A stretch of DNA of 59,063 nucleotides, counting the filler, from Sphacelaria rigidula (lineage: Eukaryota): the NCBI GenBank assembly GCA_964200075.2. It is 2 parts of 2 records of this genome, joined end to end, with 100 filler letters (N's around TTAATTAATTAA, not from the genome) between each part and the next. Parts side by side here need not be neighbours in the genome. Positions count along the whole stretch, not along the records: positions 1 to 29,501 come from CAXNAA020000079.1; 1 more part is not named here. One strand, 5' to 3'. Positions 1 to 59,063 of this stretch are shown here, in pieces (position 1 is the first letter of the stretch; each line of letters begins with the position of its first letter). The translations under genes were made by a program, and so were the position numbers. Under the pieces are notes generated by a model, which worked only from the letters and a program-made list of their open reading frames with translations, made no database searches and was not told the origin of the DNA.

Positions 1-149
1 TGCGTACAGTATGGAATATATTGTCTATTGCAATAGACAATATATTCCATACTGTACGCAGTACATTTTTTGACCGTGTATTCTATTGTGCAATAGACAA
101 TATATTCCATACTGTACGCAGTACATTTTTTGACCGTGTATTCTATTGT
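1..149. repeat. Perfect 60-bp palindrome (1-60) overlapping a 2x60-bp tandem duplication (30-89, 90-149)
   Basis: 1-30 TGCGTACAGTATGGAATATATTGTCTATTG is the exact reverse complement of 31-60. GCAATAGACAATATATTCCATACTGTACGCAGTACATTTTTTGACCGTGTATTCTATTGT occurs twice in tandem. The structure may continue beyond the window start. Confidence 0.9.
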
Positions 150-509
150 CGAGGGTATGGAAGGTTTGTTTAGCCTGACTCAGATCCAGAGTGAGGATGA
201 AGGTTTGAGCACGCTCGCTGCGATGTGTCCTCGTGACGAAGCAGAGTTACGAGAGACTTGGGGAGCCGCCGTAACTCGTGCGTCGGTTCAAGAGGCAGAG
301 CAGAAGTCAAAACAAGACCCTGGTGGTGGGCAGGTTGCAACTAAGGAGCCACGGATACCAGGTAGAGGTAACCCTCAGACCGTTCTCGAGGAGGCGAGAG
401 CAATTCTGATGGATGAGCCGCGATTAGTTTGCTGCAAGAGCGGGACTCCCGACTTGGGCCCATCAGGGATAGGGTAGTGTAGGAGAACAGGAACGAAGGA
501 ACAGGAAAG

Positions 510-1700
510 AGGCAGGAAGCGTACGTTCTAAATGATGACGATCTTTCATGGTATACCTCACCTAGAGCGCCAGGTAAGTTTGATATTCCACGCAGTCTAG
601 TGCCTGGCCTGCTGGCGTTGGTGCACACTACGCATTGGCACGCCAGAGTAATGAGGACGACTGCAGTGGTCAACGCACGCTATGCGTGTCCCAGTCGTTT
701 CGCCGACACTCGAAAATACGTGATGTCTTGCGGATTTCGCCGACGCAAGCGCACTAATAGTCACACCACAACCATGCGACCCGCCTGCTTCTTGCAGGAG
801 TCATCCTACGGTAGGGTGTGTACTCATGATCATGCATGCCATAGTCATCAGACCATTGGCCTCGCGATAGGGGGGGGGGGTATTTGATTGCACGAAAAAA
901 AAGGCTAATAAGTGTGCCAGATGACCTGCCACACTCGCGATGCGCTTGTATTTGGTTCAAAACGGTGTCAATCGGTATGAATGGGGGTTATTTATCTATA
1001 ACAAGCTCGTTCGATCAACCGTTGCTGATTTCAGCGGCGATTTGCCTTGGAATTTCGTGCATGAAGTGGCCCAAAATACCCCCCCCCTATCGTAGGATGG
1101 CTCGCAGCCCTGGGAGATGATGCAAATGGACATGTCGGACATGAAGCAGATTTCTACTTTTGGTCATAGGTACTTGTTGGTTCTTGTGGATCGAGCGGCC
1201 AAGTTTCTCCTTGCTTCCCCACTAGCAGCCAATACTACTGGGCACGTAGCTAAGTGTCTGCTAAAACTGTTCTTGGCGTTCGAAATATTCTATTTCATCT
1301 GAAGTGACGCCGCGGACGAGTTCATTTCGGACGTATTAATCCATGTATGTCATGTGGATGAAGGCGTAACTGGACGGTGGTCGCGCAGATCACCCTCGCG
1401 ATCAGGGCGCGGTGGAAAGATACGGAGGGTGGTTTCATGGCGTCTTAGCCGAGCTATCTAAGCAGTGGCTGGAATGGTGGAACGAGTATGTGGATCATGC
1501 TGTATGGATTCATCGTACTACTCCCGATTCGTCCCTGCCTAATAACCCAACGACATTTATGCTGCGTTTGAGCGCGAGCCTCGCACCTAAATCGACTTTG
1601 TGTCACCTGAAGCAGAATCCTTACCGTTACAGTAACACGGTATAGAGCAACAGCGACAGACTTTGAAGGAGGTTCATGAGCGGTTAACCCAACGCCAACG
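510..1700 (+). pseudogene. Degenerate Ty3/Gypsy integrase remnant (Zn-binding region plus rve core)
   Basis: Translations across frames give YVLNDDDLSWY..IPRSLVPGLLALVHTTHWHARV..KYVMSCGFRRRKR (decayed HHCC region), PWEMMQMD..HRYLLVLVDRAAKF, SDAADEF, DHPRDQGAVERYGGW..WNEYVDHAVWIHRTTP. It contains stops and frameshifts and is interrupted by a MITE at 798-1103. Confidence 0.85.
798..1103. mobile_element. 306-bp non-autonomous TIR element (MITE) with 4-bp TSD; Sola2-like termini
   Basis: Left end GAGTCATCCTACGGTAGGG matches the right-end reverse complement GAGCCATCCTACGATAGGG at 17/19. GCAG is duplicated at 794-797 and 1104-1107. Removing the element restores the integrase frame FLQ|PWE. The superfamily call (GRG termini, 4-bp TSD) is tentative. 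Confidence 0.8.
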
Positions 1701-2348
1701 GCGTAGGGAAGAGGTGAGATCATGGGTGATAACAATCGACACAAAAGTCCCAAGTTTGAATCACCATGTGACGGACAGACAGGTTGGTGGGCTCTCTGGC
1801 TTGTCCGTGCACTAGTTCGTTTTTACTGATGCCTCAATTGCATGGCTGCGCAAGCACTGTGATGTTGGATCTTCACAAGACAGGGCATAACATGAATTTT
1901 CGCTACTTCAATCAAACCTGCGGCATATTTATCCATGCACAGTACGGTATATGCATTGCTTTGTGTATACTGGCCCACTATTATCGCACAGCAAAACGTT
2001 TTCCCGCACAAGGGATTATCAGTTTAACGTAGAACAGCTCATCCTGAATGTCAGGGTGTCTTCTTCACAGCTTCAAGGCGACGAGCTTCTCTTTTGTAGT
2101 GGTGATTTATAGTGCCTCAATCAATTCACAAGCTCTTCGTTCTTGCTCAGAGAGAGTGCAAAATCAAGGGTCGTGTCGGGTCATGCAACCACGGCGCGCA
2201 CGGAGGCGTGTCCATTACAACGGACACCCTTCCTCTCCTGTAGTTGGAATACCCGTAGGTCGCATCAACTAGCCCTCGGAACCCGTCAGTCGAATGGCTG
2301 GGCTCATCCTCGTATTACTCTTCCACCATTACACCGCGATCCATAACA

Positions 2349-2510
2349 TTACTGGGATTTCCGCCCCCTCATACTGGCGGATACTGGCGGTACTGGGCAT
2401 TTCAGCGTCCCATACTGGTGCACACTTGCGATACTGCGTATTTTTATTGTCTCAGACTAGTTCATACTGGCGGATACTGGGACAATTGGTAATATTACGG
2501 TACTGGCGAT
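2349..2510 (+). repeat. Degenerate ATACTGG-motif minisatellite block
   Basis: Repeated ATACTGGCGG/TACTGGG motifs of the same family as 2985-3430. Confidence 0.6.
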
Positions 2511-2984
2511 TTTCGTTGGTTCCTTCGCTTGCCACTGTTTATCACATTTGGGACCTGAAGATACTAGTATCCGCTCCACATTCCAAAACAATATCATCTG
2601 TACTAAATAATGAAAGACTTACGGGCTGACCGGTCATCGGGGTCCTGACACGTTTCAGTCCAGATTCCGTCTCTTCGGTATTCTCGGTCGATCGAGCATA
2701 TCTTCATCGTATCTATGAAGAAATGAAGAGTTTTGAATTTTACTTCCCCTACTTATTGCACTAGAGCCAAATAATTGCATTTCGCGATCAATAACACCCT
2801 CCAGATAAACGGCGTATCTACTTTTTTCGCCGATAACATCGACTAACACTAACTTTGGCATTGTGTTTAGACGACGATTTGTTTATTTATTCAAAATCTA
2901 TCGACGATAGCAAATTCGACTCCTATCGAAGAGTAAATAGTCCGAACTTAGGCCGTGCCCATTTCGAACGTGGATACTATATTT

Positions 2985-3430
2985 CGATACTGGATATTTC
3001 GCAGCCTCTTTGGCGGTACTGGGTATTTCGTCGTCTCATACTGGCGGATACTGGCGATACTGGGTATTTCGCCGCCTCATACGGGCGGATACTGACGATA
3101 CTGGGTAATTCGCCGCCCCGTACTCGCGGATACTGGCAATACTGGGTATTCTGCGGCTGAATACTGGTGAATACTGGCGGATACTGGGTAGTTCGCCGCC
3201 TCACACTGGCGATACCGGCGATACTGGGTATTTTGCCGCCTTATACTGGCGGATACCGGCGATACTGGGTAATTCGCTGCCTTATACTGGCGGATACTGG
3301 CGATACTGGGGGTTTTGCTGCCTTGCACAGGCGGATAAAGGCGATACTGCGTATTTTTGCTGTCTTGTACGGGTGGATACTGGCCGTGCCCAGTAAACGG
3401 GCACGGTAGATACTCTACTGGATACTGGCA
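2985..3430 (+). repeat. 41-bp minisatellite (about 10 copies) built from ATACTGG sub-motifs
   Basis: Unit ATACTGGCGGATACTGGCGATACTGGGTATTTCGCCGCCTC recurs at 3038, 3079, 3120 and onward (period 41). Confidence 0.9.
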
Positions 3431-3629
3431 CCGTACGGGATACGGGGAGCACCTTTGGAAAATTCGTCATTGATATACACGTGGTCCTTCGCAATAGAGT
3501 TCGCAAAATTTTATCAGTATAACTGGCCAGTGGCAATGGATTCTCCAAGGTTTTAATCTGTAAGGTTCGGTTTTCTGTATACCCGGGGCATTCTTCCGAG
3601 TATGTACCGTACCCGACAGTTCTGTGACT

Positions 3630-3855
3630 TGTGACGCCAGCCAAAAGAATGACTGGTGGATCACTGTTGTTGAGGGACTCCCCAGTCTTACTGGCCTCAG
3701 TTTCAGTTGTCAGCCTTTACAACATTCTCATTATTCAGGAGTGCCCTCGTAGGCACAGCCTCCTAGACACGCCAGGGTATCAACCTATTATAGTGTACAC
3801 GGTCATTATCTAGATCATCACTACCAACTCAACGTAACGGCGTCTTTTCGTCACA
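3630..3855 (-). repeat. 3' LTR (226 bp) of the Gypsy element
   Basis: Bounded by inverted termini TGTGACG...CGTCACA. On the minus strand it is preceded by a G-rich PPT-like tract (TTTGGGGGTGC) about 75 bp after the pol stop at 3930. No second copy is present to confirm it. Confidence 0.75.
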
Positions 3856-3929
3856 GCACCCCCAAAGCGCGTTGGATGAAAATCGATCAACAAGCTTGAC
3901 CCATAGAAAACGACAAAACGACGAGTAAG

Positions 3930-6900
3930 TCACAACTGAATGCCAAACTCACTCGTAATGCGAGCAGCAACGGTACGAGTCACGCGCAATGTACGCATCT
4001 CCTTTGCAAGAAATTCCAGAGCGGCGTCGAAAATACCCTTGAAAGGCTCCCACGTACGCTACTCAAATTCGAAATTAACCCAGTCGACCGACACGATCAA
4101 CGAACGATCGTCTGCTTCTGCCACTCGGACAATACCAGCCATCTGAAATTGCCCCTGATAGAAAGCATGCTGAAACAGGCCCTTGACATCAGCCGTAAAA
4201 TGAAGCTGCGACTCTGCACAAAAACGCAAACGAGCTACATGGGCGGTCTGAACACGACCCGAAACAATGTTCCGAGTCTCAAACACGTGCGGGTGGTGAG
4301 CCCCAACCACTCTCCATGGACCAGTCCACGTCGCCATCAACTTGGGCGTACCGCCCGGACGACGCACGCGTGCATGCAAGACATAGTCGCCTACCTCGAA
4401 ATTCGGCAGGATCAACCCCGACGAGGACCCCTCTCGTCTACGCGCACGTTCAGTGGCAACACGTTCCTGCACTTGAACCTGGAAACATTATTGCAAGTCC
4501 AAGACTCCTTGCAATGCACGCTTAATTTGACCATCGTCCAGAACATCACATTTCTATTCCCCCGCCGACGAGGATGCCAACACCGAGAAAGACGTCCGAG
4601 GAGCACGATCAAACATCACATGGTACGGCGTACTATCGTAACGACGACGATATGCTGTATTGAGCGCCCATTGCACCGCAGGCAATACGTCCAACCACTC
4701 AGAAACCGCTCTACGCTGCTCAAGAAGAATAGAGCAAAGAGCACGAGCTACTTCGTTGACCTTGCGTTCGCACGCGCCAGTAGACCATGGAGAATACGCC
4801 ACCGCAAGCTGGTGATCAACAGGCAACGCCACCGCAAGCTGGTGATCAACAGGCAAAGCTTCTCGCGATCGGGCCAAGATCGCATTCTTAAAATGCGTGG
4901 CGGTATCACTCACCCACACACGGGGCACCCCCAAAGTTTGCACCAATTAGGCACAGATGTAGCAGTCGATTCAGGGGTACACACTGCTACTGGTCTCAGA
5001 GCCACAAAGTTGCTCAAATCATCCATGATCACCAATATGTATCGAAACCCAGCATCCTCCGGTAGACCTTGGGAAGCTAGCGGGCCCCTCTCGCCCACGT
5101 ACAAGAGGTCAGAGTGAACGACTTCATTCGGCGTGGTCCCGTGGACCGTTTCGCCGAGCTTGCGGGGAACAACATCGCCCGCCCTCGGGTCGGCACAGTG
5201 AAGACACCGGCGGACAAATTCGCGCAGATGACTTCTTATCCCCTGCCAGACACAGAACTCTTGCAAGCGCACGAGCGTCGCAGGCACATCACGATGCCCG
5301 GCGTCGCGCATGTGCGCGCAAATAATCAGACGTTCCTGCAACTGCTTGTCAGAACTCGGAATCCACGAAACGTTTCGGCCACGCACATGCACACGAAACA
5401 GACCTTCATTGTCCCGGATAGCAGTACCAACGTCCGACTCGAAAGGTTGCACATCCGCATCTTCGGCCCCAAGGTCTTTACGTTGCGCTCGGCGGACAAC
5501 AGATTTGGACGGCGTCGAGTCATCAGGTTCACACGGACCATGCACAGCCACAGCGCGCATAGGCAAAGCCGGAATATTCACCAAACGCAAAAGCAAGTTA
5601 GTTACCCCACGCGTGACGGTCACCCGAAATATGGCAAATCAAGTAACATTACTGACCAAGACCAGCTTTCCAACCTTCCAAACGTTGTACCAATGCTTTT
5701 GACACAGACGTAACGCACGCTTCTGGGTTGAAAATATACACGGGATCTCGGTGAGCCGTGAAAAGGTGCACGCCATCCCACAAAAGATGCTCCAAACGAC
5801 GAAAAGCGCTTACGATAGCAATCCTTCCTTATCAATTGAGGCCCAACGCAACTGCGAACCATTAGAATTACCACTGAGGAAAGCCAGCGGTTCATGCGTC
5901 ATGCCCTCAACCGGCAGGCGTCTTTGTATTTCCACTTTAGGCACCTGCGTAACGAAACTACCCCAATGACACTCAGATGCATCCGGAAACATTAACACCT
6001 GACAATCACGACGAGGATGAAACAGCGTCACGACGTGAGCCACCAGATCCTTCGCTGCCGCCCACGCCTGCAACCTGCCCTCCGTCCACGATGCAGGCTG
6101 AATAGCGCGGCTTTTTGCAACACGCTTCGTCCGCCTCGCAGCACCCGCCATGAGTTCTTCGAGGAAAAAACGCAAGGGAACTACGGTTTCTGCCATACGC
6201 GGCAACGAGGTTCGCAGCCAATTCACGGCCTGCAAAAATTGCGTGAGTTCTGTGGCCGTCTCCGGGCGCCGCGTGTCAGACAAGCCTTGCAATCTGACAG
6301 GGTCATCAGATACGAGTCCGTGTGAGTACACTTTCCCACACCAGACGAGTTCACTAGGGACGAAAGTGCATTTGTGCGCCGCCGCGAACAAACCAACATT
6401 CTCCAAACGGGCCAAGATAGCATCAAGCGTGTCTGAGCGTTCGTCTTCCGTGTCCGCGAAGAAAAACACGTCATCCACCCATATCTTGCATTTCAAGCCG
6501 ACAAGCAGTTCTGTCATGATACCTTGAAAATATGCTGTGGCATTCAACACGCCTTGCGGCACTCGCTTCGAGGTAAATAAGCCTAACGGGGTCGTTCGTG
6601 ATTGTGAAAATCTCCTGCGCCTCCTCCACCAACGGCATCTACCAATAACCTTGGAGGAGATCCAACTTGCCAAAAAACGAGCACTCAAAAGATCACGCCT
6701 GTCCGACTCTTGATTGGGCTTGATTGGGCATCATACCCGGCGACTTCTCGACCTGATCATTTACGGCCTTGTAGTCGCTTACCAGGCGAAATGGGTCTCT
6801 CTTGGGAACCGCCATCGCCGGACTGGACCATACCGCCTGCAGGTTCCGGACTACCAACCCAAGCGTCAAAAGAGCCGCCATGCACGGGGCCAACCAGCTC

Positions 6901-7712
6901 GACTTCACCGGATCGTACCGCCGCGGCTTCGCCTTCACCGTGGATGCCCCAGGTTTAACCTGAACACGCATGGGCTCCACGCGCGCAGGGGGATCACCCC
7001 GCAGCGCAAGACGAAACGCGTTGACGAGGCGATGCAGTATGCCGCGCAGGCGTTCCGCTTTGGGGACGCTGAGGCCTTTCGCCACAGCATCCATCACGCT
7101 CTCCTCCAGCGCGACCTTCCGAGCGGACTCCTCTTTCGCCGGGTCCATGAACATGTCCGGACCGCGCTCTACTAAGCCTTCCACCGCCGTATCCCGCTCC
7201 TCGGTAACCTGCCCTCCAGTCTCCTGAAAAGCATCCACCGACTAACTCACGCGACGACTGCCCAAAAAGGCGGGCGTCCTCACGTGCGGACCAGGCGGAA
7301 ATATCCGCGTCTTGATGGAGTCCTTCAACCGCTCATACGGTTCGACTCCTAGATCCTATAGCGTCGGCAGCCCTAGAAGAACAACGCCATCCGACCCTAG
7401 TATAATCGCAACCGAGATCGGAGGCAACTGCGCCAGCCCCCAAGCAGTCTTAAAAGCTAGCTTCAACGGAACAGTACGCTCTGTGACGTAAACATGCTGA
7501 ACTGACGCGGTGACGGCCTGCCGCGCCCCGAGCGAAAACGGGATGCGCAGCGGCACACCCAGGAGTTGACGCTCCAGCATCTCAACCATCTGCACCGGCA
7601 GACTCGTGAAATGGGCGCCAGGATCCAACACAGACCGAACCACAATGGCTCCACGCTGCCGTTGATTCGAAAGACATGACTCCGCAGGAATGTATCTGTC
7701 GGCAAGCTCCAC
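3930..7712 (-). pseudogene. pol: Gypsy pol (protease, RT, RNase H, integrase, chromodomain), frameshifted
   Basis: Protease VLDPGAHFTSL; RT WSSPAMAVPK..FRLVSDYKAVN, VPQGVLNATAYFQ, IWVDDVFF; RNase H MFPDASECHWG..PLAFLSG; integrase ICAHMRDAGHR..CLHC, YILVIMDDLSNF, WVSDTATHFKN, YSPWSTGACER, KLMATWTGPWRV (GPY/F); chromodomain-like VSVDWVNFEFE*RTWEP. Confidence 0.95.
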
Positions 7713-7749
7713 GGGGAATTCTTCCGCTGATCGATGCCGCTAATCCCAC

Positions 7750-8831
7750 TTGACGCCACGGCTGCGCAAGCTTCGCAGGTGGAGACGCCCCGGCAGAATC
7801 AAATGGCACCGCCGGTGGGTACGCCCCCTAGCCAGCAAGCCAAGAATTTGGCGAACCTCCAACCAGCGCATCAACTGCTGCCGGTGTCGCCGCCGGCGCC
7901 ACCGCCGGCGCCGGCGGAGTGTTCGACTCTGTAGAAGCCGATCCTACCTCCACCACCCGTTGCAGAGCAGCAGCACCTACGGCGGCGCCGGACCCAGAGC
8001 CAGGCCCATGCTGACGCCGCTGCCCTTACTGCTGCTGCAGGTTCTGCTGCTGCTGGGGCTGCTGCTGAGGGCTCGCCGGCGACCCTCCATCGCCGGAGGA
8101 TCCGCCGCCGCCACCACCACCCCGATACCTCGTCTTTTGCCCTTGTGCTACAATGCTGATGGCGCGCGGCACTAGACTGCCCAGACTCTCCACCGGAAGA
8201 CGTTGGGCAATCACGCGCGTAATGGCCGACCTGGTCACAGCGCTGGCAAGCAATACTCGCGGCGCGACCGGCCGATTTCGAGCCATGGTTGCGCAAAGAT
8301 TTCGGCGAAGAGGTGGACGACTAGCCTAAAACCTCTATTTGCCGTCACTCCTTGGCCTCGGCCACGACAGTGCTGATCACCAGGTATGGGTCGGCCTTCC
8401 AGTTTGTTTGGTGCCGCCGCTTGATAAGCACGGCTTGCTTGAATTTTTCCGGTCCCAACCCTTCAACCGAAGCCATAGTGATTACTGCTGCCGGGCCGGG
8501 AATAAACTCACCATCGGGGGAACGATATACTAGTTCTACGATCAGGTTTTCCGTGCAGTACTTCTCCAAATTTGCCAGGATGGGCTCCACCCGCTCCAAC
8601 ATCGTTATCGCCCGAGAATTCATGGCGACAGTGTTCGCCACGGCCGCGGACGCTTGGGTCAGATCTACCTCAGCGCCCGCCGCATGCCCAGCACGCTTTT
8701 TGATCGCTGCAACCAACTACGGCGGGGTGATATTGCCCTCATCATGTTCCAAACAAGCGAACACTCTATGTACGTGAGTTGCACTTGTTGAGCCATAGTC
8801 ACCACCTGATGCCGCACGGCACCCCCCGCAT
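7750..8831 (-). pseudogene. gag: Gypsy gag fragment with CCHC zinc knuckle
   Basis: CQRCDQVGHYARDC (CX2CX4HX4C) at about 8210-8251, followed by G/Q-rich low-complexity sequence. Upstream broken frames continue to the satellite boundary. Confidence 0.85.
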
Positions 8832-11800
8832 TACTCCAACACACCCAGGGAGGTACAATATCCGCTGTGAGCTGATATGGGATATTTTGCAAAAGCGAAA
8901 ATTTGTTCGGGACAGCGAATATCTCTTGAAACTGCAAACATATCATCGGGAGAAAGCCGCCAAACGTACTCTAACACACCCAGGAAGGTTCAATATCCGC
9001 TGGGAGCTGAAATGATATACTTTGCAGAAGCGAACATTTCTTTGAATAGCGGATAACGTCGGGAGAAAGCCGCCGAACGTACTCTAACACACCCTGGGAG
9101 GTACAATATCCGCTGAGAGCTGAAATGGGATATTTTGCATGAGCAATTATTTCTTGGAACGGCGACTTTTCCTTGAAACAACGAATATTATGGGGACAAA
9201 GCCGCCAAACGTACTTTAACACACCCAGGGAGATACATTGCAAAAGCAAGCATTTCTTTGAACAGCGAATATCATCGGGAGAGTGCCAGCAAACGCACTC
9301 GAACACACCCTGGGAGGTACAATATCCGCTGAGAGCAAAACTGGGATATTTTTCAAAAGCGAATGTTTCGTGGAACAGCGAATATTCCTTGGAACAACAA
9401 ATATTGAGGGGAGAAAGCCGCCAAACGTACTCTAACACACCCAGGGAGGTACAATATCGGCTGTGAGCTGAACTGGGATACTTTCCAAAAGCGAACATTT
9501 GTTTGGAACAGCGAGCATTTGTTGGAACCGCAAATATCATGGAGAGAACGGCGCCAAAGGTACTCGAACACACCCGGGGGGGTACAGTATCCGCTGAGGG
9601 CTCATATGGGATATTTTGCGACAGCGAATATTTCTTGGAACAACGAATATCTGTTGGTACAGCGACTATCAAGGGGATAAAACCGAGAAACGTACTGTGA
9701 CACACCTAGGGAGCTACAATATCCACTGTGAGCTGATATGGGATATTCGACATGAGCGAATGTTTCTTGGAACAGCGGATGTTTCTTGGCACAGCGAATA
9801 TCATCGGGAGAAAGCCGGCAAACGTACTCTGGCACACCCAGGGAGGTACGATATCCGCATTGGGCAGATATGGAATATTTTGCAAAAGTGAATATTTGTA
9901 GGAACAGCGAATATTTGTAGGAACAACGTATATTTGTTGGTTCAGCGTATATCAAGGGGATAAAACCAAGAGCCGTACTCTGACACACCCAGGGAGGTAC
10001 AATATCTCCTGTGAGCTGATATGAGATATTTTGTAAAAGCGAATATTTCTTGGAACAACATATATTTTTGGAACAGCGATGAACAAGGGGATAAATCCGA
10101 GAAACGTACTCTGACACATCTAGGGAGCTACAATGTTCGCTGTGAGCTGATGTGATATATTTTGCATGAGCCTATGTTTCTTGCAACAGCGAATATTTCT
10201 TGGAACAGCGAATATCATCCGGGAAAAGCCGGCAAACGTACTCTGGCACTCCCAGGGAGGTACGATATCCGCTGTGAGCTGATATGCGATATTTGCAAAA
10301 GCGACTATTTCTTGGAACAGCAAATATTTGTTAGTACAGCGATTATCAAGGGGATAAAACGGAGAAACGTACCCTGACACACCTAGGGAGCCACAATATC
10401 CGCTGGGAGCTGATATGGGACATTTTGCATGAGCGCATGTTTCTTGGAACAGCCAATACTTCTTGAAACAGCGAATATCATCGCGAAAAAGCCGAAAAAC
10501 GTACTCTGGCACACCCAGGGAGGATCAATTTTCGCGAAAAGCTGATATGGGATATTTTGCAAAAGCGAATATTTGTTGGTACAGCGACTATCAAGGGGAT
10601 AAAACCGAGAAACGTGCTCTGACACACCTAGGGAGCTACAATATCCGCTGTGAGCTGCTGTGGAATACTTTGCATGAGCGAGTATTTCTTGGAACAGCGA
10701 ATGTTTCTTGGAACAGCGATATCATCGGGAGAAAGCCGGCAAATGTACTCTGGCACTCCCAGGGAGGTACAATATCCGCATTGGGCTGATATGAGATATT
10801 TTGCAAAAGCGAATATTTGTTGGAACAGCGAATATTTGTTGGTCCAGCGAATATCAAGGGGATAAAACCGAGAAACGTACCCTGACACAGCTAGGGAGCT
10901 ACAACATCTGCTGTGAGCTGCTATGGGATTTTTTTCAGAAGCGAATGTTTCTTGGAACAGCGAATATCATCGGGAAAAAGCCGCAAAAAAAACTCTGACA
11001 CACTCAGGGAGGTTCAATTCCCGCGAAGAGCTGAAGTGGAATATTTTGCAAAAGCGAATATATCTTATAGCAACGAATGTCTGTTGGTACAGCGATATTA
11101 TCAAGGGGATAAAACCGAGAAACGTACTCTGACACACCCAGGGAGGTTCAATTCCCGCGGGAAGCTGAAGTGGGATATTTTGCAAAAGCGAGAATTTCTT
11201 GGAACGACGGATATTTGTTAGTACAGCGTCTATCAAGGGGATAAAACCGAGAAACGTACTCTGACACTCCTAGGGAGCTACGATATCCGCTGTGAGCAGA
11301 TGTGTAAAATTTACCATAAGCGAATGTTTCTTGGAGCAGCGCATGTTTCCTGGAACAGCGAATATCATCGGGATGAGGCCGCAAAACGTACTCCGACACA
11401 GCTAGGGAGCTACGACATCCGCTGTCAGCTGAGATGAGATATTCAACATGGGCGAATATTTCTTGGAACAACGGGGATTTGTTGGTACAGCGAATATCAA
11501 GCGAATAAAACCGAGAAACGTACTCCGACACAGCTAGGGAGCTACGATGTCCGCTGTGAGCTGATATTAGATGTTCTGCATGGGCGAATATTCGTTGGAA
11601 CAGCGAATATTTGTTGGAACAACGGATATTTGTTGGTACAGCGAATATCAAGCGAATTAAACCGAGGAACGTACTCCGACACACCTCGAGAGCTACATTA
11701 TCCGCTGTAAGCTGATATGGGACATTCAACATGAGCAAATGTTTCTTGGAACAGCGATTATCAAGGGGATAACACGGAGAACCGTACTCCGACGCAGCTA

Positions 11801-14800
11801 GGGAGTTACAATATTCGCTGGGAGCTGATATGTAAAATGGAACATAAGCGGATGTTTTCTAGAACAGCGCATGTTTCTTGGAACAGCGAATATCATCGGG
11901 ACGAAGCCACCAAAAGTACTTTGGCACACCCAGGGAGGTACGATATCCGCTGTCAGCTCATATGAGATAATCTGCATCGGCGAATATTTCTTGGAACAAC
12001 GGGGATTTGTTGGTACAGCGAATATGAAGCGGAAACAACCGAGAAACGTACTCCGACACACCTCGGGAGCTACGATATCCGCTGTGAGCTGATATGGGAT
12101 ATTCAACATGAGCGAATGTTTTTTGGAACATCGCCTGTTTGTTGGGACAGCAAATATCATCGGGTTGGGCCTGCAAAACGTACTCTGGCACACCCAGGGA
12201 GGTACGATATCCGCTGTAGGCTGATATGGTATATTCAACATGAGCGAATATTTCTTGGGACAGCGGATATCATCGGGATTGACCTGCAAAACGTACTCTG
12301 GCACACCCAGGGAGGTACGATATCCGCTGTGGGCTGATATGAGATATTGTGCATGGGCGAATAGTCCTTGGAACAGGGAATATTTGGTGGAACAACGCAT
12401 ATTTGATGGTTCAGCGTATATCAACGGGATAAAACCGCGAAACGTACTCCGACACCCCTAGGGAGCTACGATATCCGCTACGAGCTGATATGGGATATTC
12501 AACATGAGCGAGTGTTTCTTGGAACAGCGCATGTTTCTTGGAACAGCGCATGTTTCTTGGAACAGCGAATATCAAGGGGATACAACCGAGAAAAGTACTC
12601 TGGCACACCCTGGGAGGTACGATATTCGCTGTAGGCTGATATGAGATATTATGTACGGGCTAATATTTCAATGGAACAGCGAATATGGTTGGAACATCGA
12701 ATGTTTGTTGGTACAGCGAATATTGAGGGGATAAGCCGAAAAACGTACTCCGACACATCTAGGGAGCTACAATATTCGCTGTGAGCTGATATGGGATATT
12801 CAACATGAGCGAATGTTTAAGGAACATCGCTTGCTTCCTGGAACAGCGAATATCATCGGGATGGACCTGCAAAACGTACTCTGGCACACCCAGGGAGGTA
12901 CGATATCCGCTGTGGGCTGATATGAGATAGTTTGCATGGGCGAATATTTCTTGGAACAGCGAATATTTGGTGGAACAACGCATATTTGTTGGTTCAGCGT
13001 ATATCAACGGGATAAAACCGAGGAACGTACTCCGACACCCCTAGGGAGCTACGATATCCGCTGTAGGCTGATATGGGATATTCTGCATGAAAGAATGCTT
13101 CTTGGAACATCGCATGTTTCTTGGAACAGCGTATATCATCGGGATGGACCTGCAAAACGTACCCAGGCACAACCATGGAGCTACAAAATCCGCTGTTGGC
13201 TGATGAAAGATATTCTGTATGAGCGAATATTTCTTGGAACAGCGGAAATGTGTTTGAACAACGGATATTTGTTGGTTCAGCATATATCACTGGGATGAAA
13301 CCGAGGAACGTACTCTGACACCCATAGGCAGCTACGATATCCGCTGTGAGCTTATATGAGATATTTTGCATGGTTCAAATATTTCTTGTAACAGCGGATA
13401 TTTCTCGGAACAACGGATATTTCTTGGTTCAGCGTATATTATTGGAACGAAGCCGTGAAACGTACTTTGACACCCCTAGGGAGCTACGATATTCGCTGGG
13501 AGCTTATATGGGATATTCAACATGAGCGCATGTTTATTGGAATGGCGTATGTCCTCGGGATGGACCTGCAAAACGTACTCTGGCACACCCAGCGAGGTAC
13601 GACATCCGCTGTAGGCTGATATGAGATATTGTGCATGGGCGTATATTTCTTGGAACAGCGAATATTTGTTGGAACAACGGATATTTGTTGGTTCAGCGTA
13701 TATCAATGGGATAAAACCGCGAAACGTACTCCGACACCCCAAGGAAGCTACGATATCCGCTGTGAGGTGATATGGGACAACCAACATTAGCAATTGTTTC
13801 TTCAAACAGCGCATGTTTCTTGGAAGCGCGTATATCGTCAAGATGGACCCGCAAAACGTACTCTGGCACAGCCAGGGAGATACGATATATGCTGTAGGCT
13901 GATATGAGACAGCGTGCATGAGCGAAAATTTCTCGGAACAGCGTATATTTGGTGGAACAACGGATATTTTTTTGGTTCAGCGTATATCAATGGGATGAAA
14001 CCGAGGAACGTACTCCGGCACCCATAGGGAGGTACGATCTCCGCTGTGAGCTGATATGGGATATTCTGCATGAGCGAACGTTTCTTGAAAAGCGCATGTT
14101 TCTTGGAACAGCGTTTATCATCGGGATGGACCTGCGAAACGTACTCTGGCACACCCAGATAGGTACGATATCCGCTGTAGGCTTATATGATATATTTTGC
14201 ATGGGCGAAGATTTCTCGGAACAGCGAATATTTGGTGGAACAATGGATATTCGTTGGTTCAGCGTATATCGATGGGATGAATCCGCGAAACGTACTCCGA
14301 CACCCCTAGGGAGCTACGATATCCGCTGTGAGCTGATATGGGATATTCTGCATGAGCGAATGTTTTTTGGAACATCGCATGTTTCTTGGATCAGTGTGTA
14401 TCATCGGGATGGACCTGCGGAACGCACTTTGGCACAGCCAGGAAGGTACGATATCCGCTGTAGGGTTAGGGTTAGGGTTAGGGTTAGGGTTACCCTAACC
14501 CTAACCCTAACCCTAACCTCAGCGTATATCAATGGGATGAAACCGAGGAACGTACTCCGATATCCCTAGGGAGCTACGATATCCGCTGTGAGCTGATATG
14601 GGATATTCTGCATGAGCGAATGCTTTTCGGAACATCCCATGTTTCTTGGAACAGAGTATATCATCGGGATGGACCTGCAAAACGTACTTTGGCACACCAA
14701 GGGAGGTATAATATCCGCTGTCGTCTGATATGAGATATTTTGCATGGGCGAAAATTTCTCGGAACAGCGAATATTTGGTGGAACAACGGATATTTGTTGG

Positions 14801-17800
14801 TTCAGCGTATGTCAATGGGATGAAACCCAGGAACGTACTCCGACACCCCTAGGGAGCTACGATATCCGCTGTGAGCTGATATGGGATATTCTGCATGAGC
14901 GAATGCTTCTTGGAACATCCCATGTTTCTTGGAACAGAGTATATCATCGGAATGGACCTGCAAAACGTACTCTGGCACAGCCAGGAAGGTACGATATCCG
15001 CTGTAGGCTGATATGAGATATTTTGCATGGGCGAATATTTCTTGGAACAGCGAATATTTGGTGGAACAACGGATATTTGTTGGTTCAGCGTATATCAATG
15101 GGATAAAACCGAGGAACGTACTCTGACACCCCTAGAGAGCCACGGTATCCGCTGTGACCTGATATTGGATATTCTGCATGAGCGAATGCTTCTTGGAACA
15201 TGGCATGTTTCTTGGAACAGAGTATATCATCGGGATGGACCTGCAAAACGTACTCTGGCACACCAAGGGAGGTACGATATCCGCTGTAGGCTGATATGAG
15301 ATATTTTGCATGGGCGAAAATTTCTCGGAACAGCGACTATTTGGTGGAACAACGGATATTTGTTCGTTCAGCGTATATCAATGGGATAAAACCGAGAAAC
15401 GTACTCCGACACCCCTAGGAAGCTACGATATCCGCTGTGAGCTGATATGGGATATTCTGCAAGAGCGAATGTTTCTTGGAACATCGCATGTTTCTTGGAA
15501 CAGCGTATATCATCGGGATGGACCTGCAAAACGTACTCTGGCACAGCCAGGGAGATACGATATCTGCTGTAGGCTGATATGAGATAGCGTGCATGAGCGA
15601 ACATTTCTCGGAACAGCGAATATTTGGTGGAACAACGGATATTTTTTGTCTCAGCGTATATCAATGGGATAAGATCGAGGAACGTACTCTGACACCCCTA
15701 GGGAGCTACGATATCCGCTGTGAGCTGATATGGGATATTCTGCATGAGCGAATGCTTCTTGGAACATCCCATGTTTTTTGGTACAGAGAATATCATCGGG
15801 ATGGACCTGCAAAACGTACTTCGGCACACCAAGGGAGGTACGATATCCGCTGTAGGCTGATATGAGATATTTTGCACGGGCGAAAATTTCTCGGAACAGC
15901 GAATATTTGGTGGAACAACGGATATTCGATGGTTCAGCGTATATCAATGGGATAATACCGAGGAACGTTCTCTGACACCCCTAGGAAGCTACGATATCCG
16001 CTGTGAGCTGATATGGGATATTCTGCAGAAGCGAATGTTTCTTGGAACATCGTATGTTTCTTGGAACAGCGTATATCATCGGGATGGACCTGCAAAACGT
16101 ACTCTGGCACACCCAGGAAGATGCGATATCCGCTGTAGGCTGATATGAGATAGTGTTCATGGGCGAATGTTTCTAGGAACAGCGAATATTTGGTGGAATA
16201 ACGGATATTTGTTGGTTCAGCGTATATCAATGCGACAACACCGAGGAACATACTCCGACACCCCTAGGGAGGTACGATATCCGCTGTGAGCTGATATGAG
16301 ATATTCTGCATGGGCGAATGTTTCTTGGAACATCGCATGTTCCTTGGAACAGCGTTTATCATCGGGATGAACCTGCGGAACGTACTCTGGCACAGCCAGG
16401 GAGTTACGATATCCGCTGTAGGCTGATATGAGGTTTTTTGCAAGGGCGAAAATTTCTCGGAACAGCGACTATTTGGTGGAACAACGGATATTTGTTGGTT
16501 TAGCGTATATCAATGGGATAAAACCGAGAAACGTACTCCGACACCCCTAGGAAGCTACGATATCCGCTGTGAGCTGATATGGGATATTCTGCAAGAGCGA
16601 ATGTTTCTTGGAACATCGCATGTTTCCTGGAACAGCGTATATCATCGGGATGGACCGGCAAAACGTACTCTGGCACAGCCAGGGAGATACGATATCTGCT
16701 GTAGGCTGATATGAGATAGCGTGCATGAGCGAAAATTTCTCGGAACAGCGAATATTTGGTGGAACAACGGATATTTTTTGTCTCAGCGTATATCAATGGG
16801 ATAAAACCGAGGAACGTACTCTGACACTCCTAGGGAGCTACGATATCCGCTGTAGGCTGATATGAGATATTCTGCATGAGCGAATGTTTCTTGACACAGC
16901 GAATATTTGGTGGAACAATGGATATTCGTTGGTTTAGCGTATACCAATGAGATAAAACCGAGGAACATACTTCGACACCCCTAGGGAGCTACGATATCCG
17001 CTGTGAGCTGATATGGGATATTCTGCATGAGCGAATGCTTCTTGGAATATCGCATGTTTCTTGGAACAGCGTATATCATCGGGATTGACGTGCGGAACGC
17101 ACTCTGACACACCCACGGAGATGCGACATCCGCTGTAGGCTGATATGAGATGTTTGGCATGGGCGAATATATTTTGGAATAGCGAATATTCAGTGGGACA
17201 ACGGATACTTGAGGGTTCAACGTATATCAATGGGATAAAACCGAGGAACGTACTCCGACACCCCTAGGGAGCTACGATATCCGCTGTGACCTGATATGGG
17301 ATATTCTGCATGAGCGAATGTTTCTTGGAACATCGCATGTCTCTTCGAACAGCGTTAACAACGGGATGGATCGCAAAAAGTACTCTGGCACACCAAGGAA
17401 GGTACGATATCCGCTGTAGGCTGATATGAGATAATGCGCATGAGCGGAAGTTTTTTGAAACAGCGAATATTTGGTGGAACAACGGATATTCGTTGGTTCA
17501 GCGTATACCAAAGAGATAAAACCGAGGAACGAACTCTGACACCCGTAGGGAGGTACGATATCCGCTGTGAGCTGATATGGGATATTCTGCATGAGCGAAT
17601 GCTTCTTGGAACATCGCATGTTTCTTGGATCAGCGTTTATCATCGGGATGGACCTGAGGAACGCACTTTGACACACCCAGGGAGATGCGATATCCGCTGC
17701 CGGCTGATATGAGATAGTTTGCATGGGCGAGTGTTTTTTGGAACAGCGAATATTTGGTGGAACAACGGATATTTGTTGTTTCGGCGTAGATCAATGAGAT

Positions 17801-20800
17801 AAAACCGAGGAACGTACTCTGACACCCCGAGGGAGGTACGATATCCGCTGTGAGCTGATATGGGATATTCTGCATGAGCGAATGTTTCTTGGAACAGCGC
17901 ATGTTTCTCGGAACAGCGTATATCATCGGGATGGATCTGCAAAACGTACTCTGGCACACCCAGGGAGGTACGATATCCGCTGTAGGCTGATATGAGATAG
18001 TGTGCATGGGCGAATATTTCTTGGAACAGCGAATATTCGGTGGAACAACGGATATTCGTTGGTTCAGCGTACATCAATGGGATGAAACCGAGGGACGTAC
18101 TCTGACACCCCTAGGGAGCCACGGTATCCGCTGTGACCCAATATGAGATATTCTGCATGAGCGAATGCTTCTTGGAACATCGCATGTTTCTTGGAACAGC
18201 GTATATCATCGGGATGGACGTGCAAAACGTATCCTGGCACACCAAGTGAGGTACGATATCCGCTGAAGGCTGATATGAGATATTTTGCATGTGCGAAAAT
18301 TTCTCGGAACAGCGAATATTTGGTGGAACAACGGATACTTTTTTGGTTCAGCGTATATCAATGGGATGAAACCGAGGAACGTTCTCCGACACTCCTAGGA
18401 AGCTACGATATCCGCTATGAGCTGATATGGGATATTCTGCAAGAGCGAATGTTTCTTGGAACATCGCATGTTTCTTGGAACAGCGTAAATCATCGGATTG
18501 GACCTGCTGAACGTACTCTGGCACAGCCAGGGAGGTACGATATCCGCTGTAGGCTGATATGAGATAGCGTGCATGAGCGAAAATTTCCCGGAACAGCGAA
18601 TATTTGGTGGAACAACGGATACTTTTTTGGTTCAGCGTAGATCAATGGGATAAAACCGAGGAACGTACTCTGACACCCCTAGGGAGTTACGGTATCCGCG
18701 GTGACCTGATTTGGGATATTCTGCATGAGCGAATGTTTCTTGGAACAGCGAATATTTGGTGGAACAACGGATCTTCGTTGGTACAGCGCATACCGAAGAG
18801 ATAAAACCGAGGAACGAACTCCGACACCCCTAGGGAGCTACGATATCCGCTGTGAGCTGATATGGGATATTCTGCATGAGCGAATGTGTCTTGGAACATC
18901 GCATGTTTCTTCGAACAGAGTATATCATCGGGATGGATCGCAAAACGTACTCTGGCACACCAAGGAAGGTACGATATCCGCTGTAGGCTGATATGAGATA
19001 GTGTGCATGAGCGGAAGTATCTTGAAACAGCGAATATTTGGTGGGACAACGGATATTCGTTGGTTCAGCGTATACCAATGGGATAAAACCGAGAAACGTA
19101 CTCTGACACCCCTAGGGAGCTACGATATCCGCTGTGAGCTGATATGGGACATTCTGCATGAGCGAATGCTTCTTGGAACATCGTATGTTTCTTGGAACAG
19201 CGTTTATCATCGGGATGGACCTGCGGAACGCACTTTGACACACCCAGGGAGATGCGATATCCGCTGTAGGCTGATGTGAGATAGTTTGCATGGGCGAGTG
19301 TTTTTTGGAACAGCGAATATTTGGTGGAACAACGAATATTTGTTGATTCAGCGTAGATCAATGGGATAGCACCGAGGAACGTACTCTGACACCCCTAGGG
19401 AGTTACGGTATCCGCTGTGAGCTGATTTGGGATATTCTGCATGAGCGAATGTTTCTTGGAACAGTGCATGTTTCTTGGAACAGCGTATATCATCGGGATG
19501 GATCGCAAAACGTACTTTGGCACACCCAGGGAGGTACGATATCCGCTGTAGGCTTGTATGAGATAGCGTGCATGGGCGAATATTTCTTAGAACAGCGAAT
19601 ATTCGGTGGAACAACGGATATTTTTTGGTTCAGCGTATATCAATGGGATAAAACCGAGGAACGTAGTCTGACACCCCTACGGGGCTACGGTATCCGCCGT
19701 GAGCTGATATGGGATATTCTGCATGAGCGAATGCTTCTTGGAACATCGCATGTTTCTCGGAACAGCGTATATCATCGGGATGGACCTTCAAAACGTACTC
19801 TGGCACACCAAGGGAGGTACGATATCCGCTGTAGGCTGATATGAGATATTTTGCATTGGCGAAAATTTCTCGGAACAGCGAATATTTGGTGGAACAACGG
19901 ATATTTGTTAGTTCAGCGTATATCAATGGGATAAAACCGAGGAACGTATTCCGACACCCCTAGGAAGCTACGACATCCGCTGTGAGCTGATGTGGGATAT
20001 TCTGCGAGAGCGAATGTTTCTTGGAACATCGCATGTTTCTTGGAACAGCGTAAATCATCGGGATGGACCTGCAGAACGTACTCTGGCACAGCCAGGGAGA
20101 TACGATATCCGCTGTAGGTTGATATGAGATAGCGTGCATGAGGGAAAATTTCTCGGAACAGCCAATATTTGGTGGAACAACGGATGTTTTTTTGGTTCAG
20201 CGTATATCAATGGGATAAAACCGAGGAACGTACTCTGACATCCCTAGGGAGGTACGATATCCGCTGTAGGCTGATATTAGATATTTTGCATGTGCGAAAA
20301 TTTCTCGGAACAGCGAATGTTTGGTGGAACAACGGTTTTTTTTTTGGTTCAGCGTATATCAATGGGATAAAGCCGAGGAACGTACTCCGACACCCCCAGG
20401 AAGCTACGATAGCCGCTATGAGCTGATATGGGATATTCTGCAAAAGCGAATGCTTCGTGGAACATCGCATGTTCCTTGGAACAGCGTAAGTCATCGGGAT
20501 GGACCTGCAGAACGTACTCTGGCACAGCCAGGGAGATACGATATCCGCTGTAGGTTGATATGAGATAGCGTGCATGAGCGGAAGTTTCTCGGAACAGCGA
20601 ATATTTGGTGGAACAACGGATGTTTTCTTGGTTCAGCGTATATCAATGGGATAAAACCGAGGAACGTACTCTGACATCCCTAGGGAGCTACGATATCCGC
20701 TGTAGGCTGATATGGGATATTCTGCATGAGCGAATGTTTCTTGGAACAGCGAATATTTGGTGGAATAACGGATATTCGTTGGTTGAGCGTTTACCAAAGA

Positions 20801-23800
20801 GATAAAACCGAGGAACGTACTCCGACACCCCTAGGGAGCTACGATATCCGCTGTGACCTGATATGGGATATTCTGCATGAGCGAATGTTTCTTGGAACAT
20901 CGAATATTTGGTGGAACAACGGATGTTCGTCGGTTCAGCGTATACCAAAGAGATAAAACCGAGGAACGTACTCCGACACCCCTAGGGAGCTACGATATCC
21001 GCCGTGAGCTGATATGGGATATTCTGCATGAGCGAATGTTTCTTGGAACATCGCATGTTTCTTGGAACAGCGTAAATCATCGGGATGGACCTGCGGAACG
21101 CACTCTGACACACCCAGGGAGATGCGATATCCGCTGTAGGTTGATATGAGATAGCGTGCATGAGCGAAAAATTCTCGGAACAGCGAATATTTGGTGGAAC
21201 AACGGATCTTCGTTGGTTCAGCGTATATCAATGGGATAAAACCGAGGAACGTACTCTGACATCCCTAGGGAGCTACGATATCCGCTGTGAGCTGATATGG
21301 GATATTCTGCATGAGCGAATGTTTCTTGGAACAGCGAATATTTGGTGGAACAACGGATCTTCGTTGGTTCAGCGTATACCAATGAGATATAACCGAGGAA
21401 CATACTCCGACACCCCCAGGGAGCTACGGTATCCGCTGTGAGCTGATATGGGATATTCTGCATGAGCGAATGTTTCTTGGAACATCGCATGTTTCTTCGA
21501 ACAGAGTATATCATCGGGATGGATCGCAAAACGTACTCTGGCACACCAAGGAAGGTACGACATCCGCTGTAGGCTGATATGAGATAGTGTGCATGAGCGG
21601 AAGTATCTTGAAACAGCGAATATTTGGTGGAACAACGGATATTCGTTGGTTCAGCGTATACCGAAGAGATAAAACCGAGGAACGTACTCTGACACCCCTA
21701 GGAAGCTACGATATCCGCTGTGACCTGATATGAGATATTCTGCATGAGCGAATGCTTCTTGGAACATCGCATGTTTCTTGGAACAGCGTTTATCATCGGG
21801 ATGGACCTGCGGAACGCACTTTTACACACCCAGGGAGATGCGATATCCGCTGCAGGCTGATATGAGATAGTTTGCATGTGCGAAAATGTCTCGGAACAGC
21901 GAATATTTGGTGGAACAACGAATATATTTTTGGTTCAGCCTACATCAATGGGATGAAACCGAGGAACGTACTCCGACACCCCTAGGGAGCTACGATATCC
22001 GCTATGAGCTGATATGGGATATTCTGCAAGAGCGAATGTATCTTGGAACATCGCATGTTTCTCGGAACAGCGTAAGTCATCGGGATGGACCTGCAGAACG
22101 TACTCTGGCACAGCCAGGGAGATACGATATCCGCTGTAGGTTTATATGAGATAGCGTGCATGAGCGAAAATTTCTCGGAACAGCGAATATTTGGTGGAAC
22201 AACGGATGTTTTTTTGGTTCAGCGTATATCAATGGGATAAAACCGAGGAACGTACTCCGACATCCCTAGGGAGCTACGATATCCGCTGTAGGCTGATATG
22301 GGATATACTGCAGGAGCGAATGTTTCTTGGAACAGCGAATATTTGGTGGAACAACGGATATTCGTTGGTTCAGCGTATACCAAAAAAAAAAAACCGAGGA
22401 ACGTACTCCGAAACCCCTAGGGAGCTACGATATCCGCCGTGACCTGATATGGGATATTCTGCATGAGCGAATGTTTCTTGAAACATCGAATATTTGGTGG
22501 AACAACGGATATTCGTCGGTTCAGCGTATACCAAAGAGATAAAACCGAGGAACGTACTCCGACACCCCGAGGGAGCTACGATATCCGCCGTGAACCGAGG
22601 AACGTACTCCGACACCCCTAGGGAGCTACGATATCCGCCGTGAGCTGATATGGGATATTCTGCATGAGCGAATGTTTCTTGGAACATCCCAATTTCTTGG
22701 AACAGCGTATCTCATCGGGATGGACCTGCGGAACGCACTCTGACACACCCAGGGAGATGCGATATCCGCTGTAGGTTGATATGAGATAGCGTGCATGAGC
22801 GAAAATTTCTCGGAACAGCGAATATTTGGTGGAACAACGGATGTTTTTTTGGTTCAGCGTATATCAATGGGATGAAACCGAGGAACGTACTCTGACATCC
22901 CTAGGGAGTTACGATATCCGCTGTGAGCTGATATGGGATATACTGCATGAGCGAATGTTTCTTGGAACAGCGAATATTTGGTGGAACAACGGATCTTCGC
23001 TGGTGCAGCGTATACCAATGAGATAGAACCGAGGAACATACTCCGACACCCCCAGGGAGCTACGGTATCCGCTGTGAGCTGATATGGGATATTCTGCATG
23101 AGCGAATGTTTCTTGGAACATCGCATGTTTATTCGAACAGAGTATATCATCGGGATGGATCGCAAAACGTACTCTGGCACAGCAAGGAAGGTACGATATC
23201 CGCTGTAGGCTGATATGAGATTGTGTGCATGAGCGGAGGTTTCTTGGAACAGCGAATATTTGGTGGAACAACGGATATTCGTTGGTTCAACGTATACCAA
23301 TGAGATATAACCGAGGAACATACTCCGACACCCCCAGGGAGCTACGATATCCGCTGTGACCTGATATGGGATATTCTGCATGAGCGAATGCTTCTTGGAA
23401 CATCGCATGTTTCTTCGAACAGCGTATATCATCGGGATGGACGTGCGAAACGTACTCTGGCACACCAAGTGAGGTACGATATCCGCTGTAGGCTGATATG
23501 AGATAGTTTGCATGTGCGAACATTTCTCGGAACAGCGAATATTTGGTGGAACAACGGATACTTTTTTGGTTCAGCGTATATCAATGGGATAAAACCGAGG
23601 AACGTACTCCGACACCCCTAGGAAGCTACGATATCCGCTATGAGCTGATATGGGATATTCTGCAAGAGCGAATGTTTCTTGGAACATCGCATGTTTCTTG
23701 GAACAGCGTATCTCATCGGATTGGACCTGCAGAACGTACTCTGGCACAGCCAGGGAGATACGATATCCGCTGTAGGCTGATATGAGATAGCGTGCATGAG

Positions 23801-26800
23801 CGAAAATTTCTCGGAACAGCGAATATTTGGTGGAACAACGGATGTTTTTTTGGTTCAGCGTAGATCAATGGGATAAATCCGAGGAACGTACTCTGACATC
23901 CCTAGGGAGCTACGGTATCCGCTGTGAGCTGATATGGGATATTCTGCATGAGCGAATGTTTCTGGAACAGCGAATATTTGGTGGAACAACGGATCTTCGT
24001 TGGTTCAGCGCATACCAATGAGATATAACCGAGGAACATACTCCGACACCCCCAGGGAGCTACGGTATCCGGCGTGACCTGATATGGGATATTCTGCATG
24101 AGCGAATGTTTCTTGGAACATCGCATGTTTATTGGAACAGCGTATATCGTCGGGATGGACCTGCGAAACGTACTCTGGCACAGCCAGGGAGATACGATAT
24201 CCGCTGTAGGCTGATATGAGATATTGTGCATGGGCGAATATTGTTTGGAACAGCGGATATTTGTTGGAATAACGGATATTCGTTGGTTCAGCGTATATCA
24301 ATGGAATGAAACCGAGGAACGTACTCAGACAACCCTAGGGAGCTACGATATCCGCTGTGAGATGATCTGGGATAGTCTGTATGAGCGAATGTTTCTTGGA
24401 ACATCGCATGTTTCTTGGAACAGCGTTTGTCATCGGGATGGACCTGCGGAACGCACTTTGACACACCCAGGGAGATGCGATATCCGATGCAGGCTGATAT
24501 GAGATAGTTTGCATGGGCGAGTGTTTTTTGGAACAGCGATTATTTGGTGGAACAACGGATATTTGTTGTTTCAGCGTAGATCAATGGGATAAAACCGAGG
24601 AACGTATTCTGACACCCCTAGGGAGTTACGGTATCCGCTGTGAGCTGATTTGGGATATTCTGCATGAGCGAATGCTTCTTGGAACAGCGCATGTTTCCTG
24701 GAACAGCGTATATCATCGGGATGGATCGCAAAACGTACTCTGGCACACCCAGGGAGGTACGATATCCGCTGTAGGCTGATATGACATAGTGTGCATGGGC
24801 GAATATTTCATAGAACAGCGAATATTTGGTAGAACAACGGATATTTGTTGGTTCAGCGTACATCAATGGGATAAAACCGAGGAACGTAGTCTGACACCCC
24901 CACGGGGCTACGGTATCCGCCGTGAGCTGATATGTGTTATTCTGCATGAGCGAATGCTTCTTGGAACAGCGCATGTTTCTTGGAACAGAGTATATCATCG
25001 GGATGGACCTGCAAAACGTACTCTGGCACACCGAAAGAGGTACGATATCCGCTGTAGGCTGATATGAGATATTTTGCATTGTCGAAAAATTCTCGGAACA
25101 GCGACTATTTGGTGGAACAACGGATATATTTGTTGGTTCAGCGTATATCAATGGGATAAAACCGAGGAACGTACTCCGACACCCCTAGGGAGCTACGATA
25201 TCCGCTATGAGCTGATATGGGATATTCTGCAAGAGCGAATGTTTCTTGGAACATCCCATGTTTCTTGGAACAGCGTAAATCATCGGATTGGACCTGCAGA
25301 ACGTACTATGGCACAGCCAGGGAGATACGATATCCGCTGTAGGTTGATATGAGATAGCGTGCATGAGCGAAAATTTCTCGGAACAGCGAATATTTGGTGG
25401 AACAACGGATGTTTTTTTGGTTCAGCGTATATCAATGGGATAAAACCGAGAAACGTACTCTGACACCCCTAGGGAGCTACGATATATGCTGTGAGCTGAT
25501 ATGGGATAATCAATATGAGCGAATGATTCTTGGAACAGCGCATGTTTCTTGGAACAGCGAATGTAATCGGGATGGATCGCAAAAGTCACTCTGGCAAACC
25601 CAGGGATATGCGATATCCGCTGTAGGCTGATATGAGATAGCGTGCATGAGCGAAAATTGCTCGGAACAGCGAATATTTGGTGGAACAACGGATATTTGTT
25701 GGTTCAACGTAAATCAATGGGATGGAACCGAGGAACGTACTCTGACACCCCTAGGGAGCTACGATATCCGCTGTGAGCTGATTTGGGATATTCCGCATGA
25801 GCGAATGTTTCTTGGAACAGCGAATATTTGGTGGAACAACGGATATTTGTTGTTCCAGCGTATACTAATGAGATAAAACCGAGGAACATACTCCGACACC
25901 CCTAGGGAGCTACGATATCCGCTGTGAGCTGATATGGGATATTCTGCATGGACGAATGTTTCTTGGAACATCGCATGTTTCTTGGAACAGCGTATCTCAT
26001 CGGGATGGACCTGCGGAACGTACTCTGACACACCCAGGGAGATGCAATATCCCCTGTAGGCTGATATGAGATAGTTTGCATGGGCGAATATTTCTTGAAA
26101 CAGCGAATATTTAGTGGAACAACGAGTATTCGTTAGTTCAGCGTATATCAATGAAATAAAGGCCGAGGAACGTTCTCCGACACCCCTGGGAGCTACGATA
26201 TCCGCTGTAAGCTGATATGGGATATTCTGCATGAGCGAATGCTTCTTGGAACAGCGCATGTTTCTTGGAACAGCGTATATCATCGGGATGGATCGAAAAA
26301 CGTACTCTGGCACACCCAGGGAGGTACGATATCCGCTGTAGGCTGACATGAGATATTTTGCATGAGCGGGAGTTTCTTGAAACAGCGGATATTTGGTGGA
26401 ACAACGGATATTCGTTGGTTCAGCGTATATCAATGGGATAAAACCGAGGAACGTACTCCGACACCCCTAGGGAGCTACGATATCTGCTGTCAGCTGATCT
26501 GGGATATTCTGCATGAGCGAATGTTTCTTGGAACATCGCATGTTTCTTGAAACAGCGAATATCATCGGGATGGACCTGCGAAACGTACTCTGGCACAGCC
26601 AGGGAGATACGATATCCGCTGTAGGCTGATATGAGATGGTGTGCATGAGCGGAAACTTCTCGGAACAGCGAATATTTGGTGGAACAACGGATATTCGTTG
26701 GTTCAGCGTGTACCAATGAGGTAAAACCGAGGAACGTACTCCGACACCCCTAGGGAGTTACGAAATCCGCTGTGAGCTGATATGGGATATTCTGCATGAG

Positions 26801-29442
26801 CGAATGTTTCTTGGAACATCGCATGTTTCTTCGAACAGCGTATATCATCGGGATGGATCGCAAAACGTACTCTGGCACACCCAGGGAGATGCGATATCCG
26901 CTGTAGGCTGATATGAGATATTTTGCATGGGCGGAGGTTTCTTGGAACAGCGAATATTTGGTGGAACAATGGATATTTCTTGGTTCAGCGTATATCGATG
27001 GGATTAAACCGAGGAACGTACTCCGACCCCCCTAGGGAGCTACTATATCCGCTGTGAGCTCATGTGGGATATTCAACATGAGCGAATGTTTATTGGAACA
27101 GCGTATATCGTCGGGATGGACCTGCGAAACGTACTCTGGCACAGCCAGGGAGATACGATTTCCGCTGTAGGCTGATATGAGATATTGTGCATGGGCGAAT
27201 ATTGTTTGGAACAGCGGATATTTGTTGGAATAACGGATATTCGTTGGTTCAGCGTATATCAATGGGATGAAACCGAGGAACGTACTCAGACAACCCTAGG
27301 GAGCGACGATATCCGCTGTGTGCTGATTTGGGATATTCTGCATGAGCGAATGCTTCTTGGAACATCGCATGTTTCTTGGAACAGCGTTTATCATCGGGAT
27401 GGACCTGCGGAACGTACTCTGGCATACCCAGGGAGATACGATGTCCGCTGTAGGCTGATATAAGATATATTTTGCATGGGCGAATATTTCTTGGAATGGC
27501 GATTATTTCTTGGAACAACGGATATTCGTTGGTTCAGCGTATATCAATGGGATGAAACCGAGGAACGTACTCCGACACCCCTAGGGAGCTACGATATCCG
27601 CTGTGAGCTGATATGGGATATTCAACATGAGCGAATGTTTTCTGGAACATCGCACGTTTCTTGGAACAGCGTATATCATCGGCTGTGAGCTGATATGGGA
27701 TTTTTGCATAAGTGAAAGTTTCTTGGTACAGCGATTATCAAGGGGATAAAACCGAGAAACGTACTCTGACACACCTAGGAAGCTACAATATCCGGTGTGA
27801 GCTGATATGGGATATTCTGCATGAGCGAGTGTGTCTTCGGACAACGAATGTTCGTCGGAACAGCGAATATCAAGGAGACGGAACTGAGAAACGTACTCCG
27901 ACACACCTAGGGTGGTAAATATCCGTCGTGAGCTGATATGAGATATTTTGTAAAAGCGAATGTTCCTCCGAACAACGACTATTTCTTGATACAGCGATTA
28001 TCAAGTGGATAAAACCGAGAAACGTACTCTGACACACCTAGGGAGCTACAATATCCGCCGTGAGCTGATATGAGATATTTTGCATGAGCGAATGTTTCTT
28101 GGGACAGCGAATGTTTTTTGACCAGCGATTATCACGGGGATAAAATCGAGAAACGTGCTCTGCCACACGTAGGGAGGTACAATATCCACTGTGAGCTGAT
28201 ATGGGATATTCTGCATGGGTGAATGTTTCTCGGAACAACGAATGTTCGTCGGAACAGCAAATATCATCAGGGTGAAGCCGCAAAACGTACTCTGGCACAT
28301 CCAGGGAGGTACGATATCCGCTGTGGGCTGATATGATATATTCTGCAAAAGCGAATGGTTCTTGGAACCGCGCATGTTTCTTGGAACAGCGAATATCATC
28401 GGGATGAAGCCGCCAAACGTACTCTAACACACCCAGGGAGGTACAATATCCCCTGTGAGCTGAAATGAATTATTTTGCGAAAGCGAATATCTTGGGGAAC
28501 AGCAAATGTGAAGTGTAGTAAGCCGTCGAAAGTACTCTCACACATCCAGGGAGGAACAATACCCGTTGTGAGCTGAAATGGGATATCCGGCAGAAGCGAA
28601 CATTTGTTGGAACGGCGAATCTGTTTCGAACAGCGAATATAATGGGGACAAAGTCGTCGAACGAACTTTGACACACCCGGTAGGTACAGTATCCGCTGTG
28701 AGCTGAAATGGGACATTATGCAGAAGCGAATAGTTTTTGAAAAAACGACTATTTCTTGGAACATCAAAGAATTATGAAGGGTAGAGAGCCGCCAAACGAT
28801 CTCTGACACACCCGAGGACGTGTAATATCCGCTGTGAGCTGAGATGTGATATCTTGCAAAAGCGGATATTTCTTGGAATAGCGAATATTCCTTGAAACAT
28901 CAAATATCGAGGGTATGAAGCCGCCGAATGAACTCTAATGCTCCCAGGAACGTACGATAACCGCTGAGAGCTGAAATGGGATATTTTGCAGAAGCGAATA
29001 TTTCTTGGAATAGCGAAAATCAGTGGGAAAAAGATGGAAAACATACTCCAACACACCCAGGTAGGTTCAATATCCGCTGTGAGCTGAAACTAGATATTTT
29101 GCAGAAGTGAATATTGCTGGGAATAGCGAATGTCAAGGGGATTGAGCCGCCCAACGATCTCTAACACACTTAGGGAGGTACAGTACCCGCTGTAAGCTAA
29201 AATGGGATATTATGCGGAAGCGATTATTGCTGGGAACAGCGAATATCATCGGGATGAAGCCGCCAAACGTACTCTAACACACCCAGGGAGGCACAATATC
29301 CGCCGTGAGCTGAGATGGGATATTTTGCAGATGCGAATATTTCTTGGAACAGCGAAAACAGTTCCGAACAGCGATTATCATGGGGACAAAGTCTTCGAAC
29401 GTACTCTAACACACCCAGGGAGGTACAATATCCGCTGTAAGC
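8832..29442 (+). repeat. 20.6-kb tandem satellite array (roughly 145-150 monomers of 113/132/151 bp; 283-bp dimer in the core)
   Basis: Monomer starts: 8967 to 9080 (113), 9080 to 9212 (132), 14551 to 14683 (132), 14683 to 14834 (151), 20665 to 20816 (151), 29157 to 29270 (113), 29270 to 29402 (132). The ORF track repeats at a 283-bp period (14519/14802; 15368/15651/15934). One orientation throughout, with non-satellite sequence at both ends. Confidence 0.98.
14461..14518. repeat. Interstitial head-to-head telomeric repeat TAGGG(TTAGGG)4TTA-(CCCTAA)4CC
   Basis: Read directly from the sequence; embedded inside one satellite monomer. Confidence 0.98.
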
Positions 29443-29501
29443 AGCCGATCATCTGAGTTGAGGATGGTGCTTTTCATTGAGGATGAGAACCCGGAGGATT
29501 G

Positions 29502-29601
29502 NNNNNNNNNNNNNNNNNNNNNNNNNNNNNNNNNNNNNNNNNNNNTTAATTAATTAANNNNNNNNNNNNNNNNNNNNNNNNNNNNNNNNNNNNNNNNNNN
29601 N
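29502..29601. other. Assembly gap: 44 N + TTAATTAATTAA linker + 44 N
   Basis: A 100-bp artificial spacer with an all-frame stop linker; contiguity across it is not guaranteed. Confidence 0.97.
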
Positions 29602-31134
29602 TGAGCTGCATCCTGCTAAGATTGTTCGGCCCGAAGCCTACTGATTATCTTGCATTGGATGACAGCCTACAATGAGTTGCTTTATTCTGTATCGCCACTT
29701 CCAGAGACGGCCACGGCTTATACACTGCCTCATGAGTGTATAGCGACGGGATTTATGCAGTGATGCCGGCGGCGAAATCTGTCCAAGTTTGCGTGAGGGT
29801 GTGCGAAGGAAGGAGCCAGTGGACCGTGGACAGGGCATATGTCCATCTACGGCCGAGTGATTTCGGTTGCTGGAGAAAAGCAGCAGCGTCCCAGACATAA
29901 CCGCGAGACGTGTGTCGGCCAAAATAGCATTGTAGGCCTCACGAACAGACTCCGCGAACCACTGTGGGGGGCGGCAGTAGATGTGTTCATGCCGGCGGTT
30001 TGGTGTCTGAAACAGCTTTGTAATCTTCGCGCCGGCGCGCCGGTGTGCGAAGGGAGTAGATATCTGCCACCCGCAAGACCAGTCTTTTCGAGTTTTTGTC
30101 CCGGTTGTGCATGAATGACGATAATGAATATATACTTGGGATATTTTGAAGGGGTGACACGAGCTTGGCCAGCCTAGAAACGGACTTACGCCCTCAAAGC
30201 AATATCTCATCGACACAGACGAGTTGGGTCGTGATCCGCATATCGTATCAATCGTCCAATCATGGGAAAGGTGCCCATCTGCTCAAAAGGTTGGGCTCAT
30301 ATTTTTTCGTTATAAAATGTCATGTCTAGTAATTCCTATACCATACGGAGATAGCGTCCTTACTAAAATCTATACAAACCCGAACGATGCATTCAGCGGA
30401 TGACGACGATTTATGGTGTGGACACTCCCTGGAGCACGGGGAGTCGATAAATACACTTACCTTCACCTCATTCGTCAGATACGGCGCACATAAATTTCCA
30501 TTCTGAAATCAATGTATTATGAGCAGAGGCACTAGATGCCTTACATCTGGACATCGCGTCTCAATTTTTCAGAGTTGTAGTACGAAATTTCATTTTTTTT
30601 CGCTTCTTATCGTTTTTTCGTATCTTTAGGGGAGTTTTGAGGAGAAATGAACATTGCTCTCGGACCTCATCTCAATTTTTGAGCTCAATTGTTAGAATTT
30701 TGATTTGAAACTTAGTATGGACGATCACAGAGGTATGCTGAACAAAAAAAATGGGCCTTCAATTTTCTTTTTTTTTGGAGATTCGGGCGTTTTTGTGAAA
30801 AAATGGTATTTACCAAACTATAAGTCCTTAAACCAGTGAAAAACGAATAAAAACCAACCTCACCCACTTTGTTTTGTTAATTATGCCCTAGCGAGAGCCC
30901 ACACAAAGTTTCAATACACAAGCACCAAACGTGGGCCGGGAAGTGGCCTGCAAAATACTGTTCCGAAATTCTACCGTCCCGGTTACTATCATAAACGGCC
31001 CATTCGCTGGTCAATCTTCAGAGGTGGACCCAAAATTTTGGTAGGGACGATGAATAGAGCATATAAAATAAAATGAAAACTCTGCACACAGAGTTTTTTT
31101 TTTCCATGAGCATACATTTCTTTTTCACCCCTAA

Positions 31135-31604
31135 GGCTACTTCTTATGTATCGAAAAGTGAAAGTTGTTGAAAAGTGCTTTTTTGGCCCTTCTCCGTCGT
31201 TTTTGTCCCCCCAAAAGGGCTAGGCGGATGTGGACACCTTGGAATGACTTGCTCTACTCGCTGAGACCGTTCCAGAGCACCTTTGCGTTTTCTGTAGGTC
31301 ACAGTTTCGTTCTTGGCCGAAAATACATTTTCAATAACAAACGGTCAAGTTATCGAAAAACAGTGGGAGAACTGCCATTTTTTTAATAACTCGACCGTTT
31401 GTTATTGAAAATGCATTTTCGGCCAAGAACGAAACTGTGACCTACAGAAAACGCAAAGGTGCTCTGGAACGGTCTCAGCGAGTAGAGCAAGTCATTCCAA
31501 GGTGTCCACATCCGCCTAGCTCTCTTTTGGGGACAAGAACGACGTAGAAGGGCCAAAAAAGCACTTTTCAAAAACTTTTACTTTTCGATACATGAGAAGT
31601 AGCT
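31135..31604. mobile_element. Foldback MITE (about 220-bp inverted arms, short spacer), PIF/Harbinger/Tourist-like
   Basis: Arms are near-identical reverse complements, giving mirror ORFs 31165+ and 31571-. Starts TAA|GGCTAC and ends GTAGCT. A related copy at 58313 is also preceded by TAA. Confidence 0.85.
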
Positions 31605-31744
31605 GAAGTCCGGGAAAAAAATGAGAATCTGAAGCTGCTCACGTGATGTATCATATTTCCTTGGGTGCAGAAGGTCTTCCTGAAATTTCAAGAGTCGTCG
31701 AATTGGGCCGTGCGTGCAACATTTTGCGTGACGCTGCTGTATGT

Positions 31745-31905
31745 ATCCGTATAATTCAAGTGATGGGAGACTCCAATTAATTATGGAGGTCACAAGTTCG
31801 AATCCCGACAGATTCTCTTCTTTTTTTCGTCCGTCGTTGAGGTTATAAATAAATTTAATTAATTAATTAATTAATTGGATGGATGGATGGATGGATGGAT
31901 GGTTG
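31745..31905 (+). mobile_element. Possible degenerate tRNA-derived SINE with simple-repeat tail
   Basis: B-box-like AGTTCGAATCC at about 31795, weak A-box-like TATAATTCAAGTG upstream, followed by (TTAA)n and (GGAT)n tracts. Confidence 0.35.
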
Positions 31906-32224
31906 GTCATTTGGGGATGGTTGGTCATTTGATTTATTTTTTTGAGCAAGGGAAAGACAATAATTTATTTTTTTGAGCAAGGGAAAGACAATATATGATG
32001 CAGTACATTTTTTTCATTTTTTTCTCATGCAGCGGCGGTGCCGTGTATTACCAGGCTGGTCTGCAATTCACAGTGATATGCTTACATCAGGTTCATTCGG
32101 GAAACTGGGGAAGCTGTGGTGTGAGCAACTTTCAGCAGCTTTTAAGCTGGCCCGGCTCGTAGCCGAATGAATGACCGCGTGTGTCGAGTAAGACAATATG
32201 CGCACACACCCGGCCATTCGGCTA

Positions 32225-33869
32225 CAGAAGGTGGTCCTGTATAGTGCGGGTTATGTAATGCGCTTGCCCGGTTTAATGCGGCTGAAATCGCTTGTCACAG
32301 ACGGAACCCGGTTTAGTGCGGGTGCCTCACTACAAGGGGCACCGTCCAGCTTAGTGCGTATTTGGACCATTGTGAGACCTACATAGTGCGGGTCTCCGGC
32401 TGCAAAGGCTGTAAAACACGCATAGTTCACACGTTTCCCCCGTACACTTGAGGTTTTGTTCTTCATTCAGCGGGGTACAGTACGAGGGTATGGTGCGGGC
32501 AACAACCGGCGGCGGTTTACTGCATACACACCCATGGACAGTGTAGGCAGACATAGCTGCGCACACTGTTCAAGTCCTTTTCACGTCGCACTGTGAGCAG
32601 AAAACATACATATACTGTAGTCCTGCGCTGTCTGTACTGTACTTTGTCCGCTTCCCTTTCACGCCCTACTGACTACAGCGGTGTGCACGCTGCAAGAACG
32701 GGCGTCGTGTATACTCAGTAGCTGACGGTATAGAACACCCCCATGCACCCAAAGTTGCAGGCATCCACTTTGTTTAGCCACACGTGGCGCATATGCCCCA
32801 CTAACTCTGCAGTATATTGCACAGCACGTATATAAGCACGATATGGTACTGTCCTACACGGTATTGTACTGTTCAGTACAGTATCAAACCATGCTTATTG
32901 TTGTGATGGTTATATCGCCATCAACGTACAGGATAAACCGCGATCATAATTTTTCGCGTGTTCACCCGAAAAAGTGCTTCACTTTGGTGTTCGAATGGCG
33001 AAAACAGGACTACAGGGTTTTCAAGCTTGTATGTGTTTAAATATATAAGGTTCATACAGTACGTGCACGACGACCATAAGCTAAAGCTACACAGCATGGC
33101 TGTGTGTATACACATTCGCAATCGGTGTATGGGATTTGAAACCAGTCGAGGCTGATGAAGACTTCGATCCGCTTGCCCAAGATATGAAATGGGGGGCAAG
33201 AGGGTGAGTTCTCAACGACTTCTGCTGTCTCTCGACTCTCATCCACCGATACCGTGCCGTATGTGGGACTTGAATAATAGCAGCAAAAAAAGCTGCTCGT
33301 AAATAAGAATATTTTTTTGCCCATTTCAAGGTATTGGTGGGCAAAATGATTATTTATTTCGAACAGTTTCTGGTGTATAAATTTCATTTGCGAGTGTATA
33401 TGGAATTTGCACAGCCTCCGCTGTTCGAAATAAATCCTTTTGGCCTGATTCCAATAATTTGGAATCAGGACTTATTTCGAACAGATTTGAAAATTCCCGT
33501 TTTCCATAGCACTTGTGCCTCCAAAAACAATCCAGGGAATTTTAATATTGACACAAACTTTCGAGGGCCCCAACATTGAAAATCCTCTAGAGGATTACCT
33601 CGTACGAATACCCAAGATCCTCTAGGGGGGATTTTAAAACGGACGAAACCGAGGATAACGTTTGAAAATTCCTTTACGAGGTAGCCGAATGGCCGCGTGT
33701 GATTGTCAAAAGCGTACATAGTGCGGGACCCGCACTATTGAGGTAATATGTTCACATTATTAGTGCGGGATGCGCACAATAAAGGACAAAAAACATATTG
33801 TGCGGGTGCCCGGTTTAGTGCGTGTGAAATCGCCTGTCCTATACCCGCACTATACAGGGCCACCTACTG
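32225..33869. mobile_element. 1645-bp non-autonomous Tc1/mariner (pogo-like) DNA transposon
   Basis: TIR CAGAAGGTGGTCCTGTATAGTGCGGG matches the right-end reverse complement CAGTAGGTGGCCCTGTATAGTGCGGG at 24/26. TA flanks both sides (32223-24, 33870-71). Subterminal TAGTGCG(GG) motifs occur at both ends. No transposase ORF was recognised. Confidence 0.85.
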
Positions 33870-36800
33870 TACTTCCCGCGGTCAGATCAGTAAGCCGAAA
33901 ATTATATTCAAGCTGTATGTTTTTTCAGATTTAGGGTGTACGCCTTCGAAGCTGGAGGATTAGGCAGATGCCATGGGCTGCGTGTGGATGGTCAGCAATA
34001 GGATGTCGGGTGTGAGCAGGAAGGGTGTTGCCTGCGCGCGCGATCAACCCGTCAAGAGATTGAATTGTAAAAGCAAGTGTATTTGGGTGGAGCATCCCAG
34101 GACAAAAAGAGAAAGGGGGAATTTTCGTCTGTGGCCGTTGTGATTTCCTCGAACAGCCCATCAGCATGTCCAACTGTGCAGTAATGCACGGTACTGTCTG
34201 GCATTCACGCAGTACGAACATCCTACCCTGTGCTGTCCTCTGCTGATACTGTCTCGCGGTGTATGCAGTGAGAGCACACATCTGCTCCACGCTCAGTTAC
34301 CTCAGTCCACAATGTCAGTAAGTTTGTGTGTGTGGCATGTAGACTATAATAGTACCTTTCAGACATTACGACGGTCGTCGCGCCGGTACTGTACTGTCGA
34401 GGGGACACATACGAGTCAGATATGTGAATATGCTACGCCGACTTGAGGCTGAGTCTTGGAGTGATCGAACGAGTGAGGAAGGCCAAGGGCGGCGAACCTC
34501 CTATGCAGCCCATAAGGCGATTTTGGTACGAGGCAAGTTGTTCGATTTATTGAAAGAGTTGATGCCATGAGCACAATCGGACGCGGGTGCCGCCCCTACT
34601 ATTAATACGTGTATACTGCAGACAACACGATGTAGTGTAGGATACTAGCAGTATACAGTACACATTTAACTATGCAACGGAGGATATCACCCCCTCCAAC
34701 CGCGGGCGAGCCGCCGCCGTCGCCCCCCTCCAACCAGAAGAGGACATGAGGCGCGGGCATTCTGCATGTAAAAATAGCGAACAATGATAATCTCACGGCC
34801 AAGTCCCAACCTTGAGAAACGAAGAAGCAATGTATCGTCTCGACTGCAGCACGTTCTACATCGTCATGTAGGTGCAGTCATGTTGAATGCAGTCATGTTT
34901 ATCGAGTTGTTCTCCAAGTGATCGTACGCGCATATGTGCAGAGCAAACTTCAGATATGAGTAACCAAACTCAAAAACATAATCTATCTTCCTCACCTTCT
35001 CGGCGAGTAGAGTTCTGTGCCGAGGGGGGTCGTTGGTTGCCAGCCTGGTTACATGTCCTCGTGCTGCAACCTGTGATGCAGTACATTTACTTCCTTTTTT
35101 TTCCTTGCACACTCTGAGGTGATCCTGCCTGCTCTGGTCCGCCGTCAGAAAGATACGCAACCGCTCTCACCGCCATCCGCCCCCGTGTGGGTTGTTTAGT
35201 TTGCGGTGACAGCCCCACTGAAGTGCTAGTGAAGAATGGCGTCTCCCGAGGTATCGGCCGAATATTTGAAGCGATCGAACTTCAAGACGCTGATGGAGTG
35301 GCTAACCGCACGGTGAGATATCGATCCCCACGCCAACAACCATTTGCGCCCGAACCGTACATTTGTATCGCGTATGCTGTACTCGCACTATGGCAAGAAA
35401 TAATGCGACGAAAACATGAGAGCACAGTAGTAATCAAGACATCTCCTCACCTATCCCACCGAAGATCCCAGAAAACATGTCCTCATACACTCAAACCAAG
35501 GTAAAGGGGGTGTTATGGCACGTAAGACGTGCAGAACGCATTTACTGTACGTGGAGGCGTAACTGAATCTTTGTGCGCCAAAAACGTGTGTAGCGCAGTG
35601 CGCATCAAGTGCAGTCTTACAGCAACATATTCTGTTTCTCATGTACCTGCCCCCCACATAACGCGCCCCCGTGTTGTCGTTGTGCTTTTAGTTTCGGGTA
35701 GCCGCCATTGTAACGACAAATCGAAGTGAAGTTTCACTTATACTACTGTAGGCCGCGTAGCTTCAACTTTTGGTTCAACTTTGTTTGGTTCAACTTTCAA
35801 GTTGAACCCGCACCTCCACCTGACTATATAACTCTCGCCGCAAACGGCATCCGACTTTCATCGCAAATCTCGAACAGTTTTGAATCTTCAACTCTTATGG
35901 TATAAGTTACGAGTTCCGCGCTTCGGGGTGAAGGTTCTTCGAATGAAGGTTCTTCGAATGAAGGTCCTTCGAAATGAATGTTGAGGTTACATGTTGAATT
36001 TGAGGGGCACTGAATGCCACAGATGGACACTGGTTAAGCGACTGCGATATCGCCAGAAGCAGCCGCTCTGAGTGAACAATGTGAATGGTCAAGGGGGGAT
36101 ATGGGACAACGGGATACACGATGCATTGTTATTCAAGGTGATGCTCCAAAGCAGAATGGAGCAGGTCACCGACAACGTGGAGTTGCTGCCGTTGTACCTC
36201 CGCCATCGACATATGTTCCAAAAGAGATTCAGCGCCCCGCGGATTGACTGTAATCCGAGCTTTAACTCGACCCTCGGACTTTTCCAAGCCGGGGCAGCCT
36301 CAGAGCGAACTTAACTCTGAGGAAGCAAGCGTCGCGTCGGAACAGTATCACAGGCTGACAGTCCAGGACACCCCGGAGTTTCCAGGGGACGGGGGGGTGG
36401 TATTTGACAGAGGGGTGGGGGTCTGTTCGCCAAACAGCCGACGAGCTCATCAAGTCAACAACGTCTTTGGACGTTTCCCACGAAAAAGTACGAGCCAGGA
36501 ACGAGGCCCGGAAGGAGCAAAGTGATCATTTTGACCAATCACGACTATCAAAATGGCCACTTTATTCTCCTACATGGGGGCTACTGTTGGACTGGTTCGC
36601 TGCCTAGCCGTATTCCTCATTTTGATCATGGCAATTCAACCATAGCAGCTACCGGGATGAGCTAATAACGCAAATTGACAATACGATGTGTCAGGTAGAT
36701 TGATGTTTTCCTGCACCCTTTCTATGGGGTATGGGGTGGTCTCCAAGTGACTCAGAAACTCAGAAACCCCACCGCATTCTGTTGGTCACTACATTATATC

Positions 36801-38297
36801 ACCGTAATTCGGTTTTTCCAGCGCACGATCATCTCTCACCAGCTTTTGAAACCAGTGCACATCCTCGCTCCGAGAACAGTAACACACTCTTATCACGTCA
36901 ATCACTTCAGTTGTACAGGTCTGACTATACGTCTAGCGGCTGAATTGCTTGCATTGAAAATACCCTCGACCCCTCCCCGAATTTCGCAATGCATTCAAAA
37001 CTGAGGAATTGTCCGGTCTTCAGCCGTGGACCACCCGTTGGTTGAATGAAGGCTTTAATTTAAACGGTAAAAGGGCACTTGCAGGTTCGACTTCGGACTG
37101 GAAGGTTTACTTTGAGAGTTGCACCATCAACTGAAGTTTCGATTTTAAAGCTGTAAATAAGGTTTATAACTGCACCGGCGACTTTCAACTTGAACTTTTC
37201 GTTAAATTTACCTATTTGACAACTGCAGCGGAAATCACCGCATATGTGGGAGATATCTCTTTTCAGTGACATATCAGAGACTGATGTCACACATGTATAC
37301 AGACCCAGCGCAGGCAGGGACAAGGTAGGAACGTTCCGGGAGGACCAGATCACTGAGGACCCTGTAATGCCGACGTAACTAGACAACTTGGGGTGGTGCC
37401 AGGGAGAGCCTAATATAGGACGGCCCAACATTCCCCAAGGTCTGGGTCGCCCCTGGCACCCACTTCTCGTCTGACCCCACTTCTTGCCTACATATACAAG
37501 AGGAAGTCATCGCCAGCCTCAGAGTTCCTTGGGCATCAAAACGGCAGTCTCCCCCCGTAGGTCTCTGACTACTCTAGCGATACGCCTTCCTTACACATAG
37601 GGATGTATGGTTTTCTATTATGTTGTATTGCGCAGATGCGAACCAATCGCATCGACGGACGTCATACCGACCGAGGTGGAGCGACCAAAAAGAAGTGTGA
37701 TTGGATGGAAACGCGCATGAGAAAAGCGTCTAAAACCTCGATGCCACTGCTTCTGCCCGCACGCTAGTGTACGGTCGTTTGTAATCCGGGTGCTAGCTTA
37801 GTACGGGTTTTAGGTGAAATACTTGATTTTGGTGCGATAGACGAGCTTGATATCCCTGGGTCAACTGGGACCCCTTCGGAGAAGGCAAGTGAGGGTCAGT
37901 CAAAACACGAACAGAGACAGGCACACCAGCCGAAGTAAGGGCTAGGCAAGCACGCGAAAGTGCAATTGACGCAGAAATACCTTCGTCTAGTGCCCCCTTC
38001 TACCCCGAGCAGGGCGGTGGTGATCGCGTTTACATGAGCGTTCAACCTTCAACCTGAAGTTGGGACAATGGCACACCTTGCCGTTGTTGCAATGTGCGCT
38101 GCACCAAAGTTTTGCATACGCTAAGGTACGCGCGATGCAACCATTATGCAGCTTCGTCTCAGACGGTGACCAAAGTGTCCTTGCATTTGAGAACACAACC
38201 GGGGCTCGCTCGGGTGCAAAAACACAGCCCCCCCCGTTATCTGAAGGTGCTTTGGTCGATCTGTTTCGATAACTGGCCTGCGTAAATACAATTATAG

Positions 38298-38728
38298 AAG
38301 AACCAGAAAGTTGTGTGGGAATAGCACCGATTGAAGCTTCTCGTCTATTTCCCTTCATATCACTGGCAACAGTCGAAGCCATCGTCCGGACGAAGCATCC
38401 GGAGGGAAACGGTGTGTTAGTGGCAAATCCCGAACTGTTGCGCCATTCATACGGTGTGGTACTGTGTGGTGGTGTTGATTGTTCTTGTTTCAAAGCTGTA
38501 CTGCGGGTCATCCTTGCCCGCAATGATTCCGTCATTGGCATCCGTACAACTCGGCTATTGCTCTCGCCTCGTGCTTCCGGTGGATACTTGATGGCGCCCG
38601 CCAGGTGTATATTGCACCGTCCGGAGGACCCCGTGGCATTCTGCCGGGATCTGCTGAACGTCAATATCGACGCGAGGGGGGGAATAGCGGTGCCGTACGA
38701 TCCTTCATGCGCTCCGCGATTGCTCAAG
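38298..38728 (+). CDS. Candidate upstream exon(s), possibly of the GAF gene
   Basis: Open frame of about 143 codons after TATAG, ending CTCAAG|GT in phase 0, compatible with the exon at 39697. No recognisable domain; it may contain an internal intron. Confidence 0.3.
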
Positions 38729-39696
38729 GTTTGTACACCACGTAATCCAGAGTGACAAATGAAATGGAGGCGGTGTGGAAAACGCTAAAGCTATGGACAT
38801 ACGGGACAGTGCGACAATCGCCGAGGAAGGTGCAGCTCCTAGTTCCCTGGCGAGGATGACTATTGTCGTCTTCGGTCGAAGATGCTCTAGTCATCCTCCA
38901 GAGCTAGGCGCACTTCTCTTCTTTGATATAACACGTTGGGTAGATTAAAGATTGTCCCGTTTATACGTCCAACCTCGTTGCCCCTGATTCTCTAAGATGC
39001 CACAGCCGACTGTCTAGGGTCACAAGTTCCGACAAATGGAGGCAATACGGATTCTTCGGGCTCCGTCGCCCCATGCCACTGTCGAAGGGCATTTGCGGTA
39101 GTTTTGTGCATGTTGTGACGTAAGTTGGACCTGCACATACGATTGCGACTTCAAAGTAGGATCGATAGTCAGCGACAGCTGAAATGTGTACAGCAATGCA
39201 TTCGCCGTTAAAATTTCTCCCGCAGAAACGGTATCATGGGATGACGGTAATGCCATGGTTGGGGACCTCCTATTCTTAGAGATAAGTGGCCGACACCACC
39301 GATACTGCACGCACCCTTTCCTACGCTTTCGCCCACACTTCCGACACTATGGCCCACACTGTCGGTGGTGTCGCCGATTGAGTCGGGAAGTGTCGCCGAC
39401 AACAGCGATGCGGCCGACACGCCCGAACTTTCGGCGACACCGTCGGGGGAGCAATGTCGGAGGTGCCAGCGGCATCGCCAGAGACGTCGCTCACAGCGTC
39501 GTTTTTTTCGAAGGGTGTCGACCGGAGGTATAGGAACGTGTAGGTCAGACGTGTCGGAGCATGTCGGCCGAAGCGACATAGATTTTCGCGATGAGTCTGA
39601 CTGAAAAATTGACGCATGAAGTGTCGGTGACAGATTAAACATCTGGACCTCGTGTCCTCGTTGGCCTGCGTGGGTGTGTTGTTGGGAAAAAAACAG

Positions 39697-40080
39697 GAAT
39701 GCTACGATGATGCGATTACTTCAGCTGACGAGAATGGAATAATTCACGCGGATAGGTGCAAAGAACCAGTCAGCATGGGCCGACCACAGAACCAACAGCC
39801 GCCATCAACCGAACATAGCACTACCGGCAGCGACAAAGGTTCCGGCGAAGTATCCGCACAAATCTCGAAACGCAACCCGTCCGTTGTTGGCAATCCTTCA
39901 GTATCACCTGCCCGCGTCGCCACCACAACACGTGGTGCTAGCAACGCCAGTGGACTCTTGGGGTTAGACCCTTCAAGTGTCACGGCCATGCAACACAACT
40001 TTCTGGGTGTTTTCGCAGAGATGTGCGAAATTGCGAGGCCGAAGATCGCAGCTGAAGCGGTGATGACCAGCGCATGCAAG
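39697..40080 (+). CDS. Tandem-GAF protein exon (S/T-rich linker plus first helix of GAF-A)
   Basis: CAG|GAA...AAG|GT, 128 codons, ending NFLGVFAEMCEIARPKIAAEAVMTSACK in frame with the next exon. Confidence 0.65.
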
Positions 40081-40382
40081 GTGGGGTAGCGACGAGGAAG
40101 GATGGAAGTAATGTGTGGGTGGAATGAAATGGACACCGCGTGTTTTGAGCTCTCTGTGTCGAAGACATTTCTGCTTGAGTGGGTTCGCCGGTCGATCGTA
40201 CACGATGTTCTTCCAAGTGTATGGACACGATTCTCTCGAGAGCGCATGACCACAATTCCGGTGGGTTTCGCGCAACGGTCGGCACTGTGGCGCGTAATTT
40301 CACCATAATATCAAAATATCTGAAATCAGTCGACCAACCAAGTGATCAATTTGTGCAAAAATCACTTCCGTCTCCCACGAAG

Positions 40383-40445
40383 GCCCTCGGCACACGGAAG
40401 GCGTCATTGTTCAAGGCCGTACACAAGCCTGAAGGTTTGAGAGAG
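40383..40445 (+). CDS. Tandem-GAF protein exon (GAF-A, ALGTRKASLFKAVHKPEGLRE)
   Basis: AAG|GCC...GAG|GTGAGC, phase 0/0; corresponds to the GAF 'L.c.r.SLF' beta-1 motif. Confidence 0.7.
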
Positions 40446-41678
40446 GTGAGCATACTGCACGCGAGCGATTAGAAGCAACGTCTGAAAGGTGAAAAAAGTA
40501 TGTATCGAACATCGGTAGGACGTTTGCTGCAGGCAGAATGATTTTCCCGGCGTCGTCGGATAGTGTGCTCTTGTGCTGAGTGATGGGCAACTTTCCAAAA
40601 CGTTGTCAGATGTCGGTTCACGTTTCGAACGACCATCTCAAACTTTTGAAAATACTTCATCATGTTTAGAACGGTTCGCACAAACGCCACTAGATACCTG
40701 GGCAACTTGGAAGTTCCCCAAACACCATCAGATATCGTTGAAGTTAACGAGAGCGACTTTCCCAAACGTTGTCGAATGTCCGTAAAGCTCAAACAAAGTT
40801 TTCAAAATCTGGAAATAAATATTTCCGACAAGACCAGCGGTGCGAGATTTAGAAGTTGCGATGATGTTTGTAGTGGTGGTGGCAGACAGCAGTACGATTC
40901 CAGATAACAAGCATAGATGGTTCAGCGTCTAAGTATCTGACGTTCAGCGAGAATAGTATGTATGTAGTTACATCGATGGAAAACAACAACAAGAGCGTAA
41001 ATAAATGATACGAGCAGCGCTGCCCAGGGCGGCATCCACGTACGTTTCGATGTGCATACGCATACAGCATCATGGTAGATATCCACCAAGAATTGGTACA
41101 TATACATATATATACACACATATTTGGGCACAGACGAGGTACTAGCACCCATTATGCGCACATATGGTACGACAAAGTATTTCATACTGCAGTGACAATA
41201 ACTGAGTTCGGCATACTAAATACCTTTGGGGAAATCCTTGTCATGAATACAGATCTGCCCTGTTCTCTGCTCAGTGGAGAAACAATAATAGAACACGAGT
41301 GAACGAATAATTTTGAGCGTGTGAGGTACCTGTTGACTTGAAATCGAGTTGGTCCAAAATTGTCCATTGGGGCAAGTACAGCACACTTTCCCACACGCCG
41401 TTGGATGTTTCTTCGGGCTTACAACTGCTAGACCGAAGTTCGTTGGGCGTTGCTTTTGTATCAAGCCCACGACGATTGCTCACGCCACTGCTGGGACGTT
41501 GATTCATGTGGAGCATGGTCTGTCTCGAGAAAAAAGAGTGCAGCGCGCAGAACCTCTTCTCGTTGTCTTGCGTGTGGCGTAAACCCACAATATCACTAAT
41601 CTCATCAGCCGTTATGCGAACGAGACCAACCTTCTTCATCACTGGCTTGCCATATTTCACGGAAACTCGTGCATGTAG

Positions 41679-41998
41679 ATAGCCTGCGGCAACAGCGCGC
41701 GCACCGGTCGTACCGTCAAGCCAGGGGAAGGTATTGTCGGCAGGACGGCTTTTGAAAATACTGGCGCGCTTTTTGTAGCAGATCCGAAAAAGAACGAGGC
41801 GTTCTCGCCCGCTGTAGATATTCCCAGGGACAGGGGGAATTCGGCCACTGATCTTGGATCGTGCAGCAACGAAGCTAGCGCTGGACTGATGTGCGGACCT
41901 GTGAAGGACGGTGTTGGTGGGGTGTGGGGTGTGTTGGTTGTGGCGGGCCCCGGTGGAAACGACGGAGCCGTTGGAGAGGAATGCATGAACACTTTCAA
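41679..41998 (+). CDS. Tandem-GAF protein exon (GAF-A core)
   Basis: TAG|ATA...AA|GTAAG; encodes TVKPGEGIVGRTAFENTGALFVADPKKNEAFSPAVD...LMCGPVKDGVGGVWGVLVV. Absent from the ORF track on this strand because it has no start codon. Confidence 0.85.
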
Positions 41999-42285
41999 GT
42001 AAGTTTTTGTGTGTTTTCGAGCGGGGGTTGGGTGAGGGGGGGGAGCGGTGGTCGACTCTCTCTTCAATAATCAGCCCGTGACTGTAATGGGTTGAGTGTC
42101 ATTTGTAAGACGAGACTCGCTGGCCGATCATTGGTCGTTGAGGACCGTACTACGGGGTTACCGTACGCGGGACACTCAGATAGCAGCGTTCGTCTTCCTG
42201 TGTCTGTATCGCGCAACCGTATCCCCATCGCTCATACGCAGCTGACGCCGTGCGACGATCCTCGATACCTACTCCGAACCGATAG

Positions 42286-42409
42286 GGGGCTGTTAGATAT
42301 TATTGGGATTGCAATGCGCAACTCCGAGGCATTCAGTCTGAAGGAGAGAGCAGGGGACAAATTCCACAACATGTTGGAGGTCATCGAGGCGACCAGTGGC
42401 GACCTTGGG
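42286..42409 (+). CDS. Tandem-GAF protein exon (inter-GAF helix)
   Basis: TAG|G GGG CTG...GGG|GTGAGT, phase 2/0; GLLDIIGIAMRNSEAFSLKERAGDKFHNMLEVIEATSGDLG. Confidence 0.85.
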
Positions 42410-43210
42410 GTGAGTGCTTCGTAAGCCCAGACTTTGCTCCTACAGTGAACCCCTTCCCTCCCTCCCCCGGCCAGCGCCCCGGTCTTCGTCCTCCACCATG
42501 TACTGTAGCCACATCAACATCAAGGCGCCACGACAGTAAGGACATTGTTGTACGAGGTAGAAAGATCTCATATAACAGTGTAAAAAGGTGGTGAGCTCTC
42601 GACAGACACTTGTGGTAATGTGCCCCTTCTATTCGGTAGCACGCACATCACCTCCCCTTTCATAAGACTTTTAGAGCGTTTTTTGCGACAAGAAGAGCCC
42701 TGTATAGGTTCCTTGTTTTGCCCTCTGGTGTTGCACATTGTTACATGTGCCTCCTGTGTGTTTTAGCTCAAGTTAACAACATCGGGAGAAGATGCAGTCG
42801 TGACTGGTGAGCTCCGCGCTCCTCCTCAACTTGTCTCTACTTGTGCTTCACGTTTGAACGTTTTCGTTATCGCAGAGATTGGACCTGGACTCTAACCGGG
42901 AATCTCGTAGTATTGAGCAATTAAGTTATCGGTTATCTCTTCGTTCCCCCGATGTGAAAATGTAAGGAGCTCTCAGAGAGGACTTGAGGCAATACACTTA
43001 TTCTATGAGATAGCATCAGCAATAGCGGCAATGCTAAGCGCTGAGGGTCATGCGTTCTCAGGCAACGACGAGATACGCTAGCCTTGACTCTACCACGAGG
43101 GCAACATAATCAAACGAACAAGTTCCCGAGCAACGTTTTTGGCGAATCGGCTATCGAACGATTGCATCCGCTGATAACCCTACTGGGACGTCCCGCGGAA
43201 AACAATTTAG

Positions 43211-43387
43211 GTAAATCACCTGCTGTACACGATTGCCAAGTGCTTACCTGTCATCTGCGACGCGCAAAAGTGCACGGCTTTCGTCGTGGACGACGACAAA
43301 GATGAGCTGTGGGCGATACAGGGCGAGGTGAACATTCGTGTCCCCAAGAGCAAGGGCATCGTGGGCGCCGTTGCTACCAAGGGAGAA
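43211..43387 (+). CDS. Tandem-GAF protein exon (GAF-B N-half)
   Basis: TTTAG|GTA...GAA|GTGAGT, 59 codons: VNHLLYTIAKCLPVICDAQKCTAFVVDDDKDELWAIQGEVNIRVPKSKGIVGAVATKGE. Confidence 0.92.
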
Positions 43388-44586
43388 GTGAGTGTCTAGA
43401 GAGGTGCGGTATTACCATTATGCAACATCGAGCGGCGTGTCGTGGTACTTGTTGAAGCGCTTGCTTGCTTGCCATCAGTCACTGATACTCGTGTGCGCTC
43501 CCTCCTCACGCATAGTATCGAGAGTGTAGAGTCGACGTCTGTGAGATATGTAGTGCGCTTGCTTGCGGAGTGCGTACGCAGTCATGACACTAGCTCACGC
43601 GGTACAGGTTGTTCCCACAACCGAGAATAAACATGCGCTTCTGGCGATTTTTCGCTTGAGGTCGGAAAAGTTAGGACCTGCAGTTCTGAGTTGAGAAATG
43701 CGTCGACCACTCGAAGGGCACCATCCGTCATGTCTTTTTTAATCTTATTTTGTGTTCGAGGTTGGATCTACTGAAGGGAGTGTGCAAAGGAAAGATCCGA
43801 TGCCATCTACAGAATGAAAACAAATGATGAAAAACACAATTGATGGTGCCCTTTGAATGGTACATGACCTCTCGTCTCAAACGTTCAGCCCCAAGGACGT
43901 AGAAATCCGATACACTAGTGTTTCATCGTTTTTACAGATTATTCTTTTCGAGCAATGATTACTTAGGAGCCGAAACAGGCATCGTTGTTCCTGCCTCGGT
44001 GTCAGCTACACATACATGCCCACCAACTTTCGGCGCAATCGACCAATAATTCGAATATCTTTATTCTCGTGCCAAATCGGCAGCAACGGGTACCACCACG
44101 AGGCCGAATTTGGTTCGTGTAAGAATGATGTAAGTAACTCGATGACCGATCAGAGCGTGCGACCCACTCCGGTTCTGCTATATGGTTGCACAGAACCTGC
44201 TTGCTTTTTTACTTTTTGCTGATGTCCGTTCTATTTCCGTCGAAGACACCCATTTGTGCTAGGTAGGAGAACCACCCTGTAGAGCTAATAATATACCCCG
44301 AATACACGTTTCATCTCGGCGATCCAACTACACACCACTGTCATTCTCGTAGTGATGGCGACGGACCCTCTCCCCGTGGACCGAAAAATCGCAACGTTCA
44401 CCACCAAAGACCAACTCGGGCTACGACCACGGTGTCACCATCTGGATCTATCGTAGACTAGCCTTGCTGCTGCAAGTTGTTCAAGTCCACTCATGAGCGT
44501 ACCCTTCCTCTAAATCTAAGCCCACAGCATAAACTACCCCCAAACACCACGTCCCTATTCCGGTCAAATTCACGAACGTGGTGAAG

Positions 44587-44705
44587 GCGGAAAACATCTT
44601 TGACGTGTACGCAGACCCACGGTTCAACAGAGAGGTTGATGTGGCCACGGGCTTCCGGACACATTCGATTCTTGCGATGCCCGTCAGAGGAGGCGAGGAA
44701 AACAA
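44587..44705 (+). CDS. Tandem-GAF protein exon (GAF-B middle)
   Basis: AAG|GCG...[40 protein letters not shown], a classic PDE-type GAF signature. Confidence 0.92.
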
Positions 44706-45073
44706 GTAAGAGGGGACGAAAGGAATTGTGCGGGCTAAGCAGTATAGGCAAATGGGCAATTTCGGGGATTAAAAGTGCGCTGGATGACGCACTGACTAGT
44801 CAAGGACAACAAATCATGGCTTCCTGCCGCCGTGCATTTCTGCGTGGGCTACGTGCAGGTACTCGCAACACGACTGTTTTGGTCACGCGATATGTGTGAA
44901 AGACAGTCTTAGCCTCAAGGTTGGAATCAGGGGGCGACGAATCTCACGCTCACAACCCTCCTTTTCTCCTCCCCCGCAACCATCACCGTTTGTGCACATC
45001 CAAAACATGTTCCCTTTTTTTCGGTTCCCAAAACATGTTCCCCGTTGGAATCAACCACAACCACACTCGAAAG

Positions 45074-45278
45074 AGTGATCGCGGTGGTGCAGCTAATCAA
45101 TAAACAGGGTGTAGGTATCAATGACGGATCAATCCCCGATCCGACCAAAGCGTCTTGCGAAGCGGCGGAAGGAATTCACTTCACAGAACAGGACGAGGCG
45201 ATCATCGGCACCTTCCTTGGACTGCTCGGACCCCCAATATTTCAAAGTAGCATTTTCCAGCGGTCGATCAGCGTTAAG
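45074..45278 (+). CDS. Tandem-GAF protein exon (GAF-B C-half)
   Basis: AAG|A GTG...AAG|GTGAGC; VIAVVQLINK...FTEQDE (NKFDE motif). Confidence 0.92.
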
Positions 45279-45439
45279 GTGAGCGAGAGACGAGATATAG
45301 CATGGATTGGGCACATCGGACTTGCTGCATTGTAGCTGTGCGCGCGAGCACCACGCTCTACGAAGAATAGCCTAGGCCCCTCACAGAAAGTGGATGTGTT
45401 TCGTTGACCGAACGGTAGTGCTCACGGTCTCCCATTATC

Positions 45440-45705
45440 GTGCAAGCTCCACCTGAGGTTTGAATACCCATCTGAGACATCCATCTGGAAGGATCCCAGG
45501 TCCATCAAGAGAATTCGACTGGAATATGGACGCCCATCTCGAAGATCCACGTGGTACCTGAAGATCCATTTGGGACGTCGTATGGGATCTGAGGTCCATC
45601 TGGGATGTTCAACTGACAAATTCAACTGAGATGTACATCTGAGACCTCGCCTACAACTGCGGAACTCATCTGAGACTTCACATCCCGATCCAGGATGTTC
45701 ATCTC
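45440..45705 (+). repeat. Degenerate CCATCTGAGA-motif minisatellite in an intron
   Basis: Recurrent CCATCTG/CATCTGAGAC/GATCCA motifs at short spacing. Confidence 0.55.
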
Positions 45706-46054
45706 TGCGTAGCCGGCACGACGCTCTTTCAGCGCGCGCCGACCAGAATGTTTGCCCTACCAGCGCGCACTGTGCTGTCGTCTGCCGGCACTCACTTGTC
45801 GGGATGTATGACCTACCTGTGCACACCATACGGCGTTCCACTAGCCCGAGCTAGCCCATATGCACAAGAGGCTGCACAGCGCTCAAACAGGCTGGGTGGT
45901 CAATCCTACGTGATCGTATTCTGGGAAGCGAACTCCTGGCAGGACAAAACACAAAAAGTACACGCATGAAGCTGAGAGCTTGTTCCACCTAAGGCTGAGC
46001 GCCCATGCGATGTCCTGACAATCCAACCGCCACGTTACCCAATGCACCACGCAG

Positions 46055-46213
46055 GTGCGCAGGAATGTCGAAAGTTCCAACGAAGAAGCGTTTCCTGACT
46101 CCCAACTTAGGGTGGCGAGACTCAGGTCCACCACTTCACTGCGCGCTGTTGTCGTGCAAGAGGAAGGTGACGAAGAGGGCGAGGAGGAGGACGGCGGAGG
46201 AGAGGGGGGATAA
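46055..46213 (+). CDS. Probable last exon of the tandem-GAF gene (acidic tail, TAA stop)
   Basis: GCAG|GTG CGC...; VRRNVESSNEEAFPDSQLRVARLRSTTSLRAVVVQEEGDEEGEEEDGGGEGG*, phase 0 compatible. Confidence 0.65.
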   Translation: MRRNVESSNEEAFPDSQLRVARLRSTTSLRAVVVQEEGDEEGEEEDGGGEGG

Positions 46214-48466
46214 TTTCTCAACGAACGTACCACCGGCTAGGTCGTCAGCCCCACAGCAGTAGCGGGCGGCTGTTGGAGATTTTCAACAAACCGTCGGTCT
46301 GCGTGCAGCGCTGCATCGTATACTTGAAGCCTTTGAATGTGAACAAATAATCGACGACTGGGGTTAATATCCTGTGTATCACAGTAATACTAATGGAATG
46401 ACACACACCATCAAGAGATCGACCGCCCTCAGGTTGAAGGGGCCAGGATGACTCTTGAATGGGTTTTCCTCTATTTTTCCCCGTCGACAATCCGCACCGA
46501 GAACGCACTCGAACGCAACCACATCACAGGCCACAAAAAATGTGATTTCAAGTAAGCAGGCACACGTGCAACGCACGTGACCGAAGGTTCCGCCTGTACT
46601 ACGCCAAGTACTGAGATCAAGGACGCACATCGCTCGCTGTCCATGGTGGATCGCCAGTGCAATGCACTATAGGAGCAACGATTCCGCGATATGGGAACGC
46701 TATGCCTCCATTAATCTAGTTGCATGCCTTGCAAAATTGGTCTCGCGGGGAGTATGCCGAATCCAACCCGGGTTGACCACTAGGTCGAGTCCCCCGACCC
46801 TTCTCGTGTCTCACATCAATGGAAACATCTTCTGTGGCACTGTCCCAGGCCTGGGTAAATCTTCACAGCTGCAGGATTGAGCTTCAAATCCAAACTAGTC
46901 TGTATCTTTCATCACCACTGACAGAGCACGGATCACAGAAATTCACATTTGTGTAGTGTATTCACGGAGTTAGTCTGGATTTTTTAGCGGCTATTTGTGA
47001 TCTTCACTCGATCAAAACTCCGAGGATTGGTAAGCGTTGGTGGGAAAAAAGGGTCCTTGACACGACACATGGAGTCCGTCTGATTCGTAATTGACAGATG
47101 CAAACCGAGTTTTTCAACTCCGGATACCCGCGATCCGTGCCCTTTCCAATCCCGCCGATTTGGGTAATAATGGGGATACAGTACTGCACTACCAGTCGGT
47201 CCATTCACCAACCCGTCGATGGTCGGTAGTAGTCGCATGGCCGGCATTAGGGTCTGATATATATTTTGACGTTTTGTCTCGAGAAGCTCGAATTGACTCC
47301 AGGTTGGCGCATGGCCTACTAAGGATGTGCATACGTAGTCTAGCGCATTGCGCTGGACACGGAATAGTGTCCATACGACGTCTACAACACTGAATGCATA
47401 CAGTATTTGTCCCAAAAGCTATCAATCAATAGATCCGGATATCCGCCAAACATATCTATACGCGATTCTTATCCAGGTAAATTGCTAAAACCCATGGAAA
47501 TCTGATCAGACATAATTTCCAGCCACGGAGGACATGTCTAGGCAGTACGGGGTATGAATCCGTTTGGTGGTGTTTGCAGCCGTAGCGCAAATGAATAGCT
47601 AGAAATTGAAAAAAACGAAGCATAAGACTGTAGGCCGGGACGCTGTATTACGAATAAGGAACCACCTCCTGGGGGCGCATACTTGTAGGACTTCCGAAGA
47701 CCGGTTCAGTTCAACAGTCCTAGGACGTTCAGTTTTTTATATTTTTCTGTTGGATACTACTGTAACATTTCTCACTGCCAATTCTTGGGATCAACTAGTC
47801 ACCGTCATGAGCCTCGATCACCGGAAACGTGAAATGAAACGCCGTCGGTTGAAAGTATTTGTTCAGACGTCAACAACTTACAACTGCAGTCTTCGGGCTA
47901 TGTCTCTCTCTTCTATGGACGGGCGTTTGTTTGCTGGCTGTGTTTGATTTTCGTCACAAAACTATCCTCAGCCGGGCGGTAGCCCGGGGCGGAGGACAGG
48001 TGAAGGGGGAAAGTCGGTCGTTGTTTCTCCTTCGTTTCCTTTCTTGTCCCTCCCTTTGTTATGCCTTTCTATACGTTTCTTTTGTTCACCCTCGCCGTTC
48101 TTTCTCTCCTCCAGTTTACTTCGTATTCTTCCCCCTTTTTGTTCATCGCTCTCCTTTTTCTCGATTTCTGTTTGGCAAGTACTTCCGTTCGTTTACCTTG
48201 ATTTACGTCTATCTCATCACCACTGGTGGATTTGTGGCGGACCCGTCGATGTGTTTTTCCTTATTTGTCGCACTTTGAACCCCTCCCCTTCCACAAGGGA
48301 TCATCCCATCTCTCCCCGGTACACGCCTTGCTTTTTGGTCTCGCGGGTTGAGCCAGCACTCCCGCACGGCGTCAACTCACGTCAAACAAACTCAGTGGAT
48401 TACTTTATTTACTCACGTTCTCACGCTTTCCACGGTGGAAATCAGATATTACGAAGAAAAAACCCA

Positions 48467-48537
48467 ACGCATCGGGAATCGAACCCTTGTTCTCTCAACT
48501 CCAATGACGACAGTCGGACCATTACACCACCCGGGCG
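48467..48537 (-). mobile_element. tRNA-derived SINE head (Pol III A and B boxes)
   Basis: Minus strand has A box TGGTGTAATGG (48519-48529) and B box GGTTCGATTCC (about 48475-48485) at tRNA-like spacing; no convincing acceptor or anticodon stems. Confidence 0.65.
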
Positions 48538-49759
48538 CGGCATGTGCGACGGAAAAATTGAAAACCAACCAGATATGCGCACACGAAATAGCAGCTACCG
48601 ACTCTAGGTTCGTCGATATCGTGCGTAGCGCAAACAGGCTACTAGTCCGAGAGAGAACTCGGGTCTCCTTGGGAACTAACAATCTCTCGTCGACATCACC
48701 TAGGAGACCGGGGTAACGGACCCTCAGGAACGTCAGAATCGTGCTCGTCACAAATAAATAGTACACGTTGGTGTTGACGCTACAGCACGACATTTCTCCT
48801 TTGCGTTTGCACAATCAGTGTTCAAATGAAAGCTAGGGGAGGATCGATGCCAAACCACGACAGCTAAAGTTGTACACACGCATGCAGCATCTGAAAATTT
48901 TCGTGACACGTACATGATTTCGCACTCTTAGTAGCAATGAGAATGGAATAAAAGGGTGCTCTGCAGATCCGTCTTCTTTCAAAACGATTTAAATGCCCGG
49001 GCGAAACTCGTCACCACACCGTCTTGCTCAGGCACTTGACAGATTGCTCACTTGCACCTCACGATATCCCAATTGCGGCAATACGGTAGTCGTGCTTCAA
49101 GCACGACTACCCTGAAAGCAATCAAAACACCGCACACAGTCGCCGGTGCGGGTGACCGGTCTGCCAATTGAGTGGCACACGCCTCCGTCACCGCGAACCC
49201 TCTCCTCCCTTCCATTTTCAGTCATAAACGTAACGAGGGACATAAACAGACGCAGCTTCTGTGTCCAAAGACTTGAGGAATACAACACCGCGGAACCGCC
49301 AACGAGCACGAATCGAAATAGCACGTACTACATTCTGCTCTCCCGAGACGAAACACGTGATGAACAACTGGCGACCCATGCCGTTTGCCTTTGAGCATGG
49401 AGTGGTACTGTTGGTGCTATACTGTGGTGGGTGCAATCATGCACTGCTTGACCACATTACACGGCAGTCTCTACGGTTTTAGTGTGATAACATTTCGTCA
49501 CTAGGAGCCTGCGCGCAAGCACCGCGGGACGGAGCAAACCAAGCTCAAGATTTGGCGCGTATATCAGTATGGTGCCCCATGCACATGAGGTTCAGCAGAA
49601 TAGACTATGACATGAGCCAGCTGCCCAGAAGACCAGCGAGGACTGAGGACAACACCGCCTGATAGATAAGTGCAACGGGGAAAATGGGGGTGGGGCAGGT
49701 GTGAGTACAGTGAATCGTAACACATCCAGTAGTAGGTCAGTGGCATATATATGGCCTGT

Positions 49760-50120
49760 ATTGATTAATTGAGTGATTGATTGATCGATTGTCCTACATT
49801 AACTGATCCCTGGTGAGCCAGGTGTGGTCGCATGATGAGCGTGCGTTAAGGACATGAAAACGAACCGGAAACACTCGTTGAAGAAAAATGGAAGGAAAAC
49901 ACAAAGGTAAAGTAGACAAACAGAGTAGACTAAGAAAAAAAAAAAGGAGAGAGAATAGAACAAAACAAGGATAGGACAAAGACAGAACAAAACAAGAAAA
50001 CTATAAATTGCTTCGGTGGGGAAAAGGTCCTGCGCGAAAATCGTTGTATAGTCAAAACCGGAACTAATGCCACAAGACAACACACCGTAGCGAACAGGTG
50101 GCGTTTCAAGGTACAATCCT
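49760..50120 (-). mobile_element. Probable 3' end of a non-LTR retroelement (LINE/SINE) with (CAAT)n-type tail
   Basis: Minus strand shows a pyrimidine-rich tract, then a structured end ...CACACCTGGCTCACCAGGGATCAGTTAATGTAGGA, followed by a degenerate CAAT microsatellite tail. No coding homology visible. Confidence 0.4.
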
Positions 50121-51482
50121 TCACATGCGTTTTGATGTCCTTAACGAGCGAAGTCGTGAGGCCAAAAAAACGCACATCGAATAAGTCATCTCTTCCATTT
50201 TTTCGGGACCGGTACATCGAATAGGTTAGCCTAGCCAAATCGTTTTTCTTCACGCCCCATTTTCTTTTTTTTCCTCCCTCTTCTATTTCCCTTTTGCATC
50301 TTACTCCGTTCTCTTTTCCTTTTTCATAGTCCCCCTTCCTCGCGTCTCTTTACAGCCTACAGTCTGGCTGTTCCCACAACCTTAAAAGCGGCAATATTCG
50401 TATTTCCGGCGATTCCTTACGCGACGATGGCAAGACCTGAAAGCTTGAGGGAGGTTCACACCAACCATTTGAAGGTCGCCATGGTTCATTTGACCGAGTT
50501 CCTGCTGAAAAAATCTGCCAACAGTTCAGGGAATAGAAAAATGAAGGAACAAAACTACAGTAATGATGCCCTTTAACTCGTCGGTGCACACCTCTTCTCA
50601 AAATTTCAGGTCTCAACTTTCAAACCTCGCGTGAGGAATCCAAGATACATTTCTAAGGGCTTGGAAATCTCATGCACTCTTGGGCGACACTGCCGAACGA
50701 CGACGGGTTGAGTGTCGGAACAAGTATTTTAGTTTCTTCTCTTCGTATCACAATCGAGCAAAGACCGAGGCATGTTGATTATGTATCAAGCCCCCCCAAA
50801 CTGCCGCCACCGGGCCGTAACGGATATGACGGGGTATAGTTTGAAATGATAACAGTGCCCGAAATGTCAATGAGACCGGGTGGTTGCAAGCTAGTAGGAA
50901 ACAGCATGTTTCGCTGCTGATCGACCTGTTTCCCCCCCAAAACACATTCTTGTCTCAAGTGGTGGGACCATCCTATACCGAGTGCTTCCGCGTACTGTAT
51001 TCCACCTTGGTTACGTCTCTCACGTCTCTCTCGTCACCACGACTGAACTCTCAGCGGATCAGTTAATATTCACGCACGGCAGTCAATGCATCCAGACCAA
51101 TCAGCCGTCAGAAAGCGATACAAAAGGGCGGACAGAGGGAACGGCCACTTGCCATGCCGCAAACGAACGAAAAACGAAGAGTGCAACATACATGGGATGG
51201 ACGTGGTGACTGGCGGGGGTCGCTGCCGTATTGCTATGTATGGCAACACTTTGATATTCGTGCAGCTAAGCTGTACACAATACTTCCGGACACAGAACAA
51301 GAAAATAAAATAGCATGGCAAAGCAAGGCACAGAACGGCACTGCCGAGTCTACCTGCAGAGGTACTCACCGTGAGTGAACGCCTATGCGTTCATAATCAC
51401 GCACCACCCTCAATGACAAGGTCTCAGGGTTTGGAGGCTGTCAAGCACCCGACATTTGATCTTCCCTTTCCTCTCTCCTTAC

Positions 51483-51594
51483 CGATACCACGTTGACTTG
51501 TTCGTTGCTCAGGATATCACAGCCGCATATCAGCTCCAACTCTTCCTTCGCTACAACGACCGCCGTTGGCTTCTCCACGATAAGTTTGCGATTC
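51483..51594 (-). CDS. TMEM19: TMEM19/DUF92 family membrane protein exon (C-terminal)
   Basis: CAG|G AAT...TCG|GTAAGG; ICGCDILSNEQVNVVS matches the DUF92 'G..ILxN..VN' motif. The final exon was not resolved. Confidence 0.85.
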
Positions 51595-52026
51595 CTGCGA
51601 ATAATTTTGACGAGAGATGGGCACAGGAAAAGGAGCATGAGCTAACGAACCGTTTTCACACCTAGACCGCAAAGCCGGCTGATAGTCAGTAGACTGACTC
51701 TTTGCAGTGTTGTACCCGGTTCGCTCGGCCGCCGATCTCTTGGGGTGCCGTTTGACAACACCTATGCTCCACAAGCGAAGACAACCACCTCGGGGTCACG
51801 GTAGCTACTTTCATGCGCCGCTGCTCAAGACACGGGGATATATCTTCCTGGGGGACAACACGGGTATCCATTTTCTGGTCGCCCTCGCGTGTGAGAGATA
51901 ACTTCCAAGATATGTGTCCTGTTTATAGGGAAAGACGCCAGATCAATACGTCGTATACCTAACCGAGTCCCTGCCGACGACGCCACCGTAACCCTCGCCG
52001 CGGAAGCAGAACAAATTATAACTCAC

Positions 52027-52198
52027 CTGTCGAAGTACGAGGCTTGAAGGACTGCCCCCATGAACGAGTCCAACACCGAGCCTAGCAGGCCGCTCAGGGT
52101 TCCAACAAGAATCAATCCTACTTGCGACGCTGGGGAGGACATGACCGATGCCCCGGGCGGTGGTGGCAGCCGGAAGGCCCACCCGAACAGAACAAACC
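52027..52198 (-). CDS. TMEM19: TMEM19/DUF92 exon
   Basis: AAG|GG...AG|GTGAGT, phase 1/2; GTLSGLLGSVLDSFMGAVLQASY (GS..DS.LGA.LQ motif). Confidence 0.92.
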
Positions 52199-52484
52199 CT
52201 TTCATGACGGTGGGTGGCGTGAGACGGGGAAGGCAAGAGCGCCAAACAACAAACACCGCGAACGGACGCACGCGAATGGTGGTTGAATCAAACCCACCAC
52301 GGTTTCGCCGCTAAAAAGAACACGTACCATGTTATGAGTGGTCCCACGGGGGGGACATGCGGTTTCAAGTGGAGCTTCGGAGGTCATCACATGTGAAACA
52401 GGCTCAAGATACATGGAACAAACCGCACGCGTCAACCTATGGTTTCAACGGGGAACGGGAAAAGAGGTGGTTGATAGCACTCAC

Positions 52485-52554
52485 CAACACCCATGACAAG
52501 CCCGGCCCCCGCAGATGCTAAAAGGCCCTCGAGCGAAACACCCCCGTTCGTCCC
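52485..52554 (-). CDS. TMEM19: TMEM19/DUF92 exon
   Basis: CAG|GGG...G|GTGAGT; GTNGGVSLEGLLASAGAGLVMGV. Confidence 0.93.
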
Positions 52555-53037
52555 CTGTCGAAATTCGATCAAAACACGATGGATTAGGAACGAAGACAAC
52601 AAAATAAAAAACCATTCGATTGACGTTGGATTGAATTTCACCATGTTGAAGCCTCGAAAGCTGACGATCCTGGACCTTGAGGATCCAGAACACGAATATA
52701 CGCACCAATATACCGGAGTTTTGGGAAGCGTGGCAGTACCTGTAGATCTATTACGGTAAAGTCCCGTGCACCAGCGGCTTTGGCAATACGGGCGTCAAAA
52801 CGTTTTCTGTCGCAACTCTTGACCACGAGATTCAACGATTGTTTTGTCCCAGTGAACAGCCGAACACCGCGCCCCCAGATAGACGACAGCAAAAGCAGAG
52901 GATAGAAGTGGACGGATGACCTGGATGCTGTAACATTTGGACTCATCACTCGGACGCCGATTCGTTGACCGCAACCTCACAGGCAGTTACTAAAGTAAAC
53001 CACTTCATGTATACTTGCAAAAGGGTCAACATCTCAC

Positions 53038-53110
53038 CGGTGGGACACGTCTCCAAGGCCTTGTGATCAATCGGGGGGGGTGCTTGGCGAGAACGCCCAA
53101 TTCCGAGCTC
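53038..53110 (-). CDS. TMEM19: TMEM19/DUF92 exon
   Basis: CAG|G AGC...CCG|GTGAGA; (W)SSELGVLAKHPPRLITRPWRRVPP. Confidence 0.93.
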
Positions 53111-53422
53111 CTGAAGAATACGAGAAAAAAAACATTGGATATAAGCCACGAACGAACACACATCGAATAGACGAGAGCGCCTTCTTGAGACGTGCGTGGA
53201 ACGGGGGCTCACTGACCCACGAGACGTCAAGTGAGGCACGAGGGTGGTTCAACGACAACTTTCTCGGAGAACTTCGAGAACCATTCCCGCCAACACAAAC
53301 CCGTTTATCGCGTGCGAGTAGTGCATACTGCCCTTCACGAACAACGATGACCATCGTTCATAGTCCGCCTGCCCCCCCTCACCCCCCTGGAGGTCATAGT
53401 TCACGTTCTTGACATCACTCAC

Positions 53423-53610
53423 CAGGTGTCCCCGGCGCAGCAAGCAAAAAATCCCAAATATGAGCACAGCAGGCTGGCTCCCCGGGTCGGCGTTGCCCTG
53501 AAATCCACGAGACTGTCGCCGACGCCCACAATGAGGAGATGAGCAACGGCAAGCATTATTGCAAACAGGCTGCAAGACAGAACCTGCATCGCACCCCGTT
53601 GGCCTCCTTC
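53423..53610 (-). CDS. TMEM19: TMEM19/DUF92 exon
   Basis: CAG|GAA...TG|GTGAGT; EGGQRGAMQVLSC...YLGFFACCAGDTW. Confidence 0.93.
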
Positions 53611-53652
53611 CTGAAGACGGTAGCAAAGACGCGATGGCGGCAAGCCTGCGAG

Positions 53653-53674
53653 GTGTGTGTGTGTGTGTGTGTGT
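53653..53674 (+). repeat. (GT)11 microsatellite in a TMEM19 intron
   Basis: Read directly from the sequence. Confidence 0.9.
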
Positions 53675-54001
53675 AGTGGTTCGATACCGTTGTGCGGCTA
53701 GCACATCATATAATTATCATTGCGTACTGAAAATAGGGTTGACAGTCCTCCATGTACACTGGAATATCGTGAGAAAATAAACATAAAAAACACCCCCCAA
53801 TAGCAAGCATTCGACTCGGGCAGAACGTACGAGCCAAACTTGAAGCGTGAATACTGTCTTCGGCGGTTCATTCAAAGCTTCACCTTGTCTTTTATGGTGC
53901 GAGCTACCAGATCAAACTGACTATCAGCGCACTGCACTGGTCTAGATGCCTGCCAAAATTTTGCACCTAGGATTTGATGTAGGTTGATTGTCGAGTGATA
54001 C

Positions 54002-54136
54002 CTTGTACTCGTCTGTGAGCTTGGCCTTCTTCTCGAAGCCGACCTTGGTGAGGATGGAGCTAGACTTGTAGAACAAGATTAACGTCAACCCCAGTCGCAG
54101 TGACAGCCCTAGCGATACCAGTCCCACGGCAAAGCC
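54002..54136 (-). CDS. TMEM19: TMEM19/DUF92 exon (most 5' resolved exon)
   Basis: CAG|GGC...AAG|GT, 45 codons GFAVGLVSLGLSLRLGLTLILFYKSSSILTKVGFEKKAKLTDEYK. All six exon phases chain correctly; the start exon was not identified. Confidence 0.9.
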
Positions 54137-56419
54137 CTGTATCCGTTCCAAAGGAAAAGAAAGGCAACGACGGAACGAGACGAGTTAGGTACACACTTGA
54201 CAGGACGATGTTGTAGAATTCGACACAACCTGTGCAGGGTGATCACAGCGACCAGAGAGAGACATAGAAGGGAGTAAATCTAGCACGCGTCCTTACTGTG
54301 TGCAAATTGCCATGTCGCAGACATCGAATAGTATCCGAATCCGGAATCAAATTCCCCCGTTTTTGCGCTCCATGTCCCTTGTCGGGTGCAAAAATGGAGT
54401 GAAATTTGAAGGGCGGTGATCGATCGGAGGCGAACGCTGTGCTGAGCTCGCTGTGCCCAGCGTCAATTACTCGTGATTGTGAGTGTCTTTGGGGCACACA
54501 ACAATAGCCACGCTGTTCAAAGATAGTGATCTAGCGGCGAGCAAGTCCACCTGCACCGACAGCACTCGCTTTCACGTGACCAAATATGGAATTCAGCATT
54601 CTTCTTGCAGCCGTCTTGCAGCCGTGGATGGCGCAAGATTTAGACAGGCCTCCTGTGGGTCGAACGCGCCGTGCCGAGCAAACATGACCCGCCTGCGCGG
54701 CAGCACCGGCGTGCCTTGTGATCGCTTCAATCTCGACAACTGGTGCTGTACGAGCTGCCTTCTACTTTCTGATTAAGCAGTCGGTACTGCTTGAATCAGC
54801 GTGAGCTCGAAGTGTATCGACAGTCTCTCGCCAAAAACGCGTCGTGTTCGAGGCTGCAAAATGTAAAAATTCCTCAAAGTACCTGCGGCAGACCAAGCCG
54901 TACAGGTACGAGTGCGAGCACGCATCCATATGACCAAGGGGCATTTGGGCCATGATACTGTTGGTGCAACCCTCGTATGTCGAGTACAACTCAGGTAGCG
55001 ACTTGGTGGTGTTGGCTGTGGTGTGTTGCTGGGTTTGGGGTACTACAATAGATGCAACGCTGTCGCTCTTGTGAGAAAGGATTTGACAACGACACGCGCT
55101 TGCTAGAATTTTTCGATTATTTTTGCTGACGAAGTGGGCTCTGAACTTTGCATGACAATTTACATTTGCACTAAAAAAAAAGCCCACCACAAATGACCCT
55201 TACGTGAGTGTTGAAAAAACAGTCAAGTCCACAGTTACTTTGACTCGTTCTGCTTGCTGTCGCGGTTGCCTAGAGGGTCTTGCACACCGTACACGTCGTG
55301 CACCTACCTGCCGCAGCAGTACTTCTTATGAGCAGGAGAGCCCTGCGGATTCAGCGTGAGCTGTGGGCGCTTGCAGCGACTGTCAACTACGCATTGCATA
55401 GCGGTGCGCAGTTGGCCGTTGTATGTATCAACGGATGAGGTTGTGTGACGTATGTTAGGTGTGGGTAGGTTGATGGGTGAGTGGCTGCGGAACGGCAAAG
55501 ACACCGCTTAAGAGTTGATTAGCGTCCGCCAGCAAACCCACTTGTTGCTGGCCGCGGTCCGCAAAAGGCGGGTCATAACGGACGATAGCAAAATCCGGCC
55601 GACAGTGATGGACCAGTCCTTAGGCGGCATGGAACAGCCGCCTCACATGTGGCCCCGCCTTACTCTGATCTGAGCGGGTCCTGTACTACGCTGAATTGCA
55701 GCCTTAGATAGAAATCTCACCTTCCTTCTCACCTTACTGCGGGTTTTGGAACCAAACGCGGATGCGAATGATTGAATAATCCGTAAGATAGACATGTTTT
55801 GTGTATGAGGGTGTAAGCAGAGCCCACTCCGTTCAGCGTAGCATGCCGTGATTCCGGTTGACGCTGTTATAATTTTGACGTTCGTTGCCAAGTTACAAAC
55901 TGTTTCGGTAATCTTGTTTTCTTTCTTGCGTGGGGAAAAAGTGGCTTTTGTCGCACTTCCCGTTTAACAACCCACACTTTTTGAATACCGTACTCTCTAT
56001 AGTACTCTCTACACCGGTAAGACGGTGTCGTGGTGGCGGCAAGACAAAAAAAACATCCCAGTCAGTGTTCGTCTTCCACTGAAAACAAAACGCCTTGATG
56101 ATGGCGAGGGTCTACACCAAAGCGGGTGATGACGGGTACAAGCAAAAGTCGTACGGAGCTCAGCGTGGCCGTCGACGTACGGGATGAGTTCGCCAAGAAA
56201 ACTACGTTGTGTCAGATGACCATCTCTTTTGAGCAGCACTGGGTCAGGACAAGCTGAGCATATCGTTTTAATCAGTCAGCTACTTAACGCGAATAAGCGC
56301 AGCGATCCTGCTTCGAAATTCGCTCACCAAGTGTTGGTGTGGTGAAACTTGCGTCTCCGTGACTGCACTTCTCGTGTATCAAGGTCTCATGTTCTTAGTG
56401 TACAAATATTTCCGAATAT

Positions 56420-56650
56420 GCGAGGCCCTGGTTAACGTCAAACCACTCAGACGTCTCGCCTCTGTCAAGGTGTACGCACGCCCGCATTCCCTCGTGGAAC
56501 TGGCGGATGATGGGAAACACCTTGGCGGGGACGCCGTATCGTGCTAGCATTTTCCAGAGAAGAGAGTGATCGTCTGAGTCATACGCCTTCTGGAGGTCGA
56601 TGAAGCACATGTGCAGCGGAAAGTTTTTTCTTTTTCGCCAGTTCTTGGAG
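56420..56650 (-). pseudogene. RTE-type LINE reverse transcriptase fragment
   Basis: PLHMCFIDLQKAYDS..HSLLWKMLARYGVP..IIRQFHEGMRACV..GETSEWFDVNQGL, a typical non-LTR RT segment; truncated on both sides. Confidence 0.9.
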
Positions 56651-58312
56651 TCTACAACAGTAGATGTACTACCTCTGTTGCCTATATTCAGGGTTTTCAT
56701 TCAACCTATGGTTCGTCGCTGAACTCCTTGTATATCGATAGCTACGTCTCCATTTGTTCGGCACCGAATTCACAGCTGCTTTTGGGTAGTGTAAGGGTTG
56801 TGAACTGGCGGCTTTGACCAGTTAAATTTGAACTGGTCACACCAGCGGCAAGGTAGGCCGTGTCTCATCAAAAAAATTCGACTCGAAAACGTGCGGTGGA
56901 ATCGAATTTGCTTGTGTCTGATACGTCCACGCTTTTCATTTTCCCAGATGGTTGAGAACGTGAACGCCATGGACGTATCAGACACGAGCGAATTCGATTC
57001 TACCGCACGTTTTCGAGTCGAAATAATTTGATAGGACACGGCCTTAATCGATGTTTTTCCAGTTAATCGGCTTCGGCGAAGCCGCGAGCCGCGAGCCGCG
57101 AGCCCCAACGCTCCCCCGCCGAGTGGTGAGAGTGCCCATGAGAGTCCCCGGAGGCGAAAACAAAATGGGGTATCTGGCTTGTATTTCCTTCAAAACTCTT
57201 CCCGGTGGCGTCTGTAACCCTGTGAAGAAAAACGTGTGTCACCAACTAGGGTAGATTGTACGCTCTTTATCAGTACCGGTTACATGTTCAGAGTCATTGT
57301 TGTCGGACCACAAATGGCTCCAACGTCGGATCACACCTCTCTTCTCGCTGAGATTGTGCAGGAAAGGGGTGCGTTTATGTTATCCTCCCGGAAAAGGGAA
57401 TGGGAGTTATGGGGGAAGATATGTGGTTGATACGTGATAACGATGCTCCCGCGTGTTCGGGGGCATCGCTATTCGTGTGTAAAATGTTAATGTAACTAGC
57501 GTAAACGGTAGACAACACCCTCGTCGTGTCTGGAGAGGGGATAGAGGGATTTCTTTCCCGAAGGGAGAAAGATGGGGCGACTGGGGAGAAATACTTCGTT
57601 GTCAACACATTCTACCGATGTGTCTGTGTATCTATGCATTGCTATTCAGTGTTGCGCCAAAATAATTGAAGAAAAGAAAAATGTATGCAGATTATCGCGC
57701 ACAAGAGTCATCGTGTAAAATATTAGCTTAGAGCATCCTCGAAGTAGGTATAATCCACACGAGCGAGGAGCCCCTTGGCAAAGACCTATGGCCCAGCACG
57801 CGGCATATCTAAAAAGCTATGTTCAAGGCTGGATCGTCGGCACAAATTGCAGACTGAGGACGTGATCATGTCCCGCGTTCGGTGGTATGCATGGTGTTGC
57901 TCGGTACGTGTGCCTTGCGGGCCCCATGGTACGCCGATAGGTGGCGGCCACGGTTCGCGTTCCCGTCCGTCACCACGCCTAGGGTGTAGTATATGGAGTG
58001 TGCGATCCGCCTGAAAAAGACGGATCTCAATTGCTTTAGGCACAAACGAGAGCGGCATGATCGTTTGCATGCATGCCTGGCGGCGCAGCTGGTGGTTTTT
58101 ACATTTGAGAACTCCGTCTCGACCATTATAAGGTGCAGTATAATTGCTGATGCAATCTACTGTCTGTACTACCTGTATTGCATTTCACAGTACTGTTTTG
58201 ACAGTACTGAAATACTGTATTACAATACCCATACCGTAATACTGCGTAACCACATCTGGTATGCGGCGTAACCAGAGCGTAACCGCGTCTCGTGTTTATT
58301 TGGATACGGTAA

Positions 58313-58675
58313 GGCTACTGTACATATATTAAGAAGTAGAAATTTTTGAAAAGTGCATCTTTGGCCCTTCCCCGTCATTTTTCCCCCGAAAAGAGGGCTC
58401 GGCGGATGATGACACCTTGGAGTGGCTCGCTCTACTCGCTAAGACTGTTTCGGAGCACCTTTACGTGTTCCGTAGGTCACAGTTTCGTTTTTGGCCAAAC
58501 TTGCATTTTCAATAACAAACGGGTGAGTTATAATTAAAAAAAGACGGGGAAAACGCGCAGATGCTCTAGAACGGTTTCAGCGAGTGAAGCAAGTCACGCC
58601 AAGGTGTCAATATCCGCCGAGCCCTCTCTGTTCGGGGGAAAAACGACGGGGAAGGGCCAAAAATGCACTTTTCAA
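58313..58675. mobile_element. Second, more diverged copy of the foldback MITE family (right arm partly deleted)
   Basis: TAA|GGCTAC start; left arm aligns to 31135-31355. The right arm lacks both its inner and its terminal segments. Confidence 0.85.
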
Positions 58676-59063
58676 TAAGTTGGTTCAAGCGGGCGAGACT
58701 GGTCTGGTGCAAGAGCACCGAAGAAGCAGACAGTATCACTCGAGACGAGTTGAACAAGCAGCGACACGCCAGCAGTCTCAATAGTACAGTAGTCCCTGGC
58801 ACTTGATCGACTTTACAATGGACAACACACCAACATCGGGAGCAGCAGCAGCAGCGGGAGGAGCAGCTTCGCAAAGCCAAGGCTAACACCCCCACAGCAC
58901 AGCAGGAGCTCGAGCATCGGCAGGGGCAAAAGAAGAAAGGACCGCAGGAAGGGAACCACGCCGAGCCTCGGCACCACAAGCCGGAGGCACGCACAGCAAC
59001 CCGATCTCCGTCAACCAGCATGCCCGCCCGCAAGGCAGTGCAGGCCAGTTAAACAACGACGTA

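Follow-up and report, generated by a model that had tools for sequence, protein, structure and literature searches.

The 59,063-base stretch of DNA analysed here (the window) contains a 20.6-kb satellite array in which the same monomer variants recur at both ends, in nested order and in a single orientation, around a core of 283-bp dimers. Layers, divergence gradient, block duplications and flanks are observed; taken as a whole, they are probably best explained by layered growth from inside. The array itself is best viewed, with similar confidence, as an ordinary non-coding satellite lying between transposon remnants. The features are as follows:

3933-8794, − strand: decayed Ty3/Metaviridae retrotransposon, 5'-truncated at the array start (tblastn and Pfam)
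8832-29444, + strand: satellite array, about 150 monomers, 20.6 kb, uninterrupted (nhmmer and TRF)
8832-9600, + strand: outer left layer (L1), monomeric, with divergent 113- and 132-bp units (motifs, identity, tree)
9601-11300, + strand: second left layer (L2), two monomer types, most units 132 bp, alternating as an old dimer (clustering, identity)
11301-13900, + strand: third left layer (L3), transitional towards the core types, CAACATG variant (motif, clade)
13901-27000, + strand: core, 283-bp dimer (132 + 151) (monomer lengths, identity)
14461-14518, no strand assigned: telomere-type repeats arranged head to head, roughly 5 TTAGGG followed by roughly 4.5 CCCTAA (TRF, sequence, nhmmer)
17500-24800, + strand: youngest zone, 11-monomer higher-order period, about 1566-1636 bp (lag matching)
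22543-22643, + strand: 50-bp tandem micro-duplication within one monomer (TRF period 50, 2.0 copies, 98% matches)
27001-27700, + strand: third right layer (R3) (GATATTCAACATG; best left matches at 12290-13024)
27701-28400, + strand: second right layer (R2) (best left matches)
28401-29444, + strand: outer right layer (R1), divergent 113/132-bp units (best left matches)
29445-29501, no strand assigned: right flank, 57 bp, part of a very high-copy dispersed repeat (contig depth)
29502-29601, no strand assigned: spacer N44-TTAATTAATTAA-N44, 100 bp, 57 bp past the array end (sequence)

Mirrored layers in a single orientation

An nhmmer profile derived from 151-bp monomers gave 152 matches, all on the + strand and all within 8832-29444; no satellite match was found elsewhere in the window. 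A fuzzy anchor search yielded 148 matches on the + strand and 0 on the − strand. Hence, orientation is constant throughout the array, as the preliminary description had claimed. No inversion was detected within 8832-29444, and the telomere-type insert in the core is the only foreign insertion; TE remnants are present only outside both array ends. Each monomer consists of a stable 94-bp part plus one to three copies of a 19-bp sub-repeat, thus reaching 113, 132 or 151 bp, and TRF periods of 113, 132, 151, 263 and 283 are found in the array. Length classes are mirrored left to right: the 113-bp monomers (n = 11) are confined to the outer layers, and 151-bp monomers occupy the interior, occurring only within 9821-27411.

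It had also been claimed that diagnostic variants are nested at both ends, and the motif positions, confined to the two ends in nested order, bear this out. L1 carries GCCGCC...CTCTAACAC and GCTGAAATGGG; the latter is found only at 9119 and at 28572, 28702 and 28970. With up to one mismatch, GCCGCCAAACGTACTCTAACAC occurs only at 8956, 9069, 9201 and 9417 on the left and at 28409 and 29259 on the right, while ACACCTAGGGAGCTACAAT has five sites in 9702-12755 plus 27771 and 28034. All 11 sites of TACAATATCC fall in 8854-10768 or 27784-29424. Further inside, GATATTCAACATG marks L3 (11438, 12098, 12494, 12795, 13512) and R3 (27068, 27617). Two variants have wider distributions: TACGATATCC, with 74 sites spanning 9847-28310, and TTGGTGGAACAACGG, with 52 sites (up to one mismatch) spanning 11611-26958. 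The L2 monomers form the cluster string C-E-N-C-E-C-G-C-E-C-G. The layers are unequal in physical size, about 5 kb on the left versus about 2.4 kb on the right.

Left-right pairing was quantified on 144 of 150 monomer cores, leaving out six aberrant ones (8828, 9208, 14421, 22551, 22601, 29398). The identity matrix confirms the pairing: mean identity is 0.750 between L1 and R1, compared with 0.690 and 0.691 between these layers and the core, respectively. The corresponding values are 0.790 for L2-R2, 0.743 for L2-core and 0.778 for R2-core. All five L1 monomers have their best distant matches in R1, and all eight R1 monomers have their best left matches at 8963-9424. In R2, four of five monomers match best on the left at 9689, 9972 or 10366 (identity 0.81-0.93), and the fifth (28284) matches 12873; reciprocally, C-type units of L2 find their best distant matches among R2 monomers, again at 0.81-0.93. 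Even the first and last 41 bp of the array match at 95%. Among the 18 monomers of the right flank, distance from the right edge correlates with the distance of the best left-flank match from the left edge (Spearman rho 0.84), a value reached by none of 10,000 permutations, with a p of about 1e-4 that is optimistic because adjacent monomers are not independent.

Maximum-likelihood (ML) analysis also clusters left and right outer monomers: all L1 (5/5), all R1 (8/8) and 2 of 13 L2 monomers share one side of a branch (SH-aLRT 92). L3 and R3 are almost core-like by mean identity; their CAACATG subgroup is nonetheless a supported clade, with three L3, two R3 and two core monomers (SH-aLRT 96). The variants shared by the outer layers are not accounted for by CpG decay occurring in parallel, as CpG observed/expected is 0.97-1.21 across all layers.

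Divergence gradient and probable growth from inside

Identity to the nearest relative is 0.85 at the left edge, climbs to 0.97 at 20.8-22.3 kb and falls to 0.82 at the right edge. In consecutive 1.5-kb bins, the values are 0.854, 0.866, 0.901, 0.924, 0.958, 0.948, 0.960, 0.966, 0.974, 0.969, 0.965, 0.931, 0.919 and 0.817, a gradual change with no single step. Terminal branches of the ML tree are long for outer-layer monomers (0.12-0.19) and short for core monomers (0-0.05). The core had been described as homogeneous and alternating. Alternation of 132- and 151-bp units is indeed found in 76 of 91 adjacent pairs (132 bp, n = 40; 151 bp, n = 50; other, n = 2); homogeneity, however, is limited, with mean identities within the two monomer types of 0.896 and 0.880 and nearest-relative identities of 0.92-0.97. 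In the youngest zone, windows of 300 bp give matches of 0.84-0.96 when lagged by 1565-1636 bp, compared with 0.38-0.89 at about 283 bp. Segments 20957-22519 and 22593-24153 match at 94.2% (lag 1636 bp), and another interior block duplication, at a lag of 1132 bp, matches at 93.5%.

On both sides, the series runs from monomeric L1/R1 through the old dimer L2/R2 to the core dimer. Because the ML tree is unrooted, the polarity (outer layers older) rests on branch lengths and on this monomer-to-dimer series; we infer both the polarity and the exchange mechanism. A two-monomer unit would first have evolved within an old array of 113/132-bp monomers. Blocks of several monomers would then have been duplicated in tandem, time after time and close to the middle, multiplying variants of that dimer. 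The route may have been unequal exchange between sister chromatids or homologues, or duplication linked to replication. Each round would leave older copies on both sides, where homogenisation would be lost and divergence follow, so that a nested mirror pattern could arise without any change of orientation. The most recent rounds may have duplicated blocks of about 1.1-1.6 kb.

Satellite arrays are generally poorly homogenised at their borders under unequal exchange, an end effect that requires no centromere function. The divergent, ancestral-looking border monomers and the homogenised interior agree with it. Unlike in the general case, however, the borders pair left to right in at least three nested classes, an unusually legible record. 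A closer parallel is primate alpha satellite as described in the available part of bioRxiv 10.1101/2021.07.12.452052: mirrored layers share variants, divergence rises outwards, monomeric units lie outside and a higher-order repeat inside (here the 283-bp dimer and the 11-mer period of about 1.6 kb), and the youngest, latest-duplicated units are near the middle. The nested same-orientation sharing, the outward divergence and the passage from monomeric edges to a dimeric core thus support the layered-expansion pattern proposed earlier. Differences from alpha satellite, as far as that source describes it, are also evident: the array measures 20.6 kb rather than megabases, its core is merely 88-90% identical within type, its outer layers have no inversions or TE insertions, and it belongs to an unrelated lineage and another monomer family, for which the brown-algal literature makes kinetochore association unlikely.

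Telomere-type insert, array edges and alternative origins

The telomere-type repeats take the place of 74 bp in a 151-bp monomer, whose phase they preserve. The nhmmer match covering model positions 1-46 stops at 14466, and positions 122-151 restart at 14519; positions 47-121 of monomer 14421 are therefore replaced, while no interruption is seen in the A-type monomers on either side (14138 and 14681). Exact telomere hexamers thus stand in place of the ordinary sequence found in related empty copies, the 'empty site' being deduced from adjacent paralogous monomers and not from an orthologous locus. This head-to-head pair (14466-14516) is the only place in the window with runs of two or more telomere hexamers, and the array outside it has one TTAGGG and no CCCTAA. 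As monomer phase is kept, the insert appears to be an in-situ event rather than a chromosome end. Head-to-head short interstitial telomeric sequences inserted at double-strand breaks are described from vertebrates, where they make up 3 of 41 TERC-ITS loci and carry telomerase-RNA fragments, according to the part of PMC8537989 consulted. The insert resembles the head-to-head loci of that account in its few exact hexamers, two runs, internal site and loss of local sequence, and differs in having no extra fragment and an algal host. Its polarity is what would result if telomerase extended the two 3' ends of a single break.

At the right edge, the flank shows summed contig depths of 27,913-40,093 in the last bin in four of four runs, with several loose ends at 29457-29500. 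The design of the spacer that follows, precisely 100 bp long with stop codons in each of the six frames, points to an artificial join or gap; the sequence beyond must therefore be another piece. The preliminary description of the array as a complete record is correct in that both ends are present, with the reservation that the right flank extends for only 57 bp before the spacer.

That join invites the suspicion that part of the pattern is an assembly product, with real edge layers and a mis-assembled core (in length or order) or telomere insert. Alternative short joints inside the array appear in contigs of four of four runs, a loose end at 9597 is seen in three, the internal order of the 13-kb core is beyond the reach of contig data, and the insert lacks read support, since 14454-14527 was skipped as a repeat in the read comparison. 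We consider this explanation unlikely. In three runs of 'organism A', edge pieces of 180-807 bp match without differences on both sides and have a contig depth like that of single-copy sequence (1-2.6% differences in the run from a second study), and the joint sides comprise only 18-29 letters, as repeats would give. A chimeric or fold-back read is an unlikely source of the insert because monomer phase and A/B alternation are kept and the flanks are not inverted. A genuine but simpler history would be a single step, in which a block amplified elsewhere, by rolling-circle copying of an excised circle or by seeding from another array, was inserted once in the middle of the old array. Old sequence would likewise remain on both sides in the same orientation, and seeding between arrays is documented for alpha satellite in the part of bioRxiv 10.1101/2021.07.12.452052 consulted. 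The graded transition, through three or more nested layers and with identity changing smoothly instead of at a single sharp boundary, argues against it, as do the descent of core types from L2/R2-L3/R3 types in the same tree and the differing size and age of internal block duplications. Insertion in one step is thus very unlikely, and layered growth from inside is the preferred reading.

The adjacent retrotransposon and the chromosomal setting

The preliminary description had placed a chromovirus beside the array. A Ty3 element does adjoin it, but as a single decayed, 5'-truncated copy in which Pfam detects RVT_1, Integrase_H2C2 and zf-CCHC and no chromodomain. By tblastn, residues 74-1661 of the 1661-aa relative P0001 align over 8779-3933 with frame breaks, and P0006 extends the match to 8794; among named relatives, the protein is closest to one from Ectocarpus sp. 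(61% identity). The earlier assignment to a probable brown alga is plausible though weakly founded: besides this relative, one run containing the sequence carries the label algae metagenome, and the telomere-type repeat is TTAGGG. There is no second copy in the 59-kb window, as 0 of 112 tblastn hits of 29 related proteins fall outside 3900-8850. Intact relatives have a single Gag-Pol of about 1650 aa with a weak C-terminal chromodomain; Chromo matches were sub-threshold (E 7e-5 to 0.07) in all five scanned, every one under the Pfam cut-off. No ORF of at least 110 aa in either flank reaches the Pfam cut-off for a host-gene domain.

The telomere-type repeats inside the array, and the end of the sequence piece 57 bp beyond it, would suit a telomere-associated satellite near a chromosome end, with the internal repeats recording end healing. 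Chromosome ends of Ectocarpus have a specific satellite and an adjoining TE-rich zone of about 70 kb, so that the link between a brown-algal tandem array and telomere-type repeats has a precedent in the available part of PMC11541908. The Ectocarpus satellite described there, however, has monomers of about 98 bp with three TTAGGG each and adjoins the terminal telomere, whereas here monomers are 113-151 bp, the motif is nearly absent outside an insert that keeps monomer phase, and no terminal telomere tract occurs in the window. A subtelomeric location is therefore unlikely. Even less probable is the centromeric or pericentromeric role previously judged plausible, in which the young core would be, or flank, the kinetochore site and kinetochore-linked amplification would drive the layering. 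In its favour, the mirrored layers and the progression from monomers to higher-order units match the alpha-satellite description, the flanks lack recognisable host-gene domains, and a Ty3/Metaviridae element whose relatives have a single long Gag-Pol and sub-threshold Chromo recalls the centromere-specific ECR-1 as published (1699 aa, chromodomain). The layered pattern, however, is not centromere-specific, since layering also occurs outside centromeres; on the basis of evolutionary patterns in non-centromeric arrays, the Discussion of bioRxiv 10.1101/2021.07.12.452052 considers neutral expansion feasible. As reported in the parts of PMC11541908 and bioRxiv 10.64898/2025.12.07.692804 consulted, putative centromeres of Ectocarpus sp. 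7 and other surveyed brown algae are formed by centrophilic LTR retrotransposons in short clusters; most of them, though not all, conspicuously lack satellite DNA, and tandem repeats make up 3.5% of putative Ectocarpus centromeres versus 6.7% elsewhere. Those centromeres are ECR/Copia clusters of tens of kilobases; here, one truncated, decayed copy (3933-8794), itself without a detected chromodomain, lies beside a 20-kb satellite. The dimer shows no marked dyad symmetry (DNA fold z = −1.38; 9 of 100 shuffles fold equally well). We conclude that the array is probably not centromeric and most likely represents neutral, repeat-rich DNA of heterochromatin type rather than a kinetochore site.

For brown algae no CENH3 antibodies are available (bioRxiv 10.64898/2025.12.07.692804). 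Very unlikely is the reading that makes the array a satellite-based centromere, or the pericentromere immediately beside one, of a brown-alga-like stramenopile and the flanking Ty3 an ECR-type centrophilic retrotransposon. If true, a centromeric reading would provide the first case against satellite-free, retrotransposon-only centromeres in this lineage, and would imply an independent origin of kinetochore-linked layered expansion. The telomere-type insert, if it arose as its polarity suggests, would preserve the trace of telomerase action at the two ends of a single break within a satellite, outside vertebrates.

Monomer make-up and mirror-symmetric layering

The satellite array lies at 8832-29444, with both borders present within 20.6 kb. 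Overlapping periods of 113, 132, 151, 263 and 283 bp were detected by Tandem Repeats Finder at approximately 8.9-29.4 kb. A profile built from 151-bp units produced 152 matches, all on the + strand and confined to 8832-29444, with no monomer elsewhere in the window, and a fuzzy anchor search produced 148 matches on the + strand and 0 on the − strand. Each monomer comprises a stable 94-bp part (28 bp upstream and 66 bp downstream of the anchor AACGTACTC) followed by a 19-bp sub-repeat. As the latter is present in one to three copies, monomers of 113, 132 and 151 bp are formed. Among 149 anchor-to-anchor lengths, 70 were around 132 bp, 62 around 151 bp and 11 around 113 bp, and six had other values. 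The first 41 bp of the array (8832-8872) and the last 41 bp (29402-29442) correspond to one and the same monomer segment, with 95% identity, and the array thus spans an integer number of periods and a further 41 bp. This end match involves the best-conserved part of the monomer and may mean little. Rfam families were absent across the whole window, and a 30-nt degenerate monomer pattern found 0 matches among public metagenome contigs. Four such contigs harbored one match each to a 21-nt monomer pattern, and were discarded as chance matches because the monomer profile covers just ~25-28 nt in them.

The preliminary description had proposed that diagnostic variants occur in nested order at both ends of the array, defining outer, second and third layers (L1, L2 and L3 on the left; R1, R2 and R3 on the right) around a core. 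Every one of the diagnostic motifs was located where it had been placed:

Diagnostic motifs of the array layers
8956-9417 (left) and 28409-29259 (right): one outer-layer motif, found nowhere else
9119 (left) and 28572-28970 (right): another outer-layer motif, found nowhere else
9702-12755; 27771 and 28034: second-layer motif
11438-13512; 27068 and 27617: GATATTCAACATG
Outer 2 kb of either side only: TACAATATCC
Array interior, which they fill: TACGATATCC and TTGGTGGAACAACGG

Sequence relatedness was examined on 150 monomers by aligning their 94-bp stable parts. Removal of six aberrant ones (two junction units, a truncated monomer at 9208, the monomer at 14421 that telomere repeats interrupt, and both halves of a 50-bp duplication) left 144. 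Mean identity between L1 and R1 was 0.750, compared with 0.690 and 0.691 to the core; the L2-R2 value was 0.790, compared with 0.743 and 0.778. The best distant match of L1 monomers fell in R1 in five out of five cases, and all eight R1 monomers had their best left match at 8963-9424. Depth from the edge correlated with that of the best match on the other side (rho 0.84 from right to left, 0.79 from left to right), and the right-to-left value was equalled by none of 10,000 permutations, although the resulting p is optimistic because neighbouring monomers are not independent.

In a maximum-likelihood tree based on 94 columns, obtained by a quick search and with many unresolved forks, a branch with SH-aLRT 92 set apart all five L1 and all eight R1 monomers together with two L2 monomers. 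Eight L2 and four R2 monomers were basal in the group containing the core B-type clade (SH-aLRT 95), B being one of two alternating monomer types, A and B. Another clade (SH-aLRT 96) was made of three L3, two R3 and two core monomers. The outer layers therefore pair up both in the tree and in the identity comparison, and monomer length classes are also mirrored between left and right. Altogether, motif positions, identities, correlations, tree and length classes bear out the mirror-symmetric layering, with layers of unequal thickness (~5 kb on the left, ~2.4 kb on the right).

Parts of the stretch were also found in independent sequence, as contigs from three runs labelled 'organism A' and from one run of another study labelled algae metagenome. 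Organism-A contigs of 180-807 bp matched left and right outer layers, in most cases without any difference, and their depths (~52-68, 21-41 and 9-17) look single-copy. In the other study's run, the same outer-layer pieces were present with 1-2.6% differences. Matches in all four runs indicate that the edge layers are real and common to a second strain or individual. This support covers the edge layers and not the order of the core, where summed depths are not copy numbers and were left unused. Alternative contig joints within the array were dismissed as repeat noise, as their sides are just 18-29 letters long. At position 9597, the L1/L2 boundary, a contig found in the three organism-A runs matches the array and then continues with ~240 unrelated letters; such a loose end could be a second copy, a structural variant or an allele with a transposable element insertion.

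The innermost array and its probable mode of growth

The core (~13901-27000) had been described as homogeneous, with alternating 132-bp and 151-bp units. Homogeneity turned out to be limited: the two monomer types had mean within-type identities of 0.896 and 0.880, and the mean between them was 0.745. Strict alternation was found in 76 of 91 adjacent pairs, and is interrupted by runs of 151-mers at ~20-24 kb. An in-register duplication of 1132 bp was detected at 14.5-16.9 kb. Identity to the nearest relative is 0.854 at the left edge, climbs smoothly to 0.974 at 20.8-22.3 kb, and has dropped to 0.817 by the right edge.

The core had been described as a young 283-bp dimer; by the lag comparison, the dimer is not the newest unit of amplification. 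In the youngest zone (17.5-24.5 kb), 300-bp windows scored 0.84-0.96 at lags of 1565-1636 bp, versus 0.38-0.89 at 283 bp. Hence, the innermost array (17500-24800) has a higher-order period of ~1566-1636 bp, equivalent to 11 monomers, which is stronger than the dimer period and identifies a ~1.6-kb block of 11 monomers as the latest amplified unit. A 50-bp tandem micro-duplication, 98% identical, is found at 22543-22643 in a monomer of the second block copy, and brings the block lag, otherwise 1586 bp, to 1636 bp.

A graded, nested pattern of this kind would result from tandem duplications recurring inside a linear array: new blocks would arise and homogenise in the middle, while border copies would drop out and drift. 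Such interior duplication is the most likely explanation for end branches that are long outside and short inside, for the series of units (monomer, old dimer, young dimer, 11-mer) and for the visible block duplications; together with the nested gradient, these traits support the layered growth initially proposed. Insertion of a ready-made block in a single event fits less well, as it is at odds with the smooth identity gradient. Parallel CpG decay as the origin of the common outer variants was ruled out since CpG observed/expected is 0.97-1.21, around 1, in every layer; the same range includes the flanks, and no sign of methylation-driven CpG loss was detected in the flanks or in any layer. 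A general border effect of unequal exchange has long been established. The array adds a clear instance of a type of structure already known. Its growth pattern matches the layered expansion described for alpha satellite in excerpts of bioRxiv 10.1101/2021.07.12.452052, where a passage of the Discussion considers neutral expansion feasible, given evolutionary patterns in non-centromeric arrays.

Putative telomere-repeat insert and array flanks

Features within and beside the array
3933-8794, − strand: degraded Ty3/Metaviridae element, interrupted by several frame breaks, with Pfam reverse transcriptase, RNase H-like, integrase zinc-binding and zinc-knuckle domains
14461-14518: putative head-to-head telomere insert, ~5 TTAGGG followed by ~4.5 CCCTAA
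29502-29601: 100-bp spacer, N44-TTAATTAATTAA-N44

The putative insert takes the place of model positions 47-121 (~74 bp) in a single 151-bp monomer. Both monomer phase and A/B alternation are kept across it, without inversion of the flanks; neither an unrelated end-to-end fusion nor a fold-back read would preserve the phase. G-strand repeats extend each 3' end at the gap. Judging from sequence, this polarity would be expected if telomerase had worked on the two ends of a single double-strand break and these had then been rejoined. A two-sided mechanism of this type is proposed for three of 41 vertebrate loci in the consulted portion of PMC8537989, and the insert would extend break repair by two-ended telomerase action to an alga.

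On the left, the Ty3 copy aligns with residues 74-1661 of a 1661-aa relative, and thus lacks the gag start (the first ~70 residues), the 5' UTR and the 5' LTR where the array begins. Its nearest named relative, from Ectocarpus sp. CCAP 1310/34, shows 61% identity. Intact relatives encode a single Gag-Pol of ~1650 aa (1647-1672 aa in the five scanned), in which Chromo matches were sub-threshold only (13.5-23.1 bits, cut-off 25.1); a chromodomain was not detected in the copy of the window. None of 112 tblastn hits obtained with 29 related proteins fell outside 3900-8850, hence no second Ty3 copy was found. A 41-bp minisatellite with ~80% matches, located downstream of the Ty3 coding region at 3011-3356 (8.4 copies) and 2350-2436 (2.1 copies), possibly lies within the 3' end or LTR of the element. 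A sub-threshold Integrase_H2C2 match on the + strand at 483-887 (23.3 bits, cut-off 25.5) hints at a second, older retroelement remnant. The window starts with a 60-bp tandem pair with a 42-nt inverted repeat (1-149).

On the right, 57 bp (29445-29501) separate the array from the spacer. Across all four runs, summed contig depth over this flank was ~28,000-40,000 and several different continuations were present; the flank is therefore part of a very high-copy dispersed repeat, which would also account for the end of the sequence piece at this point. Its translations, 19 residues long and of low power, showed no likeness by eye to the N-termini of Ty3 relatives, the part missing from the element. 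A literature search on the spacer motif brought up nothing that bears on assemblies. By its design, the spacer looks like an artificial six-frame-stop join; 29602-59063 is thus another sequence piece, and adjacency to the array is not implied. In these 29.5 kb, no Pfam match above cut-off was found among the 27 ORFs scanned, out of 40 listed ORFs of at least 110 aa, or in five start-codon versions. Sub-threshold matches involved Gene66 (19.6 bits, cut-off 20.1) and DUF92 (22.6 bits, cut-off 27.5), and the DUF92-like ORF had no homologues at E ≤ 0.001.

Relation to brown-algal centromeres and subtelomeres

Excerpts of PMC11541908 describe the centromeres of Ectocarpus sp. 7 as clusters of ECR, centromere-specific LTR retrotransposons, that span 6.8-153.9 kb (median 38.6 kb), with tandem repeats making up 3.5% of centromeres and 6.7% of the sequence elsewhere. 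A 2025 preprint (bioRxiv 10.64898/2025.12.07.692804), in the portion considered here, extends the ECR-type picture to additional brown algae and to a sister lineage, and portrays satellite DNA as conspicuously absent from most centromeres. Unlike such clusters, the window harbors one truncated, decayed Ty3 copy and a 20-kb satellite, and notable dyad symmetry is absent in the dimer (DNA self-folding z = −1.38). On present knowledge, the centromeric role suggested at the outset is unsupported, and we consider it highly improbable. A subtelomeric satellite is a weak candidate too: the Ectocarpus one, as outlined in PMC11541908, carries three TTAGGG per ~98-bp monomer, whereas a single TTAGGG occurs in the array outside the insert, and the window contains no terminal telomere tract.

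If the satellite family did mark centromeres, the current view of brown-algal centromeres would have to be revised. Mirror layering alone should not be taken as a centromere signature. The 20.6 kb of the array hold a whole satellite history, from monomeric relics to old dimer, young dimer and 11-monomer unit, and provide a small, convenient case for the growth and homogenisation of tandem arrays outside animals and land plants.

Follow-up and report, generated by a model that had tools for sequence, protein, structure and literature searches.

A head-to-head telomeric block within a satellite monomer, best explained by telomerase extension of both ends of a break

How does a short run of telomeric repeats, written in two opposed orientations, come to lie inside a single monomer of a satellite array? 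We analyzed this question in a window of 59,063 bases (the whole stretch of DNA under study), in which positions 14465-14518 hold 54 bp, G(TTAGGG)4TTA(CCCTAA)4CC, in place of 77 bp of one 151-bp monomer. The coordinates of this block, which we refer to as the scar, and of the features around it are collected in Table 1.

We first describe the satellite in its ordinary form. Its monomers are built from a core of ~94 bp and one to three copies of a 19-bp subrepeat, which gives lengths of 113, 132 or 151 bp, and the anchor spacings across the array were 132 bp (45 times), 151 bp (28 times), 131 bp (16 times), 152 bp (13 times) and 113 bp (9 times). From ~13600 to ~25800, the 132- and 151-bp monomers alternate regularly and form a higher-order repeat of 283 bp. 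In ordinary copies the gap from the anchor GATATCCGCTGTAGG to TCAGCGTATATC is exactly 77 bp, and the other anchors of the scar-bearing monomer type read GCTGTAGG and then CTGATATG... In normal monomers these 77 bp are bracketed by the satellite's native 10/11 inverted repeat (GATATCCGCTG ... CAGCGTATATC). When array units were compared with each other, identity was flat with distance, at 0.88 for units 1 to 4 positions apart. A literature search for satellite strings returned chance primer matches only. The satellite family was also present at very high depth in three sequencing runs, one of them labelled as an algae metagenome.

At the scar, the sequence reads from GATATCCGCTGTAGG directly into the telomeric block and from the block directly into TCAGCGTATATC. 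The block contains four plus four hexamers, every one of them perfect, and is wholly telomeric, with no filler, no piece derived from telomerase RNA and no duplication of the flanks. The 12-mer TTAGGGTTAGGG had six matches in the window (three per strand), all inside 14466-14516, where 0.02 were expected, and none of 100 shuffles reached six matches; no second run of two or more telomeric hexamers was found elsewhere in the window. Among 50 occurrences of the anchor GATATCCGCTGTAGG (at most one mismatch), 49 led into satellite and one, at 14450, led into telomeric sequence. The anchor-to-anchor distance at the scar was 128 bp, where the 132/151 pattern predicts 151 bp, and the 132/151 alternation carried on to both sides of the scar with the orientation of the satellite unchanged. 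These results bear out the description given in a first-pass annotation of this DNA, which had reported the exchange of 77 bp for 54 bp of telomeric sequence in a 128-bp monomer, a left tract continuing the satellite's TAGG as (TTAGGG)n on the top strand, a right tract of (TTAGGG)n on the bottom strand, and perfect repeats throughout. The comparison with empty paralogous sites that it had proposed led to the same picture, as the other 49 anchors lack the block, 77 bp are missing at the scar and a TAGG seed stands at its left side. The block also forms a perfect inverted repeat, whose arms occupy 14464-14490 and 14492-14518 around a single central T at 14491; as single-stranded DNA the scar folds with -37.7 kcal/mol (z = -11.5), and the stem reaches into the native 11-nt inverted repeat. 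The structure is truly present in the sequence, and its origin by chance is very improbable.

Table 1. Positions of the scar, its host satellite and other features of the window.
Feature	Coordinates	Strand	Remarks
Host satellite array	8860..29440	+	~20 kb; TRF rows, anchor spacings
GATATCCGCTG, left arm of native 10/11 inverted repeat	14450..14460	+	
Satellite's own TAGG	14461..14464	+	in register with left tract; likely primer microhomology
Left tract, G (TTAGGG)4 TTA	14465..14492	+	28 nt, G-strand on top
Right tract, GG (TTAGGG)4 T	14492..14518	-	27 nt, G-strand on bottom
Perfect inverted repeat	14464..14518	.	arms 27 + 27 nt
CAGCGTATATC, right arm of native inverted repeat	14520..14530	+	satellite resumes; T 14519 also native
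Decayed LTR retroelement beside satellite, gag zinc knuckle	7874-8320	-	
Decayed LTR retroelement, RT/RNase H	5813-6730	-	
Decayed LTR retroelement, integrase zinc domain	4913-5638	-	
Second integrase fragment	483-884		
Split DUF92 gene	~52,000-53,700	-	

We next examined the two junctions and the centre of the block. On the left side, four satellite bases (TAGG) stand in register with the tract, a match that has a chance of about 1/256 and that microhomology priming would predict. In primates, rodents and horse, it is established that short runs of telomeric sequence are inserted where breaks occurred, together with deletions and in-register bases (PMC7215372). In the sections of that paper drawn on here, at least 3 nt were in register at 35% of horse ITS loci, where at most 1.56% were expected (PMC7215372, Table 6), and a deletion at the site was the commonest accompaniment of ITS insertion in horse, at 30% (PMC7215372, Table 5). 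At the right junction, the bottom strand reads ...GCTGA-3' and continues with GGTTAGGG; no base is in register, and priming at this end therefore rests on analogy. The right tract opens with GGTTA directly after non-telomeric DNA. At the centre, the top G-tail ends in ...GGGTTA and the bottom G-tail in ...GGGT, and the two overlap by 1 nt, the A:T pair at 14492, so that each tail could be filled in on the other.

The best explanation of the scar is, in our view, that telomerase extended both ends of a break and that the extended ends were then joined, an account that we hold to be somewhat more probable than its negation. We infer that telomerase was involved, that both ends were primed, and that events and joining took the following course. 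The array would have broken inside a 151-bp monomer, or at two places with the loss of 77 + n x 283 bp. Telomerase would have lengthened the top-strand 3' end by ~28 nt after annealing via the satellite's TAGG, and the bottom-strand 3' end (...GCTGA-3') by ~27 nt, starting with GGTTAGGG. The G-rich tails would have met by the single A:T pair, each would have been filled in with the other as template, and the nicks would have been sealed. A two-ended telomerase origin had already been put forward in the first-pass annotation, and it now has the left register, the GGTTA start of the right tract and the purely telomeric insert on its side, while the right junction contributes no base in register.

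This account presupposes that TTAGGG is the native telomere repeat of the host, which is probable by analogy with Ectocarpus, as judged from an Ectocarpus-like retroelement in the window and from the telomeres of Ectocarpus itself, which are (TTAGGG)n (PMC11541908). The reverse transcriptase of the retroelement beside the satellite has unnamed relatives that are 73-79% identical, and among the relatives assigned to a named eukaryote the closest are Ectocarpus proteins, with 61% identity over 84% of the query. The window is thus probably brown-algal DNA or that of a related lineage. The split DUF92 gene indicates a eukaryote with introns. Scans for Rfam families and tRNAs gave no match in the window.

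To place the scar among similar structures, metagenome contigs were scanned for the 27-nt centre of the block, which yielded at least 119 marine metagenome loci (L001-L119) with the same head-to-head centre (…GGGTTACCC…) and short perfect arms. Among the matches listed, the flanks were not inverted copies of each other and most loci were GC-rich (median GC of the flanks, 0.66); identical flanks occurred in different assemblies, for example in the pairs L021/L034, L033/L058 and L006/L056. The perfect arms were mostly unequal, and differed by at most 1 nt in only 9 of the 109 listed loci that had 20 or more flanking bases on each side. A direct duplication of flank sequence across the insert, 9-28 nt long, was present at 26 of 88 non-redundant listed loci (40-nt flanks), and 34 of 2000 mismatched flank pairs reached the same in the control. 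Duplications of variable length should result when the two 3' ends of a staggered break are extended outward before they are joined, and neither a transposase nor copy-back would give them. Furthermore, among the matches listed, 96 of 194 distinct tract ends started with GGTTA, often after CCT, compared to an expected 1/6, a bias that selection on splice signals may shape. Since the comparator loci come from other organisms, they support the mechanism by analogy only.

We also asked what these inserts interrupt. An ORF-continuity test on the 26 duplication-bearing loci ranked the exact reconstruction best at one of them and was uninformative, because several frames stay open in GC-rich DNA. 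A Pfam search with 98 flank ORFs from the same loci gave one strong match (L050) and five that were weak or of low complexity. At L050, the insert and a duplication of ~11 nt interrupt the gene of the transhydrogenase alpha subunit, a conserved coding sequence. The left flank corresponds to positions 1-68 of Pfam AlaDh_PNT_C (E = 7e-18; 1e-18 in a second run) and aligns to residues 151-212 of PDB chain 1x13_A, the right flank aligns to residues 211-245, and the two-residue overlap of the alignments falls inside the duplicated segment. The right piece (44 aa) had no Pfam match when searched alone and aligns to solved transhydrogenase chains. The duplicated piece contains AG|GT, so that the insert could be spliced out like an intron; a splice that links the left copy with the right one is predicted from the sequence to restore the reading frame.

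The alternative that survives best, and that we nevertheless consider unlikely, is healing of one side followed by copy-back: telomerase extends the left end from TAGG, and the right arm is a reverse-complement copy of the left, produced by filling in a hairpin or snap-back as far as the double-stranded boundary, after which the 3' end is joined to the resected right end. Reverse-complement templated insertions beside their template are a hallmark of polymerase-theta end joining. The near-equal length of the tracts (28 and 27 nt), the arms of 27 + 27 nt and the end points of the palindrome at 14464 and 14518, the former 1 nt inside the left junction, would fit such copying without a second telomerase event and thus count against the two-ended account; likewise, the right junction shows no register microhomology and the hairpin is very stable. 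The right arm is indeed the exact reverse complement of the left, although two opposed telomerase products would match likewise. However, the 1-nt centre has no room for a physical loop and therefore makes simple self-priming awkward, and once the satellite's TAGG is added to the left tract, the two telomeric runs differ in length (31 vs 27 nt). Copy-back moreover predicts a GGTTA start in one case out of six, yet the right tract has this start, and it is the modal one among the listed comparators. Nor can copy-back yield the unequal arms or the flank duplications seen at the comparator loci, among the matches listed, and a two-ended route therefore exists in nature. Equal arm length was considered separately as proof of copying and was rejected, given the rarity of near-equal arms among the listed comparators and a difference of 4 nt at the scar with TAGG included.

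Could the scar instead be an artefact or a non-germline molecule? The consensus may have taken up a long read that was chimeric or mis-polished, or else a rare molecule that was somatic or specific to the culture, and the setting invites such doubt, since the junction is known from one assembly and lies inside a 20-kb satellite, where assembly is hardest. The reads of the three satellite-bearing runs (X1, X19, X20; shares 0.19-0.21) lend the junction no support, yet they bear on it in neither direction, as 14454-14527 were skipped as repeat and depth was near nil over 14403-14453. The run search returned no sequencing run that held at least half of the window's words, and a search of metagenome contigs for the exact satellite-telomere junction gave 0 matches. 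Against an artefact, a fold-back read would invert the right flank, whereas the satellite keeps its orientation and phase; complementarity across the scar stops after the satellite's own 11-nt inverted repeat, and the right flank is not the reverse complement of the left. The perfect 27-nt tracts are far shorter than real telomeres, and the scar is therefore not the product of two joined chromosome-end reads. There is no N or gap close by, the nearest N run being at 29502. Finally, identical architectures turn up repeatedly in metagenome assemblies that are independent of one another, which shows that the assembler does not create the structure as such. On this evidence, an artefactual or non-germline origin appears rather improbable.

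A further question is how local the event was. The missing sequence measures 77 bp, or 77 bp increased by any number of 283-bp higher-order repeats: the loss is fixed only modulo 283 bp, because two parts of a tandem array joined in the same orientation will always look in register. The claim of the first-pass annotation that the satellite resumes in the same orientation and register thus stands for orientation and phase, but register can be read only as a loss of 77 bp modulo 283 bp, and its argument that a fusion of two chromosomes would not restore register is weak for the same reason. Two separately broken and seeded ends may have fused head to head, with 77 + n x 283 bp lost between them or with the ends coming from the arrays of different chromosomes, and their join would look just as regular. 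The flat identity among units means that a large deletion would leave no trace; a test of unit similarity meant to separate a small from a large deletion was uninformative, as identity had no distance gradient. Nevertheless, a non-local join needs more events than one local break, units to the left and right of the scar show no discontinuity in similarity, and tracts of 27 nt are unlikely to have acted for long as telomeres, which together make this origin very unlikely in our judgement.

That a ready-made head-to-head telomeric block was captured or copied, whether from a telomere fusion, from extrachromosomal telomeric DNA or from another genomic site, strikes us as highly improbable. Breaks are generally known to capture extrachromosomal DNA, and a symmetric fragment would account for the equal arms, but such an origin would leave to coincidence both the four bases in register on the left and the GGTTA with which the right tract begins. 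That the scar is what remains of a mobile element whose terminal inverted repeats resembled telomeres can be all but dismissed: the inverted-repeat structure is present and some comparator loci carry flank duplications, but the scar lacks 77 bp where a duplication would be looked for, has neither internal sequence nor a further copy in the window, and the 9-28 nt spread of the comparator duplications is unlike a transposase footprint. The first-pass annotation had named target duplications or signs of a mobile element as observations that would speak against break repair, and neither is present at the locus, which is single-copy in the window.

If the scar is real, it shows that breaks in a long satellite array can be seeded with telomeric sequence on both sides and yet be rejoined, which would bear on the shrinkage of arrays and on the origin of new chromosome ends or fusions, and a repair footprint documented in vertebrates would be extended to a distant lineage. 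The scar alone is one locus of a known kind, in the sequence of one assembly. More promising, and of wider value, is how abundant the same head-to-head footprint is in marine eukaryote DNA, where it sometimes stands inside genes.

Among known systems, the twin priming of L1 elements offers a parallel in mechanism. In twin priming, reverse transcription starts from each 3' end of a staggered break and the resulting two cDNAs come together head to head, with a target duplication or a deletion left behind; twin priming, default template positioning and snap-back are used here as general concepts. The L1 template is the mRNA of the element, whereas that of the scar would be telomerase RNA, with a product that has no coding capacity. 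By extension, twin priming by telomerase may be a regular repair route in algae and marine protists with TTAGGG-type telomeres, one that scatters head-to-head inserts with variable target duplications through genes; we put this forward tentatively and regard it as doubtful. Under such a reading, the near-equal arms of 28 and 27 nt would fit coordinated synthesis by a telomerase dimer, and the scar would be a case that we have not found reported in a probable brown alga.

The marine metagenome inserts resemble the scar in their centre, their non-inverted flanks, their short perfect arms and their GGTTA start. They differ from it in that they belong to other, GC-rich organisms and often carry a duplication of 9-28 nt, whereas the scar has a deletion, and in that at least one lies in a coding region, whereas the scar lies in a satellite. 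Head-to-head telomeric inserts with target duplications or in genes, and introns made from telomeric sequence, did not turn up in our searches of the algal literature. Pervasive interstitial TTAGGG tracts are described in the genome paper of a coccolithophore (Calcidiscus), whose sections drawn on here do not mention their orientation.

Among vertebrate systems, ITS that arose by chromosome fusion, such as human 2q13, share the head-to-head arrangement (TTAGGG)n(CCCTAA)n (PMC8537989, PMC7215372, in the sections used here). Fusion ITS join two chromosome ends, whereas the scar lies in one satellite that keeps the same orientation and phase and has perfect tracts of 27-28 nt; an origin of the 2q13 kind is ruled out by the single satellite, its continued phase and the unbroken similarity of its units. 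The short ITS of primates, rodents and horse, studied by the Giulotto/Nergadze laboratory, are closer, as they likewise consist of an exact run of hexamers gained in one step at an internal site (PMC7215372). According to the same source, they are mostly of single orientation and lie in unique DNA, in contrast to the two opposed tracts of the scar in a satellite, and at one horse locus head-to-head tracts are tied to an inversion (PMC7215372). The closest likeness is to TERC-ITS: in the portion of PMC8537989 used here, 3 of 41 loci (two in mouse lemur, one in Xenopus) have head-to-head tracts, for which the authors propose a second telomerase acting across the break, and these loci, like the scar, hold two head-to-head stretches at a single insertion site. 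Thus, a two-ended healing route is already published for vertebrates, head-to-head cases included (PMC8537989, PMC7215372). The vertebrate head-to-head TERC-ITS carry a fragment copied from telomerase RNA, whereas all 54 bases of the scar are telomeric (PMC8537989 for the former); the scar is set apart from the vertebrate cases by having no such fragment, by its place in a satellite and by its distant lineage.

The 77 bp that the 54-bp telomeric block replaced had lain almost exactly between the arms of an inverted repeat native to the satellite, and only TAGG and one T were left beside the arms. Because of this position, the two 3' ends of the break carried near-identical sequence. The right arm, CAGCGTATATC, is also the core of the satellite's 19-bp subrepeat. 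The inverted repeat could be a protein-binding or structure-prone breakage site. Elsewhere, the duplication of a 50-bp core segment locally breaks the regularity of the array, and the last monomer directly precedes position 29502, where the filler begins.

Features of the satellite and its flanks, and of metagenome locus L050
Feature	Position	Strand	Description
Inverted repeat, GATATCCGCTG ... CAGCGTATATC	14450-14460 and 14520-14530		10/11 match; in every 151-bp monomer
Tandem duplication of 50-bp satellite-core segment	22543-22643		98% identity
Decayed LTR retroelement	4900-8320; 483-884	-; +	gag zinc knuckle, RT/RNase H, integrase zinc domain
41-bp tandem repeat	3011-3356 and 2350-2436		8.4 copies, 80% matches; upstream of retroelement
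DUF92 gene	52026-53697	-	three short ORFs, consecutive parts of Pfam profile
Head-to-head telomeric insert with duplication of ~11 nt	L050:300-560		within transhydrogenase alpha-subunit coding region

The retroelement lies directly beside the satellite on its left, and its RT shares 73-79% identity with unnamed proteins and 61% with Ectocarpus proteins; such a neighbourhood could represent a centromere-like arrangement. The 41-bp repeat bears no relation to the main satellite. On the right, the three DUF92 ORFs cover profile positions 70-126, 145-173 and 178-214 and are, as predicted from sequence, parts of one intron-split membrane-protein gene. This gene lies ~23 kb from the satellite as counted along the joined window, in which the two occupy different records.

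A scan of metagenome contigs showed that telomeric inserts built head to head around the centre seen in the scar are common, being present at no fewer than 119 loci (L001-L119; for example L010, L013, L088 and L085) in GC-rich marine contigs from other organisms, and these served as comparators. Among the matches listed, 26 of 88 non-redundant loci carried a direct flank duplication of 9-28 nt, compared to 34 of 2000 in the control, and the tract began with GGTTA at 96 of 194 ends where it met the flank. At one comparator, L050, the insert interrupts a coding region, and a further CCCTAA-type tract is found ~300 nt downstream. The duplication at the L050 insert includes AG|GT, and the flanks align with residues 151-212 and 211-245 of PDB 1x13_A. 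This insert could be an intron made by telomerase and removable by splicing.
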